Below, in pieces: positions 1 to 64,000 of a stretch of DNA of 64,000 nucleotides. A program made the translations under genes and the position numbers. The notes beneath the pieces are model-generated. The model worked only from the letters and a program-made list of their open reading frames with translations. It did no database searches and was not told the DNA's origin. Numbering within the stretch: position 1 is the first letter of the stretch; each line of letters starts with the position of its first letter. The DNA comes from Candidatus Heimdallarchaeota archaeon (GTDB lineage Archaea; Asgardarchaeota; Heimdallarchaeia; Heimdallarchaeales; Heimdallarchaeaceae), in the NCBI GenBank assembly GCA_019057375.1, contig DXJF01000053.1, forward strand, positions 13,268 to 77,267, read 5' to 3'.

Positions 1-288
1 CCATTCAAGTTTAGTGAAACTCTTCATTGCTTCTTTCAGTTTTCCAAACCCACGTGTGAAGAGTAATATTGGAAACAAAATAAATAATCCCAAGAAATGT
101 TCTAAAAGTGTAACAAATGATGACATTCTTGGAAATGCCATTGTACCTTTTAATCCTGTAGTTCCTAAGAAAGGAGCTCTAAAGAGAACAGGATATCTTA
201 CTGGTGCATCAAATGCTCTAGCAGCATTTGCTAGAGATACAAACGCTGGACCAATTTTTTTTAATATGGGTTCATCAGTTTTTGACAT
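1..288 (-). CDS. EamA/DMT family transporter, N-terminal part (runs off window start)
   Basis: Not in the ORF track. Manual translation from ATG at 288: MSKTDEPILKKIGPAFVSLANAARAFDAPVRYPVLF...FVTLLEHFLGLFILFPILLFTRGFGKLKEAMKSFTKLEW. Open to position 1, hydrophobic, with a DMT-like GP.F..LA / LEH..L.P pattern. Confidence 0.65.
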   Translation of the reverse strand, partial: MSKTDEPILKKIGPAFVSLANAARAFDAPVRYPVLFRAPFLGTTGLKGTMAFPRMSSFVTLLEHFLGLFILFPILLFTRGFGKLKEAMKSFTKLEW

Positions 289-394
289 CTGTTTACAGCT
301 CAATTATCACATTATATCTTTATGAGACATTATACGAAAATAGCATCTCATTTTTAAGTTTTGTTTTCCATATATGGGTAGTCGAATTTTGTTA

Positions 395-2122
395 TTATTT
401 TTGAACTATGATTTTCTCATATATTTCCTGATACATAAAAACCAATGATTCAGTAGTTAGTTCTTTTTCAAACATTCTTCGCATCTTATTTTCAGGTTTT
501 CTTCTTTGGATTAGTTTAACGATTCTAACATAAAGAGATTTCCAGAATGGCCAAAGAGTAACAAGTTTAATCAAGAATAATAGGAATTTAAGGAAATATT
601 TACCAAATGATAGAAAGAATTTCTTGAAACTAAAATCCAAATCTTCTTTGAAACTAAATTCTTTACCCTTTTGTTTTACTGATTGATATGTTTCTATTAA
701 ATTCTCCTTAATTTCCGAGTACCTTTTACCAATGTATTTATGGATCTGAATAGTACCCTTAGAGAAAATAGTTTTTACTAAAGTAAAAAGCAAGTGTTTG
801 ATGTATAACAAAACAGCTAGAATAATCAGTAGAAATGGCATTAAGATTGCCAGTAAAGATACTCCAATAGACTTTAAAATAATAACAAATTTTGGTAGAG
901 GTCTGTAGATATCTTCAAGGTATTGTTCAGCTCCAAGAGCTAAGGAAATGGCAAGTTTATTGGATTCTATATCTGCCATAATTTGATTATATTTTTCTTC
1001 TTGTTGGTTAATTCCTTTTAATGCTCCTGTTATAAGAATTGATTTAATAGTTTCTTCTTTAAGTCCCTCTTTCTTTCTTTTTCTATTTAGCGTATAGAAT
1101 ACTTCTTCAGCTTCCTCAACAGTTAATCTGTTTCTTATTGCAAATCTTTCTAAAGCTTCATTTCTTCTCCATGGGACAATTGACTCTTCTTTAGCCCAAA
1201 TTAGTAAAGCGAAGGTTCTGGATGTAGAATCTTTTACTTTCGCTAAATCAAATTCTGATAGAGGGATATCGATTTTCTTGAGAAGTTTTTCAAGCTCTTT
1301 TTTCGATCTGTCAGGAACGTGTTTAGTATCTAGGGCTAACAGACCTTCGACTTTTTTCTTCACTTCATCTAGCTCTATTTTAATATCAAGCTTGAATTCA
1401 TCAAAGGTTTCACTAGAAATTGGTGGTGAAGAAAGAAAAGAAAAGGAGGATCTTGCAGCATAATAAGGAATAGCAAAAATATTTTCTAGATCTTGGTAGA
1501 TTGAAGCCCATCTGTAAGCTCCCATCTTCAATAGATATTTACTTGAGTTGTGAAAAACAACATAAATAGGTCCAAATAAGGTTACTACCCAGGAAATTAA
1601 GAGCATTAATGTACCTAATAACATAATACTTACTACGGGAGGTAAATAATTATTAAGATATCCTACAAGTCCTTTTCCCCAGATAATTGTAGGGATTAGA
1701 ACTAAAATAATAGGCGATATTCCCATGCTCATTGCTTGACCGATAGTTCTACGTAAAGGATAAGCTTTCATAACTTTCTGGCCTCTTAATTCAAGTTCAT
1801 CAAGCTCATTTGCAACTTCGGATATCTCTTTTGATTTCTTGCCTGCCATTATTTCAGATATTGGAAGGGTGATTTTTCTCATCATATTGAAGAATGGAAC
1901 ATATTCTCGTAAAGCTTTTGGTATAAAAATATCAAAAACTACTATCGCAAACTTTGCACCAATAGAAATCATAGAAATAAGGAAAGCAATAATTGAAAAT
2001 GAAATCTTTCTGTCTTTAGATTCTTCCTTCAAAGCTTCTTTATCTACTTCTTCTCCTTTGACATCTTCTTCTTGTTCTTCCAAAATTTCCTTTGATTCAC
2101 CCTTATTTTCTGAAGAAGCCAT
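395..2122 (-). CDS. Uncharacterised multi-pass membrane protein, paralog A (575 aa)
   Basis: Long ORF with several hydrophobic segments. Shares PxxLRExVP, KAYP, FGPIY..FH, GAY.W, LALGA and MY.EI..K motifs with 2181..4352 and 22966..24681. Confidence 0.85.
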   Translation of the reverse strand: MASSENKGESKEILEEQEEDVKGEEVDKEALKEESKDRKISFSIIAFLISMISIGAKFAIVVFDIFIPKALREYVPFFNMMRKITLPISEIMAGKKSKEISEVANELDELELRGQKVMKAYPLRRTIGQAMSMGISPIILVLIPTIIWGKGLVGYLNNYLPPVVSIMLLGTLMLLISWVVTLFGPIYVVFHNSSKYLLKMGAYRWASIYQDLENIFAIPYYAARSSFSFLSSPPISSETFDEFKLDIKIELDEVKKKVEGLLALDTKHVPDRSKKELEKLLKKIDIPLSEFDLAKVKDSTSRTFALLIWAKEESIVPWRRNEALERFAIRNRLTVEEAEEVFYTLNRKRKKEGLKEETIKSILITGALKGINQQEEKYNQIMADIESNKLAISLALGAEQYLEDIYRPLPKFVIILKSIGVSLLAILMPFLLIILAVLLYIKHLLFTLVKTIFSKGTIQIHKYIGKRYSEIKENLIETYQSVKQKGKEFSFKEDLDFSFKKFFLSFGKYFLKFLLFLIKLVTLWPFWKSLYVRIVKLIQRRKPENKMRRMFEKELTTESLVFMYQEIYEKIIVQK

Positions 2123-2180
2123 TATTATATAATCACTTATACAAATTTTAAAGTTGTGAAACTATCAATTGATGAAAGAA

Positions 2181-4352
2181 TTATTCTAATTTTGAAAGTA
2201 GTAAATCTGTTATTAGTAACTTATCATAAATTTCTTCATACATTGCTATCAAAGATTCTGTGGTTAACTCTCTTTCAAAATCTCTTTTCTGTATTTCTTC
2301 AATACTTCTTCTTGTCCATATTCGGCTGATAAAGCTATAAATTCCTTTCAAAAATAACCAGATAATCATTGGAATGAGCTTAATCAAAAATTTGAAACCT
2401 TTTTTAAAGATTTCAGCAAAATCAATATTCAAATCTCTTTTCCAACTGAATGTTTTTCCTCGTTTCTGAACGTTATCATAGGTTGTGGTTAATGTTTCAG
2501 ATATTTCCTTAAATCTTTGAGAGAAGAATTTGATTATTTTTCTTGTACCTATAGAAATTATTGCTCTAAATGAATAAATAATTACATGTCTAATATATTT
2601 ATAGAAAATGTATAACAGCATTCCAAAGGGCATAAAAGGCGCAATAAGAGAAATTCCCAATTTCTGTCCTAATTTTCTATACCAAGGTCTATAGGTAAAT
2701 TCATCCTTGATAAACTGTTGAGCACCAAGAGCTAATGCAATTGCTAATTTATTATATTCAACATCTGGCATTATTTGTTTGTATTTTACTTGCTGTTTTG
2801 CAACTCCCTTAAGGGCTCCTGTAATAAGAACAGATGAAAAAAGGTCGTAGCTTATATACCCTTCCTCTATTTTTGTAAGAATCACTTTGAATGCTTTTTC
2901 AACTTCTTTTCGACTCATATTATTCTTCTTTGCAAATCCTGCTTTAGCTTCTTGTCTCATCCATGGAAAAATAGAGGATTCTTTAGACCAGATAATTAAA
3001 GCAAAAGTCCTTCCAGTTTGCTTAGTTATTTTTGAAATATCTAACTCATTTAATGATAATTCAGCTTCAGTTAGTAGTTTTTCTAAGTTATTTTTCGACC
3101 TTTCCGGAACGTTTCTTGGATCAAGAGAAAGAAGCTGTTGAACTTTTTGTTTCATAGCATCTACTTCCTCCATAATTTCTAATCTAAAATCCACCAACGT
3201 TTCCGTAGATACTGGTGGAGCATCAAAGAAGCTGAAAGAGGATTTTGCAGCATGGTAGGGTAAAGAGAAGAAGTTTTCTAAAGTTCTGTAAATGTTTGCC
3301 CAGCGATATGCTCCCCATCTCATAAGATATAAGCTGCATTGATGGAATAAAGCGTAAATAGGACCAAAAATTGTAGCAATCCAGGAAACAACAAGTAATC
3401 CTGTTCCAAAGAGAGTAATTGTCCAGATAGGTTTAATATTAAACCAATATTCAAATACATATAGTAAATCAAGATATCTTAAATAGTTGGGAGAACCTAA
3501 AGGACCGAGAGTAGACAATTGCTCAAATGTAAAGAAAAAGATAGCATAGCCAATACGGAATATCCTGACAACAAGTGTAGGGATTGCAATTATAATAATC
3601 GGAGTTCCAATCGCTACATTGATTACTTCACCAAACGCTCTCCTAATAGGATAAGCTTTCATCATTCTTTGTTCTCTTAGAACTATTTCGTCCAATTCCT
3701 GCGAAACTTCTAGAATTTCTTTAGATTTTTTACCAGAAAGAAAATTAGCAACTGTTACAGCATATTTTCTGTACATCTGAAGCAAGGGGACTAATTCTCT
3801 TAAACCTCTGGGAACAATTATGTCAAATAATATTAGACTTAACTTTCCAAAAGCTGTAACAATAGTGAAAAGAACTGCTAGAATAATGAATGAAATTTTA
3901 ATCAATTCAGGGAATACCTTGACTTCTAAAGTTTGCCAAAAAGCTTTCAATTTCTTTATAGTATATTTTCTTAGTTTGGGAGGGTATATTATATAGAAGA
4001 AAATCTTCAGAAATTTTAAAATAGGCCAGATAAAAATGTAGTATTCAAGCAGGAGTAAGAATCCAATCGGAGTATAGTAGTGAAAAACATATTCATTCAG
4101 AAAAATCCATAATTCCTTACTTTTGATTTTGAACCAAATCCAAAATTTTCCAGCCCCCTTTTGTAGTTTTTCTTGAAATGAAATGGAAGTTTTTTTTATT
4201 TTTTCAATTTGTTTGAATCCAAATTCTTTGATCCGCGAAGAAAAACCTATCTTTTTTCGTTCATCAATTTCAATTGTTGGTTTTTCCTTGTTTGACATTT
4301 CAAAACCCTTTCTTACTAAATCAATGATTCTTCTGTTAGATTTTTTACTCAA
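2181..4352 (-). CDS. Uncharacterised multi-pass membrane protein, paralog B (723 aa; true start may be the internal ATG of MSNKEKP)
   Basis: Collinear similarity to 395..2122, with an extra hydrophobic N-terminal region. Confidence 0.85.
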   Translation of the reverse strand: MSKKSNRRIIDLVRKGFEMSNKEKPTIEIDERKKIGFSSRIKEFGFKQIEKIKKTSISFQEKLQKGAGKFWIWFKIKSKELWIFLNEYVFHYYTPIGFLLLLEYYIFIWPILKFLKIFFYIIYPPKLRKYTIKKLKAFWQTLEVKVFPELIKISFIILAVLFTIVTAFGKLSLILFDIIVPRGLRELVPLLQMYRKYAVTVANFLSGKKSKEILEVSQELDEIVLREQRMMKAYPIRRAFGEVINVAIGTPIIIIAIPTLVVRIFRIGYAIFFFTFEQLSTLGPLGSPNYLRYLDLLYVFEYWFNIKPIWTITLFGTGLLVVSWIATIFGPIYALFHQCSLYLMRWGAYRWANIYRTLENFFSLPYHAAKSSFSFFDAPPVSTETLVDFRLEIMEEVDAMKQKVQQLLSLDPRNVPERSKNNLEKLLTEAELSLNELDISKITKQTGRTFALIIWSKESSIFPWMRQEAKAGFAKKNNMSRKEVEKAFKVILTKIEEGYISYDLFSSVLITGALKGVAKQQVKYKQIMPDVEYNKLAIALALGAQQFIKDEFTYRPWYRKLGQKLGISLIAPFMPFGMLLYIFYKYIRHVIIYSFRAIISIGTRKIIKFFSQRFKEISETLTTTYDNVQKRGKTFSWKRDLNIDFAEIFKKGFKFLIKLIPMIIWLFLKGIYSFISRIWTRRSIEEIQKRDFERELTTESLIAMYEEIYDKLLITDLLLSKLE

Positions 4353-4353
4353 G

Positions 4354-6324
4354 TTATTTTACAAGATATTGACTTATATGTTTTTGTGCATCCCTTTTTT
4401 CGTCTTCATTTATTTTAAACAAACCATAAACTAAATCGTCTACTTCCTCATCTACTGAGGAAATCAATTCTTCATGCTTAAGCAAAATGTTCACTTTCAG
4501 AACAAGCAATTCATTTAGTTGATCGTTAGGTACTATAAAAGGTAAATCATGAAGATACATAGGAAGATAATGTAGATATTTTCCAGTTATCTCAGTACTT
4601 GAATACATTATAGAATACAAAAAGCTGAACAATTCGGAATTTAAAAGAGAAAGAATAAGTTCAAGACTAATGTTTAAGTCCTTAGCTTTTTGAGTCAAGT
4701 GTCCTAGTAAGAAAATATCTTTACAAACATAACCCTCAGTATCTAGTGTTGCTCTCATCCTTAGGGCATGTTGACATATAATTATCTTCTTTGATGTAAA
4801 TATATCAATTTCAGGAAAGTTATTCTTCATTCCTTTTGCTTTCTCATGATCATAGTCCAAATAGTAACCTTTCCAGTTAATACCATATCGTTCAACTTCT
4901 CTATTTCCACCAAATGGTTTACCACCTAGAAATTTCCTGGATTTAGTACTAATTGATTTTTCAAATACAAAATGTTCTCGTAATCCTCTCCGATGGAATG
5001 AAATTGACCATCTAAATCTAACTAAATCTCCTAACCTATATTCAGAGTCATTGTAAATCTTCTCTATTATTGAAAGGGAAGTTGAATCTGGAAGAAAAAT
5101 GGTTTTGTTTGTAGTTTTATGAAAAAAATCTGCAGAAACATATTTACACTTTGATTTGATGTTCATTGTTTGTAATTCTTCATAATCGACGTTTTTGGCG
5201 AGTTTGATAGTATCATCATTCAATCTATTCTTATCTAAAATAAGTATGATAGGATAAACAGCTGGACGAAAGACATTTTGATGAGTTATATCAACAATTT
5301 CTGAAATAAGATTATGTTCAAGGAAATATCTTCTCATTTCTTTTGAATATCTTGAACTAAGAAATTTACTGGGGATTATATATCCAAGTTTTCCATTAGC
5401 TTTTAGCAGATCTGTACCAAGTTCTAAAAAGCAAGAATAAACATCAAAATGCCCTCTAGCAGCTTTAGGGAAATTAAGTAAGCAAATCTTCTTAATCAGT
5501 TTATCCATCCGTTTTGCTTCAATATAAGGTGGGTTACCAACTACAAAATCATACCTCTGATTCTTTGCTTTCCTAACTTCAAAAATATCTTTCTCTCCTT
5601 GTTTGTCCACAGAGTTTGTTAGATAAATGTTAGGAGTGAAGGATATTTCTAAATTATATCTCTCTTTAAATCGTTCAATTAGTATTAGTGATATATTAAA
5701 TTTAGAGATATAGACTGCTAGCGGGTCAATATCAAATCCAAAAACATACTTTTGAATATAATTTGATATTTCATTTACAGTGAATTTTTCTTTATTTTGC
5801 TCAATCAGTAAGTCTATTGCTTGCGCTAGAAATAATCCTGAACCTGATGATAAGTCAATAATATTTTGTGTATCAATTATAGAATATCTGTTAGGAAATC
5901 CTACTTGATGAAGAATGTAATTTATTACGGAAATTGGAGTAAAAACTATTCCTTTTCCTTGCTTAGCTGTTTTTGTTAAAATCTTCTGATATAGATTCCC
6001 TAAAGGGTCCAAACCAATTTTATTGCCGAACTTATTTCTTATTTCAATTATTTTAGGGTAGATCTGAGAAAATTGGTCATATTTTTCAATATCATATAAA
6101 GAAGGGAAAGCTCTCGAAATCTTTGAGATTTTCTTCTTAAAAGATAGAGTAGGTTCAATCAGGTTGTATTTTTCAGCACAGGATGTCAGATATAAACCCC
6201 CAAGAACCTTGAAGCTTCTTAACAGCTCATCTTCATCAAAGAGCTTGTTCTTTAGAATCAAGTTATTAATTTGAAAAAGAATTTCTTCAAGATGATTAAG
6301 AGAACCCAATAGATTATCAGACAT
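4354..6324 (-). CDS. N6-adenine DNA methyltransferase (Eco57I/TaqI-like gamma class, C-terminal target recognition domain)
   Basis: Motif I IIDLSSGSGLFL, GFDIDP, motif IV FVVGNPPY, DVYSCFLE..LLK.NGKLGYIIP. Confidence 0.9.
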   Translation of the reverse strand: MSDNLLGSLNHLEEILFQINNLILKNKLFDEDELLRSFKVLGGLYLTSCAEKYNLIEPTLSFKKKISKISRAFPSLYDIEKYDQFSQIYPKIIEIRNKFGNKIGLDPLGNLYQKILTKTAKQGKGIVFTPISVINYILHQVGFPNRYSIIDTQNIIDLSSGSGLFLAQAIDLLIEQNKEKFTVNEISNYIQKYVFGFDIDPLAVYISKFNISLILIERFKERYNLEISFTPNIYLTNSVDKQGEKDIFEVRKAKNQRYDFVVGNPPYIEAKRMDKLIKKICLLNFPKAARGHFDVYSCFLELGTDLLKANGKLGYIIPSKFLSSRYSKEMRRYFLEHNLISEIVDITHQNVFRPAVYPIILILDKNRLNDDTIKLAKNVDYEELQTMNIKSKCKYVSADFFHKTTNKTIFLPDSTSLSIIEKIYNDSEYRLGDLVRFRWSISFHRRGLREHFVFEKSISTKSRKFLGGKPFGGNREVERYGINWKGYYLDYDHEKAKGMKNNFPEIDIFTSKKIIICQHALRMRATLDTEGYVCKDIFLLGHLTQKAKDLNISLELILSLLNSELFSFLYSIMYSSTEITGKYLHYLPMYLHDLPFIVPNDQLNELLVLKVNILLKHEELISSVDEEVDDLVYGLFKINEDEKRDAQKHISQYLVK

Positions 6325-6388
6325 ATTAGTGTGAACAAATAAAAAGGGTTAATTCTAAAAGTTTTCTGAGAGTAGTTATTTAATTTGG

Positions 6389-6880
6389 TTAAATGTATCG
6401 CATTTTAAGTCTTTGAAACTTTGATGCACATATGTTACATAAAGTAGAGGGTTTTTGTATAAGAACTTCAAAACTATCAGTTCTTTTCATTAAACATTCC
6501 TCAACGCATGGTTTCAAACCTAAAACTATCCCAACGTGAAAAGCTACTTCTTTGGCTATAAGTGTTCTAGTTGCCATTCTAGCCGTAGATACAATTGTTC
6601 CTTTGATAGTCTCACCATATCCGAAAACATACTCAGTATTAACAATTAGTGATTGTTCGATTAACCAAAGAAAAAAGGATAATCCTTCTGATTGAGCATT
6701 ATTTAGAAGTAATTGCGCATCAAAAGCGTTTCTTTCAGTATTCCAGGCTACTTGTCGAGGGATTCTAACACCTACAGATCTGAACTGCATTTGATAGATA
6801 TCACTAAGGAACCTCTCAACATGTTCTGAGACTTCATCAGCGATTTTTTCACAATAATAAATTTTGAAATCCCTAGGCAA
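6389..6880 (-). CDS. Archaemetzincin-like protein with degenerate active site
   Basis: R..FDAQ.LL, G..VST.R, and KEVAFHVGIVLGLKPC..CLM....LCNIC align to the archaemetzincin pattern KEAVHELGH.FGL.HC..C.M..FC..C, but the HExxH residues are lost. Confidence 0.7.
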   Translation of the reverse strand: MPRDFKIYYCEKIADEVSEHVERFLSDIYQMQFRSVGVRIPRQVAWNTERNAFDAQLLLNNAQSEGLSFFLWLIEQSLIVNTEYVFGYGETIKGTIVSTARMATRTLIAKEVAFHVGIVLGLKPCVEECLMKRTDSFEVLIQKPSTLCNICASKFQRLKMRYI

Positions 6881-6968
6881 GACTAATCTGTTTATACAAG
6901 GGTATTTTTATCTAATAATTGTTATGATACTCTCAATAGAAACAAATTAACTGCTGAGTTTATTTTTT

Positions 6969-7436
6969 TTATTTTTTACCAGAAAAAGTATATATTCCAT
7001 AAGATACGATTTCTTCCTTTAAACCCATTTTAACTTTAATTTCTAGCTGTTTTGCATTCCTGTGGTAAGTAAATTCCTTAACAATTTTCATATTGGGAGG
7101 TAGATTATATCCCGATTCGAAATCACTAGTTAGAATAGCCTGTTTTTTGCTAGATTTTATAATTAAATTGGATGTTTCAATATAACCTTCAGAATTAAAA
7201 CTGATTAGTTTCATCTGTTCTCTAGTTTTGTCAAAAAAGAGAAAATTCCTTTCAAGTAACTTCTCGGGTTTAACGGAGGATTTTATTTGCTTAATTTCTA
7301 TAATATCTATTCCAAATTTTCTACATTGTAAGTAGGACTCAGAATCTATCCCGTAAGCAGAATGAGTGCCTCTCCATAAACCATAGATCCAATCAAGATC
7401 ATCGATAGGGTTTGAAAAATCCATACTTAAAAACAA
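6969..7436 (-). CDS. Putative beta-barrel protein (nitrobindin/THAP4/FABP-like)
   Basis: N-terminal L.WI.G.WRG motif and alternating beta-strand pattern. Confidence 0.45.
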   Translation of the reverse strand: MFLSMDFSNPIDDLDWIYGLWRGTHSAYGIDSESYLQCRKFGIDIIEIKQIKSSVKPEKLLERNFLFFDKTREQMKLISFNSEGYIETSNLIIKSSKKQAILTSDFESGYNLPPNMKIVKEFTYHRNAKQLEIKVKMGLKEEIVSYGIYTFSGKK

Positions 7437-7475
7437 AGGAATGAATTTAAAAACTCTGTTATAAATGAATTCTTA

Positions 7476-8201
7476 ATGAATAAAGCTAAGAAAATAGATT
7501 TAGAGAAATGCAAAGTTCTAGATTGGGAATTGGATGAATCTTTGTTGATTGAAGCACTCACTCATCCAAATTATCACCCACCAAACCAAATTATTTTAAA
7601 TTTCGAAAGATTGGAGTTTCTAGGAGATTCGATATTAGATACTCTAACAGCTGAATGGCTCTATAAAGAAACCAAAGAAGATGTTGGTATTTTGTCTCAA
7701 CTAAGATCTCTCTTAGTTAGAACCAATACATTAGCAGAAGTAGGAAAGGAATTAGGAATTGAAAAGAAATTAAGAACTGGTTCTAATTACAAAATAGTTG
7801 AAACTGATCTAGAAGATAGTTTAGAAGCTATTTTTGGAGCTTTTTATCTCTCTAAAGGCGTAGATGTAACAAGAGAATTTTTTAACAAACTATTTCTCAA
7901 ACGACTTCAGCATTTTAAAAATGAGATAAATGATGAAATAGGGAGAGAAAAAATACTTAAACTAACAGTTTGTGAGCATAATCCCATCAATCAACTTCAG
8001 GAATTTTTCCAAAAAGAGGGATTAGAACTTCCTGAATATTCTCTTTTAAAGAAAAAAGGGGATGATCACGAACCCATTTTCTTTATGCAATGCAGAGCAA
8101 AAATAGGCGAAAAGGAATATTTAAGCTCTGGAAAAGGATCAAACAGAAAGTCAGCTAAACGTGATGCTGCTGAGAAAATGAGTAAGAAACTGAAAATTTG
8201 A
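7476..8201 (+). CDS. rnc: Ribonuclease III (catalytic domain plus dsRBD)
   Basis: Signature ERLEFLGDSILD, second acidic cluster EDSLEAIFGA, and dsRBD NPINQLQE...GKGSNRKSAKRDAAEK. Confidence 0.95.
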   Translation: MNKAKKIDLEKCKVLDWELDESLLIEALTHPNYHPPNQIILNFERLEFLGDSILDTLTAEWLYKETKEDVGILSQLRSLLVRTNTLAEVGKELGIEKKLRTGSNYKIVETDLEDSLEAIFGAFYLSKGVDVTREFFNKLFLKRLQHFKNEINDEIGREKILKLTVCEHNPINQLQEFFQKEGLELPEYSLLKKKGDDHEPIFFMQCRAKIGEKEYLSSGKGSNRKSAKRDAAEKMSKKLKI

Positions 8202-8296
8202 AGAAAAACTTTACCCCATTAGGTGAAAATTAAAAAGGAAAAAAAGTAGAAAGAAATTGAGGAATAAGAATCTTATCACTAGTTAATAGTTAAAGT

Positions 8297-8467
8297 GTGA
8301 TACTTAAACCTAATGAGTTATTCTATCTCCAAAAACCTTTTACAGTATTCAGAAAGATCCTCTCAAGACTCATCCTAAACCAACGTAACATTGAAGCAAT
8401 TGATGAATATCCAGCTTTTAAAAAATCATTAGATGAATGGATTTGGGCAGCGACAGGAGAACTCTAG
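8297..8467 (+). CDS. Possible small ORF or gene remnant (56 aa, GTG start)
   Basis: Manual translation MILKPNELFYLQKPFTVFRKILSRLILNQRNIEAIDEYPAFKKSLDEWIWAATGEL; protein-like, in an otherwise non-coding gap. Confidence 0.3.
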   Translation: MILKPNELFYLQKPFTVFRKILSRLILNQRNIEAIDEYPAFKKSLDEWIWAATGEL

Positions 8468-8633
8468 TTATTTGAATATCATTTAATCTTTAGATTCTTA
8501 TTTAAACTCAGAATGCTACTAAACACTAACTTCAGTTTATATCTTAAAGTTGCCTAATGAAATTAGAAAAGAATAGGATAATACAATTTCAAAGTAAATA
8601 GCAAAAAAGTTTTGAGAAAATCTTTTAACATAC

Positions 8634-9017
8634 TTATTTTTTCTCTAAAAATGTGATTCTCAAGATTTCTGTTCTCTTCTCTGAATGATTTATTAATGTA
8701 TAAAAAGTTTCAGGATCAAATATAGCAAAATCCCCCTCCTTTAACAACTCTTTTTGTTTTTGTTCTCTGTCAACCACTTCAATTTCTACTTCTCCTACCA
8801 TTATATATATGACCTCTATTGCTCCCTTTTGAGCAAATATGAATTGTGAATCTCCCGGTGGTATGATAATTTTATTGATTTCAAATGGGTGTTTCCCTGG
8901 GAAAAAACGCTTACATTTCTCCATGCATTCAGAGTATTTGCTCTTGATAGATGTATAGTCACTTTTTCTTGTTATTAGCATGCTAATAATCTCTTCTGAT
9001 AATTGCAGTATTTTCAA
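8634..9017 (-). CDS. Cupin domain protein
   Basis: Beta-barrel pattern IIIPPG...EVIYIMVGEVEIEV...LLKEGDFAIFDP; the usual metal-binding His residues are not evident. Confidence 0.7.
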   Translation of the reverse strand: MKILQLSEEIISMLITRKSDYTSIKSKYSECMEKCKRFFPGKHPFEINKIIIPPGDSQFIFAQKGAIEVIYIMVGEVEIEVVDREQKQKELLKEGDFAIFDPETFYTLINHSEKRTEILRITFLEKK

Positions 9018-9258
9018 TGAAAGGTATTAAAGTGTTAGTGTAACTATATATGCCCCCTATGCCTTTTTCATGATTTTTAGTGCTTTATTATTAAACAAAA
9101 AATTCTATTCTCTAAAAGAAAAAAAGAAGAAATTTACAAATAAACCTTAGAGAATACATCAATACAAACCTTCTCTAAGGCAGATATATGTCAAATAAAA
9201 ATCTTACCGAAAGTTTATATTTTTCATTCAGTAAGAAAATTTATGGGAGCGATTTAAT

Positions 9259-10566
9259 ATGATTAGAGCTACAATATTTGAAATAAAAAACTTAATTCGA
9301 TCAACTTATGAGGTGCACATCTTTCTTTTCAAGTATAGGTTGGTTTATTACACAGGTATAATTCTGTTTTTTATTGGTTTAATATCAGATTTAATTGATT
9401 TTCCAGATCGTAATATTATATCAATAATCATATTTTCAATTTCAATTTTTGTTTCTATTCTTTCATTAATTTTAGATATTCGGAGGAGTGGAGAAGAAAA
9501 AGAAAAATATAGTGAGGATGTGCCAAATGATCACGTTACAAAATTAACGAAACTCAATATAACAGACGAGTACACTAACAGTGGTTATATAATTAAGGAT
9601 TTTTGCAACAAATATGTAGCTCTGTATTCTGATAAAATTAATAAATTAATTAGAAATGAAAACCTCAATAACTCCTTTGAAATCATAAAATCAAAAGCCA
9701 TTCTTCCAAGTGCTGCAAAATTGTTTGCTCCAAAAATTATAAAGGATAGATTAACAGAAAGAAGAGGGACATTTTTTAATGATAAGAAAATTAGGCTGCG
9801 AACTGACTTAACCTCCACAAATAATAAATCTAAATCTCCCATACAATTACAGAAAACAGATTATTACTCAGGAATATGTACAAATGAAATGACAGGTAAA
9901 GAAGTTAAAAGAAAAGAGAATAACGATCTTGTAGAAACAATTTACGATGGTTATAGTTTTTTCTGTAATAATAACACTCTCCTTAAACTAGAAGATAGTA
10001 ATAATAAATGTTCAAACCATATTGGAGTTTCCACACTAGCTATATCAATGGATAAGAAAATTGTTATTTCAAAACAATCAGGAAGAACAATTGTGTATCG
10101 TAATAAGTTAGTACCTACTGGTTCTGGCTCAGCAGATTATAGAGATTTTAAATCCAAACAAAATAAATTCAATTTTAAAACCACCCTTATTAAAGCAATG
10201 AATCGTGAATTGTTGGAGGAAACATCTCTTAAGAAAGAAAAAGGCTTAGAGGTTAAAACTAAGCTAATAGGATATGCAAGATTATTAGATCGAGGAGGGA
10301 AACCTGATTTCTTTGGAGTATCTTTCCTCAATGTTAATTTTGAAAAAATAAAAGTAAGTGGAGTGGAAAAATTATATATTGATATTCATAAAGAAATCGA
10401 AGTTATGGGATATACAGTAAAAGATTTCCTCAAAAGTATTGAATCTTATGAAGAGAAGAATAAGCAATGCTTTTCTTTGCCCTTGTACTTAAACATTCAG
10501 TTTTTAAAACAGTTTATAGAGGAAAACAATGAATTATTTTTACAACATTTTGAAGAAAGAAACTAG
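9259..10566 (+). CDS. Two-TM-anchored Nudix-fold protein
   Basis: Two N-terminal hydrophobic helices. C-terminal IGVSTLAIS..K.IVISKQ...PTGSGSAD...AMNRELLEETSL contains a Nudix-box RExxEE, followed by RGGKPDFF. Confidence 0.6.
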   Translation: MIRATIFEIKNLIRSTYEVHIFLFKYRLVYYTGIILFFIGLISDLIDFPDRNIISIIIFSISIFVSILSLILDIRRSGEEKEKYSEDVPNDHVTKLTKLNITDEYTNSGYIIKDFCNKYVALYSDKINKLIRNENLNNSFEIIKSKAILPSAAKLFAPKIIKDRLTERRGTFFNDKKIRLRTDLTSTNNKSKSPIQLQKTDYYSGICTNEMTGKEVKRKENNDLVETIYDGYSFFCNNNTLLKLEDSNNKCSNHIGVSTLAISMDKKIVISKQSGRTIVYRNKLVPTGSGSADYRDFKSKQNKFNFKTTLIKAMNRELLEETSLKKEKGLEVKTKLIGYARLLDRGGKPDFFGVSFLNVNFEKIKVSGVEKLYIDIHKEIEVMGYTVKDFLKSIESYEEKNKQCFSLPLYLNIQFLKQFIEENNELFLQHFEERN

Positions 10567-10701
10567 GAAAATTGAAGAATTTATCCAATCCGCAAAGCGT
10601 ATCTAAAGAAACAACAAATATGATTCCGTTAAGAAATTCTAACTCCAGTTTCAAATCCCGATTAAAATCTTATCACAAGAAAATTATAAAAACTCAGTAT
10701 A

Positions 10702-11268
10702 TTATGTTTCTTGATTATCTTTTTGAATTAATGGTTCTTTAACTCTCTTCCACTTATATCTTATTTTTGATCTTACAATTATATTCACGATTTGATAAAT
10801 ACCTTGTACAATTTTTTCCATTTCTTCATTTAGTTTGTCTTTAATATTATCTACAGGATCACCAATAATATCATCAGAAATAATTTCACTAAATGTTCTC
10901 CAAGCTTCATAGATATTGTTAATTTCTTCATTATTCTCAGAAGAAATTTTAAGCTGAATATTCATTTTATTTCGGAGTATATCTAAATCTATCTTGAAAT
11001 TTGCAAGGGAGAATGCGATCATTTTATATGTTTCAGCAATTTTTTTCTGACTGATTTTCTTCTTATCTGTTCTAAGAACAAGCTATTTACCACTATCTGA
11101 AACTAAATCTCCACTTTTCCTTAGTAATCTACAAGTTTCAGTTGTTAGAGCTTTTGTAGTTTTTATGGTGTGTTGTTTTTTCTGATATCGATTAGCAATA
11201 AAACCAGCGAGTAGGACAGCAATTATAGTACTTCCACCTGTAATTATACTAGGTAGCCATTCTATCAT
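10702..11268 (-). pseudogene. Single-TM helical protein gene interrupted by an in-frame TAG (joins track ORFs 11083..11268 and 10702..11022)
   Basis: The two ORFs are in the same frame. The sequence reads ...SDSGK*LVLRTDKKKISQKKIAETYKMIAF... with only the TAG at 11083-11085 between them. Confidence 0.6.
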
Positions 11269-11552
11269 AAGCTACTATTCACTGTCCTGCATTATCCCAG
11301 TCTGATGAAATTAGTTTAATCTCTTCCTCTAAATTGTTTCTAGCTATAGTAATTTCTAGTTTCATTTTTCAACCTCTCTGCTTTTAGAAGCTTTAATATT
11401 ATTATTTGCTTCTGCCTAAAACTTTCATATCATTCTATTTAAACCTTCCAAATAATATGCCATATTAATGCTGATGTATTCTCTTTTCTTGTTAACAATT
11501 CTTATATATCTACTTACGAAGGGTTTTCTTTGTAGAGTAAGTTGAGGAGTTA

Positions 11553-11807
11553 ATGAAGTTGTCAATATATGAAGAAGTACATAAATTAAGGAAGGAAATC
11601 ATAGAATTGAAAAGGATGCAAAACAATTTTCTTGACATCTTAGATGGTATCATGAAGATGGTTGACTATACTAATCAAGAGTTATTAAGAGTCTTTAACG
11701 AAGAAAATGTATCTGAAGGGAGAGAAAAAAGGGAATTAAGAGAATATAACAAAGAACTCATCAAAGTTTATGAACATCTTAAAACAATGAAGAAACTTGA
11801 AGTGTAA
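11553..11807 (+). CDS. Small coiled-coil hypothetical protein
   Basis: Strong GAGGAG RBS upstream and a heptad-like helical sequence. Confidence 0.55.
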   Translation: MKLSIYEEVHKLRKEIIELKRMQNNFLDILDGIMKMVDYTNQELLRVFNEENVSEGREKRELREYNKELIKVYEHLKTMKKLEV

Positions 11808-11968
11808 CCATTTAGAAATAAATTATTTAAACTCAAATATTACATTCATTGATTTTCTTGAAGTGAGAAGAAGGAAAAAAAATGAGCCACCAAAATAGAA
11901 AATTATGTGGTGAAAAATGAATGTTCAAAAAGTATTTAAAGAAAGTATGTGGTTTTACAGTGATTTGA

Positions 11969-12199
11969 ATGGGATTACGATACAAATTGCAATTTCTAGA
12001 TTTACATACAGCTATACTTCCTGAAGAAGGTGTTGAAATACTCGATAAACAAATCAAAGATTTTTTTGAAAACCTTCCAGAAGGATATTCAATTAAAGAT
12101 TGGAAGATAACAAAAAATACAGAAAGAGGAAAAGAAGCAGAGATTGTAAACTTTGATAGAATTTATCTACTTCTAGAAAAAAAGATGAAGGGACAATAA
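11969..12199 (+). CDS. Small hypothetical protein
   Basis: 76 aa ORF in a tightly packed small-ORF cluster. Confidence 0.45.
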   Translation: MGLRYKLQFLDLHTAILPEEGVEILDKQIKDFFENLPEGYSIKDWKITKNTERGKEAEIVNFDRIYLLLEKKMKGQ

Positions 12200-12203
12200 A
12201 TGA

Positions 12204-12308
12204 ATGAAAGAGAAACTGATTAAACAATGGTTCATTGACCAGAAGGATAAGGAACTGAAGGATTTTATGAGACCGAAGAAACAATCAGAATTGGAGGATT
12301 TAATGTAA
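12204..12308 (+). CDS. Possible 34 aa ORF MKEKLIKQWFIDQKDKELKDFMRPKKQSELEDLM
   Basis: Manual translation; starts 4 nt after the stop of 11969..12199. Confidence 0.3.
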   Translation: MKEKLIKQWFIDQKDKELKDFMRPKKQSELEDLM

Positions 12309-12450
12309 CTCTATTTTTCGATACTTCTTCCATCTTCACTATTTTGCGAAAAGAGTTAGAAATTGAGCATTAGCAATGAAATTAAATTAAAAATTGAATA
12401 CAATAATGAAGTCATTAGGTTTAAGTATCAGTTTATCTATTACTTAGTAG

Positions 12451-13278
12451 ATGAATGAACCTCAAATTGATTCGTCAAAAGCAATAGAATTTATTAGAAA
12501 TAAAGGAAATGAGGTAGAAAAACTTAAACTAGCTTTGATGCTTGGAGAGAAATCTGTAACAAAAGAGGTGGTAAAGGAACATCTCAATTTACAAAATTCT
12601 GATGGAGGAATACCTTTCAGAATGAGAGAAGATTCACTAAGCACTATAGGCCCAACTATAACTTTTTTCAAAGACTTTTTAGTTCTAGACATGAAAGATG
12701 AAATCGAAGATTATCTCTCCAAAGCAGTAAACTTCCTACTACTGAATCAAGATGAAGAGGGATACTTCGAAGAACCTCAAAGCATAAAGAATTTTGAACC
12801 TTCACTTTGGGAAACTCCAGGAACAGATCCGAACAGAATTTATTGCACTGCTATTGTGATTAATTTCCTATTAGGTTTAGGAGATGAGACATATCTAAAC
12901 TTCATAATTAAAGGTCTAGACTATTTATCAAGAAACTGGAGAGATGATACGGGCTTTAAAAGTTATCCACACGCATTGTGGAATGCAATTCCAACATTTA
13001 TTGCAATAAAAGGAGAAAATGACTGTATCTCAAGAAGAGGATTAGAGATGCTTCAAACATTTAATTTAGAGAACTATCCTTCTTCATCATTAGTTTGGAT
13101 GGTTGAAAGTTTCATCAATGCTGGACTGGAGAACCACAAATTTGTCACTCGTTTACTAGATGTTCTTTTACATAGACAAACTAGTGATGGTAAATGGGAA
13201 TCAGAAGATGGAGAAGAATATGATTCTACTACAACTTTAACAGTTTTACTAGTTTTAAAGAAGCTAAAATACATCTAG
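12451..13278 (+). CDS. Prenyltransferase/squalene-oxidase-repeat (alpha-alpha toroid) protein
   Basis: Repeated LxxxQNxDGG, LLLNQDEEGYF and LLHRQTSDGKW motifs. Confidence 0.75.
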   Translation: MNEPQIDSSKAIEFIRNKGNEVEKLKLALMLGEKSVTKEVVKEHLNLQNSDGGIPFRMREDSLSTIGPTITFFKDFLVLDMKDEIEDYLSKAVNFLLLNQDEEGYFEEPQSIKNFEPSLWETPGTDPNRIYCTAIVINFLLGLGDETYLNFIIKGLDYLSRNWRDDTGFKSYPHALWNAIPTFIAIKGENDCISRRGLEMLQTFNLENYPSSSLVWMVESFINAGLENHKFVTRLLDVLLHRQTSDGKWESEDGEEYDSTTTLTVLLVLKKLKYI

Positions 13279-13331
13279 ATTTCAACATTTTATAGAGAAT
13301 ATTTTTAATTGAACAACTAATTTTCACTTAT

Positions 13332-14282
13332 ATGATTATTGATGGACATACAGATGTACTATGGGCTCTGACTAGAGAAAACAGAAAATTTTCTGAAGAA
13401 TCAGATATAGGGCATGTTGATCTTCATAGATTAAGAAAAGGAAGAGTTTTTGCAGCTTTCTTTGCAGTATTTCCTGCTAGGAGTGATTTTGACATTTATA
13501 GAGGTGTGGATCAATGGTTCTCTTTAATTGAAGACCAAGATAATAGTATTCTACAAGTAAAGACAGTAGAGGATATAAATAAATGTAAAATGAATGATAA
13601 AATTGGAGCTGTTTTGCATTTTGAGGGTTCTGGTGGGATAGATAGTGAATTTTTGACTTTGAAGAATTATTACAGATTGGGCTTAAGAAGTATTGGTCTA
13701 AGTTGGTCTAATGTTAATAGATTTGCTACAGGAGTTACATTTAACATGTTATCAGGAGAAAGTTTTGAACAGGAAAGAGGGTTGACAGATACTGGTAAGG
13801 AATTGGTAAAAGAATTAAATAATTTAGGTATAATTGCTGATGTCAGTCATTTGAACGAGAAATCTTTTTGGGATGTAATCGACCAAACTAGTAAGCCTAT
13901 AATTGCATCACACAGCAATGTTTATGCTATTTGTAACCATCCAAGAAATTTGAAGGATGAACAGATTCGAGCAATTGCTGAAACTAATGGAACAATAGGT
14001 CTTAATTTCTGTGTATCTTTTCTTTCTGATAATAAGAAAAAAGATCAAATTCAATTAGAAGATTTGAAAAAACATGTTGATTATATTGTAGAATTAGTAG
14101 GAATCGACCACATTAGTTTCGGATCAGATTATGATGGGGCTACAGTACCTGATGTTGTCAAGGATGTTAGTTATTATCCTGTATTAGTTGATTATCTGGA
14201 AACAAATGGGTATAATAAAGAAGATTTACAAAAAATAGAATCTCAGAATTTTCTGAGAGTTATGAAAGAAGTCTGGAAATAA
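13332..14282 (+). CDS. Membrane (renal-type) dipeptidase, peptidase M19
   Basis: IIDGHTD, GHVDL.RL..G, LHFEG, DVSHLNE, IASHSN, HPRNLKD, FGSDYDG. Confidence 0.93.
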   Translation: MIIDGHTDVLWALTRENRKFSEESDIGHVDLHRLRKGRVFAAFFAVFPARSDFDIYRGVDQWFSLIEDQDNSILQVKTVEDINKCKMNDKIGAVLHFEGSGGIDSEFLTLKNYYRLGLRSIGLSWSNVNRFATGVTFNMLSGESFEQERGLTDTGKELVKELNNLGIIADVSHLNEKSFWDVIDQTSKPIIASHSNVYAICNHPRNLKDEQIRAIAETNGTIGLNFCVSFLSDNKKKDQIQLEDLKKHVDYIVELVGIDHISFGSDYDGATVPDVVKDVSYYPVLVDYLETNGYNKEDLQKIESQNFLRVMKEVWK

Positions 14283-14750
14283 TCATTCTTCTTCTTTTTC
14301 AATTTCTACAAGCTCTAGTTGTCGTCCATATCCAGAATCAATTTCATCTATAATTCCAGATTCAATTAGTTTGTCTACTCTTTCACGAATAATCCTTCTA
14401 GAAGCAGATCCTCTCTCTTTTCTAACTTGTTCAGTTAATTGTGAGATATTTAGTCTTTTTTTCTTGTCTAAAGCTACAATTATAGATTTTGAGATTGAAT
14501 CATATTTTAGATCAGGAAATCTTTGCAAAATAGTGTCTTTTAGTGTTAGAGTTTGTGAAGCAACCGTTAAAGGAACTTTTGAAAATTGTAAAGTAGAAGT
14601 GAGAATTTGTAGTAAATTCATCATCTGTTTTAGTTCTGGGTTATTGTCTGAAACTTTGTGCTGTAGATTGTTTATTTGAAGAATCACATAATTGATTTTT
14701 TCTTCAAGTTCTGATATTCTACTATCTAACGCTTTTTCATTTTCGGACAT
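14283..14750 (-). CDS. Coiled-coil plus winged helix-turn-helix DNA-binding protein
   Basis: N-terminal heptads; C-terminal LNISQLTEQVRKERGSASRRIIRERVDKLIESGII wHTH. Confidence 0.7.
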   Translation of the reverse strand: MSENEKALDSRISELEEKINYVILQINNLQHKVSDNNPELKQMMNLLQILTSTLQFSKVPLTVASQTLTLKDTILQRFPDLKYDSISKSIIVALDKKKRLNISQLTEQVRKERGSASRRIIRERVDKLIESGIIDEIDSGYGRQLELVEIEKEEE

Positions 14751-14775
14751 AGATGAAACCTTTCTTGCTTGAATC

Positions 14776-15045
14776 TTAACTTACTTCTTTTCTCATTTTC
14801 AAAATACTGCTAAAACTGAAAAGTTTAGTGAAATCCTTGTAGGATTCAGCTATTTCTTTTCTTAGTAGTTTTGGAATACCACCTTTCTTAAGCTCTTTTT
14901 TTAGTGCTCTTTGATTTCTGATTCTCTTTATCGGATTCGTTATGATATAATATAATAACATTAATGGAAGAACTAATATTAAATAAGAAATATAATTGAT
15001 AGATACTACAATTGAATATAATTTATCTGTCAATATCGACACCAA
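14776..15045 (-). CDS. Small single-TM hypothetical protein
   Basis: Hydrophobic N-terminus and basic amphipathic C-terminus (LKKGGIPKLLRKEIAESY); middle gene of a three-gene operon. Confidence 0.65.
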   Translation of the reverse strand: MVSILTDKLYSIVVSINYISYLILVLPLMLLYYIITNPIKRIRNQRALKKELKKGGIPKLLRKEIAESYKDFTKLFSFSSILKMRKEVS

Positions 15046-15054
15046 CTATTTCTT

Positions 15055-15402
15055 TTAATCATCGTCGTCTGATCTTACATTAATGTTAGATTTCAGAGCT
15101 TTTCCTACTATATCGAAAGATTTAGAGAAATTCATGATTATTTCTCTTACCATATCCTCAGGTAATCCTTGCCCTGTAAGCTGCTCATGTAGAGCAACGA
15201 TTCCTTTACCATAATTGGTAGCTATTTCAGGATCATAGATTGCTGAAAAGATATTCTTGATTAGTGCAGGAACCTCTCCAGAAACCGCGCCAAGAAGTTC
15301 TTTTATCTCAGCAGCATCAGTAATTTCTTTAGATTTACCTTTTGATTTAACTTTTTTCTCTATTTCTTCTCCAAGTTTTTCTCCTAATTCATCAAAGTTC
15401 AT
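15055..15402 (-). CDS. Helical hypothetical protein
   Basis: GGTGA RBS; LLGAVSGEVPALIKNIFSAIY...GLPEDMV pattern; first gene of the operon. Confidence 0.7.
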   Translation of the reverse strand: MNFDELGEKLGEEIEKKVKSKGKSKEITDAAEIKELLGAVSGEVPALIKNIFSAIYDPEIATNYGKGIVALHEQLTGQGLPEDMVREIIMNFSKSFDIVGKALKSNINVRSDDDD

Positions 15403-15459
15403 TCATTTCACCTTAAGTTTTGTATGCTTATATTGATTGGTCACAGATATTTAAGATGC

Positions 15460-15475
15460 TGGTCACTATTGACCA
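15460..15475. promoter_or_regulatory. Operator-like palindrome TGGTCA-N4-TGACCA beside the TATA box of the 15402 operon; extra half-site at 15438-15443
   Basis: Minus strand reads TGGTCAatagTGACCA gcatc TTAAATAT ctg TGACCA upstream of the start. Confidence 0.65.
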
Positions 15476-15500
15476 CTCAGTTTTCGTATTCTTAAGTTTT

Positions 15501-16871
15501 TCAGATTAAATGCTTTCTTCTTTCAATAATTATTGAAAGGATTATTGACAAAACAAAAGTACAAATCGCGAATCCTAAAGCAAAGCCTAACATTCCTATT
15601 AACCCTTTTGACGATCTATCAGCTACAAAACCCATTAGTAAGGTTGCCGAGATTGAACCAGCAATTCCAATTGTGTTGAATAGACCAAATGCTGTTGCTC
15701 TTCTAAGTTTATTTGAGAAAGTTCCAACTAGACCAGTTAGACAAATAGTTGAGATTATATACGTTGGGAAGCTATAGACTATCAGACCTAGAGTAACATT
15801 TAGAGGGTATAATGTCATTAGTAAATAGATAAGTATTTGTAGAAATGTGAAAGAAATAACAGCTGAAGTAATTTTTCGTATTTTTGCTAATCTTCCTAAT
15901 AGTAATGATAATACAACTCCAATCGTGGTCGTACCTATTAGAAAATAGCTGAAATAAACTGCAGGTGCTCTTAGAAAATCTATGAAATAGAGTGAAGCAT
16001 ATGACCAAAAACCTCCTGATGTAGCATTTTGAAAGAAAGCAATTAACATTAGAACAACAAAAATAAGTTTAAACTCCGATAGTTTTCCTATTTTCTTTGA
16101 TTCTTGTGCTTTCGCTTGTTTTTTCTCTCTTCTTTCCTCTTTTGTGAAAAGTATAAAAATTGAAGCAATTGCACAGCTTACAATTGCTATGAACAATTGA
16201 ACTCCTTGAGCTGGATGATTTACTAATTCATCGGAGAAGAATTTTGAAAGTACGCTTGCGAAGTTTAGAATACCATTTGTAGGTGTTTGAGCATTCAGAC
16301 TAATAATTGAACTGACAGATGAAGAAGAATACCAGTTTAAGCTGAAAGTAGCTGCATTGTCGTGAATTAGTGCAGCAATAGGACTGGCGACCAACCAAGC
16401 TAAGCTAAATGTTGCTGCTATCTCCCCCAAGATTACTTCTTTCTTCTTAGAAGAAGTTAGAGTGGCATAAGAATAGATATTTGATGTTTGTCCTGAAATG
16501 AAGATGTAACCTACTAGCATCACAGCTAGAAAAGCATATGGATTATTAATGAACATCAAAGTGAAATACATCAAACCTGCTGCAATAAATCCCATAAAGA
16601 CAAATCTTTTATTTCCAAATTTATCACTCATTATCCCCCATAATGTAGTTCCAATAACTATCACAAAATAAGGAATTATAGCTACAAAGCCTAGAATAGA
16701 ATACTGTTCTACATTAAAAATTTGAGTTAACCATATTGGCGCATATGGTGAAAACATTGCTGTAGACATACCAAGAAAGAAAATTCCTGTAAGAATAAGA
16801 ATCTCATTCCTTTCCATGAAAAAGAATTTCTTCTTAGCCATTTCGGTATTCACAAAATTTAAGATTTTCAC
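15501..16871 (-). CDS. MFS transporter
   Basis: About 12 TM helices; motif A WGIMSDKFGNKR. Confidence 0.9.
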   Translation of the reverse strand: MKILNFVNTEMAKKKFFFMERNEILILTGIFFLGMSTAMFSPYAPIWLTQIFNVEQYSILGFVAIIPYFVIVIGTTLWGIMSDKFGNKRFVFMGFIAAGLMYFTLMFINNPYAFLAVMLVGYIFISGQTSNIYSYATLTSSKKKEVILGEIAATFSLAWLVASPIAALIHDNAATFSLNWYSSSSVSSIISLNAQTPTNGILNFASVLSKFFSDELVNHPAQGVQLFIAIVSCAIASIFILFTKEERREKKQAKAQESKKIGKLSEFKLIFVVLMLIAFFQNATSGGFWSYASLYFIDFLRAPAVYFSYFLIGTTTIGVVLSLLLGRLAKIRKITSAVISFTFLQILIYLLMTLYPLNVTLGLIVYSFPTYIISTICLTGLVGTFSNKLRRATAFGLFNTIGIAGSISATLLMGFVADRSSKGLIGMLGFALGFAICTFVLSIILSIIIERRKHLI

Positions 16872-16971
16872 AGTTTAATAAGTTTTATTACGTTTCTTTC
16901 CAAACTAAACAGAAGCGAAAAGTTGATATTATTATCAATTTATAATCCTATGAAAGAGTGTTCGATCAGCA

Positions 16972-18144
16972 ATGAGCGAAAATGAACCTACAAGTGTTAA
17001 AGAAATATTAATTGAGATAAAGACGCTCTCAGAAATTTGTGTAGATTTATCATTTGCATCTTTACTTTATTCTGATAAATTAGTAGCTGAACAAGTTTTA
17101 ATTTTAGAAGAAAAAATAGATGGTTTGTACAAAAATCTATTGGATAGATTGTCAGTATCAATAAAAAGCTTAAATCTAGCAGAGCAGCTGAGGATTTATT
17201 ATATAATCGGTGAGGCTAACAATTTAATTTCTGATTCAGCAGCTGATATGGCATCATTAGTTTTATTGGATTATGATGTTTCAGATGAGCTTAAACATAT
17301 TCAACAACACATGGATCAAATTGTAGACCTAATCCGTTTAGATGAAAAGTCCTGTTTATGTGGAAAATCAGAGATTGGAGCTGATTTGCATGATCTAATC
17401 GGAATTGACGTGATAGGAATTATAAGATCAGAGAATGAGCTCTTGCTTAACTATGATGAAGTGATGCTTGCTGGGGATTTGCTCATCTTTAGAGGACCCT
17501 TAGAATATGTAAATCAATTCATAGAATTAGCAAGCGGAAGAACTAAATCAGTCGAAGAAGCGAGAGAAAAGATTATTTCTGAAGATTTAGACCATCCAAA
17601 AGATGAATTGAAGTATCATCAAGACTTGTTAGTTACGATGAAAGAATCAGCTGAGTTAATTGTTGATTTAGCTTATCTTTATGCATTAGAAGATTTACCA
17701 GAAGTGAAGAATTTAATCATGACAACTGAAGATAAAGTGGACAAACTACAATTCGAGCTCATTGAAGAAGTTCTACGATTGTATAAGCAAGATCTGATGA
17801 ACGATAAAACTCTAATGGCTTATCTAAGGATGGCCGATTCTTTTGAGGAAATAGCTGATGCAGCAACAAAAATAGCTTTTGGAGTTACAATGAGACATAA
17901 ACCTTATTCCCTTCTAGAAGATGTAGTAGATGATTCATCTGAAGCTTTAGATTACATTCATGTTGCGAGAGGTTCTCATTATATAGGGATGACTGTACGA
18001 GAAGCTGAATTAACAGATGATTTCTTTCAGATATTAGCTTTAAGAAAGAAAGGGCAATATTTCTTCTTCCCAAAAGATGAAGCAAAGATTCATTTAGGTG
18101 ATGCTTTGCTAATCAAAGAATATTCTAGTCCTGAAGATGAATAA
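16972..18144 (+). CDS. PhoU/TrkA-C domain protein (duplicated PhoU+TrkA_C)
   Basis: K..SE..VDL...L...A..V..LEEKID; DS.E.IADAA..IA; TrkA_C-type VIGIIR and ILALRK segments. Confidence 0.85.
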   Translation: MSENEPTSVKEILIEIKTLSEICVDLSFASLLYSDKLVAEQVLILEEKIDGLYKNLLDRLSVSIKSLNLAEQLRIYYIIGEANNLISDSAADMASLVLLDYDVSDELKHIQQHMDQIVDLIRLDEKSCLCGKSEIGADLHDLIGIDVIGIIRSENELLLNYDEVMLAGDLLIFRGPLEYVNQFIELASGRTKSVEEAREKIISEDLDHPKDELKYHQDLLVTMKESAELIVDLAYLYALEDLPEVKNLIMTTEDKVDKLQFELIEEVLRLYKQDLMNDKTLMAYLRMADSFEEIADAATKIAFGVTMRHKPYSLLEDVVDDSSEALDYIHVARGSHYIGMTVREAELTDDFFQILALRKKGQYFFFPKDEAKIHLGDALLIKEYSSPEDE

Positions 18145-18146
18145 AA

Positions 18147-18977
18147 TTAAAGCAGAAGTTTTAACCACTCAACTAGATCAGAAAAAGCTTTATCTCTTTT
18201 TTCTTTAGTTTCTGTATACATTTCATGTTTGGAATCTTTATACATTTTTACTGTAACATCTGAATTTTCCAAATCATCAATTAACTCATCCAGATCTACT
18301 ATCATTGTGTCAAGTTCTCCTTTTTGGATTAGTACTGGAATTTTTATTGAACTGATTTTATCTTTTACATCTTTGTAGTGATCAATCAAATTCAAACCAT
18401 AGGACGCTGAAGCTTGTTTGTAATTAATTAAAGGATCAGTAACATAATCCTGAACAGATTCTGGATCCGAGGATATTTCTTCAGGTATAATCCCAGCAGG
18501 ACCTTTAAAAGTTGGAAGAATTTTATTCATAAGCCTTGCAAGAATATTAAGAGCTGGAGGTAGAGGTGGAATTCTAGCACCAGATCCTGATAAAACCAAT
18601 CCAGTTATCTCCTCTTGATGTTTGATTGCATAACGTTGTGCAACTAATGATCCCATTGAATGACCTATAACAACAATTGGTACATCTTTATGATTATTTT
18701 GTATAATTTTTGTCAAACTAAAACAATCGACAACATAATCATCAAGGCTTCTAATATGATTTCTTCTTCCTTCACTCTTTCCATGACCTCTATGATCATT
18801 CCCATAAACTGCAAATCCGTTGTCTGTAAGGTATTTTACAAGGTGCTTATACCTTCCTGTGTGTTCAACTCCCCCATGGATTATCTGAATAATTGCATTA
18901 GGTTCCTTATGAATCCAAGCTTGATAGAAAATCCTGTGGTTTTTTCCACCTACAAAATAATCTAGTTTATGCTCCAT
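18147..18977 (-). CDS. Alpha/beta hydrolase (lysophospholipase/monoacylglycerol lipase family)
   Basis: HGGVEHTGRY, DHRGHGKSEG, nucleophile GHSMG, and C-terminal HE. Confidence 0.92.
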   Translation of the reverse strand: MEHKLDYFVGGKNHRIFYQAWIHKEPNAIIQIIHGGVEHTGRYKHLVKYLTDNGFAVYGNDHRGHGKSEGRRNHIRSLDDYVVDCFSLTKIIQNNHKDVPIVVIGHSMGSLVAQRYAIKHQEEITGLVLSGSGARIPPLPPALNILARLMNKILPTFKGPAGIIPEEISSDPESVQDYVTDPLINYKQASASYGLNLIDHYKDVKDKISSIKIPVLIQKGELDTMIVDLDELIDDLENSDVTVKMYKDSKHEMYTETKEKRDKAFSDLVEWLKLLL

Positions 18978-19008
18978 AAAAAAAGTAAGAAGAAAGTACT
19001 CTTTAAAT

Positions 19009-19908
19009 CTAATTGTCCAATTCAGTTTTTTCTAAAACAAAATTGCTAAGTTCGATTAACATATTCTGAATTTTTTGAACTTCTTTATCTTCTGAATCAA
19101 TTTCGAGTACTGATTTCTTTTCAATCATAGCTTTAACAAAAACGGGATTATAAGGTATCTTCTCTATTATCGGAAATGTTTCTTGAAATTCTTTTTCTAT
19201 TTTCTGTGAAATATCCTCATTAATGTCAGATTGGTTAATAATAATGTATCCTGGAATTTTAAATATTTTTAACAGCTGTAGAATCCTATCTAAATCATGA
19301 TAACCTGATAGTGTAGGCTCTGTAACAACTAGTGCTAGATCAGCTCCAACTAATGAACTGACTACTGGACAACCTATTCCTGGAGAACCATCAATTAAGA
19401 CTAGTTTTCGCCCTTGTTCCTCAGCTGTTTGTTTTGCAACTTTTCTTACTTCAGCAACTAACAAACCGGAGCTTTCCTCTCCAGGATAGAGTCTAGCATG
19501 AATCATCTTTCCAATTCGAGTGTCAGAAATATAGTATTGACCAGATATGTTGTCTAGCATTTCTATTGCTGAAATTGGACACATATGATAGCAAGCTGCA
19601 CATCCTTCACATTTAGTTGGATTTACTATAAAATCATCAGAAATTGAATCAAATCTACAAGTTTCTAAACAAATCCCACATTCTGTACATAAGTCTAAAT
19701 CAATTTTAGCTTTCTTTAATCCTTCAAAATCGAAAGAAACAGTTTTTACTGGCTCAAATATTAGATATAGGTCTGCTGCGTCTACATCAGCATCTGCAAG
19801 AATAATCTTATCTTGAAGATTGCTTGCTAAAGCAGCTATAATTGAACTTTTCCCTGTTCCTCCCTTTCCAGAAATAACTGTTAATTGTTTGATTTTCTCT
19901 TCTTTCAT
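19009..19908 (-). CDS. MinD-superfamily P-loop ATPase with inserted 4Fe-4S ferredoxin domain
   Basis: SGKGGTGKS, DADVDAAD, CTECGIC..C, CEGCAAC..CP, DGSPGIGCPV. Confidence 0.93.
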   Translation of the reverse strand: MKEEKIKQLTVISGKGGTGKSSIIAALASNLQDKIILADADVDAADLYLIFEPVKTVSFDFEGLKKAKIDLDLCTECGICLETCRFDSISDDFIVNPTKCEGCAACYHMCPISAIEMLDNISGQYYISDTRIGKMIHARLYPGEESSGLLVAEVRKVAKQTAEEQGRKLVLIDGSPGIGCPVVSSLVGADLALVVTEPTLSGYHDLDRILQLLKIFKIPGYIIINQSDINEDISQKIEKEFQETFPIIEKIPYNPVFVKAMIEKKSVLEIDSEDKEVQKIQNMLIELSNFVLEKTELDN

Positions 19909-20741
19909 TCTAAAGCCTCCCCTATATCAACAATCATTTTTTTAAGTTTTGAATCCATTTCAGGAAGAACATTTAAGAAAGGAACTCCTTTAGAATAGTT
20001 CTTGGCTATTTCTAGATCGAAAGGAATTTTGAGAAGAACAGGTATTTCTTCCTTTTGACAGAACAATTCTAATTCCTCATTTCCTACCCCATCTTTGTTT
20101 ATAACTACTCCAAACTTCTTTTCCAGAATCCTTAATGTTTTTACAACCATTTTCATATCAGAAAGTCCAAATGGTGTTGGTTCGCTGACTAAAATGACGT
20201 AATCTGAATCAATAACCGTTTCAACCATTGGACATGAGGATCCAGGGGGTGAATCAATCACGATAATGGGTTTATCTTTAGAAATTAATTGTTTTAACTG
20301 AGAAATTACAGGAGTTGATAGTTCTTCACCTACTATCAATGATCCGAAATTAAAGAGAAATTCTTTATTTTCACCTTCGTAGAGATAACCAATGGTTCTA
20401 GGTACTTCAGTGATAGCATTTTCAGGACATATTTTGCTACATAATCCGCAACCATGGCACATTTTTTCAAAAACAAGAATCTGATCTGGAACTTTCATAA
20501 GTGCATTATATTCACAATTTGAACTACAAGCACCGCATAAAGTGCACAAATCATAATTAATCTCAGGAATAGGAATCTTTGCTTCTGCTACTAGTTTAGT
20601 ATCTAAGTCCAGAAATAAAGAACAATTAGGCTCATCAACATCTGCATCAAGAAGCTGAACGTTCTCTAATGTCATCGCTAAACTAACAGCAAGAGAGGTT
20701 TTTCCAGTTCCTCCTTTGCCGGAAACTATTGTTATTTGCAT
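19905..20741 (-). CDS. MinD-superfamily P-loop ATPase with inserted 4Fe-4S ferredoxin domain (paralog)
   Basis: SGKGGTGKT, DADVDEPN, CTLCGAC, CHGCGLC..CP, DSPPGSSCP. Confidence 0.93.
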   Translation of the reverse strand: MQITIVSGKGGTGKTSLAVSLAMTLENVQLLDADVDEPNCSLFLDLDTKLVAEAKIPIPEINYDLCTLCGACSSNCEYNALMKVPDQILVFEKMCHGCGLCSKICPENAITEVPRTIGYLYEGENKEFLFNFGSLIVGEELSTPVISQLKQLISKDKPIIVIDSPPGSSCPMVETVIDSDYVILVSEPTPFGLSDMKMVVKTLRILEKKFGVVINKDGVGNEELELFCQKEEIPVLLKIPFDLEIAKNYSKGVPFLNVLPEMDSKLKKMIVDIGEALE

Positions 20742-20758
20742 TGGTTGTTTCCTTCAGT

Positions 20759-21115
20759 TTAGTGTTTACATCCGTCGTCGTGTGTAGCTTTGTGCAATTT
20801 GCCTTCCTTAAAGAAATCAATAGTTTCTTTGAGTGTCCCCACTGCACCCATATATACGTGTAATCCAAGCTGTGCTCCTAAAGCAACTGCTCTAGCACCA
20901 GCTCCTTTACAAAATACTCCATTACATTTGTCAGCTAAAAACTCCATTGGAAGCCCAACACCACCTTTGTGATCGCTTCTGTTTTCAATCATATTTATTG
21001 TGTCTGTTTCTTCATCCCATATAGCAAAATAGGGCACATGTCCAAAGTGTTGTCCTACAATAGAATTCCAATCATCATTATTATCTAAAGGTACTGCATA
21101 TTTCATTTTTTTCAC
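20759..21115 (-). CDS. NifB/NifX-family (FeMo-cofactor-binding-like) protein
   Basis: YAVP...VGQHFGHVPYFAIWD; GAGARA. Confidence 0.9.
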   Translation of the reverse strand: MKKMKYAVPLDNNDDWNSIVGQHFGHVPYFAIWDEETDTINMIENRSDHKGGVGLPMEFLADKCNGVFCKGAGARAVALGAQLGLHVYMGAVGTLKETIDFFKEGKLHKATHDDGCKH

Positions 21116-21454
21116 CTATAATTTTCTTAATTCATCTTTTTTCCATTTATCTATTAAATTTTTGACAGGAATTGGTTCTCCCTGAAAAATTGTTATTTGC
21201 GCTGCTCGAAGTGCACCGTCTGCATTGGGTCCCAATTGAGGGACTATCACAGATTGAATTTGCTTACTACTTAGAAACTCAACAGCTCTCGGACCTGCTC
21301 CACCTCGTGCTCCAACTGCTGGGTTAGCAACCACAACAGATGAATCATCTTCTGTATCAAAAATGCAGAAGTAGCTAGCTCGTCCAAATCTTTCAAACAT
21401 TATCGGATTGTCATCTTTTGATGATACTGGTATAGCAACTTTCAAATTATTCAT
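21116..21454 (-). CDS. NifB/NifX-family protein (start reassigned to ATG 21454, MNNLKVAIP)
   Basis: KVAIP...FERFGRASYFCIFD...GAGPRAVEFL...GPNA. The ATGAATAA overlap couples it to the DUF134 stop codon. Confidence 0.9.
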   Translation of the reverse strand: MNNLKVAIPVSSKDDNPIMFERFGRASYFCIFDTEDDSSVVVANPAVGARGGAGPRAVEFLSSKQIQSVIVPQLGPNADGALRAAQITIFQGEPIPVKNLIDKWKKDELRKL

Positions 21455-21743
21455 CTTCCTTTTCTTCAGGCTCTTCAAACAAAATAGCTTTTGTACTGAA
21501 AAATGCCTCAGCAATTTTAGAATGAGCAGTAGCCAAATCTCGGCTGAAAGAAGCTTGGGATATACCCATCTTTTCAGCAGCAGAATTCTGTTTAATCGAT
21601 AGAAAATCAGAGTAATAAAGAGCAGTGATTTCCTCTTTGGTTAAAGTAATCTGTTCTAAATCTTTCATGGGTACGGCTAAGGGCTTAAAGACGTGTCCTT
21701 CGTAAGAAATGCAACGTCGCTCTATTTTGCGATTCTGAACCAT
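21447..21743 (-). CDS. DUF134 family predicted DNA-binding protein
   Basis: R.I......FKP...P...LEQITLTKEE..AL..SD..Q..AAEKMGISQASFSR. Confidence 0.9.
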   Translation of the reverse strand: MVQNRKIERRCISYEGHVFKPLAVPMKDLEQITLTKEEITALYYSDFLSIKQNSAAEKMGISQASFSRDLATAHSKIAEAFFSTKAILFEEPEEKEDE

Positions 21744-21782
21744 GATAAACGATTTATCTAATTAACTATATAAGACTATAGG

Positions 21783-21800
21783 TATGAATAATTATTCATA
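21783..21800. promoter_or_regulatory. Perfect 18-bp palindrome TATGAATAATTATTCATA upstream of the DUF134 operon
   Basis: Exact self-reverse-complement, about 40 nt upstream of the DUF134 start, in a divergent intergenic region. Confidence 0.7.
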
Positions 21801-21897
21801 GAATTTAACTTATGTCAATTAGAAAGATTTATCTTGTTTGATAGAAAGAAACAAAAAGACACAAGGATGCAAAAACATAATTTAGCAGAGTGATGGT

Positions 21898-22905
21898 TTG
21901 TCATTAAAGGGATTCATAATTAGAAGAGTGTTATATATTGTTCCAGTTATGCTTGGAATTACTTTGATGAATTTCACTCTAATCAATGTCAGCCCAGGAG
22001 ATCCAGTTATAGTTAGACTTGGATTGATTCACTGTGATAATCCAGAGTGTTATAATAATGCATACAATCGAGAAGCAATAGAAATGGGATTGATGGACAG
22101 AGATTTATACACAATTCCGTGGTTCACAAGATATGTGGATTATGTTAGTGATTTACTGCGTTTTGACTTTGGAAACTCTTGGTACAACACACAAGCAGGG
22201 ATAGGGATACCTATATCGAAAATAATTGCGGATCATGCATCGTATACAGTGATACTAAACGTTATTTCGTTTGTACTATCATTAGTATTATCTACAGCAA
22301 TAGGTGTGGTTTCAGCAACAAGAAGAAACAGTTTCTGGGATAGATCACTAACTATAGCGATGTTATTGGGATACTCGATGCCTCTGTTTTGGATAGCTAA
22401 GCTGTTTATGTTCTTATCTTTCAAATTATTTAATTTTACTGGAGTAACAAATAAGGATGCGTTTGTGAAGCCACTATTACTTAATCCAAGCTTCTACAAA
22501 TATCTGATATTACCAACACTAGCATTGACTTTGGGGCATCTGGTTTTTATGGCAAGATTGATTAGATCACAATTGCTGGAAATATTAAGGCAAGATTATA
22601 TAACAACAGCAAGAGCGAAAGGAGTTAAAAGCAGAGGAGTAATTTACAAACACGCATTCAGAAATGGATTGCTTCCAATAGTAACAATAGTAGGAAATTC
22701 TTTACCAGGTTTACTAGCAGGGTCTGTGATGATTGAAACTGTGTTTGGGTGGCCTGGGTTAGGCACTTACTTTCTGGAAGGAGCGCTCTTCAGGGACTAC
22801 CCCATGATGATGGCAACAAATACGATCTTTCCGTTTCTTTTCCTTGTAGCACGTTTACTTACGGATATCACGTATGTCTTTATTGACCCAAGGGTTAAAT
22901 ACTAA
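21898..22905 (+). CDS. dppB: Oligopeptide/dipeptide ABC permease (DppB/OppB type), orphan
   Basis: FIIRR.L..P...GIT...F.L...PGDP, FDFGNS, QDYITTARAKG EAA loop, HAFRN.LLP, IETVFGWPGLG, RDYP. Confidence 0.9.
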   Translation: MSLKGFIIRRVLYIVPVMLGITLMNFTLINVSPGDPVIVRLGLIHCDNPECYNNAYNREAIEMGLMDRDLYTIPWFTRYVDYVSDLLRFDFGNSWYNTQAGIGIPISKIIADHASYTVILNVISFVLSLVLSTAIGVVSATRRNSFWDRSLTIAMLLGYSMPLFWIAKLFMFLSFKLFNFTGVTNKDAFVKPLLLNPSFYKYLILPTLALTLGHLVFMARLIRSQLLEILRQDYITTARAKGVKSRGVIYKHAFRNGLLPIVTIVGNSLPGLLAGSVMIETVFGWPGLGTYFLEGALFRDYPMMMATNTIFPFLFLVARLLTDITYVFIDPRVKY

Positions 22906-22965
22906 TCCTCTTTTCTTTAATTTTTAGTATCACAAAATTAAAAATATAGTTCATGCTACGCTTTA

Positions 22966-24681
22966 TTGTACATGAAAAAATTCTTTAGCAATATCCTCAC
23001 AGCTGTACTTACTCCCTTCCTTTGGGTACTTGGTGTTCTTCTCTATTTTATTGTAGTTCTTGCTAAGGTTTTCTTTTTTATTTACGAACTTCTCATTCCT
23101 CGAGGTCTTCGTGAGTTAGTTCCTATACTCAACCTCTGGAGGAAGTACTTAATTTATATTTCTAACCTCTTCTCTAATCCTGAAAAAATGGAATTAGTTA
23201 AATTTGAGGAAGAGATTGAAGAAGTTGTTATGAAAGAAGATAGGATTAACAAAGCTTACCCTATTCAAAGAGGTGTTGGAGAAACTTATGACCATCTCCT
23301 AATTATTGTTTTAATTGTTGCAGCTTCCATTGTTTTGATTGGTAGCCAAACCATCAGTTTTGATGCCCTTATTGATGGGATTATCAGTAGAAGTGATTGG
23401 TTGAGCTCACTTGGTGATAAAGCTCTTTGGGTAGTTATAACTCTTATTGGTGTAGTCTGTTCAACCGTTATGGGTATGCTTTCTTTTGTAGCAACAATCT
23501 TTGGACCTATCTATGCTATTTTTCATCGTTCCAGTTTAAGACTAGTTCAAATGGGAGCTTACAGCTGGGGTTCTTTCTATCAACGACTTGAAAATCTATT
23601 TTCCCTTCCATATCTTGCTTCTAAAGCTAGTTTTTCCTTTTTTGAAGCCCCTCCTGTTGATGCTTCTACTTATGAGGAATTCAAACTTGATCTTGTAAGT
23701 GATCTAACAACTTTACGAGAGAGATTTACAAACATTGTTAGTGTTTCTTCTTTTTCTTTACATGAAAAAACTAAGAATCTCTATGAGGAATTTCTTTCAT
23801 CAGAGACTGAAGATAGACTAGATATGAATAATATTGAGGATTCCATCTCTCGAATCTTCTCACTACTTCTTTGGCAGAAAGAAACCAATGTGCTTCCTTG
23901 GACAAAAGAACCTGGTTTAGCTAGTTTTGCTGAGAAAAATTCCATGAAATACCGAGAAGCTAAGCAAACTTTCAGTTTCGTGAGAAAAAAAATAGATGAG
24001 CAATTTGTATCAAAAGAGTTTTTCAGTTCTATTCTTCTTAATGGTTCGTTGAAAGGAATAATGAAAGTTGAAGAAAAATACAATCTCCCCTTTAGTGATT
24101 TAGAATATAACCAATTAGCATTTTCTATAGCTTTAGGCGGACAAAGGTATTTTCTAGACCATCTTTCTAAAGAGAAATTTTTCAAACGAGCTTTAAAGAA
24201 GCCCAGAAATATGGTGGTTGGTTTCTTCATGCCATTTGTTGAATTCTTCCTGATTTTCTACCATTATGGAAAACACATTGGAAATCAATTCAAGATGATG
24301 TTTTCTAAAAACTGGACAAAGAGATCTGCTGTCTATCTTGGATCTAAATTTATTGAAATCCAAAAAGGATTAAACTCATTACTACTTGCTGATGAACCTC
24401 ATGAGGAATTAGACGAAGCAACAAAAGCTGAAGCTAAAGAATCCCTTGGTATGCTTTGGAAGGTCTTATTATTCATCTTCAAAGTTATATTAGCCCTCCC
24501 CCTAAGTCTTTACTATTTTGCTAAACTGTTCTATCAGCTCGTTTCCAATATCTGGAGAAAGAGAAAACCTGAGGAGAGAATAAAACGTAAATTCGCTAAA
24601 GAGATAGCTAAAGAAACAATTGTTGCAATGTATGAAGAAATTCATGAAAAGTTGGTAATGGAGACCTTTCTCTATTCATAG
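22966..24681 (+). CDS. Uncharacterised multi-pass membrane protein, paralog C (571 aa)
   Basis: Same conserved motif series as 395..2122 and 2181..4352. Confidence 0.85.
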   Translation: MYMKKFFSNILTAVLTPFLWVLGVLLYFIVVLAKVFFFIYELLIPRGLRELVPILNLWRKYLIYISNLFSNPEKMELVKFEEEIEEVVMKEDRINKAYPIQRGVGETYDHLLIIVLIVAASIVLIGSQTISFDALIDGIISRSDWLSSLGDKALWVVITLIGVVCSTVMGMLSFVATIFGPIYAIFHRSSLRLVQMGAYSWGSFYQRLENLFSLPYLASKASFSFFEAPPVDASTYEEFKLDLVSDLTTLRERFTNIVSVSSFSLHEKTKNLYEEFLSSETEDRLDMNNIEDSISRIFSLLLWQKETNVLPWTKEPGLASFAEKNSMKYREAKQTFSFVRKKIDEQFVSKEFFSSILLNGSLKGIMKVEEKYNLPFSDLEYNQLAFSIALGGQRYFLDHLSKEKFFKRALKKPRNMVVGFFMPFVEFFLIFYHYGKHIGNQFKMMFSKNWTKRSAVYLGSKFIEIQKGLNSLLLADEPHEELDEATKAEAKESLGMLWKVLLFIFKVILALPLSLYYFAKLFYQLVSNIWRKRKPEERIKRKFAKEIAKETIVAMYEEIHEKLVMETFLYS

Positions 24682-24733
24682 ATAACAAAAACTTAATGTA
24701 AATCTATTTTTATTTGAAGCTAGGGTAGAAGAA

Positions 24734-25831
24734 ATGGACAACAAAAGGTCTAAACTTCATGAATTGGGATTCCAAGTAGGAATTTTAGAGAGAGGGGAGA
24801 GAAATTCTATAGCAGATGTACCTGATGTTACAGTTGGACATAGTACAATAATTGCTGGAGAAGGTGAATTAAAACCAGGTTTTGGACCCATTAGAACAGG
24901 TGTAACAGTAGTAAAACCTCACTCAGGAAATATCTATCGCGATAAAGTTAGAGCAAGTTCATATGTCTTTAATGGGTATGGAAAAACAACTGGTTTAATT
25001 CAAGTTGAGGAGCTGGGAAATATTGAATCCTATATTGGATTGACTAATACACTGAATATTTCCAAAGTTACTGATGCTTTATTAGATTATCATCTTGAGG
25101 AGAACCCTGATATCGGAATAAAAACTTCTACAATAAATATTGTAGTGGGAGAATGTCATGATGGATATCTAAATGATATTCAGGGAAGACATGTTCAAAA
25201 GATTCATGTTCTTAATGCGATAGAAAGTACTTCTTCAGATTTTGAAGAAGGATCTGTGGGCGCAGGGACAGGTATGACAGCTCTTGGATTTAAGGGAGGA
25301 ATTGGGAGTTCATCTAGAATTATTAAAGATGAAGAAATAGAATATGTTGTAGGAACTCTTGTATTATCTAATTTTGGTAGAAAAAATGATTTGACTATTT
25401 TAGGTCATAATTTTGCTAAGTTCATTGAGGAAAGTGAGAAAGAAGAAGCATCAAAAGAAGACGATGGTTCAGTAATAATTGTAATTGCTACTAATGCCCC
25501 ATTAAATGCTAGACAACTAAATAGATTAGCTAAGAGAGCTCCTTTAGGACTTGCTAATACAGGCAGTTACGGTTCTCATGGTTCCGGGGATATTGTAATC
25601 GTGTTCTCAACTGAAAACAAAATTAACCATGATAATAAAGAAAAGACTTCGACCATGAAATTAGTAAATGAAGAAACAAAGGCTTTCCGAGATTTACAAA
25701 GAGCTGTTGTTGAAACAACTGAAGAAGCTATACTCAACTCCCTATTAAAAGCAACAACTATAATTGGTAGAGATAATCACAAGAAAGAAGCTATTTCGAT
25801 TAAAAAAGTCAAAGAAATTCTGTCAAAGTGA
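24734..25831 (+). CDS. dmpA: DmpA-like L-aminopeptidase/D-esterase (peptidase S58, Ntn-type autoprocessing)
   Basis: NSIADVPDV.VGH, RTGVT, NGYGK.TG, EGSVGAGTGM..GFKGGIGSSSR, cleavage site DG/SVI, GSGD. Confidence 0.93.
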   Translation: MDNKRSKLHELGFQVGILERGERNSIADVPDVTVGHSTIIAGEGELKPGFGPIRTGVTVVKPHSGNIYRDKVRASSYVFNGYGKTTGLIQVEELGNIESYIGLTNTLNISKVTDALLDYHLEENPDIGIKTSTINIVVGECHDGYLNDIQGRHVQKIHVLNAIESTSSDFEEGSVGAGTGMTALGFKGGIGSSSRIIKDEEIEYVVGTLVLSNFGRKNDLTILGHNFAKFIEESEKEEASKEDDGSVIIVIATNAPLNARQLNRLAKRAPLGLANTGSYGSHGSGDIVIVFSTENKINHDNKEKTSTMKLVNEETKAFRDLQRAVVETTEEAILNSLLKATTIIGRDNHKKEAISIKKVKEILSK

Positions 25832-25840
25832 CAGAACAAA

Positions 25841-26887
25841 TTAATGATAGATTATGTCTCTAGAAATTTCTGCTAATGTAGCAACACCAGTCATTTTCAT
25901 TGCTTTAACCAAGGTTTTTTGCTGTAATTCAAAGAAAGCTTTCACACCTTCAGCTCCACCACCAACAGCTGCTCGAACAATATCACGTCCAAATAGTACT
26001 GAGTCAGCTCCAATTGCAAGCATTTTGAGAACATCATAACCAGTTCTTACACCGCCATCAGCAATTATGGTTGTTTTCCCTTTAACTGCGTCTACAACAT
26101 CGAATAAAGCATCTGCAGTACCTACAGTGTGGTCAAGAACTCTTCCTCCATGGTTTGAAACAACTACAGCTGAAACACCAGCTTCTAGAGCTGATATTGC
26201 ATCTTCAGCACACATTACTCCTTTAACCATGAATGGAAGTTTTGTTGACTTAACTAGTTCTTTTATATCACCAATTGATTTACGAAAAACTGGTTTGTTA
26301 TGAGCTGCCATAATTGTGCTTCCACATCCATCTACATCAATTCCCACGGCTAAAGTTCCACCTTCTTCATACATTTTAAAGACTTTCTTCAAGGTTTCTT
26401 GATCTCTAGGCTTGCTAATCTTAACACCCCAGCCTTCAGCAGCTATACAAATAGCATCATAACATGGCATAAAATCCCAATCATAGGTGAAAGTATCTCC
26501 ACGCCAACCAATTGTCCCAGCTTGTTTTGCTCCCAAAACAGTTGCTTTGCAGAACTCTGGTTCAGTGATAACACTATCACCACCAAATGAATTAACCCCA
26601 GTAATTGAAGCTCCCATAATTGGCATAGTTAGCTTATGACCAAAGAAATCATAGCTTGTATTAGGGGAATAATCCTCACCAATAACTCTCATCTTAAGGT
26701 TAAGATTAGCTAATGCACTGACATTATTTTTGAAAGCTACACCTGAACCTACCCCTCCAAAACCTATTGGAGAGCCATAACTGTGACCTTGGCATATTTT
26801 ATTGTTGTCTCCGTCACAGATTCTATATACTCCACATTTTCCTTTCATCTTTTGTTTTGCAATTTGTCTATGCTCTTCAACGGACAT
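25841..26887 (-). CDS. FMN-dependent alpha-hydroxy-acid oxidase/dehydrogenase family protein
   Basis: VKGVM..EDA....GVSAVVVSNHGGRVLD, ADGGVRTGYDVLKMLAIGAD; Cys-rich N-terminus. Confidence 0.92.
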   Translation of the reverse strand: MSVEEHRQIAKQKMKGKCGVYRICDGDNNKICQGHSYGSPIGFGGVGSGVAFKNNVSALANLNLKMRVIGEDYSPNTSYDFFGHKLTMPIMGASITGVNSFGGDSVITEPEFCKATVLGAKQAGTIGWRGDTFTYDWDFMPCYDAICIAAEGWGVKISKPRDQETLKKVFKMYEEGGTLAVGIDVDGCGSTIMAAHNKPVFRKSIGDIKELVKSTKLPFMVKGVMCAEDAISALEAGVSAVVVSNHGGRVLDHTVGTADALFDVVDAVKGKTTIIADGGVRTGYDVLKMLAIGADSVLFGRDIVRAAVGGGAEGVKAFFELQQKTLVKAMKMTGVATLAEISRDIIYH

Positions 26888-27063
26888 TTGAATTCCTCTT
26901 TTATCCTATTATAATTGGGTTTCTTTTTATACAATTTAAATCCTTTTTCCTTTTTCAAAATTAAACAGTCTGGTGATGAGTTTCATTTAGTTAAAATTTC
27001 ACATAATGTTACCAAGAATTTTTAAATGAAAAGTAATAGCAAACTAGTGAGTGAATTCTGCAG

Positions 27064-28563
27064 ATGAATGAAACCATAGCTTTTGTTCAAACACCTAAGG
27101 ATATAGCAAAATTGATGATTTCACTTATTTCGGAAAACAAAAAAATTCAGAAAAACATATCTATTCTAGATTCAGGCTGCGGTAAGGGTATCTTCCTTAA
27201 AGGTCTTCAAGAAGCAGGATTTACAAATATTGAGGGAATTGAACTAAGTAAAGATTTGTATGAATTCTGTCTGAAGAAGTTCCCGAATATCCAACTTTAC
27301 AATGATGATTATTTAGATTGGTTAAGTCTAAAGGAATACGACCTCATAATAGGTAATCCTCCTTATACTCACTATAATTCTCTTCCCAGATCTAGTAGAT
27401 CAAAAGTTGTAAGAATTGTAGGAAACAAAGAGTCAGATATTTACTATGCATTCATTTTGAAATCTATTGAATTGTTGAAAGAAGGAGGAGAATTAATTTT
27501 CATTGTTCCATATGGTTTTTTCTTTAATACTTATGCCAAGGTGATTAGAGAGAGAATAATCGATAATGGTTATCTGGAAACAATTATAGATTTGGATGAA
27601 ACCAGATTATTTGAAGATGAAAATCCTGAAACGCTTATTTTTAAATTTGTTAAGAAATCTTTGGAATCTAAGCAGAATATTAGAATACTTAGGATAAAAG
27701 AAAGAAATTTCAAACCAAATACCATCAATAATAAAGCAGTTGAATCGTTATCAAATAGTAAAGAAAATGAGGTTTTTACATACTACGAAAGACAGATGTT
27801 TACTCATGAGAATGAAGTATGGACAACTTATCCTGAAAAAATCTTTTCTGATTTTTATCTTTTGAAAGAAGTATGTTGGATTGGAGTTGGTTTGGTTTCA
27901 GGATTTGAACAAGCTTTCCTTCTTGATGAGGAAGAAAAATCTCTATTAAATGATGAAGAAAAGGAATTTTTAGTAAGGTCAATCAAATCAAAACATTGTC
28001 AAGGATATTGGACAGATGGTTTTGAATATTATTTATTGATTGATAAAAGGATTAAATCTGAAGAAGAACTGAAGAGATATCCTACCATTCATAGGAAACT
28101 TATCTCACATAAGGATAGTATGACAGTTAGATATTTTCCTGCCAGTAACAAATGGTTTCATTGGCAAGCTTTAAGGAATTATGAGAAGCTGAGATCCTTT
28201 ATTGCTCAACCCAAAATTTTTGTACCAAGTTTAGATAGAAGCACAGAGAACAGATTCAGTCTAACTGAAGAACCGTATCTACCATCTGGAGATGTACTTA
28301 CACTGGTTCCACAGCAAAAGGATCCTTTCTTTTTATTAGGCTATCTTAACAGTAAATTCTTTAGGGAATATTATCTCTCTGCTGGTGCAAGGAGAGGGCA
28401 TAGAATCTCATTCACTCAGCGAATTATGAGTAATGTAAGAATTCCCGTTTTTGATCAAGAGACAGAAAATGGAATAGCTAAAATAGCAAAGAATATTTTT
28501 GACGGAAAGAATACTGCAAAAAGAAAGGAAATAGACGAAATTATTTCAATCAATCTCAAATAG
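27064..28563 (+). CDS. N6-adenine DNA methyltransferase (Eco57I/TaqI-like), solitary
   Basis: ILDSGCGKGIF, GIELS, IIGNPPY, DIYYAFI.KS..LLKEGGELIFIVP; C-terminal TRD ending YLLGYLNS. Confidence 0.93.
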   Translation: MNETIAFVQTPKDIAKLMISLISENKKIQKNISILDSGCGKGIFLKGLQEAGFTNIEGIELSKDLYEFCLKKFPNIQLYNDDYLDWLSLKEYDLIIGNPPYTHYNSLPRSSRSKVVRIVGNKESDIYYAFILKSIELLKEGGELIFIVPYGFFFNTYAKVIRERIIDNGYLETIIDLDETRLFEDENPETLIFKFVKKSLESKQNIRILRIKERNFKPNTINNKAVESLSNSKENEVFTYYERQMFTHENEVWTTYPEKIFSDFYLLKEVCWIGVGLVSGFEQAFLLDEEEKSLLNDEEKEFLVRSIKSKHCQGYWTDGFEYYLLIDKRIKSEEELKRYPTIHRKLISHKDSMTVRYFPASNKWFHWQALRNYEKLRSFIAQPKIFVPSLDRSTENRFSLTEEPYLPSGDVLTLVPQQKDPFFLLGYLNSKFFREYYLSAGARRGHRISFTQRIMSNVRIPVFDQETENGIAKIAKNIFDGKNTAKRKEIDEIISINLK

Positions 28564-28626
28564 CTAATTTATTTCAAGTCAGACTAAAGTTTTTAAAGGG
28601 GAGGATTCTCACTATATGGGGCAAGT

Positions 28627-29247
28627 ATGGGCAACCTAAATGGAGGGTCTAGCACAGATTGGAAATATTATGATACTGTAAATTACATTATGTCCCAACA
28701 ATTTTTTGAGAAACCTCACTTTATTATAGATAGAAGAGCATCTAAGAAAATTAAGATTAAGAATAGCGGGGTTGTCATTGACAAACTCATAGAAATTGTG
28801 AAAGAAAATATTGATCCTTATGAGAGAGGAGAGGATGAGGAATTCATAGGTCAACTTGCATCAAAATTTAATATTCGTGCAAGGGAGATTTTTGAGAGAT
28901 ATAATAACAAGATGAATAATCTAGAAGAAATTCAAAAACAAGATAAAAATTTCAATCTGATGGTTGCATTAAGTGTAATTATAGAGTATTTTCAAAAAAG
29001 AGCAACTGTAACAATCCATAAGCAGCTTAGGGATGATTTGAAAAACAAGTTCGTTAATAACAGTTTCAAAAAATCTTTAGATTTTTTACATCAGACAGCT
29101 GATGATGATTTTTCTTTATTACTAAATATTGGTGTTCTAATGAAATATGCTAAAGTTACTAAAACAGAAATTTCTTCAAAATATTTTGATAAAAAACTGA
29201 AAATAGTATTAAAAAAACTACTAAAATCTGATTTTACTATTAGTTAA
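28627..29247 (+). CDS. Hypothetical helical protein
   Basis: 206 aa ORF, co-oriented between the MTase and ligA; no motif recognised. Confidence 0.7.
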   Translation: MGNLNGGSSTDWKYYDTVNYIMSQQFFEKPHFIIDRRASKKIKIKNSGVVIDKLIEIVKENIDPYERGEDEEFIGQLASKFNIRAREIFERYNNKMNNLEEIQKQDKNFNLMVALSVIIEYFQKRATVTIHKQLRDDLKNKFVNNSFKKSLDFLHQTADDDFSLLLNIGVLMKYAKVTKTEISSKYFDKKLKIVLKKLLKSDFTIS

Positions 29248-29343
29248 ATTTTCCAATCAATGTTAATTCTTTTTACTTCTATTAGATTCATGTAAGCCTC
29301 CCCAACAAGTATTTAAAACGTTAAACCTAGATTTGAGAGATTA

Positions 29344-31251
29344 GTGATTCAAATGGTGGATGATGAAAGGAAACAACTAGAAAACTTGATTCTGTATCAT
29401 AAAAGGAAATATTATGATGATGAACCAGAGATTTCTGATGCGGAATACGATAGTCTAGAGGATAGATTAAAAGATATTGATCCTGAAAACCCTGTTTTGT
29501 TTATTGTTGGTACTCCTTCAGGAGGTAATGTGATTCATGATCCTCCTATGCTTTCATGCCAAAAAGCCAAAACTGTGGATAAAATCATTTCTTGGTCTGA
29601 AAATCGACCATTAATGATGGGTTACAAAATAGATGGTTTATCTCTGAAAATAATTTACCAGAATTCTAAGCTGATTCAAGCTGCTACCAGAGGTTCAGGT
29701 ACTCTAGGTGAGGATATAACATTAAATATATTGAAAATTCAGACGATTCCTAAAACAATACCATTTAATGATAGAGTAGAAATTCGAGGTGAGCTCTTTA
29801 TGCGAATCTCTGAATTTAACAGGATAAATGATTCCTTACCTGAAGAAAAAAAATACAGTAATCCTAGAAATCTCGCAGCTGGAACTGTTAAACAAAAAGA
29901 TGCACGCGTGATGGAAGGACGCGCACTTAATTTCAAGGCATTTGAACTACTGAAATGGAATGACCAAGCAACTACAGAAGAAAAAGCTTCAACCTTGAAA
30001 ACTTGGGGATTTGAAACTTCTGATTACCTTACTATAGATTCACCAAATTACGAGGAAGTATCTAAACATTTCAAAAGTGTAGAGAGTGATAGAGATAATC
30101 TAGACTTTGAAATTGATGGAGTTGTGTTCAAGTACAACTTAGCTTCAGATAGAGAAGAAGTTGGTGCAACAGATCATCATCCCCGATGGCAAATAGCCTT
30201 GAAATTTGAAAGTAAGGGTAAATCTACAAAACTAAATGCAATTACTTGGCAAGTTGGAAGAACATCTGTTTTAACTCCTGTTGCTGAATTAGAACCTATT
30301 GAAGTTTCTGGTGCTGTAATAAGCAGAGCAACATTGCACAATGCTGATTTCCTGATTAAGCTAGACGCTAAACCTGGTGATTTTGTTTATGTTGAAAGAT
30401 CCGGAGAGGTAATTCCAAAAATTATTAGTGTTACAGCGAAGAATTCTACTGGAAAAGTAAATCTACCTGATCAATGTCCATCTTGTGGTGCTAAAACAGT
30501 GAAATCAGGTGTAAATCTTCTCTGTGGAGGAGATTCATGTAGGGGAAGAGATATTCAACTGATTAATTCATGGATTCGAAAAACAGGCATTGATGGAATT
30601 GGCAGTAAAAGTTTAGAGAAACTTTATGACACTGGTTTAGTTAAACATTATTCCAGCCTTTATGCTCTCAACGAAGACCAATTAGTTACTCTTTTAGGTA
30701 GAAACGGTGCAAAGATCTTTTCCTCAATAGAGAGTACAAGGGAACTCCCTTTTCGAACATTCCTAGCTGGTTTAGGGATTGAGTCCTTGGGACAAACAAT
30801 GGGTAAGAAACTTGCCAATAATTTTACTTCTCTAGATGAACTTAAAGAAGCTTCTATCGAAAAACTGACTAGCCTTGAGGGAATTTCCGATATTACTGCT
30901 AGGAATATAAGTAATGGCATAAATCAAACGGAACGATACGAAAAATTGTTCAAAAATGGTTTGAAGATTATCTATCCTGAGAAAAAAGATATACAGATCA
31001 CTAATAATAAAGAAACACAACAAGTGAGTTCATTAAAAATATATGTTACAGGAAAAGTAGAAGAATATACAAAAATTGAATTGAGAGAGTTAATAGAAAA
31101 CAAAGGAATAATCTGGGGTTCAGGTGTTTCCAAAAGCTTAGATTATTTGGTACTTGCTGAAAATGCTGGAAAAAGTAGACAGGAACAAGCAAAAGCTTTG
31201 GGAGTAAAGATGATTAAATGGGAAGAATTTCATTCGAAATATATTGAATGA
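29344..31251 (+). CDS. ligA: NAD+-dependent DNA ligase
   Basis: YY.DEPEISDAEYD, H..PMLS, adenylation motif KIDG, ATRG.G..GEDIT, EIRGE, NPRN.AAG, DGVV.K, HHPRWQIA.KF, WQVGRT..LTPVA, C4 zinc finger, HhH repeats and BRCT. Confidence 0.97.
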   Translation: MIQMVDDERKQLENLILYHKRKYYDDEPEISDAEYDSLEDRLKDIDPENPVLFIVGTPSGGNVIHDPPMLSCQKAKTVDKIISWSENRPLMMGYKIDGLSLKIIYQNSKLIQAATRGSGTLGEDITLNILKIQTIPKTIPFNDRVEIRGELFMRISEFNRINDSLPEEKKYSNPRNLAAGTVKQKDARVMEGRALNFKAFELLKWNDQATTEEKASTLKTWGFETSDYLTIDSPNYEEVSKHFKSVESDRDNLDFEIDGVVFKYNLASDREEVGATDHHPRWQIALKFESKGKSTKLNAITWQVGRTSVLTPVAELEPIEVSGAVISRATLHNADFLIKLDAKPGDFVYVERSGEVIPKIISVTAKNSTGKVNLPDQCPSCGAKTVKSGVNLLCGGDSCRGRDIQLINSWIRKTGIDGIGSKSLEKLYDTGLVKHYSSLYALNEDQLVTLLGRNGAKIFSSIESTRELPFRTFLAGLGIESLGQTMGKKLANNFTSLDELKEASIEKLTSLEGISDITARNISNGINQTERYEKLFKNGLKIIYPEKKDIQITNNKETQQVSSLKIYVTGKVEEYTKIELRELIENKGIIWGSGVSKSLDYLVLAENAGKSRQEQAKALGVKMIKWEEFHSKYIE

Positions 31252-31285
31252 TCTACCTTTTTTTATAATCGATTTCATCCCTTTT

Positions 31286-31915
31286 TCATAATTTCATAGT
31301 AATAGTAATTCCATCTCTTAAAGGTAGAATAGATGATGAAACTCTTTTATCTGAAAAAGCTAATCTGTTATACTCTCTTGAACCTGCTGTTTGATAATCT
31401 TTCTTTCGTTTTTGAGCGACTTTTCCACACCACAAAGTATTATCAGTTATCAATAATCCTCCTTTTCTAAGCTTAGGAATTGCTTTCTCGAAAACTTCAG
31501 GATAATCTTCTTTTTCTACATCATTAAATATTATATCAAATTTACCCTCAATTTCATCTAGAATTTCGATTGCATCTCCAGTTCTAAAATCAATCTTTGT
31601 TTTAACCCCAGCTTTTTTGAAATATTTCTCAGCAAGCAGTTTATTTTCCTTCGTGAAATCTGTACAGATTATTTCTGTTGTCTCATCCATCCTTTCTGAA
31701 AACCATAAAGCTGAATATCCAAAACCGGAACCTAGTTCAAGAATTCTTCTAGCTTTAATCAATCTTGCATATTGATTTAACAATACACCAACAAGTGGTT
31801 CAATTATAGGGAAATCTATGCTTGTTGCATAATTTTCCACTTCTGTATATATTGAAGCACGATTTTCTAGAAGATCTGTCATATACTTCTCCACCTTAGG
31901 ATTAGTAATTTTCAT
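31286..31915 (-). CDS. Class I SAM-dependent O-methyltransferase (caffeoyl-CoA OMT/TrmR-like)
   Basis: ILELGSGFGYS, FDIIFND.EK..Y, LRKGGLLITDNTLW.G.V, LPLRDG. Confidence 0.9.
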   Translation of the reverse strand: MKITNPKVEKYMTDLLENRASIYTEVENYATSIDFPIIEPLVGVLLNQYARLIKARRILELGSGFGYSALWFSERMDETTEIICTDFTKENKLLAEKYFKKAGVKTKIDFRTGDAIEILDEIEGKFDIIFNDVEKEDYPEVFEKAIPKLRKGGLLITDNTLWCGKVAQKRKKDYQTAGSREYNRLAFSDKRVSSSILPLRDGITITMKL

Positions 31916-32045
31916 GATTCAACGCTAACTCAAAGGAATAAAAATGCTAACTTCTTCCAAAAAATTTCATAATTATAAAATCAATGAAACTTGGAAAAAG
32001 AAATAGATTTATAATAACTCTAAACTACATTTATTCGATAACACA

Positions 32046-32360
32046 ATGAATTTCGCTGATATCAATATTCCTGGGGAAGTAGTAACTGTCGAAGGTGAAA
32101 AAAAGGCTAATGAAATTATTATGCTAGCCTTAAGTACATGTCAATGGTGTAAAAAGGGGAAACAATGGCTGAAAGATAACAATTACACTTACAGTTATCT
32201 TGACATTGATAAAGTTCCTTTTGAAGATAAAAGAGAATTCAAAAGAGCTGTCAGTAAGCATTTCAATGCGATGGTTAGATATCCTTTCTTAATCGTTGAC
32301 GGAGATAAATTCTACGCTGGTTTTAACATAGAAAATTGGAAAGAAATGTTTCTCGAATAG
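32046..32360 (+). CDS. Glutaredoxin-like protein
   Basis: LSTCQWCKK active site; YPFLIV. Confidence 0.88.
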   Translation: MNFADINIPGEVVTVEGEKKANEIIMLALSTCQWCKKGKQWLKDNNYTYSYLDIDKVPFEDKREFKRAVSKHFNAMVRYPFLIVDGDKFYAGFNIENWKEMFLE

Positions 32361-32361
32361 G

Positions 32362-32706
32362 TTGATATTCATGAAAGAGAAAACTATAGATGATGTTACA
32401 AAATATATAAAACAAGTAGCTCAAAAGAGAAATTGGATCTTACATCCAAATGATGATGGAACACTTGATATGCTGATTGAAGGATTAAGAGACTATTTTA
32501 ACAGGGTAGGATACTTTAACTGTCCATGCAGAGATTCATATGAAAATATGAAAATTGACAGAGATATTATTTGTCCTTGCGATTATGCTCAACCTGACAT
32601 AGATGAATTTGGACGTTGTTATTGTGCTTTATACTTCGACACTAACTATTCATTTGATTCTGAAATCGAAATGATTCCTGAAAGAAGACCTGTAGAAAAG
32701 TGGTAA
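32362..32706 (+). CDS. Ferredoxin:thioredoxin reductase catalytic (beta) subunit
   Basis: Three Cys pairs: GYFNCPCR, ICPCDY, GRCYCALY. Confidence 0.93.
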   Translation: MIFMKEKTIDDVTKYIKQVAQKRNWILHPNDDGTLDMLIEGLRDYFNRVGYFNCPCRDSYENMKIDRDIICPCDYAQPDIDEFGRCYCALYFDTNYSFDSEIEMIPERRPVEKW

Positions 32707-32797
32707 ATCCTCTTATTTCTACTCTAAATTATTCTAGAGCGTTTTTTTGCATTTTCGTTAGTCAATAAACTTAATAAGTAAGCGATAAAAATTTACT

Positions 32798-33610
32798 TTG
32801 AAGAAAATGGATAGAATAGGCAACTATACAATTAAGCCATTCAAACGTAAATTACAAGCTGAAGTTACTGAATTCTCTCGAAATAGATATTATATGACTG
32901 GTTTAATGGAATTAGACGTAACTGAAGCTAGAAAAATATTTGCATGTTATAAAAATCAAAAAGGTGAAAACCTTTCATTTACCTCTTGGGTTGCTAAATG
33001 TGTTGGTATAGCTGTTAACGAAAATAGAGAAGTCCATTCTGCTAGGAAAGGTAAGAAGATTATTTTTTTCGAGGATGTAGATCTTTCAATTCCAATTGAA
33101 AAAATAATCGATGGTAAGGCTTTTCCATCCATATTGGTTCTTAGAAAAGCTAATGAAAAGAGTGTTCAAGAGATACATAATGAGATAAGAGCAGCTCAAT
33201 ATCCAGATAAGGATGATATAACAACCAGTATGTCTAAGAAACAGATAAACATGCTCTTTTCATTACCACGAACTGTTCGCACTCTCATTTTCTGGAGACG
33301 ATTACGTAGAAACCCCTTCTTCTTGAAAAAACTCAATGGAACAGTTCAGCTCAATCCTCTTGGCATGTTTGCAAAGGGAATCGCAGGATGGGCTATTAAT
33401 CTCGGACACCATCCTCTAAGTGTTATTATTGGTGGAATATCAGAACAACCTCGTTTAATTAATGATAAGCTGGAAAACAGAGAATTTCTCAATATAGCTT
33501 TAAAAGTGGATCACATAATGACAGATGGAGCACCTGCAACTAGGTTTGCTAGAAGACTAGCTGACCTTCTACAAACTGCAGGTTTTCTAGAAGGATTTTG
33601 TGAGGAATAA
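32798..33610 (+). CDS. Stand-alone 2-oxoacid dehydrogenase E2-type acyltransferase catalytic domain
   Basis: ELDVT..., SFTSWVAK, DLSIPIE, GTVQL..LG, catalytic DHIMTDGAPA.RF; no lipoyl domain. Confidence 0.85.
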   Translation: MKKMDRIGNYTIKPFKRKLQAEVTEFSRNRYYMTGLMELDVTEARKIFACYKNQKGENLSFTSWVAKCVGIAVNENREVHSARKGKKIIFFEDVDLSIPIEKIIDGKAFPSILVLRKANEKSVQEIHNEIRAAQYPDKDDITTSMSKKQINMLFSLPRTVRTLIFWRRLRRNPFFLKKLNGTVQLNPLGMFAKGIAGWAINLGHHPLSVIIGGISEQPRLINDKLENREFLNIALKVDHIMTDGAPATRFARRLADLLQTAGFLEGFCEE

Positions 33611-33721
33611 TTGATTAAATAATTTCTTCATTTAGATTTAGTTTATTCTTATTCTATTATTTCTATATTAAAAAATACTCCTTTTTGAAAATTCATTCTT
33701 TAAATCTCTTGAGTAGATTCC

Positions 33722-33868
33722 TCATTTTTTTTTCTTAATAGCTCTTATTGCTAACCAAGCTGGAACTAGAGCCAATACTGAAAATAATATAGAGAATTGC
33801 ATTGCAACAGGATAACTGAAAACTCTTTCCTCAGCTAAGTTAGCTATGAACCAAGAACCTAGAGTCAG
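33722..33868 (-). pseudogene. Remnant C-terminus of a membrane transporter gene
   Basis: Start-less open frame LTLGSWFIANLAEERVFSYPVAMQFSILFSVLALVPAWLAIRAIKKKK, i.e. a TM helix plus basic tail. Confidence 0.4.
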
Positions 33869-34164
33869 TTAACCTATTTGATAAACTCATAAACTAATAG
33901 TAAGAAAGACATATTTCTGTGTTTAAGAAAGCTTCAACAAACCACTAAGAGGACTTGAATGAAAATGAAGTGTTAAGACTTGCTGAAAGAGAAAAAACTA
34001 ATTTTAATCTCTTCTTTTAATCTGAACTGGATGTATCAAAAAATCACTTTATAAATTACTAAAGATCAAAATCAAACAAAAATATACCTCATCATTTCAC
34101 AAGATTTGAACATAGTCTCTAAAGACAGTTTTGAATAGAAAAAAGAACGTAAGTTATGAGAATT

Positions 34165-34965
34165 CTATAGCTTACTACCACAAGATGTACAAAACTTAGC
34201 ATCTAAGTCTTCATTAAATCCACAATTTGGGCACACTTTTAGACCTTGTGAAGTTTGACTAAATACAGGAGGTGGTTGTTCTGCTGTTTGATAAGTTTGT
34301 TGTGGTTCGTATGTTCTTTGCGGTTGATATGTTTGATAAAGTTGCTGTTGATAGTATACTGGTTCAGTTTGCATTTGCTGTCTTCGTCTTCTTCTGAAAA
34401 CAACTGCACCAATTATAATGGCGATAACACCTAGACCAATTAGACCATAAATCCAATCTCCAGGTTCTAGGTCAGAACCTCCAGATACATCATAACTTTG
34501 AATGGCAGAAATCGTATAGGAAACAGTTGATAAACCGAAATTGATAATTACAAAATCATAACTTCCTGAACTTAATATTTCTGTAATTGTAGTAGATGTT
34601 ATATTTGAGCTATATGCATGCCAAGATGGTTCAGGTCCACCATCATTCCATTCTTCAAAATCTCCACCCCCACATATTACTACATCTACAGTATCCGAAG
34701 AAGTAACAGTAACTCGAACAGTTGTTGAGGATTGAGATATTGTTCTGGTATATAAAACAAAATATCCTGAAGGCAATGTATCAGAATCAGTAAATAGATC
34801 AGTGGTAGTAGTTTCAGCATTTACGAGTATTGAATATGAGAAACATAATATCAACACGAAGACTAGTGCTTTAACTTTCATTCTATAACCCCTTTTTCTA
34901 GTTATACTTTGATTCATATTTAAAGTGGGTATATTAAAAAGAAACGGTATTAAAAAATTACTCAA
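34165..34965 (-). CDS. Single-pass membrane protein with extracellular beta domain, Q/P-rich linker and C-terminal zinc ribbon
   Basis: Signal peptide (likely start MKVKAL), TM WIYGLIGLGVIAIIIGAVVF-RRRRR, and CPNCG...FCTSCG. Confidence 0.85.
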   Translation of the reverse strand: MSNFLIPFLFNIPTLNMNQSITRKRGYRMKVKALVFVLILCFSYSILVNAETTTTDLFTDSDTLPSGYFVLYTRTISQSSTTVRVTVTSSDTVDVVICGGGDFEEWNDGGPEPSWHAYSSNITSTTITEILSSGSYDFVIINFGLSTVSYTISAIQSYDVSGGSDLEPGDWIYGLIGLGVIAIIIGAVVFRRRRRQQMQTEPVYYQQQLYQTYQPQRTYEPQQTYQTAEQPPPVFSQTSQGLKVCPNCGFNEDLDAKFCTSCGSKL

Positions 34966-35133
34966 GAAAAATGCTTAAATTGATTAAATAACATTTTAAA
35001 TATTTTCTAATTTTGAATCTTTTTTCCTGCTTAAACAATCTAATCAATTAATATTTCATGATTAGTTGTGTTTACTTCTTGAACGAAAATCTCATATAAT
35101 TTTAGATAAAAATAAAAAAGAAAAAGAGGAAAT

Positions 35134-36501
35134 TTAGCTACTTACAGTGTGACCATCTATTGTCAAAGTAGAACTTTCTAATGGAAAGGGTAAATCAACA
35201 GGATCTGATCCGATATGCTGAATTTTCATCAATGATTCAAAGAAATTTCCTGCGATACTTACTGGTTTAAGAGGATGAACAATCTCTCCTTTCTCAACCA
35301 AATATGCATTAGTTGCAGTTATAGAGAAATCTCCAGTAATCATATTTGAATGTCCCATACCCATTGGAAAACCTTCAATGAAAATAGCTTTATCATATGC
35401 TGCAATTTGCTCGTCTTTGTTTTTAGTGCCAGGTTGTAGAACAAGTTTGTTAGGTGATATGGCAGGCATATTTTCATAACGTGTTGGTTCATTTCTTTGA
35501 GCATTTCCAGTACTTTTAGTTCCGAAAATTGGTCCATAGAAATTGTCAAACAGAAAGCTCTTTAGAACACCATCTTTTACTATTTCAGTTTTACCTATAG
35601 TTGTTCCTTCAGCATCAATAGCTTCTGAAGAAATCTTTGTTGGAATAGTACCATCATCATTCAATTGGAAATCTTTGGTTGCAATTTGTTCATTCAATTT
35701 ATGCATCAAAGGATTTTGTTTTTCGACTACAGTTCCACCATTAAGTCCTACTTGAAAAGTTGTGCTCAATAACATTGAAGCTGTTAAGGGTTCCCAGATT
35801 GTAGGGAGTTTAAGAGATTTTCCGAGAGGTTTTGAACCTAAGTGTTTGAATGCTTTATTGATCGCATTCGAACCTAATCCACTTAAATCTTGTATAGTTC
35901 TGCCAACTTTGAAGTCAAAAGCTGTTGAACGTTCTCCTTGACCCATAGCAACAGAGTACACTGTTCCATAATGAGCAGTATTAAGAGAGGAGACAAGACA
36001 GCCTTCAGTTGTTGCTACAGCAAAACCACCCCATTGAGTGCCCACTTCGATATCTGCGCCAACTAATCTTTGATCATCAATATCTGCTTCTTTAACTAAA
36101 CTAGCTAAATGTCCAACAAGAGTTTCAGTGTCAAGTTCAGTAATATTTGTATCTAGAATTCCTTCTTTTCCAGGTTTACTATCAGAAATAAAACCAGAAA
36201 ATCGTGGATCTTCAGGACGGTTTTTTGCAATCTTATGTGCATTAGCCAAAGTCGATTTAATGGAATCATGTGCAAACCCTGCACAAGTAGCAAAGCCAAC
36301 TTTTTTACCTTCGGCAACACGGATGCCAATTCCTTGAAGCATACCATCTCGGCATTCAGTTTTTCCTTTAGAATACTTCACTTCAGTTAGAGAATTCTTG
36401 ATGATGTAAGCTTCAGCAGTTTGAATACTCATATCTTTTGCATACTTTAGAGCTAAATCAGCTACTTCCAGTATTTCAGAACGTAATTTTTCTAGTACCA
36501 T
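35134..36501 (-). CDS. pmbA: PmbA/TldE metalloprotease non-catalytic subunit, copy 1
   Basis: GIGIRV..GKKVGFA, DAEG....T..VKDGVL..FLFD, STGNA.R, TGDFS..A..AY.VE.GEI; no HExxH. Confidence 0.9.
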   Translation of the reverse strand: MVLEKLRSEILEVADLALKYAKDMSIQTAEAYIIKNSLTEVKYSKGKTECRDGMLQGIGIRVAEGKKVGFATCAGFAHDSIKSTLANAHKIAKNRPEDPRFSGFISDSKPGKEGILDTNITELDTETLVGHLASLVKEADIDDQRLVGADIEVGTQWGGFAVATTEGCLVSSLNTAHYGTVYSVAMGQGERSTAFDFKVGRTIQDLSGLGSNAINKAFKHLGSKPLGKSLKLPTIWEPLTASMLLSTTFQVGLNGGTVVEKQNPLMHKLNEQIATKDFQLNDDGTIPTKISSEAIDAEGTTIGKTEIVKDGVLKSFLFDNFYGPIFGTKSTGNAQRNEPTRYENMPAISPNKLVLQPGTKNKDEQIAAYDKAIFIEGFPMGMGHSNMITGDFSITATNAYLVEKGEIVHPLKPVSIAGNFFESLMKIQHIGSDPVDLPFPLESSTLTIDGHTVSS

Positions 36502-36502
36502 T

Positions 36503-37918
36503 TTATTCGCCTCCGACTAGTACTTCATCGACAACGATGCTAGGTCCACCGAGTCCAACTGGTAATGGATATTGGCCACCTTTTCCACATCCACCAAAGT
36601 AAGATGTAAAGAGATCCATTTCTTTTCCTACACCACTAATTTGGCTGATGAAATCCAAAATTTGACCTGATAGTGCTGCATCTTTTATAGGTGTTGTAAT
36701 TTCGTTATTTTCTATTAAATAACCTCTGCTACATTTGAATAAGAATGCTCCATCTAAGCCAGCTTGACCGCCAGATGTACCAACTGCATAGATACCGTCA
36801 CCAACCATTTCAACTGATTCTTCTATACTAAGATTTCCTGGTTTGAAGTATGTATTTTTCATCCTTGGGATACTTGGGTACATGAATGTAATTGCCCTAC
36901 TATTACCTGTAGTTTCAGTGTTCATCTTGTTTGCTGTACTTCTATCGTGAAGATATCCAACTAGCATTCCTTTGTCCATCAAAACAGTCTTTCCTGTTTT
37001 AGTTCCTTGATCATCATACGGTAAGAAGAATCCTCCATATTCAGAGATACCTTCATCAATAATGGTCGCATGTTCGCTTCCTAACTGTTCTCCAACTCTA
37101 TCTGATATGGGAGACATGCCTGTTATAACAAAGTCTGATTCTGATAAGTGACCAAAACTTTCATGAGCTAGAACTCCTGCCATTCGTGGTCCAACAAGGG
37201 CTTTTTGTTTTCCACCTGGTGCTGCTACTGCTTTTGTTTGCTCATTGCAGTATTTTCCAGCATTTGTACCAATAGTTTCTGGATCTTTTCCTTTTAGTTT
37301 GAAATATTCCATCCCTTGTGATTGTCCTACTCCATCAGATCCTCTTGCCTGAGTTGTTTCAGTCATTGCTATTGCTACAATTCGCATATCAAACAAAAGT
37401 GGTGTCCAGTAGATTTCAGATTGTTCTGAGTTTACAAACAGTTTATTTCCCCAAAGTTCTCCCCATAATCCAATCGTAGATTGGGCATCAACTTGTTCTT
37501 TTGCACAAGCTACTCCTCGTTTTAACATATCTAGTTTTTCTTCAAATTCAACATCCATTGGATGTATTTTTACCTTATGTTCAATAGAATCCTTAATGAT
37601 AGGTCTATCTGAATATTTATGTTTGAATGTTAAAAGGGATTCAGTAGATTTAGCTATTCCTAAAGCTCTTTTTGTTGTTTCTTTTAAAGCATCAGTTTCT
37701 AGTATTGGTGTAAAGGAATAACCAGGTGACCCATTAATGCAGGTCATAATTCCTATTCCTCTACGTTGTTTTGTGGAAGATTCTTTGACTTGTTCATTTG
37801 TATAATTAATAGTTGTCAAAGTCAAATCATCATACCTTGCTTCAACAAAATCAGCTCCAAGTTTATGACCATGATCTACTGCTTTATGTAAAAGATCTAA
37901 GACATAATCTTTCTCCAA
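36503..37918 (-). CDS. tldD: TldD metalloprotease catalytic subunit, copy 1
   Basis: AHESFGHLSESD, YDDQG, TGNSRA..Y..PRMKNTY, CGKGGQ. Confidence 0.93.
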   Translation of the reverse strand: MEKDYVLDLLHKAVDHGHKLGADFVEARYDDLTLTTINYTNEQVKESSTKQRRGIGIMTCINGSPGYSFTPILETDALKETTKRALGIAKSTESLLTFKHKYSDRPIIKDSIEHKVKIHPMDVEFEEKLDMLKRGVACAKEQVDAQSTIGLWGELWGNKLFVNSEQSEIYWTPLLFDMRIVAIAMTETTQARGSDGVGQSQGMEYFKLKGKDPETIGTNAGKYCNEQTKAVAAPGGKQKALVGPRMAGVLAHESFGHLSESDFVITGMSPISDRVGEQLGSEHATIIDEGISEYGGFFLPYDDQGTKTGKTVLMDKGMLVGYLHDRSTANKMNTETTGNSRAITFMYPSIPRMKNTYFKPGNLSIEESVEMVGDGIYAVGTSGGQAGLDGAFLFKCSRGYLIENNEITTPIKDAALSGQILDFISQISGVGKEMDLFTSYFGGCGKGGQYPLPVGLGGPSIVVDEVLVGGE

Positions 37919-38063
37919 TTTTATTCACCTTTTTGGTTTAAATATTTTTTGAATTGTTGAAAAATTACTAGAGGAATTTATAAAAGTATGCAAAACCAGT
38001 TGGTTTCAAACTTAAACCAATAATAGTTAAAATAATTTAAAAAAAAGAAAAGAAATTTTTTTT

Positions 38064-39440
38064 CTAATCTGAAATTGTGTGTTTGTTATATGTTATTGCA
38101 GGAGCATCTATTGGCCAACCTGATACTTCTCTATCAGAACCAATAGTTCTAATGTCATTGAGTGTTTCAAAGTAATTTCCAGCTATACTTATGTTCTTCA
38201 ACGGATGAACAACTTCTCCTTTCTCAATTAAGAAAGCATCATTGGTAGTGATGCCGAAATCACCTGTTATCTGATTTGAGGTAAACAAGCCTATTGGAGT
38301 ACCTGTTAGTAGAATTCCTTTGTTAATTTCACTGATTTGCTGATCTAAATTTTTTCCAACTTCTTTAATCAATAATTTGTTAGGTTCAACATTTGGAACA
38401 TTTTCATATGGAATTCCACCAAAGAAACCCCCTCTAGAAGCATTCCCAGTTGTTGCTTTATCTGCTGCTTCTCCAAACATTTTATCGAAAAGGAAAGTTT
38501 TCAGAATACCATTGTCAATAACAGTTGTAGTTTGTTTAGGAGAACCTTCTGTATCGATTGCTCTTCCAGCTTCAGATTCTGGATTTTGTCCATCATCTAT
38601 TAATGTCAATTCTTTAACAGCTACTTGTTGGTCTAGTTTATCTCCCCATGGATTGCTTTTTTCAACATAGGATGATCCAGATACACAATTGATGAATGAG
38701 AAAGCTAAAAATGCTGCAGATTCACGTGGTTCCCAAACTGTTGGTAAAACCTCTGAACCTCCAAAAGCCTTAGAACCAAGAGAGTTTAATGCTTTTTTCA
38801 ATCCATTTGAACTGATACCTTCAACTGGTTTTATTTCTCTTCCTTGAACAAAATCCCCAGCAGTTTTTCTATCACCTGCTTCTGTTACCACCGAGAAACT
38901 GTTTGCTGCATAAGTTGTGACCAGAGATGAAGCTAAGCATCCTTCTGTAGTTGCTACTGCATATCCTCCATATGAGAAGTTTACTCCATAGCTAATAGAT
39001 ACAAGTCGTCTATCACTCAAATCAATTTCTTGACTCATTAAATTACAAGTTTCAATCATTGAGTCTGAATCAAGTTGAAGTATCTCAGGATCAAGGATAC
39101 CTTCTTTAGCTACATTTGTACCAGCTACAAATCCATTAAACATAGGATTCTTAGGACTGACATTAGCAATACTATGTGCATGTTTAAGAGTTGATTTTAT
39201 AGTTTCTTTTTCGAAACCTGTACAACTAGCAAAACCAACTTGTTTCCCTATTGCAACTCTAAGCCCTATACCTTGAATCAGTCCATCTCTACTGTCTATC
39301 TTGCCTTTATTATCTGTTAAATTGGTGTTTGAGAGATTATAGACATAAGCTTCTGCTGCTGGGATATTTAGATCCCTAGCATATTTAATTGTTTGATCAG
39401 CTATGTGAAGTATCTTATCTCTAATTTCATTTAAAGTCAT
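38064..39440 (-). CDS. pmbA: PmbA/TldE subunit, copy 2
   Basis: Collinear paralog of 35134..36501; DTEG, TTGNA.RG, TGDFG. Confidence 0.9.
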   Translation of the reverse strand: MTLNEIRDKILHIADQTIKYARDLNIPAAEAYVYNLSNTNLTDNKGKIDSRDGLIQGIGLRVAIGKQVGFASCTGFEKETIKSTLKHAHSIANVSPKNPMFNGFVAGTNVAKEGILDPEILQLDSDSMIETCNLMSQEIDLSDRRLVSISYGVNFSYGGYAVATTEGCLASSLVTTYAANSFSVVTEAGDRKTAGDFVQGREIKPVEGISSNGLKKALNSLGSKAFGGSEVLPTVWEPRESAAFLAFSFINCVSGSSYVEKSNPWGDKLDQQVAVKELTLIDDGQNPESEAGRAIDTEGSPKQTTTVIDNGILKTFLFDKMFGEAADKATTGNASRGGFFGGIPYENVPNVEPNKLLIKEVGKNLDQQISEINKGILLTGTPIGLFTSNQITGDFGITTNDAFLIEKGEVVHPLKNISIAGNYFETLNDIRTIGSDREVSGWPIDAPAITYNKHTISD

Positions 39441-40858
39441 TATTGGGCACCTCCAACGAGAACTTTATCCATAATCATGTCAGGACCACCGAATCCAACT
39501 GGAAGACCACCTTGGCCTCCCTTGCCACATCCTCCGAAATACCCTGTTTTAATGGTAACCTCTTTAGTTCCACCTTCAACATATTTCAGAAGCTCTAGAA
39601 TATTTCCAGAAAGAGCTGTGTTCTTAATTGGTTTAGTTACTTCTCCATTTTCGATCAGATATCCTCTACTGCAATTGAACATGAAATTACCATCAAGCCC
39701 AACTTGACCACCTGACATATCAACTGCATAAACGCCTGTATTTACATGTTCGACAGCTTCTTCGAAAGTTAAATCTCCTTTCTCAAAATAGGTGTTCTTC
39801 ATCCTAACTATTGGATTAAACATGAAATTGATTGCTCTACTATTACCAGTTAACTCTGAATTCATTTTCTTAGCTGTTCCTCTGTTGTGCAAGTATCCTT
39901 TAAGTATACCTTTCTCAAGAAGTACTGTTCTTCCAGTTTTTATTCCTTGGTCGTCATAAGGCAGATACAGTCCTCCATAAGGAGAAACTCCTTCATCAAT
40001 TATGGTAACATGTTCACTACCTAGTTCTTCACCAACTCTATCTGCAATTGGGGATTGACCTGTAACAACAAAATCTGCTTCTGATAAATGACCAAAACTT
40101 TCGTGCACTACCACTCCACCCATTTGAGGTGAAACTAAAGTCTTTGTTTTTCCAGAAGGTGCAGCTACTGCTTCTAATTGTTCCTTGCAATATGTTCCTG
40201 CATTAGTTCCCGTTATTTCAGGAGTTGTTTCTTTTTCTTCGAAGAATTCCAAACCTGTTGAAGCTCCCCATCCTGTGAAACCCTGGGATTGTTTTCCTTC
40301 ACTTATTACAACTCCACCCATCCTGATATCAACCATCAGAGGAACCCAATAAAGCTCAGTTCCTTCAGAATTAACTAGATATTTCTCTCCATAGATTTCT
40401 CCGTACAAACCTATGGTTGTAGTAACTTCAAGTTGTTCTTTGACTGCTGTTACTCCACGTTTAAGCATATCGAGCTTATCTGCAAACTCAAAATCTTTGG
40501 GGTGTTTTTTTACCTTTACTTCAATCTTTTCCTTGATAGTAGGTATTGAATCAAAGTCTAATTTGATTTTGTTTCGACTATCAGTAGATTTAGCAAGTTT
40601 CGCTGCTCTAATAGTTGCTTCTTTTACACCTTCTAAAGTTAACTCTGGTGTGTAAGAATAACCAGGCGTTCCTTGATAGTATGCCATTATACCTATGCCT
40701 TTTCTGCTGAGAGATGATGATTGCTTAATAATTTCATTTGTGTAGTTGATAGTTGTTAAATTAAGATCATCGTATCTAGCTTCAATAAAGTTGACTCCTA
40801 GATTTTCTCCCTTCTCAACAGCTTTATGCAATAGGTCTAGAATATTTCCATTTTCCAT
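39440..40858 (-). CDS. tldD: TldD catalytic subunit, copy 2
   Basis: VHESFGHLSEAD, YDDQG, TGNSRA, RMKNTY, CGKGGQ. Confidence 0.93.
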   Translation of the reverse strand: MENGNILDLLHKAVEKGENLGVNFIEARYDDLNLTTINYTNEIIKQSSSLSRKGIGIMAYYQGTPGYSYTPELTLEGVKEATIRAAKLAKSTDSRNKIKLDFDSIPTIKEKIEVKVKKHPKDFEFADKLDMLKRGVTAVKEQLEVTTTIGLYGEIYGEKYLVNSEGTELYWVPLMVDIRMGGVVISEGKQSQGFTGWGASTGLEFFEEKETTPEITGTNAGTYCKEQLEAVAAPSGKTKTLVSPQMGGVVVHESFGHLSEADFVVTGQSPIADRVGEELGSEHVTIIDEGVSPYGGLYLPYDDQGIKTGRTVLLEKGILKGYLHNRGTAKKMNSELTGNSRAINFMFNPIVRMKNTYFEKGDLTFEEAVEHVNTGVYAVDMSGGQVGLDGNFMFNCSRGYLIENGEVTKPIKNTALSGNILELLKYVEGGTKEVTIKTGYFGGCGKGGQGGLPVGFGGPDMIMDKVLVGGAQ

Positions 40859-41183
40859 TTAATTACCCCTGTTGTAAAATGTGTATTTCAAACGGATGTG
40901 GATTTGGATATTTATAAATAATTTCTATCAGTTGCAGAAGGAGTTAACAAATTCCTTCTAATTCCTTAAACTGAAACAAATTCAGTAGTAGGTCGGTGTG
41001 CATACTTTTGCACATACTTGATTTTAAGAAACTGGTTGATAAAACGCTTAGAAGCTGGTTTTTACAGTTTTAGTTTCTTTTCATTATTGATTTTTAATCA
41101 CTCTTTTCTATAACTATTCTTTTGTTCTTATCAAAATCGCCTAAGAGAAATTTACTTATATTGCTCTTATTTGAATTATTTAG

Positions 41184-42590
41184 ATGTTTAACCTAAAGAT
41201 ATCACTTGTAACTTCGACTGGATTACTATTAGCTTCAAAACCAGAGGACGTAGACTACACCAAGCAAATCTTAGCAACAGGTCTAATCACTGCTTTAATC
41301 TCATTCTCAAAAGAAGTACACCACAGAGAATTGCAATCAATATCTTATCATGATAGAACTGTTTCTTTCATAAGAGTTCATGATTTTGTTTTAATTCTTG
41401 AAACAATTGATGAAGAATCCACATTAACTGAAGATATTTTAAGACAGTTGCTTGAGAAATTAAAAACATGTACTAGTCCATTATTAGAGGTAGCAGACCC
41501 AGATACTATCACAGAAGGAGAAGCATCAATAATCTTAGATAGGTGTTTGAAAGATATTCAATTGTTAGATATCTCAATTTCAGAACGACCTTTGAAATCA
41601 GCAGAAATTGCACATTTCACTCTAGTTCATTCTGACAAAGGTTGGAAGATAAGGGATCAAGTTGGTTCAGGATCACATATTTCTATGATAGCTTTGATGT
41701 TAGATACTCTTAAAGCTAACGAGAAATTTCAAGGAAATATAACAGGAATTCTAACTTTTATAGAAAATGAAAAAAGTTTAACCTACACCATTATTGATAC
41801 CGATGGTGAAAAATCTAGAGTTGGAATTCTAAAATTTCCTCAAAGTCTGAATCTAGTTCTTTTTAGATTATTTAATGTTATGAACAATCATCTTACTTCA
41901 CTGAATGACAAAAAGGAAAAATTCAGTATGGAAGAGATTCTTCACAAAATTATGGAAACTGAAGATCCTGGAAATAGATTATCAAAAATCGATATGGAAG
42001 ATCTTTCCCCAACTTTCTTAGATAGAACTGTAAGTCGTAATCTTGACAAAGCAATTTACTCAGCTATTATTGGGGAACCTGTTTATGTAATTGGAGATAA
42101 ACCTACTGTGAAGCTAGTGATTGATTCAATGTCTCTATTTACTCAACATTTACAGACTTTTGTCAGCCATTGGACTGCAGAAGAGGATATAACAAAAATT
42201 GGTAAATGCGACCTACAAGTAAGATTTTGGGGTATGTCATCATTAGTCTACAAAAAATTTGTTGAGAAGGAGCTAATCTCTGAAAAAGATACCAATATCA
42301 ATCTAGAGACAACTAAGGTTACAGGAGAAAAGTCAAGTAATCATTTCAAAAAATTATTTGATACAATTAAGAAACTGTCTATTACCGAAGTAGTTACTAA
42401 AATAGTTTATGATTTGGAAAAATTAGTTGATTTATCATTGGATTTAACAGCTTTAGCATTGCTAGATAAAGAAAAAGCTAAAGCTAGATTAAAAGATATT
42501 TCTTCATCAAAGAGGTATGCTTCAAGCTTCTTCAAAAAATCGCTAGAGTTAGCAGTACAAAGGAATCCTCTACTAGATTTCTTAACTTAA
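41184..42590 (+). CDS. Longin + DENN-like protein, paralog 1
   Basis: N-terminal longin pattern (SLVTSTGLLLASK...GLITALISFSKEV...LQSISY); cDENN-like AIYSAIIGEPVYVIG..VKLVIDSMSLF; helical C-terminus. Confidence 0.6.
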   Translation: MFNLKISLVTSTGLLLASKPEDVDYTKQILATGLITALISFSKEVHHRELQSISYHDRTVSFIRVHDFVLILETIDEESTLTEDILRQLLEKLKTCTSPLLEVADPDTITEGEASIILDRCLKDIQLLDISISERPLKSAEIAHFTLVHSDKGWKIRDQVGSGSHISMIALMLDTLKANEKFQGNITGILTFIENEKSLTYTIIDTDGEKSRVGILKFPQSLNLVLFRLFNVMNNHLTSLNDKKEKFSMEEILHKIMETEDPGNRLSKIDMEDLSPTFLDRTVSRNLDKAIYSAIIGEPVYVIGDKPTVKLVIDSMSLFTQHLQTFVSHWTAEEDITKIGKCDLQVRFWGMSSLVYKKFVEKELISEKDTNINLETTKVTGEKSSNHFKKLFDTIKKLSITEVVTKIVYDLEKLVDLSLDLTALALLDKEKAKARLKDISSSKRYASSFFKKSLELAVQRNPLLDFLT

Positions 42591-42602
42591 AGTCATTTTT
42601 AT

Positions 42603-43361
42603 CTATTCTTCTTTTCTGACAAAATATCTATATCTATACTTTTCTCTGAAATTTAGTTTTTTGTATAAAGAAATTGCAGGTGTGTTTTTAGCTTCAACTT
42701 GCAAGTACATAGTTTTCAATTTGTTTATTTGAGCATAAGATAGCATCTTTCGCATAATAGACTCTCCTACACCCTTCCTTCGATAACTTGAATGAACATT
42801 TAAATCATATATGCCAATATATTCATTGTCGATTAAACCTAATACAATACCTATAATCAAATCATCTCTGAGCACTGAGCAAGTTATTTTTTGGTTAGAT
42901 GTTCTAGAAATTATCCTTCTGAACCCCTCTAATTTAGTAGAATCCATTTTTGTAAGATTATACAATGATTGAAACCAAGTTTCATTTACGTTCTCTTCTA
43001 TTAAACAATCATAACTGTTCATAGAAGCTTCATAATTCAGTTGTTCTATTTCCATTGCCATAACAATTGTTTCATCTATCATTCTGAATCCCTTATCTAG
43101 AAGTGTTTTTTTCAGATTACTGGGTGCATAGTAGTCCGGAATCTGGAAGATAAGAGGTAAATTGTTATTATTATATAACTTCTCTACAGCTGTAATATCA
43201 TGTTCAAGATCAGTCCCAGAATATGCTAGCGGTAAAACACTATTTGCTCTCTTAGTAACTCCTTCTGATAATCTTATCATCCATCCTTTATAGAGCACTG
43301 AATCTCTAGCCTTCCATGCATTATTTGTCAGTTCTTGAAATTGAAGTACTTCTTTTTTCAA
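42603..43361 (-). CDS. GNAT acetyltransferase (two-domain)
   Basis: GWMIRLSEGVTKRANSV; V...YRRKGVGE motif A; YLQVEAKN.PAISLYKKLNF. Confidence 0.9.
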   Translation of the reverse strand: MKKEVLQFQELTNNAWKARDSVLYKGWMIRLSEGVTKRANSVLPLAYSGTDLEHDITAVEKLYNNNNLPLIFQIPDYYAPSNLKKTLLDKGFRMIDETIVMAMEIEQLNYEASMNSYDCLIEENVNETWFQSLYNLTKMDSTKLEGFRRIISRTSNQKITCSVLRDDLIIGIVLGLIDNEYIGIYDLNVHSSYRRKGVGESIMRKMLSYAQINKLKTMYLQVEAKNTPAISLYKKLNFREKYRYRYFVRKEE

Positions 43362-43444
43362 CTAGACACCTTTTCATCTTTTAGAATGATATTTGTCTTT
43401 CCACTAAAGAAATTTACTTAAAGGAGATAAACACATGTTTTGGT

Positions 43445-44854
43445 ATGCGAAGCCTTCAACTATCATTAGTCACATCTTCTGGAATATTGTTGGCTTCCAA
43501 ACCTGAAACTCTCTCAGAAACACAACATATCTTAGCTTCTAGTCTCATAAGTGCAATCATAACATTCGCAAAAGAAGTTTATAGACAAGAGCTTCAATCG
43601 ATTTCATATCATGATAAGAACATCTCATTTGTTCAAATTTATGATTATATAATTATTATTGAAACAAAGGTAGAAGAAACACTTTTTTCAGATAGGCAAC
43701 TCGCTCAAATTATTGAACAAATTCGTATTAGTGCTGAACCTTTACTTTCAGAGAGAGATCCCGATCTCCTTTCTGAAGGGGAAGCAGCTTTAATTTTGGA
43801 ACACACACTCCATGATTTGTCCAATTTACCACTTTTCTTTGCGAAAAATCCTCTAAAAAGTTCTGAACCACTTTTATTTAATTTGGTTAGGTTTGATGAA
43901 ACTGATATAGAAATTATCGAATCTGTAGGCAAGAAAGAAGATGCAAATGAGATACTAGATATGTTGAAGAGATATAATCTGAATACAGAATTTGAAGGAG
44001 AATTAACAGGTATTCTTTTATTAACTCCAGAAAAGAAATACTCGGCTTTAGTAATCGTTGACGCAAAAGGACCTCAAACAATTCTTGGAATTCTAAGATT
44101 TCCTCGAGAACTAGACTATATAGCTTTCAGAATTTTTCCTCTAATTCAAGAAAAACTAAAGATAATTTCAGAACAAAATAATCAATTTGAAATGCTTGAA
44201 ATTCTAGATATCATTCAAAATATTGAAGATACAGGAAATCATTTCTCTACAGTTGATGTAGAAGATCTGTCACTAGCTTTTCTGGAAAATGCAATAGGGG
44301 ATGAACCTGATTCAATTCTATATCCAGTTATCACTGGAGAAAATGTAGTTATTGTTGGGGATAAATTAACTTCTAGAATGGTGATTGACACCCTTTCAAT
44401 CTTTAATCAACATATTGCTTCAGAAATAATCCAATGGATGGATGAAGAAATAGATGAAGTTAATGAAAACGTTAATCTGAATAATGGTCTATTTGGTATG
44501 TCATTACCTCAATTTAAGAAACTAAACTCTTCAGGAAAGATACCGGAAGAAGCAACAATAGTCAATCTAATTGATGGTGAGATTAAAGGACATAATGAGA
44601 GCACTCACTTTCTTGCTCTTTTTGAAAAACTTAAAGATCAAGATCTGGACAAGGCTTCAGTTATTATTTTCAATGAATTGAGAAAATTAGTATCAATGTC
44701 TTATATTATAACCTCATTCTCACTATATGATAAAGAACAATCTGAAAGGCTATTTAGGAAGCTATTTCAACATTCAGGATTTCCAGCAAGTTTTGTTAAC
44801 AAAGCAACAGAATTAGCATTGAAGAGAAATCCACTATTAACAAAGATTGTTTAA
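43445..44854 (+). CDS. Longin + DENN-like protein, paralog 2
   Basis: Collinear with 41184..42590 (SLVTSSGILLASKP, ELQSISYHD, EGEA, ILYPVITGENVVIVG, KA.ELA..RNPLL). Confidence 0.6.
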   Translation: MRSLQLSLVTSSGILLASKPETLSETQHILASSLISAIITFAKEVYRQELQSISYHDKNISFVQIYDYIIIIETKVEETLFSDRQLAQIIEQIRISAEPLLSERDPDLLSEGEAALILEHTLHDLSNLPLFFAKNPLKSSEPLLFNLVRFDETDIEIIESVGKKEDANEILDMLKRYNLNTEFEGELTGILLLTPEKKYSALVIVDAKGPQTILGILRFPRELDYIAFRIFPLIQEKLKIISEQNNQFEMLEILDIIQNIEDTGNHFSTVDVEDLSLAFLENAIGDEPDSILYPVITGENVVIVGDKLTSRMVIDTLSIFNQHIASEIIQWMDEEIDEVNENVNLNNGLFGMSLPQFKKLNSSGKIPEEATIVNLIDGEIKGHNESTHFLALFEKLKDQDLDKASVIIFNELRKLVSMSYIITSFSLYDKEQSERLFRKLFQHSGFPASFVNKATELALKRNPLLTKIV

Positions 44855-44878
44855 CCTACACATTTTGTGTTGCTACCT

Positions 44879-46309
44879 CTAATCTTCCTCTAATTCTATT
44901 GTTTTCTTGTGTAAAACGTGTCTTTCCCAATCAAAAGTTATTTGTCCATCTTCATGCTTTGTAAAGGGGATATCAAGTGTCCCATAATCTGTAATGATGT
45001 AGAAATCCATTACTTCAGGATCATCATTTTTAGGTATTAGAGGTGTAACAGATTTATCTGGCCAGTTATCATCTATAACGAAAAGAACAGAACCTTTTTG
45101 TTCTATTTTGAAAGTGATTGTCTTTTTGTAAGCTTCATATCTACCACATAAACTTCTGTAATGTCTCTTTCTCTTGTAATAAGGTATCTCTTCTTCTGGA
45201 TCCTTTCCTAGTAATAATGCAAAAGCTGTGAGCATTAAATACAGTGGACTCCAGTTAACGTTCTGCAATTGAGCATAAGTTAGATTTAATTCCGGAATAA
45301 AACCAACATACCCTCCTGAAACGCCAGACATTCCACCATGATATATTAATTTATAACCAAAAAAGTTTTCAAAAATCCTCCAACCATACCCATAAGCTGG
45401 TTTAGCACCTGGACAAAAGTGTGGATATTTTGATTGTATATTTCTATTATGAGGATTCAACATTTCTTTACTCAATGATTCATCTAGAACTTTTTTTCCA
45501 TTGAATGTTCCACCATTCATATGACAGTGAAGATAATTTGTAATTTCTTGAACGCTTGAAATCAATCCTCCGGCACCTGCAATGAAAGGTCCTGATAATA
45601 AATCTGTAGTTTCTCTTTCAATTTGTTTATCCTTCACGTTATAATTAAAACCCCTTGATGAATCTTTATCCTTTTTTACATCTTCAAGAGAAAAAGTACT
45701 TCTATTCATTTCTAAAGGTTGTAAAATATTCTCTTTGACATATTCCTCAAAAGATTTTCCACTAACTTTTTCAATAATTTGACCAAGTAAAGCAAAACCA
45801 CCATTCCAATAATAATATTTAGTATTTGGTGGACTGAGAACTTCAGTTTTTGCATCATTTACATGAAAAAAGAAATCACCCCAATTACCTAGGGGAAATT
45901 CTGGAGCCTTACCTTTGAATAATTGTTGATTTATTTGTGAGAAGTAAAAAGTCATTAGTGAGGGAATCCCAGATGAATGACTCATTAAATGGAGAATCTT
46001 TATTGGATTATCTTTAAATCCTAAATCTACTGGGATATATTTTGAGATTAGATCATTAATATCTAATTTGCCAGCTTCATGAAGTTGTAAAATTGCCATA
46101 CAGGTTACAGATTTTGTTATTGATGAAACACCATAGAGCGTTTCTACAGAAGCTGGTTTTACATCTCCCCTTTCTCTAACTCCAAAAGATCTCTGATATA
46201 TTGCTTCTCCATCTTTTGTCACAATAACTGACATTCCAGGAATCTTTAGATCCCTCATTACTTTAACAGTTTCATGTTCAAATTTATCCCTAAACAACTT
46301 AAGATTCAT
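44879..46309 (-). CDS. Serine hydrolase, beta-lactamase/penicillin-recognising peptidase family S12 (Pab87-like) with C-terminal domain
   Basis: SSITK (SxxK), YWNGG (YxN), HGG, LLG.IIE..SG. Confidence 0.9.
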   Translation of the reverse strand: MNLKLFRDKFEHETVKVMRDLKIPGMSVIVTKDGEAIYQRSFGVRERGDVKPASVETLYGVSSITKSVTCMAILQLHEAGKLDINDLISKYIPVDLGFKDNPIKILHLMSHSSGIPSLMTFYFSQINQQLFKGKAPEFPLGNWGDFFFHVNDAKTEVLSPPNTKYYYWNGGFALLGQIIEKVSGKSFEEYVKENILQPLEMNRSTFSLEDVKKDKDSSRGFNYNVKDKQIERETTDLLSGPFIAGAGGLISSVQEITNYLHCHMNGGTFNGKKVLDESLSKEMLNPHNRNIQSKYPHFCPGAKPAYGYGWRIFENFFGYKLIYHGGMSGVSGGYVGFIPELNLTYAQLQNVNWSPLYLMLTAFALLLGKDPEEEIPYYKRKRHYRSLCGRYEAYKKTITFKIEQKGSVLFVIDDNWPDKSVTPLIPKNDDPEVMDFYIITDYGTLDIPFTKHEDGQITFDWERHVLHKKTIELEED

Positions 46310-46351
46310 ACTACCACAGTCAGTTATGTTTATTTATACACTTATAAAAAT

Positions 46352-46410
46352 AACATATAGTTTATAACATTTTTGTTAAACATTAATTATTTTCCCGAAA
46401 ATCTTATATA
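46352..46410 (+). promoter_or_regulatory. Promoter of the SBP gene: AACATATAGTTT box, TTTTCCCGAAAA element, TATA
   Basis: Both motifs recur at 48329-48350, upstream of dppB. Confidence 0.55.
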
Positions 46411-46471
46411 TACTTATACAAATTCACTAACAAGTGCTTTGGCTAAAGGTCAAAGATACGAAAAAAAAGGA

Positions 46472-48226
46472 ATGATAAATTTGAATAAAAAATTCTTAAA
46501 ACTATCACTATTTTTTATGGCATTTTTAATGAGTTCGGCTCCTTTCTTTGCAGCAGTTGGTCAACAACCTTTCGTAGGTGGTAGACTAGTTGTACCTTTA
46601 AGTGCAGACATTCATGTTTTGACTCCATTTGAATATGGTACTACATATGAGGGTTATGTTCTTGGTCATATGTATGATTCTCTTGTACAATACGATGTTG
46701 ACAATCAACCTCAACCAGTTCTTTGTGAAAGCTGGTGGTATAATTCAACTTATGAGAAATGGATTTTTACATTGAGAGAAAACACTTTCTGGCATGATGG
46801 AGAAGTATTAGATACAGCAGATGTGTACTTTACTTGGACAACATTTTTGGATGATCCAACAATATCAAGAAGAAGTTGGCTTTACAATTATGTAGATGAA
46901 ATTACTGTGCTTAATGCTACAGCCATTCAAGTAGAATTCACTTATGGACCAAAGCCACAAGATGTTCTCATTGAATTTGCAGATGCATGGATAGTACCTG
47001 AACACCTCTGGAATGATAAGGATGTTACTACTTACGCTAATATTGAGAATCCTATAGGAAGTGGACCCTTTGTCTTTGAAGAATGGTCTCCTGGTCAATA
47101 TTTCAGACTCTCAAGAAATGCGAATTATTATCTTGATGGACCTTGGGTAGAAGAAAAGATACTCCAAATAGTCCCAACAATAGAAGCAGGATTTTATGCA
47201 CTTAGCGTTGGTGAACTTGAAACTCTAACAGATGTTCCTCCAGAGCTTGAATTAGTAGCTCAAAATGATCCAAATATCGATTCTCATGAATATCTCGATG
47301 ATTATATCATGTATTTAGGAGTTAATCATCGACGATGGCCAAATAACGTTACTGCTTTCAGACAAGCTATTCTACAAGGAATAGATAGAGATGCAATCAT
47401 TGAAATTGCAGGATTTGGCAGAGGATTAGAAGCTCCTGCATCTATGAGCTTACCTTGGGGACCCTACTACGATGATACAATACCTGATTATGCTTATGAT
47501 GTCTTAGCAGCAAATGCTACCTTAGATAGTATTGGTATAACTGATTCAGATGCAGATGGTTACAGAGAAGGTAATGGTACAGAACTAACGTTCAGACTAC
47601 TAGTGAGTGGTGAATACCAACAATCAGTTGATACAGCTACAATTATAGCAAGCTATATGAGAAAACTTGGTATTGAAGTCATTGTTGAACCTCTATTATG
47701 GGCCAATGTCTGGAAAAGAATAGGCGGACTTGGTGGCACATATGCTGAGAAATATGACTATGATTGGTGTTTCGCTGGTTGGGTAAGTTTCTGGAGTGAT
47801 ATGCATCCTAATTGGGCAGCTTGGATGTTCAATGAAGACCTGAAATGGGGAAGTGATAACTATAATATCCCAGGTTGGGAAGGTGCTTATCGTACTCAAG
47901 TGACCGACTTAACTAATGAAATTATGACAGAAACAGATGAAGGCGTTGTTCTAACCAAGCTTGATCAAGTTCAACACATTATAGCTCAAGAATTGCCATA
48001 CATACCAGTCAGAGTTATGGGTCGTATAGCTCTTTATAGAAATGATTCATTTACAGGTTGGGTAAAAGGTCCAACTACAGGTTTAGACAACTGGGAATCA
48101 TGGCTAGCTGTTCATTTAGTAGAACCAGAAGAAGGAGATGGATTCCAAGTTATGACTGCTGTGATTGCAGTAGGATTTCTACTTGTTGGATCTTTCTTAC
48201 TAAAACGACGACGACGCTTGAAATAG
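46472..48226 (+). CDS. dppA: Peptide ABC transporter substrate-binding protein (family 5) with C-terminal membrane anchor; start reassigned to ATG 46472
   Basis: W.FTLRE...WHDGE...DV.FT, PIGSGPF, RQAI...IDR.AI, QHIIAQELPYIP; C-terminal DGF-hydrophobic-KRRRR. The TATA lies downstream of the ORF-track start. Confidence 0.92.
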   Translation: MINLNKKFLKLSLFFMAFLMSSAPFFAAVGQQPFVGGRLVVPLSADIHVLTPFEYGTTYEGYVLGHMYDSLVQYDVDNQPQPVLCESWWYNSTYEKWIFTLRENTFWHDGEVLDTADVYFTWTTFLDDPTISRRSWLYNYVDEITVLNATAIQVEFTYGPKPQDVLIEFADAWIVPEHLWNDKDVTTYANIENPIGSGPFVFEEWSPGQYFRLSRNANYYLDGPWVEEKILQIVPTIEAGFYALSVGELETLTDVPPELELVAQNDPNIDSHEYLDDYIMYLGVNHRRWPNNVTAFRQAILQGIDRDAIIEIAGFGRGLEAPASMSLPWGPYYDDTIPDYAYDVLAANATLDSIGITDSDADGYREGNGTELTFRLLVSGEYQQSVDTATIIASYMRKLGIEVIVEPLLWANVWKRIGGLGGTYAEKYDYDWCFAGWVSFWSDMHPNWAAWMFNEDLKWGSDNYNIPGWEGAYRTQVTDLTNEIMTETDEGVVLTKLDQVQHIIAQELPYIPVRVMGRIALYRNDSFTGWVKGPTTGLDNWESWLAVHLVEPEEGDGFQVMTAVIAVGFLLVGSFLLKRRRRLK

Positions 48227-48248
48227 AAATGTTATAATCACAAAAATC

Positions 48249-48270
48249 AAATCCAGGACAACCTGGATTT
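48249..48270 (+). terminator. Hairpin AAATCCAGG-acaa-CCTGGATTT after the SBP gene, followed by a T-rich tract
   Basis: Perfect 9-bp stem directly seen. Confidence 0.55.
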
Positions 48271-48328
48271 ATCTATTTTTCTTCATTTACTTTTTAAATT
48301 TACTATTTAGCTTAATTTAATTTATCTA

Positions 48329-48360
48329 AACATATAGTTTTTCCCGAAAAATTTAAAAAT
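48329..48360 (+). promoter_or_regulatory. Promoter of dppB: AACATATAGTTT / TTTTCCCGAAAA / ATTTAAAAA
   Basis: Same two motifs as upstream of the SBP gene, directly before a TATA-like box. Confidence 0.55.
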
Positions 48361-48398
48361 ATTTCAATTATAATAGATTTAGAAATGGAGTTATAATC

Positions 48399-49637
48399 AT
48401 GTCTGTAATGGATTTTTTTCAACGTGTATACTCTCCTATATCTGGATTCTTTGAAGAAATATACGATTTTTTATCTGAAATTCTTCAAAAGGAAACAATA
48501 TACAAAGAAATACAAAAAGAAGATGTCTTCTCACAAAGAATCTCTAAAAGGTTTTTGATAATCGGATTTTATCCACGTATCTCCCCTCTTTGGTATATTT
48601 TATTGATAATAATATCATTAGTAAATTTCTGGCGAAATAAAAGACTTAGGAATTATGTTTTAAAGAAATTATTTTTTGCTGTGATTGCATATTTCATCGC
48701 AATTATTGTTGTTTTCATTATTTATCATGTATTACCAGGGAATCCAGCGGATCTTTTTGCTATGGATCCGCGCGCCGATCCAGCACTAAGGGACGCATTG
48801 CTACAGAGATGGGGACTAGACCAACCATTAATTAATCAATTTTTCATATTCCTAAGAAATCTTTTTCAAGGAGACCTAGGATATTCTTTTCTTCATAAAA
48901 GACCTGTTTCTGAATTGATTGGTGAAAGGCTTCCATGGACTCTTCTTCTGCTTGGTTCATCATTTGTTATTAGTGGTGTTGTAGGTATACTTCTAGGTTC
49001 TGTTGTTGCATGGAGAAGAGGTTCTAAACTAGATACAACTTTTGTTTTAACTTATAATGTTTACAATGCAATTCCTTTATTCTTTACAGGGATGATTTTC
49101 ATCGCAGTTTTTGGATATCAAGCTAGGATTAATAATTGGCCATTCTATTTCCCGATTCTAGGTGGAAAAACGCCTTGGATTAATATTGAAACCTCAGGTT
49201 TCTTTCTGGTCTTGCTTGATGTTCTTTGGCATTTAGTACTCCCACTTACAGTTCTTGTTATCTATGGAGTTTTAAGTTGGTCGTGGTTCATGCGAGGAAA
49301 TCTTATTAATGTAAAGACAGAAGATTACATTCAAACAGCAAAAGCCAAAGGTCTTAGTGACACACAAGTGCTTTTTAGACACGGTTTTAAAAATGCATTA
49401 CTACCTGTAATTACGAATATAGGAATGAGCATTGGTGGGTTAATAGGAGGATCCGTGCTTGTTGAAACAGTTTTTGGTTATCCAGGAACTGGTTCAATGC
49501 TTTATGAAGCTATTTTGTACGGAGATTATCCTCTTCTTCAAGGATCTTTCATTATTATTGCAGGTATTACATTGCTGGGACTCCTTTTAGCAGAAATTGC
49601 TTATGGTTTCATCGATCCAAGGATAAGGAGTGATTAG
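48399..49637 (+). CDS. dppB: Peptide ABC permease DppB/OppB with N-terminal extension
   Basis: LPGNPA, GDLGYSF, RLPWTL.L, EDYIQTAKAKG, ETVFGYPGTG, DPRIR. Confidence 0.93.
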   Translation: MSVMDFFQRVYSPISGFFEEIYDFLSEILQKETIYKEIQKEDVFSQRISKRFLIIGFYPRISPLWYILLIIISLVNFWRNKRLRNYVLKKLFFAVIAYFIAIIVVFIIYHVLPGNPADLFAMDPRADPALRDALLQRWGLDQPLINQFFIFLRNLFQGDLGYSFLHKRPVSELIGERLPWTLLLLGSSFVISGVVGILLGSVVAWRRGSKLDTTFVLTYNVYNAIPLFFTGMIFIAVFGYQARINNWPFYFPILGGKTPWINIETSGFFLVLLDVLWHLVLPLTVLVIYGVLSWSWFMRGNLINVKTEDYIQTAKAKGLSDTQVLFRHGFKNALLPVITNIGMSIGGLIGGSVLVETVFGYPGTGSMLYEAILYGDYPLLQGSFIIIAGITLLGLLLAEIAYGFIDPRIRSD

Positions 49638-49648
49638 GAGGAATAAAT

Positions 49649-50575
49649 ATGGGCATGAAAATAATTGGAAATATCTTGGATTCAATAAATATTAATAATA
49701 TGAAACGTAGACTGAGAAAACTGAATGCTTCCTTTAAAATATTTAGGAGAAACTGGATGGGAGTAACGGGTTCAATTTTATTGCTAGTTATTGTAATTTT
49801 AGCAATAGGAGGACCTAACTTAACAAAATACGACTCACATGCAGACGCTACAGTAATAGATCGACTCTTACCACCAAATTGGGATCACTTGTTAGGGACA
49901 AATAGATATGGACAAGATGTTTTTACAATTCTTTTAGATAGTCTAAGAATATCTTTACTAGTTGGGATTCTTGCTGGAGGTCTAACAGTTGTAATAGGAA
50001 CCACTATAGGAGTCGCAAGTGCATATATTGGAGGATGGGTCGACAATTTCATTATGAGAATAACTGATGTAATTTTAGTTCTCCCAGCATTACCTTTAAT
50101 GCTTGTATTAGCTTCCCTACCCTTCTTATGGGGGAGAACACACTGGTCAGTTATAGCATTCGTTTATGTTATTGTTTTTTGGCCAGTTTCCGCTAGAATT
50201 ATACGAGGACAAGCCTTATCTCTTAAACAACGAGCTTTTATTACAAGTGCAAGATCTGCAGGAGCTGGTAAATTTTACATTATTTTCAAACATATATTAC
50301 CAAATGTTTTTCCTCTAATGCTCACCATGGTCATAACATCAATGAGACAAGCTATTCTTTATGAAGCATTCTTATCATATTTAGGGCTTGGAGATCCTTT
50401 AAATTGGACACTTGGACAAATGCTTCATGTTGCTCAACAACAAGCAGCTTTCGCTTCGGGAGCATGGTGGCTTTTCTTCCCACCTGGAATAGCAATTGGA
50501 TTAATAACTCTAAGTTTCGCATTTATTGGTATGGCACTTGATGAAATAGTAAATCCAAGACTTAGAAAAAGGTGA
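49649..50575 (+). CDS. dppC: Peptide ABC permease DppC/OppC
   Basis: HLLGTNRYGQDVF, GGWVDNFIMRITD, ARSAGA...IIFKHILPNV, LSYLGLG, WWLFFPPG. Confidence 0.95.
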   Translation: MGMKIIGNILDSININNMKRRLRKLNASFKIFRRNWMGVTGSILLLVIVILAIGGPNLTKYDSHADATVIDRLLPPNWDHLLGTNRYGQDVFTILLDSLRISLLVGILAGGLTVVIGTTIGVASAYIGGWVDNFIMRITDVILVLPALPLMLVLASLPFLWGRTHWSVIAFVYVIVFWPVSARIIRGQALSLKQRAFITSARSAGAGKFYIIFKHILPNVFPLMLTMVITSMRQAILYEAFLSYLGLGDPLNWTLGQMLHVAQQQAAFASGAWWLFFPPGIAIGLITLSFAFIGMALDEIVNPRLRKR

Positions 50576-50579
50576 TTAA

Positions 50580-51740
50580 ATGGCATTACTTGAAATTAAA
50601 AACTTAAAAACTTACTATCATACCAGCACAGGAGATGTTAAAGCAGTTGATGATGTCAGTTTCAAGCTAGAAAAAGGAGAAGTACTAGGTCTAGCAGGAG
50701 AATCCGGATGTGGAAAAACTACAACGTGTCTTTCAATTATGAGAATGATACAATCTCCAGGTGAGGTTATTGAAGGTGAATTAATTTACGAAAATGCTTT
50801 CGAGGTTATCCTTAGAGATGAGAAATTCTTTAATAGATATTTACTTAAGAAAGTTTTTCCAAAAAGAAAAGAGAGAGAAGAACAGAGATCTAAAAGAGAA
50901 AAGTTAAGTTTTCGAGACTACCTATCTAGATTTAAGGATAATCAGATAATTGATAGAATATTGAAACGGAGAGAGATTAGAGACAAAACTCACAATTTAC
51001 TCACTCTTTCTGAAGAAGAAATGAGAAGAATAAGGGGAAAACATATAGCTATGATATTCCAAGGTGCAATGAATGCTTTGAACCCTGTTCATCGCGTTGG
51101 AAATCAAATTCTAGAAATGATCAAAATTCATGATCCAAAAATCAATAAAGATGTAGCATGGGAACAAGTGATTAAAATATTAGAAACTGTAGGTATTGAT
51201 TCTTCAAGAGCTAGAGACTATCCTCATCAACTTAGTGGAGGGATGAAACAAAGAGCATTAGTAGCTATGGCACTTGTAAACAATCCCGATATTATTATTG
51301 CTGATGAACCTGTAACAGCTTTGGATGTAATAGTACAAGCACAAGTTCTTAAAGCAACTAAACAATTACAGAAAGATTTTGATTTATCTATGATAATGAT
51401 AACTCATGATTTGTCAGTGATTGCAGAAGTTTGTGAAACACTTGCTATTATGTATGCAGGTAAAATTGTAGAATATGGAAAACTTAGAACTTTATTTAAA
51501 GAACCTTCACATCCATATACAAAAGCGTTGATAAACGCCTTTCCTAGCATATCAGGACCTAAAAAAGAGCTATTTGATATAAAAGGAGCCCCCCCTGATT
51601 TACGTAATCCTCCATCTGGATGTAGATTCCACCCTCGATGTCCTCAAGTAATGGATATCTGTAGTCAAGAAGAACCTATAAATACACCAACTAAGGATGG
51701 TTTTGTGGCTTGTTTTCTTTATCAAGGAGAGGAGAAGTGA
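50580..51740 (+). CDS. dppD: Peptide ABC ATPase DppD/OppD with a charged insertion of about 65 aa
   Basis: GESGCGKT, YPHQLSGGMKQR, ADEPVTALD, HPYT, GCRFHPRC. Confidence 0.95.
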   Translation: MALLEIKNLKTYYHTSTGDVKAVDDVSFKLEKGEVLGLAGESGCGKTTTCLSIMRMIQSPGEVIEGELIYENAFEVILRDEKFFNRYLLKKVFPKRKEREEQRSKREKLSFRDYLSRFKDNQIIDRILKRREIRDKTHNLLTLSEEEMRRIRGKHIAMIFQGAMNALNPVHRVGNQILEMIKIHDPKINKDVAWEQVIKILETVGIDSSRARDYPHQLSGGMKQRALVAMALVNNPDIIIADEPVTALDVIVQAQVLKATKQLQKDFDLSMIMITHDLSVIAEVCETLAIMYAGKIVEYGKLRTLFKEPSHPYTKALINAFPSISGPKKELFDIKGAPPDLRNPPSGCRFHPRCPQVMDICSQEEPINTPTKDGFVACFLYQGEEK

Positions 51741-51747
51741 AACAGAA

Positions 51748-52743
51748 ATGATAAAAAATGATGTAATTATTGAAGCAGAAAATCTGAGAAAACTATTTCC
51801 AGTAATGAGAGGTTTATTTTCAAAAGGAGAAGATAGTTTTGTACACGCAGTAGATGAAATTTCTTTTAAGATTCACAGAGGTGAGACTTTTGGTTTAGTC
51901 GGTGAATCTGGTTGCGGAAAATCAACAACTGGAATGCTTCTACTTCATCTGTTAAATCGAACTAGTGGAAAGATTTTTTTTAAAGAAAATGAGATAACTC
52001 GTATTTCTAAGAACATGCGTAAGGATATTCAAATGATATTCCAGAACCCTTATGATTCTTTAAGTCCTCGTTTTAGTGTTTTAAATATTATAGCTGAACC
52101 ATTAAGGCTTATGAAAATACTTCAAGATGAAAGAGAAATAGAGAAAAGAGTAATAGAGGAATTGGAGGATGTAGGTCTCGTTCCAGCAGAAGATTTTCTT
52201 AACAGATTCCCTCATGAACTAAGTGGTGGTCAAAGACAAAGAGTAGGAGTTGCCAGATCTTTCGTACTAGATCCTGAGTTTATTGTAGCAGATGAACCTG
52301 TTTCTATGCTTGATGTATCAGTTCGAGTTGGAATTCTGAAAATGATGAAAGAGTTAGCTCAGAAACGTGGAACTGCTTTTCTATTTATAACACATGACCT
52401 TGCTTTGGCTAGAGTGATGTGTGATCGACTTGCAGTAATGTATTTAGGTAGAATTGTAGAACAAGGACCAACTGAAGAACTAATACAACATCCTTTACAC
52501 CCCTATACACAAGCACTAATTGCTGGAGTTCCTAAACCTGATCCTGATGCTAAGAGAACAGAAGAGCTACCTATTATAGGAGAAGTTCCAAGTGGTATCC
52601 ATATACCAAAAGGATGTAGGTTTAACCCACGATGTCCTTATGCGACTGATGAATGCTCTGAAATTGATCCTATACTAGAACAAGCAGGTGATAAGCATTT
52701 TGTGGCTTGCATAAGATATAAGAAAATCAAAAATATAGAGTAG
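51748..52743 (+). CDS. dppF: Peptide ABC ATPase DppF/OppF (start reassigned to ATG 51748)
   Basis: GESGCGKST, FPHELSGGQRQR, ADEPVSMLD, GCRFNPRC. Confidence 0.95.
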   Translation: MIKNDVIIEAENLRKLFPVMRGLFSKGEDSFVHAVDEISFKIHRGETFGLVGESGCGKSTTGMLLLHLLNRTSGKIFFKENEITRISKNMRKDIQMIFQNPYDSLSPRFSVLNIIAEPLRLMKILQDEREIEKRVIEELEDVGLVPAEDFLNRFPHELSGGQRQRVGVARSFVLDPEFIVADEPVSMLDVSVRVGILKMMKELAQKRGTAFLFITHDLALARVMCDRLAVMYLGRIVEQGPTEELIQHPLHPYTQALIAGVPKPDPDAKRTEELPIIGEVPSGIHIPKGCRFNPRCPYATDECSEIDPILEQAGDKHFVACIRYKKIKNIE

Positions 52744-52771
52744 TTGTTAACAAAATACTGATGTGAGGTAA

Positions 52772-54943
52772 ATGAATGAAGAAAAATATGAGAAAATTGA
52801 GATCCTTATGAGGGATGGGGAGTACCAAAAAGCATTAGTTGATATTGATAAAAATCTAAAAAAGAAAGATTTACCTAATAATGATATTTTAATTCTGCTA
52901 TATCATAAATGTACTATATTTAATATTTTAGGCGAGTATAACGAATCAATAAAAAAAGCAAAAAAACTTCTTGATGAATCAAGAAAACAAAAGAATCAAC
53001 TATTCGAATTAGATGCATTTCTAATAGAGATTTTTGCAGAATATAGATTAAATAAATTAGAACATGTATTGAAATTAATCGATTCTACAGAGAAAAAAAT
53101 TGATGACTGTCGCCTTAAAGGGATAGAAGAAAGAAAATCACAATTACTTGTAAACAAAGTCTATGTTCACACTGCAAAACGAGAAATTGAGAAAGCATAT
53201 GTTATAGCTCAACAAAATTATGAATTGTGTCAAGAAATAGATGATAAATCACATTTAGCTAGAGCTTATTACATATTTGGGTGGGTGTATGATGAGATGG
53301 GAGAGATTGATAAAGCAGTTGAGAATTTTCATAAAAGTTTGGAAATGAGAGAAGATATTGGAAACAAGTGGAGTATAGCTCACACTTTACACAGTCTTGG
53401 ATACTCTTATAGGAATAAAGGAGAATTAGATATTGCACAACAATATTTTCTACGAAGTTTGGAGATTCGTGAAAAAATAGGTAATAAACAGGATATTGCA
53501 TGGACACTACATAACTTAGGAGATACTTATTTTGGTAAAGGAGATTTCAAACAAGCTCAAGCCAATTTAGAAAATTCTCTTTTGATATTCCAGGAAATTG
53601 ATCTTAGGTGGGGAATAATTTTTTCTCTTCTTCGTTTAAGCTCGATATATGAGAACGTTGATAATCCTCAGCTAGTAGTTGACACTTTAGAAAAAGCTCT
53701 TTACTATGCTCAAATGGTTGAAAATGTTGATCCTGAAGCCTATGTTCTTTTTGATTTGATTAGATTTTTAACAACTATGAAGCTTAAGACCAATGTGATA
53801 AATGATTATCTAACAAGGCTTGAAACCATCAATAATTCATATAGAAACAAACTTTTCAATCAAATTTTCCTGCTTGCAAAAGCACTTATATTAAAGTCTA
53901 GCAATGATACTAGAAATAGAAAAAAAGCAAGAAGAATTCTTCAAGAAATTACTGAAGAAGAAGTAGTAGATTTTTATTTTACCAGAATAGCAATGATTCA
54001 CTACAGTGAATTATTAGCAGAAAATCTCAAAAAATATTTGGGAGATGATATCTTAATAAGTGAATTAACTGAGCTTTCAGACAATCTGTATCCTACACAA
54101 TTCCAACAATCATATTCATTAGTAGCTGAAAGCTTTTTGCACCAAACTAAATCAGCTTTGGAAAAAGTTGATATTACAAGAGCAAAAGAGCTATTAAGAA
54201 AAGCACAATACATTTATGATTTGCTTGATTTGTATAATAAAGGACCAACACCATTTAGAATATTATTTGCTCTTTTTATAAAAGAAAGATGTTTAAGTGA
54301 ACTTAGCGATTTATTGAATGTCACGAAAGGAGCATTAACTGGACATCTTAAACTATTAACAGATTTAGATCTTATAAAAATCTCAAGAGAAGAACAAATT
54401 CGTTCTGCACGAATGTTAAAGAAATATTATACTCTGGGGGAAAAAGGTATTGAATTACTTCAACCATTCAGTTTTGATATTCATGAAAGCATAGACCAGG
54501 AAAAAGTTCAATCGTCTGTCTCAATAGATTCATTAATGATACCACGTCTGATGATAAAAACAATTAGAGATACTACATTTTTAATAGATGATTATCAAGA
54601 CTTCTTAGAAGAACAATTTATACTTAAACCCTTAAAGTCTATGGAAAATAAAAAACTTGATAAGAAAGATATAGAAAAAGTGAAGAAACTCTTTAGTGAG
54701 GGGGATGAAATAAAAATCAGCCATCTCTTTCTAACAGAAAAACAATTCAAAATTTATCTGGAGCTTTGGAAGGAATTTAATGTAAAAGTACAAAATGAAG
54801 TACTTGAAGATAGAATAGACTCTCCTAGCAAAATAGAAAAAGAAAAATCTAAGTATGTAGCAAATATATGCTTACCAATTCAAGACATGCTAATTTTGGA
54901 AAGATATTTAAGCAAAAAGAAAAAAGAGACACATAAGGATTGA
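52772..54943 (+). CDS. TPR-repeat protein with C-terminal ArsR-like winged HTH
   Basis: 40-aa TPR repeats (LG..Y...GE.D.A...F.KSLE.RE.IGNK); HTH LSELSDLLNVTKGALTGHLKLL...YYTL. Confidence 0.85.
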   Translation: MNEEKYEKIEILMRDGEYQKALVDIDKNLKKKDLPNNDILILLYHKCTIFNILGEYNESIKKAKKLLDESRKQKNQLFELDAFLIEIFAEYRLNKLEHVLKLIDSTEKKIDDCRLKGIEERKSQLLVNKVYVHTAKREIEKAYVIAQQNYELCQEIDDKSHLARAYYIFGWVYDEMGEIDKAVENFHKSLEMREDIGNKWSIAHTLHSLGYSYRNKGELDIAQQYFLRSLEIREKIGNKQDIAWTLHNLGDTYFGKGDFKQAQANLENSLLIFQEIDLRWGIIFSLLRLSSIYENVDNPQLVVDTLEKALYYAQMVENVDPEAYVLFDLIRFLTTMKLKTNVINDYLTRLETINNSYRNKLFNQIFLLAKALILKSSNDTRNRKKARRILQEITEEEVVDFYFTRIAMIHYSELLAENLKKYLGDDILISELTELSDNLYPTQFQQSYSLVAESFLHQTKSALEKVDITRAKELLRKAQYIYDLLDLYNKGPTPFRILFALFIKERCLSELSDLLNVTKGALTGHLKLLTDLDLIKISREEQIRSARMLKKYYTLGEKGIELLQPFSFDIHESIDQEKVQSSVSIDSLMIPRLMIKTIRDTTFLIDDYQDFLEEQFILKPLKSMENKKLDKKDIEKVKKLFSEGDEIKISHLFLTEKQFKIYLELWKEFNVKVQNEVLEDRIDSPSKIEKEKSKYVANICLPIQDMLILERYLSKKKKETHKD

Positions 54944-54972
54944 GCTAGAAATCAAAAATTCAATCTATCACT

Positions 54973-56019
54973 TTATTTTCTTTTTAGTTTAATTTTATTT
55001 CTTACATTTATTATAAATTCAAAAATCAAGAATATTCCAACAGAATATGAAACAAAAACTGTAACAATTACTCTTTCAAAACTCCCATGAACACGATCAT
55101 ATCTTAAATAGTAATAAACTAAACCTTCTCCAAGAGTGTAAAAAGGACTCAAAACATTGTAGATTTTACTTCGATCATGTATTCCATGGTTTTCAATTCC
55201 TAGCTGATTTACAATGATAGAAGTATTATGAATTTTTAATTCATTCATTACTGCATTTTCTGAAAAATTTTCAGTGTTTAGAGCTGTCCAAGCAAAGACT
55301 CTTCCTCCTTCAGAAGCATCAGGGCTATGAAAATCTGTCCCTGTAATCATCCCTATTGTTTCATTGTTTTCAAGACAAAATTGATATGATGTTTCATCAA
55401 AATCCATTCCATTAATGATTTCAATAAAATCTACTCCCCAAGAAAGAAGTTCCTCTCTTGAAGGGGTTATATCACCTACAGTCTTTTCAGTAAATGGAAT
55501 ATGATTTACAGTTACTATTCCTCCTTGATTGTGAACCTCTAAAATAGCATCCTGAATCTCAGTATCCGATGGACTTCTAGGAATTTTTAAAGACCATTCA
55601 GAAATTCCAATAAAATTTAGATGTACTCTTCTTGTTGTCCATTCCATGCCTTGAAGTACAATAATTTCATCCTTGTATTCTTCAGCTAATTCAGCAATTT
55701 CCTTCGAATTCCGAAGAGTATTGTGATCTGTTATAGCAACAGCTGTAAAACCTAATGCAATATGCCATTCAATATTCTGTCTTGTAGTTAATCTTCCATC
55801 ACTATATTTTGTATGAGAATGCTGGTCAAATAATACATTATAAGTAATATTTGTCACTGGGACAAAAGGTTCCTCATTATCCCAGCTATTATCATAATAT
55901 TTAACCTTTGGAGGACCAAATTTAAAAATTAGAACACTGGAAGCTAAAATTAAACCTATTAGTAAAACGAAGATGGATGAATGAAACACAAGTTTACGAA
56001 TAGCTTTAAAATAGCTCAT
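54973..56019 (-). CDS. Membrane-anchored PHP-domain phosphoesterase
   Basis: DQHSHTKYSDG, AITDHN, GMEWT..VHLN, VNH, GTDFH; N- and C-terminal TM helices. Confidence 0.9.
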   Translation of the reverse strand: MSYFKAIRKLVFHSSIFVLLIGLILASSVLIFKFGPPKVKYYDNSWDNEEPFVPVTNITYNVLFDQHSHTKYSDGRLTTRQNIEWHIALGFTAVAITDHNTLRNSKEIAELAEEYKDEIIVLQGMEWTTRRVHLNFIGISEWSLKIPRSPSDTEIQDAILEVHNQGGIVTVNHIPFTEKTVGDITPSREELLSWGVDFIEIINGMDFDETSYQFCLENNETIGMITGTDFHSPDASEGGRVFAWTALNTENFSENAVMNELKIHNTSIIVNQLGIENHGIHDRSKIYNVLSPFYTLGEGLVYYYLRYDRVHGSFERVIVTVFVSYSVGIFLIFEFIINVRNKIKLKRK

Positions 56020-56180
56020 ATGTTAGCAAATTAGATTTTTTTTATAAAAGCATTAAGTTCTTTCAACAAAAATTAGATTCAAATCTAATTACCATGATAA
56101 ACGAATAGTTTCTAGAACTTCCTTTCCTTATTCTCCTAAATCTGTTGCTGTTATGAGAAGAATATTAATTAGCTTGACAC

Positions 56181-57074
56181 ATGTCTCATGAGATTGAATC
56201 ATTTAATAAGTGTGTATTTAAAATAACTCAACGGGAGTTATTCCACAGTTTGTTAAAGTTGAACAATGAGATGAGTGTAAAATCTGAAGTAATGGTTAGA
56301 GTCGAAAATTTAGTGAAAACTTTTGGAGATGTTGTAGCAGTAAATGGATTAACATTTGATGTAGAACCTGGTGAGATTTTCGGTTTATTAGGTCCTAACG
56401 GTGCAGGGAAGACTACTACTGTGAAAATCCTCCTTGGTTTATTGGAAGAAGACAGTGGTGAAATAGAGGTTTTTGGACTTGATCCTAGTAAAGAAGAAAT
56501 TAAGATAAAAGATCGAATAGGGTATGTTTCAGAAGATCCTTTGATATATCGGTCGATGACTCCTAGGATGCTTTTCAATTTCATATCTTCTATAAGAAAT
56601 CTAGACGAAAAAGAAACAACAGAGAAACTCAGGTATTATTTTGAAAGTTTAGAAGCTGTTGAATATTATGATAAACTGATCGCAACTCTCTCAAGAGGAA
56701 ATAAACAAAAAATGCAAGTTATAGCATCTTTACTGCATGATCCTGATTTATTAATCATGGATGAACCTCTTACTGGATTAGATGCTAAATCAGCTAAAGT
56801 CCTTAAAGAAATCCTTGAACTTCACACAGAACGTGGTGGTTCTGTTATTTTTTCAACTCATATTCTAGAAGTTGCAGAAGAAGTTTGTGATAGGATTGCT
56901 ATCATGGATAAGGGTAAACTTGTAGCTATTGGAACTTTGGAAGAACTTTCAGTAATGGCAAATAAAGCAGGTGCTGATTTAGAGGATATCTTCCTCAAAC
57001 TAACAAACCAAGATGAATCGGTTGCTCACATAGTTAAGAATCTACGGAAAATGTTAGGAAACAATAAGAAATAG
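56181..57074 (+). CDS. ABC-2 type ATP-binding protein (true start probably ATG 56271)
   Basis: GPNGAGKTT, LSRGNKQK, LLIMDEP, STH. Confidence 0.95.
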   Translation: MSHEIESFNKCVFKITQRELFHSLLKLNNEMSVKSEVMVRVENLVKTFGDVVAVNGLTFDVEPGEIFGLLGPNGAGKTTTVKILLGLLEEDSGEIEVFGLDPSKEEIKIKDRIGYVSEDPLIYRSMTPRMLFNFISSIRNLDEKETTEKLRYYFESLEAVEYYDKLIATLSRGNKQKMQVIASLLHDPDLLIMDEPLTGLDAKSAKVLKEILELHTERGGSVIFSTHILEVAEEVCDRIAIMDKGKLVAIGTLEELSVMANKAGADLEDIFLKLTNQDESVAHIVKNLRKMLGNNKK

Positions 57075-57085
57075 GCTGATTATGG

Positions 57086-58824
57086 ATGAAAAATACTGAA
57101 TTGTACAAGGTTTCAAAAAGCGTATATAAAGAAGCTATTCTTCATGCTCAACTACAATCAGCTGGAAGTAATCAGCAAAGATTTCTTGAAAGAATACAAA
57201 AAGATCGCGTGGCTAGATCTCAAAATATAATCTTCAAGTTTATGGCAGCAGTTTACATTGCTACATTAGTTTTCATACCCATAATTTCAATATTCCAGAT
57301 TTACCTAAATTTCGGATCAAATCCTGAATGGATAACTTTTGCCGGAAGTCTATCCTTTTCTTTATTTTTTATGTTACAGCTTGTTATTCTGATAGTATTC
57401 GCCTTAATGTTATCCTGGGGAATAATGTCTGGAGGTCCTTACGAATGGGTTCATACATTACCTTTCAATAGAAACCATATTCAAAAAATAGGTCTTTTTA
57501 CATTTGCTCGTAGTATTAATATACAGTTAATAGTTATGAGTCTCGTCTTACCTATTGGCGTTACCACAGCTGTAAGTTTAGCTGCTGGTTTATATCTTGG
57601 AATAGGAAAAATATTTTTGATTAGCATAGTTAGTATTCTTATCTCAGTACTGAATACTATCTTCAATTTAGCTATTTTAGTAATTTTAGGTAGAAAATTA
57701 GCTATAGTTATGGAAGAATACGATTTCAACTCAAAACGAGCTAATTTCGTTCGTATATCTACCATGGCAATTTATCTGATAACTTCAATGCTAGTTGTCA
57801 TGGCTATTCAAATAGGTGTAGAAAAACTTCCTATTCTCTTTCAAATTAGTCCATTAAATGCAGGATCTACTTCGATAATGAATATAGTTCTATCATTCAT
57901 TCCTGTTCCATTTTCTTTAGGATATTTGATGACTATTTTTCTAGTGGACTTTTCTATGATTCCTAGTTTAGTGATTGTTGGATCAGTTACTGGGTTTCTA
58001 CTGTATATACTGCTGGTTTATTTAGTAACAAAGAAAGCCTTGAAAACTCTACGAAATATCTCTTCACCAGACATCAAAAGATTTGACCCGAAAAGGAAAA
58101 AAACTGCAATTGATGATATTCAAATTAAATCTACTACTCCAACGAGAGCATATATGAAAAGAGATATTTCTATAATTACACGAGAAACCCAGCAAATAAT
58201 GATGTTAATAATGCCATTGATGTTACCTATCTATACAGCTATTCTAGGTTCCACGGGGGCATTTACTGAAGTTATTGGTAACACAGGATTGACTGAATTA
58301 TTCATTGTTCTTATGGTTTTTGTTGTTATGAATTCATACATTTTGAGCGTAAGTTTAACTATTATAGAAACGGGGGAGAAACAATTACAGCTTCGCTTCC
58401 AATTAATCCTAGAGAACAAGTAAAAGCCAAATTACCATATTTCTTCAGCATAATTATAATAGCGTTTCTTCTAGCCCAACTTTTTCTTATTAAATCACCG
58501 ATTTTCTATCCTACCTTGTTTCTAACTTTAGCTTTCCTTCCTGTATTTCCTCTGATTGGTATATCCTCACTTCTATTTAAGATACTTCTATTTGGAAAAC
58601 TTAAAAACAAGTTTGCAGTTGAAGAAATAAGAGTAAAATATAAAGGTTACAAATATATACTGGGGGGTGTATTTACAGCATGTTTAATGGCTATATTTCT
58701 CTATGCTGCTTTTGTTGGCTATTGGGCAATTTTTACAGCTGAAGCAATTGTTTCTGTAATTGTTTTCTTTTCTTATAACTATATGTTCCCCAAGATAAAA
58801 TGGAAGATAAAATACATCTTCTAG
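57086..58824 (+). pseudogene. ABC-2 type permease split by a -1 frameshift at a G5 run (58372-58376)
   Basis: Adding one G gives ...ETGGETITASLPINPREQVKAKL..., which continues in frame into track ORF 58516..58824. Confidence 0.8.
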
Positions 58825-58932
58825 ATTTTATTTATTTAAACTTATAATTTTTATTTTGCTTTTTTCATAATTCTTTTAGAGAAAAAATTAAATAACAGTA
58901 CGTTAGTCTCTGAAACCTACAGAGGACAACAG

Positions 58933-59928
58933 ATGAAAATTTTGCTAACAGGACCTTTTGGAAACGTTGGAGAAAGCACTCTAGGAGAACTATTACGAAG
59001 AGGATATGTTGTCAGATGCTTTGACAAGAAAAATAGAAAGACAAAAAAGATTCAGAAAATCATGTCCAAACAAGGTAACTTTGAAACTATATGGGGTGAT
59101 ATTCGAAATAAAGAAGATGTAGAGAGAATAGTACAAGATGTTGATTATGTCATTCATCTCTGTGCAGTTATTCCACCAGAAGCAGACGAAAAACTGGATT
59201 ATGCAAAAGAAGTAAATGAGGGTGGTATGCAGAATCTTGTAGATGCTTTAGAGAAATTAGAAGAAAAACCCAAAGTAATTTTTACAAGCTCTTTAGCAAT
59301 TTATGGTTCTAAAATGGCTTTACCTCCTCCAAGATATGTTACTGATGAAATCAAACCTCTTGAACATGATCTTTATGCATTTCAGAAGTGGGAAATGGAG
59401 AAGATTCTTCAGGCTAGTTCTTTAGATTGGTTTATTTTAAGATTGACTGCAGTTCCCTCATTAAGAATGCCGATGAAAATTCCATCTCTTATGTTTGAAG
59501 TTCCATTTGATCAACGGATAGAATCTATTCATAGTTGGGATGTTGGTTTAGCTTGTGTGAATGCTATAGATAACTTTGCAAAACATAAAATCATGAATCT
59601 AGCTGGGGGAGAAAAATGTCAGATAACTGGAGGAGATTATATTACTCGACTTCTGAAATCTTTTGGCGTTGGTCCAATTCCTAGGGAATGTTTCAGAGAA
59701 CCTACAGGTGATGACGATTGGTTTCACACAGATTGGCTTTATACAGAAGATTCTCAAGAACTATTGCAATACCAAAGATATACTTTAGAAGATTTTGCAA
59801 GAGAATTTGAGAATAGAATAAAACTAAGAAGATCTCTCATTAGACTAGTAAGTCCTTTAGCACAACTATTTCTAATTATCAGATCTCCATACTATAGAAC
59901 AAATAAAAAAGCTGCTAGAAAGAAATAG
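58933..59928 (+). CDS. NAD-dependent epimerase/dehydratase (extended SDR)
   Basis: LLTGPFGNVG, VIHLCA, FTSS.AIYG, YxxxK (YAFQK). Confidence 0.9.
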   Translation: MKILLTGPFGNVGESTLGELLRRGYVVRCFDKKNRKTKKIQKIMSKQGNFETIWGDIRNKEDVERIVQDVDYVIHLCAVIPPEADEKLDYAKEVNEGGMQNLVDALEKLEEKPKVIFTSSLAIYGSKMALPPPRYVTDEIKPLEHDLYAFQKWEMEKILQASSLDWFILRLTAVPSLRMPMKIPSLMFEVPFDQRIESIHSWDVGLACVNAIDNFAKHKIMNLAGGEKCQITGGDYITRLLKSFGVGPIPRECFREPTGDDDWFHTDWLYTEDSQELLQYQRYTLEDFAREFENRIKLRRSLIRLVSPLAQLFLIIRSPYYRTNKKAARKK

Positions 59929-59935
59929 CAATCTT

Positions 59936-60538
59936 TTAGAAAAGCATGTACTTGGGTTTGAACATTCCTACCAATATTAACCACATTTTCTTGAATATGC
60001 TACTGGGAAAAATTGAATCAAATATTTCTTGAAATGTCTTATTTGGGGCACCTATTGTTATTCTAAATGCACAAGCTTTATCGTATGTACATTCTACACA
60101 ATTCTTTCTAAACCTCTCCCCTTCATCTAGTAAACCTTCTTCAGCTATTATATCTTGAAAATTTGTGAAAGGGTCTACATTACCCGAGAAATTTACAAGC
60201 AGATTTCCGTACTGTTTTGTAAATAAATCAGCAAATAATCTTAATCTATTCTTATACTCCTCTAGATTATCCTCTGGATCTGTATACATTATTACAGTTA
60301 CTTCTTCTGTTGGAAAAGTCAAAGTTTTTGCTTGGTCCATTTTAAATTCATGAAACTGGTTTGGGTGAGCTTGATCGAAGAGTAACATTGCATTTAGTAG
60401 AGCAGAATTTAACAAAGTTTCATCAGTAAATGTATTATCTTTTGATAAATCAATACAGTGCATTCCAATATGACACATTAATGAACGGCCAAAAAGAGGT
60501 AAACCACTTGAATGTGTAATAATTATATTTTGTATCAT
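59936..60538 (-). CDS. Longin-fold protein with Cys/His inserts
   Basis: IIITHSSGLPLF.R...LNSALLNAM...F...Y...F.GNVDPF..F longin pattern; CHIGMHC insert and CVEC..DKAC. Confidence 0.55.
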   Translation of the reverse strand: MIQNIIITHSSGLPLFGRSLMCHIGMHCIDLSKDNTFTDETLLNSALLNAMLLFDQAHPNQFHEFKMDQAKTLTFPTEEVTVIMYTDPEDNLEEYKNRLRLFADLFTKQYGNLLVNFSGNVDPFTNFQDIIAEEGLLDEGERFRKNCVECTYDKACAFRITIGAPNKTFQEIFDSIFPSSIFKKMWLILVGMFKPKYMLF

Positions 60539-60594
60539 TAAGCATCATTAACTTGACAGTATATTTCTTTTATGCTTTTTGTTAAGAGTTCATG

Positions 60595-61977
60595 TCATCT
60601 AATTTCTTCCATTTCCACTACTCTCTTCTCTAATCTGGCTATATCTGCTGCAAAAGCCATCAAATGAGATTCTAACGATGCTCTTGCATTTGTCATTACA
60701 TCGTGTTTGATCTCTGATTTCACACTTTTCAGGAAGGTTTCCATTATCCCCTCATCCCCTCCTCCATGTCCAATCAATCTTCCAGTTTTTCGTACAGAAA
60801 TTTTCTTATTTGTCAAGTGATCATAAAGAATAATATTATCTCCTGAAGCTAAAAATTCTCCAATTATTGTTCCTTTTGTACCATCAACTCTTATAGTTCT
60901 CCCTTCTTCATTGGAGAATCCATGCAGTGTGAAAGTAGCAGTAGTTTGATTTTCGAATTCTATATTGACTACTTGATGATCTACAACATCATGATCATCC
61001 ATTTTGAAAACACATTTCCCATAATTTGTTTCGTTTAGAGCTTTAATTTTGCCTTCCCAAGACATATCTGTTGATATAGTACTTATTGGCCACTCTGAGT
61101 AATTCTTAACCTTTCTAAAGAGGGGTAGATTCGTCAACTTAGGAAACTTTAGTACAGATTTTACAATGAATTTTTCTAAACCTTTGGAGCTCTTTGCACC
61201 TATCTGCAATAAAGGAGTTATATATAGATAAATCCGGGGGGCATTATATAAACAAGTTTTTTCTGCAGGACAACCTTTAATGCAAAATTCTGGGGCTCCT
61301 TCTGGCATATTTTTATTTCCAAAAAACTTTTGAGAACCAAATGAGCTGATTCTTTGGACTTTCTTACCTGCAAACCAGAGGAGGATATCCATATCATGGC
61401 AGGATTTGGCTAGTATCATTGGACTAGATTTTTCTCTATTATGCCAATTACCTCTAATATATGAATGAGCATAATGGAATGGGGAAACATTTTCACGTAA
61501 AGATATATTCACTACTTCACCTATCGTACCAGAATCAATTATTGATTTTATAATAGAGAAGAATGGTGCATAACGTAAACCATGACATATGTGCAAAATC
61601 TTACCAGTTTCACCAGAAACATCTACAAGAGACTTACTTTCCTTAAGAGTCGTTGCCATAGGTTTCTCAAGAAGGACATCATAACCTTGTTTCATTGCTT
61701 TAATTGCAGGTTCATAATGCATTTGATCTTGTGTCATTATTAGCGCAACATCAGCAAGTTTTTCTTTCTCAAGTAAGGGTTCCCAACTCTCAAAACTGTT
61801 TTTTTCTGAAATCTTATGCCTTTCAACGAATTTTTTTCTTCGAGTTTTTTGTGGTTCAGCAACTGCAATAAATTTGATAGATTCTGGGTTTTCTAGAGCA
61901 TATTCGCCATATGTATCTGCTCCTCTATCCCCTGCTCCAATTAGGATAGCAGTTATTTGTTTGCTCATTATGTTCAT
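60595..61977 (-). CDS. Gfo/Idh/MocA family oxidoreductase
   Basis: LIGAGDRG, LLEKPMA, HSYIRGNW, ILAKSCHDMD, HGGGD. Confidence 0.93.
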   Translation of the reverse strand: MNIMSKQITAILIGAGDRGADTYGEYALENPESIKFIAVAEPQKTRRKKFVERHKISEKNSFESWEPLLEKEKLADVALIMTQDQMHYEPAIKAMKQGYDVLLEKPMATTLKESKSLVDVSGETGKILHICHGLRYAPFFSIIKSIIDSGTIGEVVNISLRENVSPFHYAHSYIRGNWHNREKSSPMILAKSCHDMDILLWFAGKKVQRISSFGSQKFFGNKNMPEGAPEFCIKGCPAEKTCLYNAPRIYLYITPLLQIGAKSSKGLEKFIVKSVLKFPKLTNLPLFRKVKNYSEWPISTISTDMSWEGKIKALNETNYGKCVFKMDDHDVVDHQVVNIEFENQTTATFTLHGFSNEEGRTIRVDGTKGTIIGEFLASGDNIILYDHLTNKKISVRKTGRLIGHGGGDEGIMETFLKSVKSEIKHDVMTNARASLESHLMAFAADIARLEKRVVEMEEIR

Positions 61978-62026
61978 CTTCTCTTTCTTTATGTCTTTTT
62001 GATTTTTTCCCTCTCTCTACTTTCTC

Positions 62027-63109
62027 TCAGTGAAACTTTGGTCCAAGAGTTTTTTCAAGAAATTCTAGATCATTATTTGTTTTAACAAATACCCCTAAAT
62101 TGCCTAATCTCAAATTTCTTACCCCCTTCTCTTTAATTGATTGAAAACTTTTCACCATTTCCAGCATTGTAGGTCCTCTATATACTGGTGGGGACAACAT
62201 ATAACAGGGAAAAAAAGCTAGTAAGGTAGTTGGTATATTTGGGTCAGTATCAACAATAAGTTCTGCAATTTTTTCATGTTCATCTGTTTCCACTAATCCG
62301 GGAATATATAAAGTGAGTATTTCTAATGTGAAATCTAAATCTATTATTCTTTGAACACTCTCTAGAATTTGTTTGTTTGAAGTTCCACAAAGTTCTCTAT
62401 AGGTTTCTTTGGAAAATGCTTTGATATCTAACCAAAAGGAATCAACTCCAGCAGCTGCATATTCTTCTAGATTCTTAGGTGTCAAGCCATATCCATTAGT
62501 TTCTAGAAGTATCAATAAATCATCATGTTCAGCTTTAATTTTCTTTGTTGTTTCAACATAAAACTCAGGTTTACACGTTATATCTCCCCCTGTAAATGCA
62601 ATTATATTTCTGGCTGGTCCAAATCCTTGAGGACTTAGTACAACATGTTCTTTCTTTAATTTCCTTGGACACTTGTCAGAAAATTCTCCTGTAAGAACGC
62701 AAGACCCGCAATGTCTGCAAAGGTCATTAGCATGCCAAGTTGTTGCTCGTTCTCGAGGTTCAAACACAGTTACTTGATTGTAATATTCAATAGCTGTATT
62801 TGCTAAATCATCACTACTTTTCCATTCTCCATTTACAAACTTACTAAATTCATATGAATGGCATTTCAAACAACTATGATTACAACCACTTTGGTAAATA
62901 GAAAAATAATCTTCAGGACGGGAAAGATGCATAGATTTGATTATACGTTCATATGACCCTTCAGCTGATTTTCGTAAAGTTACATCACAAGCTCTTTTCT
63001 TTAAACCTTCTTTGGTTTGGACAGCACATGAACCTGGTTGATAACCTTGTTCAACCATATTACATTTTTCCAAAGAGGTTTGAGTCATCAGAGAAACACT
63101 ACTATACAT
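62027..63109 (-). CDS. Radical SAM protein (PflA/activase-like) with extra Cys cluster
   Basis: GCNHSCLKC (CxxxCxxC), FTGGD, ETNGYG, DIKAF; additional CRHCGSC...C. Confidence 0.9.
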   Translation of the reverse strand: MYSSVSLMTQTSLEKCNMVEQGYQPGSCAVQTKEGLKKRACDVTLRKSAEGSYERIIKSMHLSRPEDYFSIYQSGCNHSCLKCHSYEFSKFVNGEWKSSDDLANTAIEYYNQVTVFEPRERATTWHANDLCRHCGSCVLTGEFSDKCPRKLKKEHVVLSPQGFGPARNIIAFTGGDITCKPEFYVETTKKIKAEHDDLLILLETNGYGLTPKNLEEYAAAGVDSFWLDIKAFSKETYRELCGTSNKQILESVQRIIDLDFTLEILTLYIPGLVETDEHEKIAELIVDTDPNIPTTLLAFFPCYMLSPPVYRGPTMLEMVKSFQSIKEKGVRNLRLGNLGVFVKTNNDLEFLEKTLGPKFH

Positions 63110-63131
63110 TAATAGAACTAACTATTATTTC

Positions 63132-64000
63132 TTATGGCTTATAGATTTCGTCCTCAATTTTAGAAAATTTAACGTTTCTTTCAGCAAGATAATCAATGAT
63201 ATTATGATAAACCTCTGAATTTCTACCCAAATATTCTGGTGGAATTATGCCTTTTTCGGTATAAATTCCTTTAAGAATCAATCCTGCAACAGCTGTGCAA
63301 GTGTAACCAGTTGTTCTAGCCATCGAGATTACTTCTTTTTCTTTGTCATATTTATCCAGCATCTCGTAATTATATCGAATTTTTTTATCATCCTTCATTC
63401 CCTCGATAACGATTTTCATAACAGTTAAATCCTCGTCTCCTTGTTCCATCTTCCACATTTTGAAGAGAAGTTTAGAAGTTAGATCTCTAGGTGAGACTTT
63501 GATTCCATTAATATCCACTTGTTGTTTATCAAAGAAACCAGTTTCTCTAAGCATTCTCATTTTTTCAATATGTCCTGGATATCTGAGAGTCTTTTCCTTC
63601 ATATTTGGGATATCAAATGTACGGAGCAATGTTCTTAATCCATCAGTATTGAAAGCTTCCAAAGTTCCTACTTCATCGAATTCAATAAGTTCTGGTTCAG
63701 ATAATGCTGGTTTTATGATTTCTTCTCCGTCTTCAATATATCGTGCCAAGCGAATGTACTCCTCAATCACATCTGAAGGGGAAAACGGTGCCTTGTATTC
63801 AAAAGGCCATTCCCTAACTTGAGGTAATCCACCCACATAACATAGAAAATTATCTGTTTCATCAATTAGGGAATCTACATAACCAAGAACAATACTACTT
63901 AATCCTGGAGCAACTCCACAGTCAACAACAGCTGTTACACCCCTTTCTTTAGCCAATTCATCTAAAGAAAAAGGGTCTTCTTCAAAGAAGGAAATGTCAA
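63132..64000 (-). CDS. Saccharopine/lysine 6-dehydrogenase family protein (5' end beyond window)
   Basis: The frame stays open past the track start (DISFFEEDPFSLDELAKERGV); DCGVAPGLS, VGGLP, EAFNTDGLRTL, KTLRYPGH, MARTTGY. Confidence 0.88.
   Translation of the reverse strand, partial: DISFFEEDPFSLDELAKERGVTAVVDCGVAPGLSSIVLGYVDSLIDETDNFLCYVGGLPQVREWPFEYKAPFSPSDVIEEYIRLARYIEDGEEIIKPALSEPELIEFDEVGTLEAFNTDGLRTLLRTFDIPNMKEKTLRYPGHIEKMRMLRETGFFDKQQVDINGIKVSPRDLTSKLLFKMWKMEQGDEDLTVMKIVIEGMKDDKKIRYNYEMLDKYDKEKEVISMARTTGYTCTAVAGLILKGIYTEKGIIPPEYLGRNSEVYHNIIDYLAERNVKFSKIEDEIYKP

Follow-up and report, generated by a model that had tools for sequence, protein, structure and literature searches.

Heimdallarchaeia is the class of archaea thought to have given rise to the eukaryotic branch. 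To our knowledge, the lineage-specific membrane biology of this class is almost entirely unexplored. A 64,000-nt stretch of DNA from Candidatus Heimdallarchaeota archaeon (the window) encodes three related, large membrane proteins, two of them in tandem. The question raised by this locus is what these proteins are and what they may do in the cell. The three genes, A, B, and C, and the features adjoining them are as follows.

395 to 2122, minus strand: paralog A, 575 aa, with an acidic 40-aa N-tail, five hydrophobic segments, a large helical loop 3, and a conserved C-terminal helix.
2145 to 2152, minus strand: TATA-like TTTAAAAT, 23–30 nt 5′ of the ATG of A.
2181 to 4352, minus strand: paralog B, 723 aa from a TTG at 4352, or 705 aa from an ATG at 4298 (2181 to 4298).
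4354 to 6324, minus strand: an Eco57I/TaqI_C-type N6-adenine DNA methyltransferase adjoining A/B, with intact NPPY and SAM motifs; listed as context, not as a shown part of a system.
21898 to 22905, plus strand: an orphan DppB/OppB-type ABC permease adjoining C; gene context only.
22934 to 22948, plus strand: an A/T-rich TATA-like stretch, 24–38 nt 5′ of the ATG of C.
22966 to 24681, plus strand: paralog C, 571 aa from a TTG, or 569 aa from an ATG at 22972 (22972 to 24681); a member of the older C clade.

The preliminary description reported three collinear paralogs sharing an ordered set of motifs, and this stands, with the starts of B and C refined. The proteins are collinear end to end in a three-way alignment, with 126 invariant columns and identities of 45% for A/B and 34% for A/C; the source genome contains exactly these three family copies. 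Compared with A, B has the common core and, before it, a basic N-terminal extension that contributes an additional hydrophobic segment, a feature common to B-type orthologs. The database versions of B and C start at internal ATGs, giving 705 and 569 aa, and for B the ATG at 4298 (705 aa) appears the more likely start than the TTG at 4352. When compared with two congeneric genomes, dN/dS is 0.18–0.21 for A, 0.15 for B, and 0.07–0.10 for C. That is, with values from 0.07 to 0.21, all three are real genes under purifying selection. The TATA-like TTTAAAAT at 2145 to 2152 suggests that A is transcribed from a promoter of its own as a leaderless mRNA. A T-rich tract at 22910–22926 lies between the stop of the permease gene and the TATA-like stretch of C, and the two elements together suggest that C also has its own promoter.

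All three proteins carry, in order, IP(K/R)xLRExVP, KAYPxxR, FGPIYxxFHxxS, GAYxWxxxYxxLENxFxxPY, SFSFxxxPP, N(K/Q)LAxxxALG, MPF, and MYxEIxxK. The last motif had been placed at the very C-terminus; it is indeed kept in all three, but it lies 5–12 residues before the protein end. Three conserved segments of A are referred to below.

1421 to 1576, minus strand: the most conserved block (aa 183–234), FGPIY...GAYRW...LENxFxxPY...SFSFxxxPP, directly after the third membrane helix.
893 to 1255, minus strand: the conserved soluble helical bundle (aa 290–410), the best-predicted part of the model, with pLDDT about 76–92.
404 to 496, minus strand: the conserved C-terminal helix (aa 543–573), FEKELxxESLxxMYxEIYxK, which packs against the soluble bundle in the model.

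In the family alignment, conservation is lowest in the membrane helices, with a column mean of 0.39–0.46; the mean is 0.60–0.74 over residues 176–235, 296–315, 356–395, and 556–575. The conserved regions are thus the juxtamembrane segments, the helical domain of roughly 200 aa, and the helix at the C-terminus. TM2 and loop 2 contain indels across the family. Midway along TM1, the residue is consistently polar or basic, and the helix has a near-invariant Asp at its end. TM5 is amphipathic and Lys-bearing in the A/B types; the Lys stripe was considered as a pore lining and dropped because it is conserved only in those types and is not kept in the order's other families. Invariant or near-invariant charged and aromatic residues (D64, E73, R82, Y121, R124/125, Y187, Y203, R204, E213, and D231) lie at the predicted interface. 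No family-wide His, Cys, or Ser is conserved, nor is an Asp-rich motif, and no internal duplication or inverted repeat was found in the protein.

Hydropathy places the five hydrophobic segments of A at about residues 44–62, 130–148, 163–181, 421–439, and 503–527, separated by loops of 67, 14, 239, and 63 aa. In B-type and long Kariarchaeaceae-type forms, a long basic extension is followed by precisely one additional N-terminal membrane helix. From these data we infer that the core crosses the membrane five times, its N-terminus lying outside and its C-terminus inside. In this topology, loops 2 and 4 would be outside, and the cytoplasmic face would bring together loop 1, which forms a basic helical hairpin, the helical loop 3 of 239 aa, and the C-terminal helix. 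In line with this, N-glycosylation sequons number 0.6 per 100 aa in loops 2 and 4, 0.23 in loop 1, and 0.35 in loop 3, and they are depleted in the C-tail (one observed, seven expected). The positive-inside rule by itself is insufficient to fix the topology, and loop 4, outside in the proposed arrangement, violates it, being strongly basic (net +7) with a conserved RYxEI motif. Two AF2 models were made, with pLDDT of 60 and then 70; the better one is moderately confident (pLDDT 70, pTM 0.64, TM2 below 50). In it, the most conserved block forms a helix folding back along the TM3 extension, and the C-terminal helix is packed with the loop 3 helices. The layout first described, i.e., membrane helices, a soluble helical domain of about 200 aa, and further hydrophobic helices, is upheld. 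The family consists of all-α polytopic membrane proteins.

Is the family known under another name? Pfam and NCBIfam scans of A, B, and C gave nothing meaningful. PADLOC had no match for A or B, and for C its one match, to CARF_TM, is weak (E 9e-5, 21 bits) and falls on the hydrophobic part. A Pfam scan of all 66 members found no recurring family; the best, in 8 of the 66, was a short Spo0E-like stretch with E about 0.01. A sequence profile search of the PDB returned only the syntaxin-1A Habc domain, at E 0.63. An exhaustive profile search and a word-indexed search with a broad alignment brought up no relative beyond the known set, with no eukaryotic protein in the exhaustive search, and the best score in the ESM Atlas, 0.77, was no usable match. 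Viral contigs hold no family relatives, and we found no report on the family in the literature. Foldseek, run with both AF2 models against the PDB, VIA wide, VIA second look, and a viral library, gave nothing above helical-hairpin noise; since the AF2 model is only moderately confident, this absence of a fold match is weak evidence. The closest database entries are "hypothetical protein" records from Candidatus Heimdallarchaeaceae, Ca. Heimdallarchaeum aukensis (K9W45_01195), and Ca. Kariarchaeaceae. All are genuine homologs (E 1e-93 to 0) that share the family's architecture and motifs, and they are likewise unnamed, carry no Pfam domain, and are known from sequence alone. No homologous characterised family was found, and in these searches the proteins matched nothing known in sequence or predicted shape. 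The view of an unrecognised family with no enzyme, channel, or NTPase signature is thus upheld by the Pfam, NCBIfam, PADLOC, PDB, and profile searches.

The family is also as lineage-specific as had been proposed. A profile HMM search of 1.84e9 representatives matched 29 clusters, and those with a named source are all Heimdall-group except one labelled Thorarchaeota. Members are present in 27 of 28, 10 of 11, 1 of 1, and 3 of 3 genomes of the four families of the source's order, i.e., in 41 of 43. Among the 258 genomes of the other 26 families, there is one marginal match (E 7e-4, two in-frame stops), and no member was found in the sampled genomes of other orders of the class. The family is therefore confined to one Asgard order, Heimdallarchaeales, as a vertically inherited orphan; its range takes in the Heimdallarchaeaceae and, probably, the Kariarchaeaceae. 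Genomes across the order have one to three copies. The family tree tracks taxonomy, and its duplication nodes are well supported: the ancestral state is single-copy, a duplication at the base of Heimdallarchaeaceae produced the C clade and the A/B clade, and a later tandem duplication, in or near the source genus, produced A and B.

The preliminary description also suggested that the family could be a remote relative of a eukaryotic membrane family. Neither of the profile searches (exhaustive or of the PDB) supported this, nor did any of the four fold searches, with no significant sequence or fold similarity to eukaryotic signature membrane families such as SNARE/syntaxin, ESCRT-III, or prominin-like proteins. 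The ESCRT-III/PspA/Vipp1 helical hairpin was among the systems compared, and the ESCRT-III rows in the fold searches are generic helical-hairpin matches. Pentaspan eukaryotic proteins, i.e., prominin and Tweety/TTYH, have five membrane helices and large all-helical loops, and going by this general description they resemble the A/B/C family. Prominin, however, carries its two large extracellular loops behind TM2 and TM4, whereas the archaeal family has one large loop after TM3 plus two medium loops, and its large domain is probably cytoplasmic. No sequence or fold match to either protein was found; the only related row, a poxvirus prominin at Foldseek E 0.63, is noise.

Another comparison is with the Oxa1 superfamily (YidC, Get1, EMC3, TMCO1, and archaeal DUF106/Ylp1), built as TM1, a basic cytosolic helical hairpin, TM2, a short outer loop, and TM3. 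The N-terminal third of the A/B/C family has its predicted elements in the same order, and the polar or basic mid-helix residue of TM1 also fits a diverged insertase of this superfamily fused to extra domains. The archaeal protein would then be three times larger, having added the 239-aa helical domain, two membrane helices, and the conserved C-terminal helix. We regard such a descent as very unlikely. Homology was rejected at the profile level, as hhalign of residues 36–200 against 26 Asgard DUF106 sequences gave a probability of 0.4% (E 0.087). PF01956 (EMC3_TMCO1), PF02096 (60KD_IMP), and PF04420 (Get1) have no match at E ≤ 1 in the 66 members, nor in A, B, and C, and the source genome has a separate canonical DUF106 gene. 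As for a three-helix membrane core with a basic cytosolic coiled coil between TM1 and TM2, the order of elements fits, but TM2 is modelled below pLDDT 50 and the fold searches brought up no Oxa1-type chain.

What, then, might these proteins do? We tentatively favor a membrane-anchored cytoplasmic platform rather than a pore or carrier. Such a protein would be an adaptor or scaffold that holds or organizes partner molecules at the inner membrane face, probably as an oligomer; because the ancestor had one copy, such an oligomer would have started out as a homomer. This reading is based on conservation that is almost wholly in the predicted cytoplasmic and juxtamembrane parts while the membrane helices vary freely, on the indels in TM2 and loop 2, and on the lack of a family-wide His, Cys, or Ser and of an Asp-rich motif. 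On the earlier question of a channel or a membrane-shaping scaffold, the conservation pattern tilts toward this anchored platform. Counting against the platform, the basic loop 4 is placed outside the cell, the TM1 mid-residue and terminal Asp could line a pore or groove, and poorly conserved membrane helices are also known in some real channels. An ion channel or transporter, homo- or hetero-oligomeric and carrying a regulatory domain in the cytoplasm, would suit the multi-pass architecture, those same TM1 residues, the amphipathic TM5 of the A/B types, and the frequent transport-protein neighbours (the DppB permease, an EamA transporter, and a CcdA/DsbD_TM-like protein). It is nonetheless unlikely, given the weak conservation and indels in the membrane region, the loss of the Lys stripe outside the A/B types, the lack of an internal repeat, and fold searches with the moderately confident pLDDT 70 model in which no known channel or transporter fold (MFS, TRP, ABC, bestrophin, ALMT/FUSC, and others in the PDB) rose above noise. 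The charged and aromatic residues clustered at the predicted interface might instead mark an integral-membrane enzyme acting there, e.g., on an order-specific lipid or lipid-linked intermediate, and order-wide presence under purifying selection would fit such a housekeeping role. We consider an enzyme unlikely, as His, Cys, and Ser are nowhere conserved, Asp-rich and nucleotide-binding motifs are missing, no enzyme family or fold matched, and no biosynthetic gene is kept beside family members across the order's families.

Two further explanations take the gene neighbourhood as their guide. In one, the proteins are partner-specific accessory subunits, with A/B tethering the adjacent methyltransferase to the membrane and C assisting the adjacent permease. 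A methyltransferase ortholog lies within 2 kb upstream of an A/B-type gene, on the same strand, in 22 genomes of three genera, despite divergence of these orthologs to 41% identity, and many metagenomic contigs carry both methyltransferase and family members. The orphan permease adjoins a C-type gene in 22 genomes, drawn from four genera; it lacks DppC and ATPase genes of its own and is 84% identical to a copy in a full dpp-like operon on contig C10. These linkages, however, differ little from background synteny: among 20 gene pairs that adjoin each other in the g3/g4 loci, 8 (about 40%) are adjacent here too, including the methyltransferase–A and DppB–C pairs. In addition, A and C have predicted TATA-like promoters of their own, a T-tract follows the permease gene, and the permease–C orientation is divergent in two genera. 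The methyltransferase is confined to one of the order's four families, and members in the other three have neither partner; neighbours vary by family (methyltransferase, DppB permease, CcdA-like protein, epimerase). We rejected gene context as a guide to function, given this variation and the background adjacency, and the accessory role is improbable. The other explanation makes A/B the membrane effector of a methylation-linked defence system, replacing a restriction enzyme beside the methyltransferase, which is type II-like, has no adjacent nuclease gene, and is closely followed by B. This is barely credible, for a restriction-modification or anti-phage component would be expected to be patchy, horizontally mobile, and strictly linked to its modification gene, and the family is near-universal and vertically inherited. 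It also predates the methyltransferase association, as three families have the protein without the enzyme, and the 21-bit CARF_TM match and the lack of relatives on viral contigs offer no convincing defence link. The platform reading can be joined to the neighbours in a broader and decidedly improbable scheme, in which a new fold evolved in Heimdallarchaeales as a docking platform facing the cytoplasm, with the A/B branch, in Heimdallarchaeaceae, anchoring to the membrane the orphan DNA adenine methyltransferase inherited along with it and the C branch serving the ABC-type permease. If true for A/B, it would constitute a membrane-linked DNA-methylation or chromosome-tethering device in these archaea.

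The family is not a eukaryotic signature protein; it was found neither in eukaryotes nor in the class's other sampled orders, and it therefore bears only indirectly on eukaryogenesis. It is of interest for the structural novelty of membrane proteins and for Heimdallarchaeales cell biology: a strongly constrained protein of about 570 aa, kept by almost all genomes of one order, is a well-defined target, which probably has a new fold and a core function in Heimdallarchaeales cells.

The family under study is represented in the window by three paralogous genes, A, B, and C, with B and A in tandem and C standing separately, as follows.

Genes of the family in the window
395..2122, (-) strand: A, 575 aa
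2181..4352, (-) strand: B, 723 aa; the public-database version, 705 aa, starts at an internal ATG (2181..4298)
22966..24681, (+) strand: C, 571 aa; the public-database version, 569 aa, starts at an internal ATG (22972..24681)

The ORFs lie where the preliminary description placed them, and a three-way alignment recovers every motif it listed, in order. The alignment is collinear over the whole length, with 126 invariant columns; identity is 45% for A/B and 34% for A/C. The genome contains exactly these three copies. dN/dS, calculated against two congeneric genomes, is 0.18–0.21 for A, 0.15 for B, and 0.07–0.10 for C. These low values indicate that all three are functional genes.

The same description called the family unrecognised, and so it has proved. 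Sequence profile searches of Pfam, NCBIfam, PADLOC, and PDB with A, B, and C gave no meaningful match, and no Pfam family recurs among 66 family members. Foldseek comparison of both AF2 models with PDB gave E ≥ 0.6 and TM-scores near 0.1. Fold searches of the VIA second look and the viral library were equally unproductive, and ESM Atlas gave no usable match. The suggested remote eukaryotic relative did not materialize; the analysis turned up no connection with eukaryotic families.

The family is restricted to one order, Heimdallarchaeales. A word-indexed search returned 61 clusters, and those with a named source are labelled Heimdallarchaeota, Heimdallarchaeaceae, or "Asgard group", bar one labelled Thorarchaeota. 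When 1.84 billion representatives were searched exhaustively with a profile, just 29 clusters passed E ≤ 1e-3, some 16 of which were near full length; the named members belong to Heimdallarchaeaceae, Ca. Heimdallarchaeum aukensis, and Kariarchaeaceae. A further search with a broad alignment found no new relatives. In a census of 301 Asgard genomes, the order's four families were positive in 27/28, 10/11, 1/1, and 3/3 genomes, and a sister family in 0/21. A marginal match in another family (E 7e-4, two in-frame stops) was treated as noise, and the rest of the sampled genomes gave no match. The maximum-likelihood tree agrees with taxonomy. One clade holds the forms of the order's other families, which are mostly single-copy; a recent tandem duplicate occurs once. 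The opposite clade is Heimdallarchaeaceae, split into C and A/B clades; A and B separated within or near the window's genus.

Hydropathy analysis of A, B, C, and the 66-sequence family alignment identifies five hydrophobic segments, TM1 to TM5, at about residues 44–62, 130–148, 163–181, 421–439, and 503–527 of A. Loops 1–4 of A are 67, 14, 239, and 63 aa long, and the tail is 48 aa. No internal repeat was found in the family protein. The AF2 model is all-helical, with pLDDT 60 from 26 sequences; with 66 sequences, pLDDT is 69.7 and pTM is 0.64. Best defined are TM3 plus a return helix, a bundle at residues 290–420, and the C-terminal helix; TM2 is below 50. On its own, the positive-inside rule gives no clear answer, since loop 4 is strongly basic. 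Three independent hints favor an N-out, C-in topology, which would place the tail and loops 1 and 3 in the cytoplasm. A long basic N-terminal extension, 64–161 aa, found in B-type orthologs and some long forms of the order's second family, is always accompanied by exactly one extra hydrophobic segment. N-X-S/T sequons occur in loops 2 and 4 at roughly double their density in loops 1 and 3, and the tail is depleted of them. In the model, the C-terminal helix is predicted to pack on loop 3 helices.

Conservation is unevenly spread over this layout. Column identity averages 0.39–0.46 across the membrane helices and 0.60–0.74 across the post-TM3 segment (FGPIY...GAYRW...LENxF..PY...SFSFFDAPP), parts of the soluble bundle, and the C-terminal helix. 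Indels occur in TM2 and loop 2.

Directly upstream of B is an N6-adenine methyltransferase gene of the Eco57I/TaqI_C type, motifs intact. Its orthologs are found only in Heimdallarchaeaceae (26/30 genomes; 0/16 in the order's other families). In 22 genomes spanning three genera, as well as on many metagenomic contigs, the ortholog is on the same strand as an A/B-type gene and ≤2 kb upstream of it. Likewise, 22 genomes from four genera have an orphan DppB-type permease gene beside the C-type gene, divergently oriented in two of these genera. The permease by C (21898–22905) shares 84% identity with the permease of a complete dpp-like operon on another contig of the same genome (G000:C10:12639-18290). 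That operon comprises DppB, DppC, and two ATPases; the permease by C is a lone duplicate, and the genome has no second DppC. Both permease copies are 74–94% identical across genera, far above the conservation of C. In the order's second family, the recurring neighbor is instead a CcdA/DsbD_TM-like protein. Such adjacency is unexceptional: 8/20 neighboring gene pairs of loci from genera g3 and g4 are also adjacent in the window's genome, the methyltransferase–A and DppB–C pairs included. A and C each carry their own TATA-like box, and the permease gene is followed by a T-tract. From this background and these signals, the two pairs are read as conserved gene order, at most a weak functional hint.

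Other genes of the window deserve mention. C is followed 2.4 kb downstream by another N6-adenine DNA methyltransferase, also type II-like (27064–28563, 499 aa; PADLOC MTase_II, E 1e-118); the arrangement recurs in a congeneric genome (locus L025), and no nuclease gene is evident in the vicinity. Peptidase and peptide-uptake genes abound in the neighborhood (24734–25831, 35134–40858, 44879–48226). A DmpA/S58 aminopeptidase gene directly follows C, and the same surroundings include four tandem TldD/PmbA-type metallopeptidase genes, a Pab87-like beta-lactamase-fold peptidase with an octamerisation domain, and a family-5 solute-binding protein. Upstream of the first methyltransferase are a short Peptidase_M54 (archaemetzincin)-like gene (6389–6880) and a bacterial-type RNase III with a dsRBD (7476–8201), in an order kept in genus g2 (locus L023). 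At 18147–21514, two MinD/ParA-type ATPases with 4Fe-4S ferredoxin inserts, two small paralogous ORFs (118 and 132 aa), and an alpha/beta hydrolase form a block conserved whole at L025. The DNA ligase at 29344–31251 is of the NAD-dependent, bacterial LigA type, unusual in an archaeon, and has adenylation, OB, and HhH domains. ORFs of 468 and 469 aa (41184–42590 and 43445–44854), with no Pfam match at E ≤ 1e-5, may be mutual paralogs. A 723-aa protein (52772–54943) combines TPR repeats with an ArsR-type HTH.

What might the family do? A channel or transporter is unlikely, and an interfacial enzyme slightly more so. The invariant residues, mostly Gly, Pro, aromatic, and charged, map to the predicted membrane–cytoplasm interface and the bundle; the family alignment conserves no His, Cys, or Ser. 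Accessory roles specific to individual partners are less probable again. The N-terminal module (TM1, basic hairpin, TM2, TM3) shares its layout with Oxa1-superfamily insertases, but hhalign against 26 aligned Asgard DUF106 proteins gave a probability of only 0.4%. Homology is thus unsupported, and a diverged insertase is improbable. As a separate observation, one of two EMC3_TMCO1 (DUF106) matches in two genomes of the order's second family falls within an ORF of some 487 aa (L031:1474-2937 in G015; L042:1474-2934 in G036); the usual size is 170–210 aa, and the ORF may be a fused or extended insertase. A defence effector is the least credible proposal, since the family spans the order, is inherited vertically, predates its association with the methyltransferase, matches nothing convincingly in PADLOC, and has no relatives on viral contigs.

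The A/B/C family is an orphan, order-restricted group of helical, polytopic membrane proteins under strong constraint, and its duplication history is defined. We infer that function lies in a cytoplasmic assembly, which would combine the helical domain and C-terminal helix with the juxtamembrane segments, and that the membrane helices would serve mainly as anchors. Tentatively, we prefer to its rivals a role as a membrane-anchored platform or adaptor.

Follow-up and report, generated by a model that had tools for sequence, protein, structure and literature searches.

Two co-oriented genes lie on the forward strand of the 64-kb window (the whole stretch of DNA that was analysed): gene A (P0001; 41184..42590), which encodes a longin-longin-DENN protein of 468 aa, and gene B (P0002; 43445..44854), which encodes a diverged paralog of A of 469 aa with the same three-domain layout. 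The gene between them, on the reverse strand, encodes a 252-aa GNAT acetyltransferase (42603..43361) and, with this antisense gene in between, A and B constitute separate transcription units in this genome. At the sequence level, A and B are confirmed as paralogs that are collinear from end to end, sharing 38% identity over 465 columns with a single gap (BLASTP, E 9e-110), far above chance, and their start codons are backed by N-termini conserved among orthologs. Both segments singled out in the earlier note on this DNA, AIYSAIIGEPVYVIG and ILYPVITGENVVIVG, are present in the translations, together with the VIDxxSxF motif and the ELAxxRNPLL tail. The GNAT gene is recognized by Pfam (Acetyltransf_1, E 1.8e-14; Rv0428c_C, E 1.2e-20) and also matches the NCBIfam CG3035 N-acetylglutamate-synthase family at E 2.5e-29, a match far below that family's cut-off. 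A is flanked by a 325-bp spacer on its 5' side (40859..41183), the site at which six congeners carry an Arf-GTPase cassette, and by two TldD/PmbA pairs on the reverse strand (35134-40858); B is flanked, from 44879 on, by a beta-lactamase/Pab87-type peptidase and an Opp/Dpp ABC transporter. The gene order and the flanks had been described in this way before, and both descriptions hold.

The AF2 model of A (pLDDT 83, pTM 0.70) falls into three domains and, as a predicted structure, shows A to comprise a generic longin, a C9orf72/Lst4/FNIP-type longin and a DENN domain of the folliculin/SMCR8/DENND1 type. The longin-like N-terminus reported previously corresponds to the first longin domain (LD1; residues 1-127, 41184..41564, forward strand), assigned by AF2 topology (b-b-a-b-b-b-a plus a helix) and by VIA, in which the HPS4, CPLANE subunit, Sec22, TRAPP and CCZ1 longins are all tied at Z 10.5-11.3 and the SNARE, adaptin sigma/mu and COPI zeta/delta longins are equally close (Z about 10-11). 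LD1 is the most conserved part of the protein family, with 54% identity between A and B as against 29% in the second longin and 36% in the DENN domain. Two Pfam families match it weakly and below their cut-offs, namely Intu_longin_1 in 20 of the 39 family members (best E 7.4e-5; for A, 19.3 bits where the cut-off is 23.7) and Fuz_longin_1 in 3/39. The second alpha/beta module turns out to be a longin itself (LD2; residues 128-262, 41565..41969, forward strand): when folded alone it is predicted with a pLDDT of 89 and the topology b-b-a-b-b-b-a, and VIA relates it to the C9orf72 longin (7o2w_A, Z 8.6, 119 aa, 3.3 A), a Lokiarchaeal longin (8yqg_B, Z 8.3), the Lst4 longin (Z 7.7) and FNIP2 (Z 6.1).

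The DENN domain (residues 263-468, 41970..42587, forward strand), assigned by VIA and precomputed Pfam, consists of an alpha/beta cDENN core and a helical dDENN. Residues 273-461 of the predicted model superpose on FLCN 346-558 (6nzd_H, Z 11.7; 3v42_B, Z 11.5) with an rmsd of 3.3 A over 173-174 aa, which, together with a secondary structure that agrees, bears out the suspected cDENN-type core; further VIA matches are DENND1A 163-370 (Z 11.6 over 180 residues), SMCR8 (Z 11.4) and DENND10 (Z 9.9). Searched as a whole chain with Foldseek, A matches C9orf72 (2.4e-7) and DENND1A/B (about 1e-6) best, and the BLOC-3 and Mon1-Ccz1 chains are matched at E 4e-6 to 1e-4. A shape search of the atlas retrieves a Heimdall 380-aa cluster, matching residues 82-468, in which 23% of the members carry PF11704 Folliculin, and ranks eukaryotic SMCR8/FLCN clusters next. 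PF27109 (SMCR8_C, Pfam 38.1) is precomputed for A and 10 homologs; the DENN, Folliculin, Folliculin_C and C9orf72-like families of Pfam-A give no match to A or B, and neither do solved structures at the sequence level. The original longin-plus-DENN reading therefore stands as far as both folds are found in the AF2 model, and needs amending in its layout, which has one additional longin.

The three-domain protein family is restricted to Heimdall-class archaea, and its homologs bear the names Heimdallarchaeaceae or Heimdallarchaeum in public records. Within the genus, 16 of 25 genomes possess two copies, which share one contig in 13; sister genera, two closed genomes among them, have a single copy. 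In the tree, a single Heimdallarchaeaceae clade (100/100) encloses the A clade (100/99), the B clade (100/98) and the single-copy proteins from sister genera, and of all relatives A and B are nearest to each other. The duplication is thereby shown to have happened within the Heimdallarchaeaceae, either as this genus radiated or shortly before. The A clade is a deep radiation, reaching down to about 52% identity, and B evolves faster than A. The dN/dS values, 0.10-0.29 for A and 0.10-0.17 for B, show both copies to be under purifying selection. Individual genomes depart from the two-copy state: G009 has only B, at the same locus and with a remnant of the deleted neighbour still present, and the B copy of G021 is interrupted by stops. 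Since the duplication took place inside the Heimdallarchaeaceae, with one copy in sister genera, the pair is not ancestral to FLCN:FNIP; being two sister-like clades inside one archaeal family, A and B represent a late, parallel pairing, and the idea that they are a "prototype" of FLCN:FNIP, C9orf72:SMCR8 or NPRL2:NPRL3 finds no support here.

The surroundings of the pair vary among relatives. The GNAT gene lies between A and B in six genomes (G017, G025, G012, G031, G016 and G023), is absent in three (G024, G020 and G010), and diverges faster than its neighbours (63% identity to G025, against 82% and 88% for A and B); the intergenic insertions differ by lineage (GNAT, a 480-aa membrane protein, an IS integrase), and in G020 the A-B gap shrinks to 56 bp. 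The Pab87/Opp/TPR block beside B is absent in every relative examined, so that the peptidase/Opp block is an insertion which relatives lack. Proximity of TldD/PmbA to A is confined to the genus, where the Arf cassette usually stands between them, and the single-copy homologs are found in unrelated contexts. No observation connects the pair with the sensing of peptides or amino acids, and the link to peptide or amino-acid supply suggested from the flanking genes has to be given up.

A different neighbour recurs. Six congeners (G023, G016, G020, G010, G012 and G031), which between them represent the two deep branches of the A clade, carry a cassette directly 5' of A on the same strand. It comprises cas164 (a 164-aa small soluble protein for which a profile comparison gave no sign of a Roadblock or longin), an Arf GTPase and a multi-pass membrane protein, usually with a flavin-reductase-like gene as well. 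The cassette is missing next to the pair of G013, G028 and G026, as it is next to the single-copy homologs, which makes the Arf link only partial. Neither a remnant of the cassette in the 325-bp spacer of the present genome nor a GTPase gene next to A or B within the 64-kb window could be detected; the A-B locus of the window likewise contains no combination of a Roadblock-type gene and a small GTPase, and the upstream spacer is empty. Elsewhere in this 89%-complete genome, no ortholog of the cassette Arf (best match 42% identity) and no cassette membrane protein were found. The genome has at least 36 Ras-superfamily matches above the Pfam cut-off, 7 Arf-like ones among them.

Liu et al. (bioRxiv 10.1101/2020.10.19.343400) have reported longin-DENN ("FLCN-like") proteins from Heimdall archaea, and A and B belong to this published class of Asgard longin-DENN proteins. 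Going by the description in that report, the two sets share their Heimdall-group origin, the order longin then DENN, the expansion into paralog families and, as far as relatives of A and B are concerned, the link to a small GTPase together with a small, putatively Roadblock/longin-like gene. They differ, on the same description, in that the A/B family has another longin, LD2, lying between LD1 and the DENN domain, that the GTPase beside relatives of A and B is Arf-type by Pfam whereas that of the published operon is called "Rab-like", and that the GTPase cassette is missing in the present genome.

With the eukaryotic FLCN-FNIP and C9orf72-SMCR8 complexes (PDB 6nzd, 8dhb, 7mge, 6lt0, 7o2w), A and B share the DENN fold, an LD2 nearest to the C9orf72 and Lst4 longins, and the existence of two paralogous proteins. 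In contrast to those complexes, they have an extra N-terminal longin, no GP motif, an arginine finger that is a candidate only, no sequence-level match to the solved chains and no Rag or Ragulator context, and they arose by an independent, recent duplication and are not orthologs of distinct eukaryotic subunits. The tri-longin Rab exchange factors (Mon1-Ccz1, Fuzzy-Inturned and HPS1-HPS4/BLOC-3) resemble A and B in having three domains with two longins first, but their third domain is a longin, whereas that of A is a DENN domain with a parallel alpha/beta core and a helical bundle; they are moreover paralog heterodimers, while pairing of A and B is weakly supported by prediction. The Rab35 exchange factors DENND1A/B (PDB 3tw8, 6ekk) have the same order of longin (uDENN), cDENN and dDENN, the cDENN and dDENN matching over 180 residues as given above; DENND1 works as a monomer and, unlike A and B, has one longin, and A and B lack a match to the Pfam DENN family.

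Arginine fingers are found in longin GAP complexes at FLCN R164, NPRL2 R78 and SMCR8 R147. In LD1, R58 is conserved in the entire A/B family; R48 and R64 persist in A and the single-copy proteins, whereas B has Q/E there (alignment columns 48 and 64). In the topology typical of longins, R48, in the a1-b3 loop, and R64, at the end of b4, would be expected on one edge with G13 in the b1-b2 turn. GAP longins are marked by a GP motif immediately ahead of strand 2 in the catalytic longin (PMC12290439). At this position no G-P is present in A, B or the single-copy proteins: LD1 has an invariant G13 followed by L/I14, and LD2 of A has G153-W154.

Prediction of the A:B complex gave an ipSAE of 0.41 against 0.00 for the best control, rated as weak support, with at least 89% contact agreement between runs and a partner pLDDT of at least 77. 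The pass mark of this procedure was reached by 58/80 solved complexes and 2/110 mismatched pairs, and the passes at 0.60 or under comprised 7/80 solved complexes and both of those mismatched pairs. Because close paralogs pass too, the score cannot separate a heterodimer from a homodimer, and because the FLCN-FNIP2 and C9orf72-SMCR8 complexes are already solved, the pass may reflect likeness to them. The heterodimer proposed in the earlier note is thus weakly supported by a result that fits a homodimer too, and its description as obligate is contradicted by the lone B of G009 and by the single-copy sister genera.

The explanation that we favour, with a probability of roughly 55%, is that A and B are diverged longin-longin-DENN copies which regulate an Arf-like small GTPase and pair facultatively. 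To our knowledge, every characterised longin-DENN protein binds and switches a small GTPase; the assignment of A and B as GTPase regulators follows from fold and context, a shared fold being no proof of activity, and an Arf-like target is most likely since A lies directly 3' of the Arf cassette in six congeners. The conserved LD1 would serve as the platform for GTPase binding, and the balance tips somewhat towards A and B still pairing, as a facultative rather than obligate heterodimer derived from a homodimer ancestor. Their activity might lean slightly towards that of an exchange factor (GEF), given the missing GP motif and the weak, sequence-level likeness of LD1 to the first longin of the Mon1-Ccz1/Inturned/HPS4 exchange factors. 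With the cassette gone in the present genome, the pair would need one of the remaining Arf-like GTPases. The most credible alternative, itself improbable, is that A and B have diverged in role, each acting singly or as a homodimer, with a GTPase or a place of action of its own, and with their adjacency a relic of tandem duplication. The single-copy homologs, which evidently function without a paralog, the genome with B only, the separate transcription units with lineage-specific genes inserted between them and the low LD2 identity all accord with such a separation; retention of both copies side by side over a deep radiation, the 56-bp gap in G020 and the weak pass of the A:B prediction do not, and a division of labour in one complex would suit the fact that only B has lost R48 and R64.

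That same loss underlies the proposal, which we consider unlikely, that A and B are longin GAPs of the FLCN/SMCR8 kind in which an LD1 arginine of A (R48, R58 or R64) acts as the finger and B is non-catalytic; the edge that R48 and R64 should share with G13 and the nearest whole-chain match, C9orf72, from an Arf1 GAP complex, speak for it, but the motif of GAP longins is missing from both longins and LD1 shows a weak sequence likeness to the first longin of the exchange factors. Very unlikely is a non-GTPase role of the fold, such as that of a membrane adaptor or scaffold, which SNARE and adaptor-complex longins exemplify: LD1 matches SNARE, adaptin and COPI longins no less well than those of GEFs, and no GTPase gene adjoins the pair in this genome or the single-copy homologs, yet the cassette stands directly 5' of A in six congeners, and we know of no longin plus DENN combination outside GTPase regulators. 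The least probable reading is that of the earlier note, an obligate heterodimeric GAP/GEF serving peptide or amino-acid sensing as an archaeal prototype of the eukaryotic heterodimers. It can draw on the presence of both folds, on the adjacency of the paralogs in 13 genomes, on the A:B score and on the two arginines lost in B, which recall catalytic and non-catalytic subunits, but it is already largely refuted by tree and synteny: A and B are nearest each other rather than separate eukaryotic subunits, sister genera and two closed genomes are single-copy, G009 holds B only, the peptidase block is lacking in relatives, TldD/PmbA is near only in the genus and usually parted from A by the cassette, the GP motif is absent and no Rag-type GTPase is nearby.

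A more specific scenario, which we regard as rather doubtful, is that a homodimeric longin-longin-DENN regulator was duplicated within one Heimdallarchaeaceae genus and became an asymmetric heterodimer, in which A kept R48 and R64, the faster-evolving B lost them, and the ancestral client was the upstream Arf-like GTPase. If true, archaea would have repeated, independently, the step behind C9orf72-SMCR8 and FLCN-FNIP, and would have done so in a protein whose Mon1-Ccz1-like first longin is combined with a DENN domain. It is important to stress that the A-B locus represents no new protein class. In eukaryotes, membrane traffic and nutrient signalling have longin-DENN regulators of Rab, Arf and Rag GTPases at their core, and the occurrence of such proteins in Heimdall archaea is relevant to how this machinery originated; the analysis corrects the tempting, unsupported story of a peptide-sensing FLCN:FNIP prototype. 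The genomes with a single copy, those with the tandem pair and the Arf cassette, those with the pair and no cassette (such as the present one) and the one with B only form a clean natural series for biochemistry, which lets one ask about dimerisation, the GTPase acted on and the route from homodimer to asymmetric heterodimer. Finally, the GTPase link draws further support from a third longin+DENN paralog of 339 aa, with a weak Folliculin_C match, which is encoded 2.7 kb from another Arf-family gene.

A (41184-42590, plus strand, 468 aa) and B (43445-44854, plus strand, 469 aa), two paralogs alignable over their full length with a single gap (38% identity, E 9e-110), are a further member of the published Asgard longin-DENN class. 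The preprint by Liu et al. (bioRxiv 10.1101/2020.10.19.343400) describes Asgard proteins with DENN domains, Heimdall proteins built like folliculin, expanded paralog families with non-eukaryotic architectures, and an operon in which the genes for a Roadblock-type protein and a small GTPase accompany that of a DENN protein. The present member has an extra longin domain and a genus-level tandem duplication. Asgard longins of the FLCN/SMCR8 type are discussed in PMC12290439, and our literature search found no paper on the double-longin family, its tandem pair or the Arf cassette described below. To judge from the fold and from the gene order in relatives, the role of A and B is most probably the regulation of an Arf-like small GTPase. 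The observation on which the earlier note was built is correct; its evolutionary and physiological readings are overdrawn.

The AlphaFold2 model of A, computed with 32 homologs as input (pLDDT 83, pTM 0.70), has three domains in the order longin-longin-DENN. The first (LD1, residues 1-127) is a classical longin, as had been proposed for the N-terminus, with VIA-align Z scores of 10.5-11.3 to the longins of HPS4, a CPLANE subunit, Sec22, TRAPP, COPI and CCZ1, all tied. What had been read as a second alpha/beta module, residues 128-262, is another longin (LD2; pLDDT 89 when folded alone), whose nearest solved relative is the longin of C9orf72 (Z 8.6 over 119 residues, 3.3 Å), followed by a Lokiarchaeal longin (Z 8.3) and those of Lst4 (Z 7.7) and FNIP2 (Z 6.1). 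The proposed DENN domain is borne out by residues 273-461, which superpose on the folliculin C-terminal DENN (6nzd_H, Z 11.7; 3v42_B, Z 11.5; rmsd 3.3 Å over 173-174 residues) and also on DENND1A cDENN+dDENN (Z 11.6), SMCR8 (Z 11.4) and DENND10 (Z 9.9), the segment AIYSAIIGEPVYVIG being the first helix-strand of the modelled DENN core. A whole-chain Foldseek search places C9orf72 of the ARF1 complex (2.4e-7) and DENND1A/B as best matches of the model. The proteins to which the PDB chains belong were assigned from residue ranges. Judged by the predicted structure, the assignment of A to the longin and DENN folds is right.

At the sequence level, the evidence for this fold class is thin. The family profile matched none of the PDB sequences, even at E 10, so that the tie to solved structures is one of fold only, and a Pfam and NCBIfam search of A and B returned nothing above the cut-offs. 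Intu_longin_1 (Pfam) gave sub-threshold matches in 20 of 39 family members (best E 7.4e-5), and PF27109, SMCR8_C of Pfam 38.1 according to the Atlas output, is listed for A and ten homologs in the precomputed annotation of the protein database. Scans of the genome with PF11704 and PF16692 yielded sub-threshold matches only, one of them on a 339-aa paralog.

The family is small, since an exhaustive HMMER search of 1.8 billion proteins recovered no more than 40 representatives with E < 1e-3. Copy number was surveyed in 83 genomes of the class, 25 of them (the window's own included) in the window's genus. Both paralogs occur in 16 of these 25, on the same contig in 13. The sister genera of the same family, two closed genomes among them, have one copy. 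Two other families of the class have one copy or DENN-level matches only, and no A/B homologs were found in a further family (22 genomes). In a maximum-likelihood tree (LG+C20+F+G4), the A clade (100/99), the B clade (100/98, with longer branches) and the single-copy proteins from the two sister genera branch in a polytomy inside a family-level clade (100/100), the more distant homologs falling outside it. Because both clades nest there, the duplication is late and took place inside Heimdallarchaeaceae. On this tree, different eukaryotic subunits cannot descend from A and from B respectively, and the proposal of an archaeal prototype of eukaryotic heterodimers such as FLCN:FNIP is not supported. 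Both genes are under purifying selection (dN/dS 0.10-0.29), and LD1 is the domain best conserved between them (54% identity; LD2, 29%; DENN, 36%). In G021, stop codons interrupt the B copy.

The window is part of a 3.47-Mb metagenome-assembled genome of a Heimdallarchaeaceae member, in 159 contigs (89% complete, GC about 32%). As the earlier note described, a GNAT gene (42603-43361, minus strand) lies antisense between A and B. This order is kept in six relatives (G017, G025, G012, G031, G016 and G023), and in G024, G020 and G010 A and B are directly adjacent, with a gap of 56 bp in G020 and, the GNAT gene missing, of 218 bp in G024. Divergence is much more rapid in the GNAT gene than in A and B on either side: its identity to the G025 counterpart is 63%, that of A 82% and that of B 88%. 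Within the genus, one sub-lineage (G013, G028, G026 and G021) has in its place an unrelated polytopic membrane protein of 480-490 aa without Pfam match (L007:9700-11142, L008:10598-12040, L026:5785-7230 and L017:6531-8003), and in G028 an IS-type integrase (rve) is also inserted.

One flank of the pair carries two tandem TldD/PmbA pairs (four genes, 35134-40858); relatives have one or two pairs at this site, so the TldD/PmbA pair has itself been duplicated. The opposite flank, 44879-56019, holds a Pab87/beta-lactamase-type peptidase, an Opp/Dpp ABC transporter, a TPR protein with an ArsR-type wHTH (52772-54943) and a 348-aa gene. No relative examined has this block in that place; homologs of the window genes from 56181 onward follow B there, so the block looks like an insertion peculiar to this genome. 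Single-copy homologs, in turn, adjoin primase, AlaRS, PLP-enzyme or HEAT-repeat genes. The suggested link to peptide or amino-acid supply is thus rejected on synteny. Further along, the gene at 59936-60538 (minus strand) encodes a protein of 200 aa that starts like a longin, has Cys/His-rich inserts and lacks a Pfam match; in relatives it keeps its place within a few genes of B, at 64-89% identity.

Six congeners (G023, G016, G020, G010, G012 and G031) carry a cassette immediately upstream of A and on its strand. It encodes a soluble protein of 164 aa, an Arf-family GTPase (Pfam Arf, E about 1e-40; identity between the six genomes 80-92%), a multi-pass membrane protein of 277 aa and, in most cases, a flavin-reductase-like protein (L006:12503-14369, L012:12463-15193, L011:317-3030, L016:98-2842, L023:6392-9254 and L024:4754-7618). 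Since the two deep branches of the A clade are both represented among these genomes, the genus probably inherited the cassette from its ancestor. It is missing beside A in the window and in its closest relatives (G017, G025 and G024), the lineage having lost it, and no remnants were found in the window, including the 325-bp spacer upstream of A. A search of the window's genome, in which seven Arf-like GTPases were found, gave only Arf paralogs 33-42% identical to the cassette Arf, in other contexts and none an ortholog, and no copy of the cassette membrane protein; with the genome 89% complete, the absence is probable rather than proven. In G009, a B-clade gene stands alone at the same locus beside a flavin-reductase-like remnant of 49 residues (L014, G009:C75, about 10293-10439), and A was therefore deleted there; the deletion marked by this remnant took out A together with the Arf cassette. 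Profile comparisons found no relation between the A/B family and the 164-aa cassette protein, the 480-aa membrane protein or the longin-like protein at 59936-60538.

Whether A and B act as an obligate heterodimer, as the earlier note had it, was approached by complex prediction with alignments for both proteins and three controls. The A:B ipSAE was 0.41, against 0.00 in the best control, a result rated as weak support. Of 80 solved complexes 58 reached the mark used, and of 110 mismatches two; at 0.60 or under, only seven of the 80 did so, along with both passing mismatches. At least 89% of contacts agreed between runs, and partner pLDDT was at least 77. Complexes of this kind are already solved, and a close paralog of a true partner passes as well; the predicted score therefore shows likeness to dimeric longin-DENN proteins and does not single out A:B against A:A or B:B. 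Obligate pairing is contradicted by G009, which keeps its B-clade gene alone.

The GP motif described in GAP-type longins and in a class of Asgard longins (PMC12290439) is absent from LD1 and LD2. In LD1 the invariant G13 precedes L or I, and A has G153-W154 in LD2. R58 is conserved throughout the family. A and the single-copy proteins keep R48 and R64, which are Q/E in B; standard longin topology would place these two on the edge that carries G13.

The 339-aa paralog in the window's genome (G000:C135; L003:1186-2205, minus strand, and L013:2920-3927) combines the first longin with the DENN domain, without the second longin; it matches the DENN part of the A/B family with an hhalign probability of 94% and Folliculin_C weakly (E 1.2e-3). 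An Arf-family GTPase of 335 aa, extended at its C-terminus, is encoded 2.7 kb away on the opposite strand.
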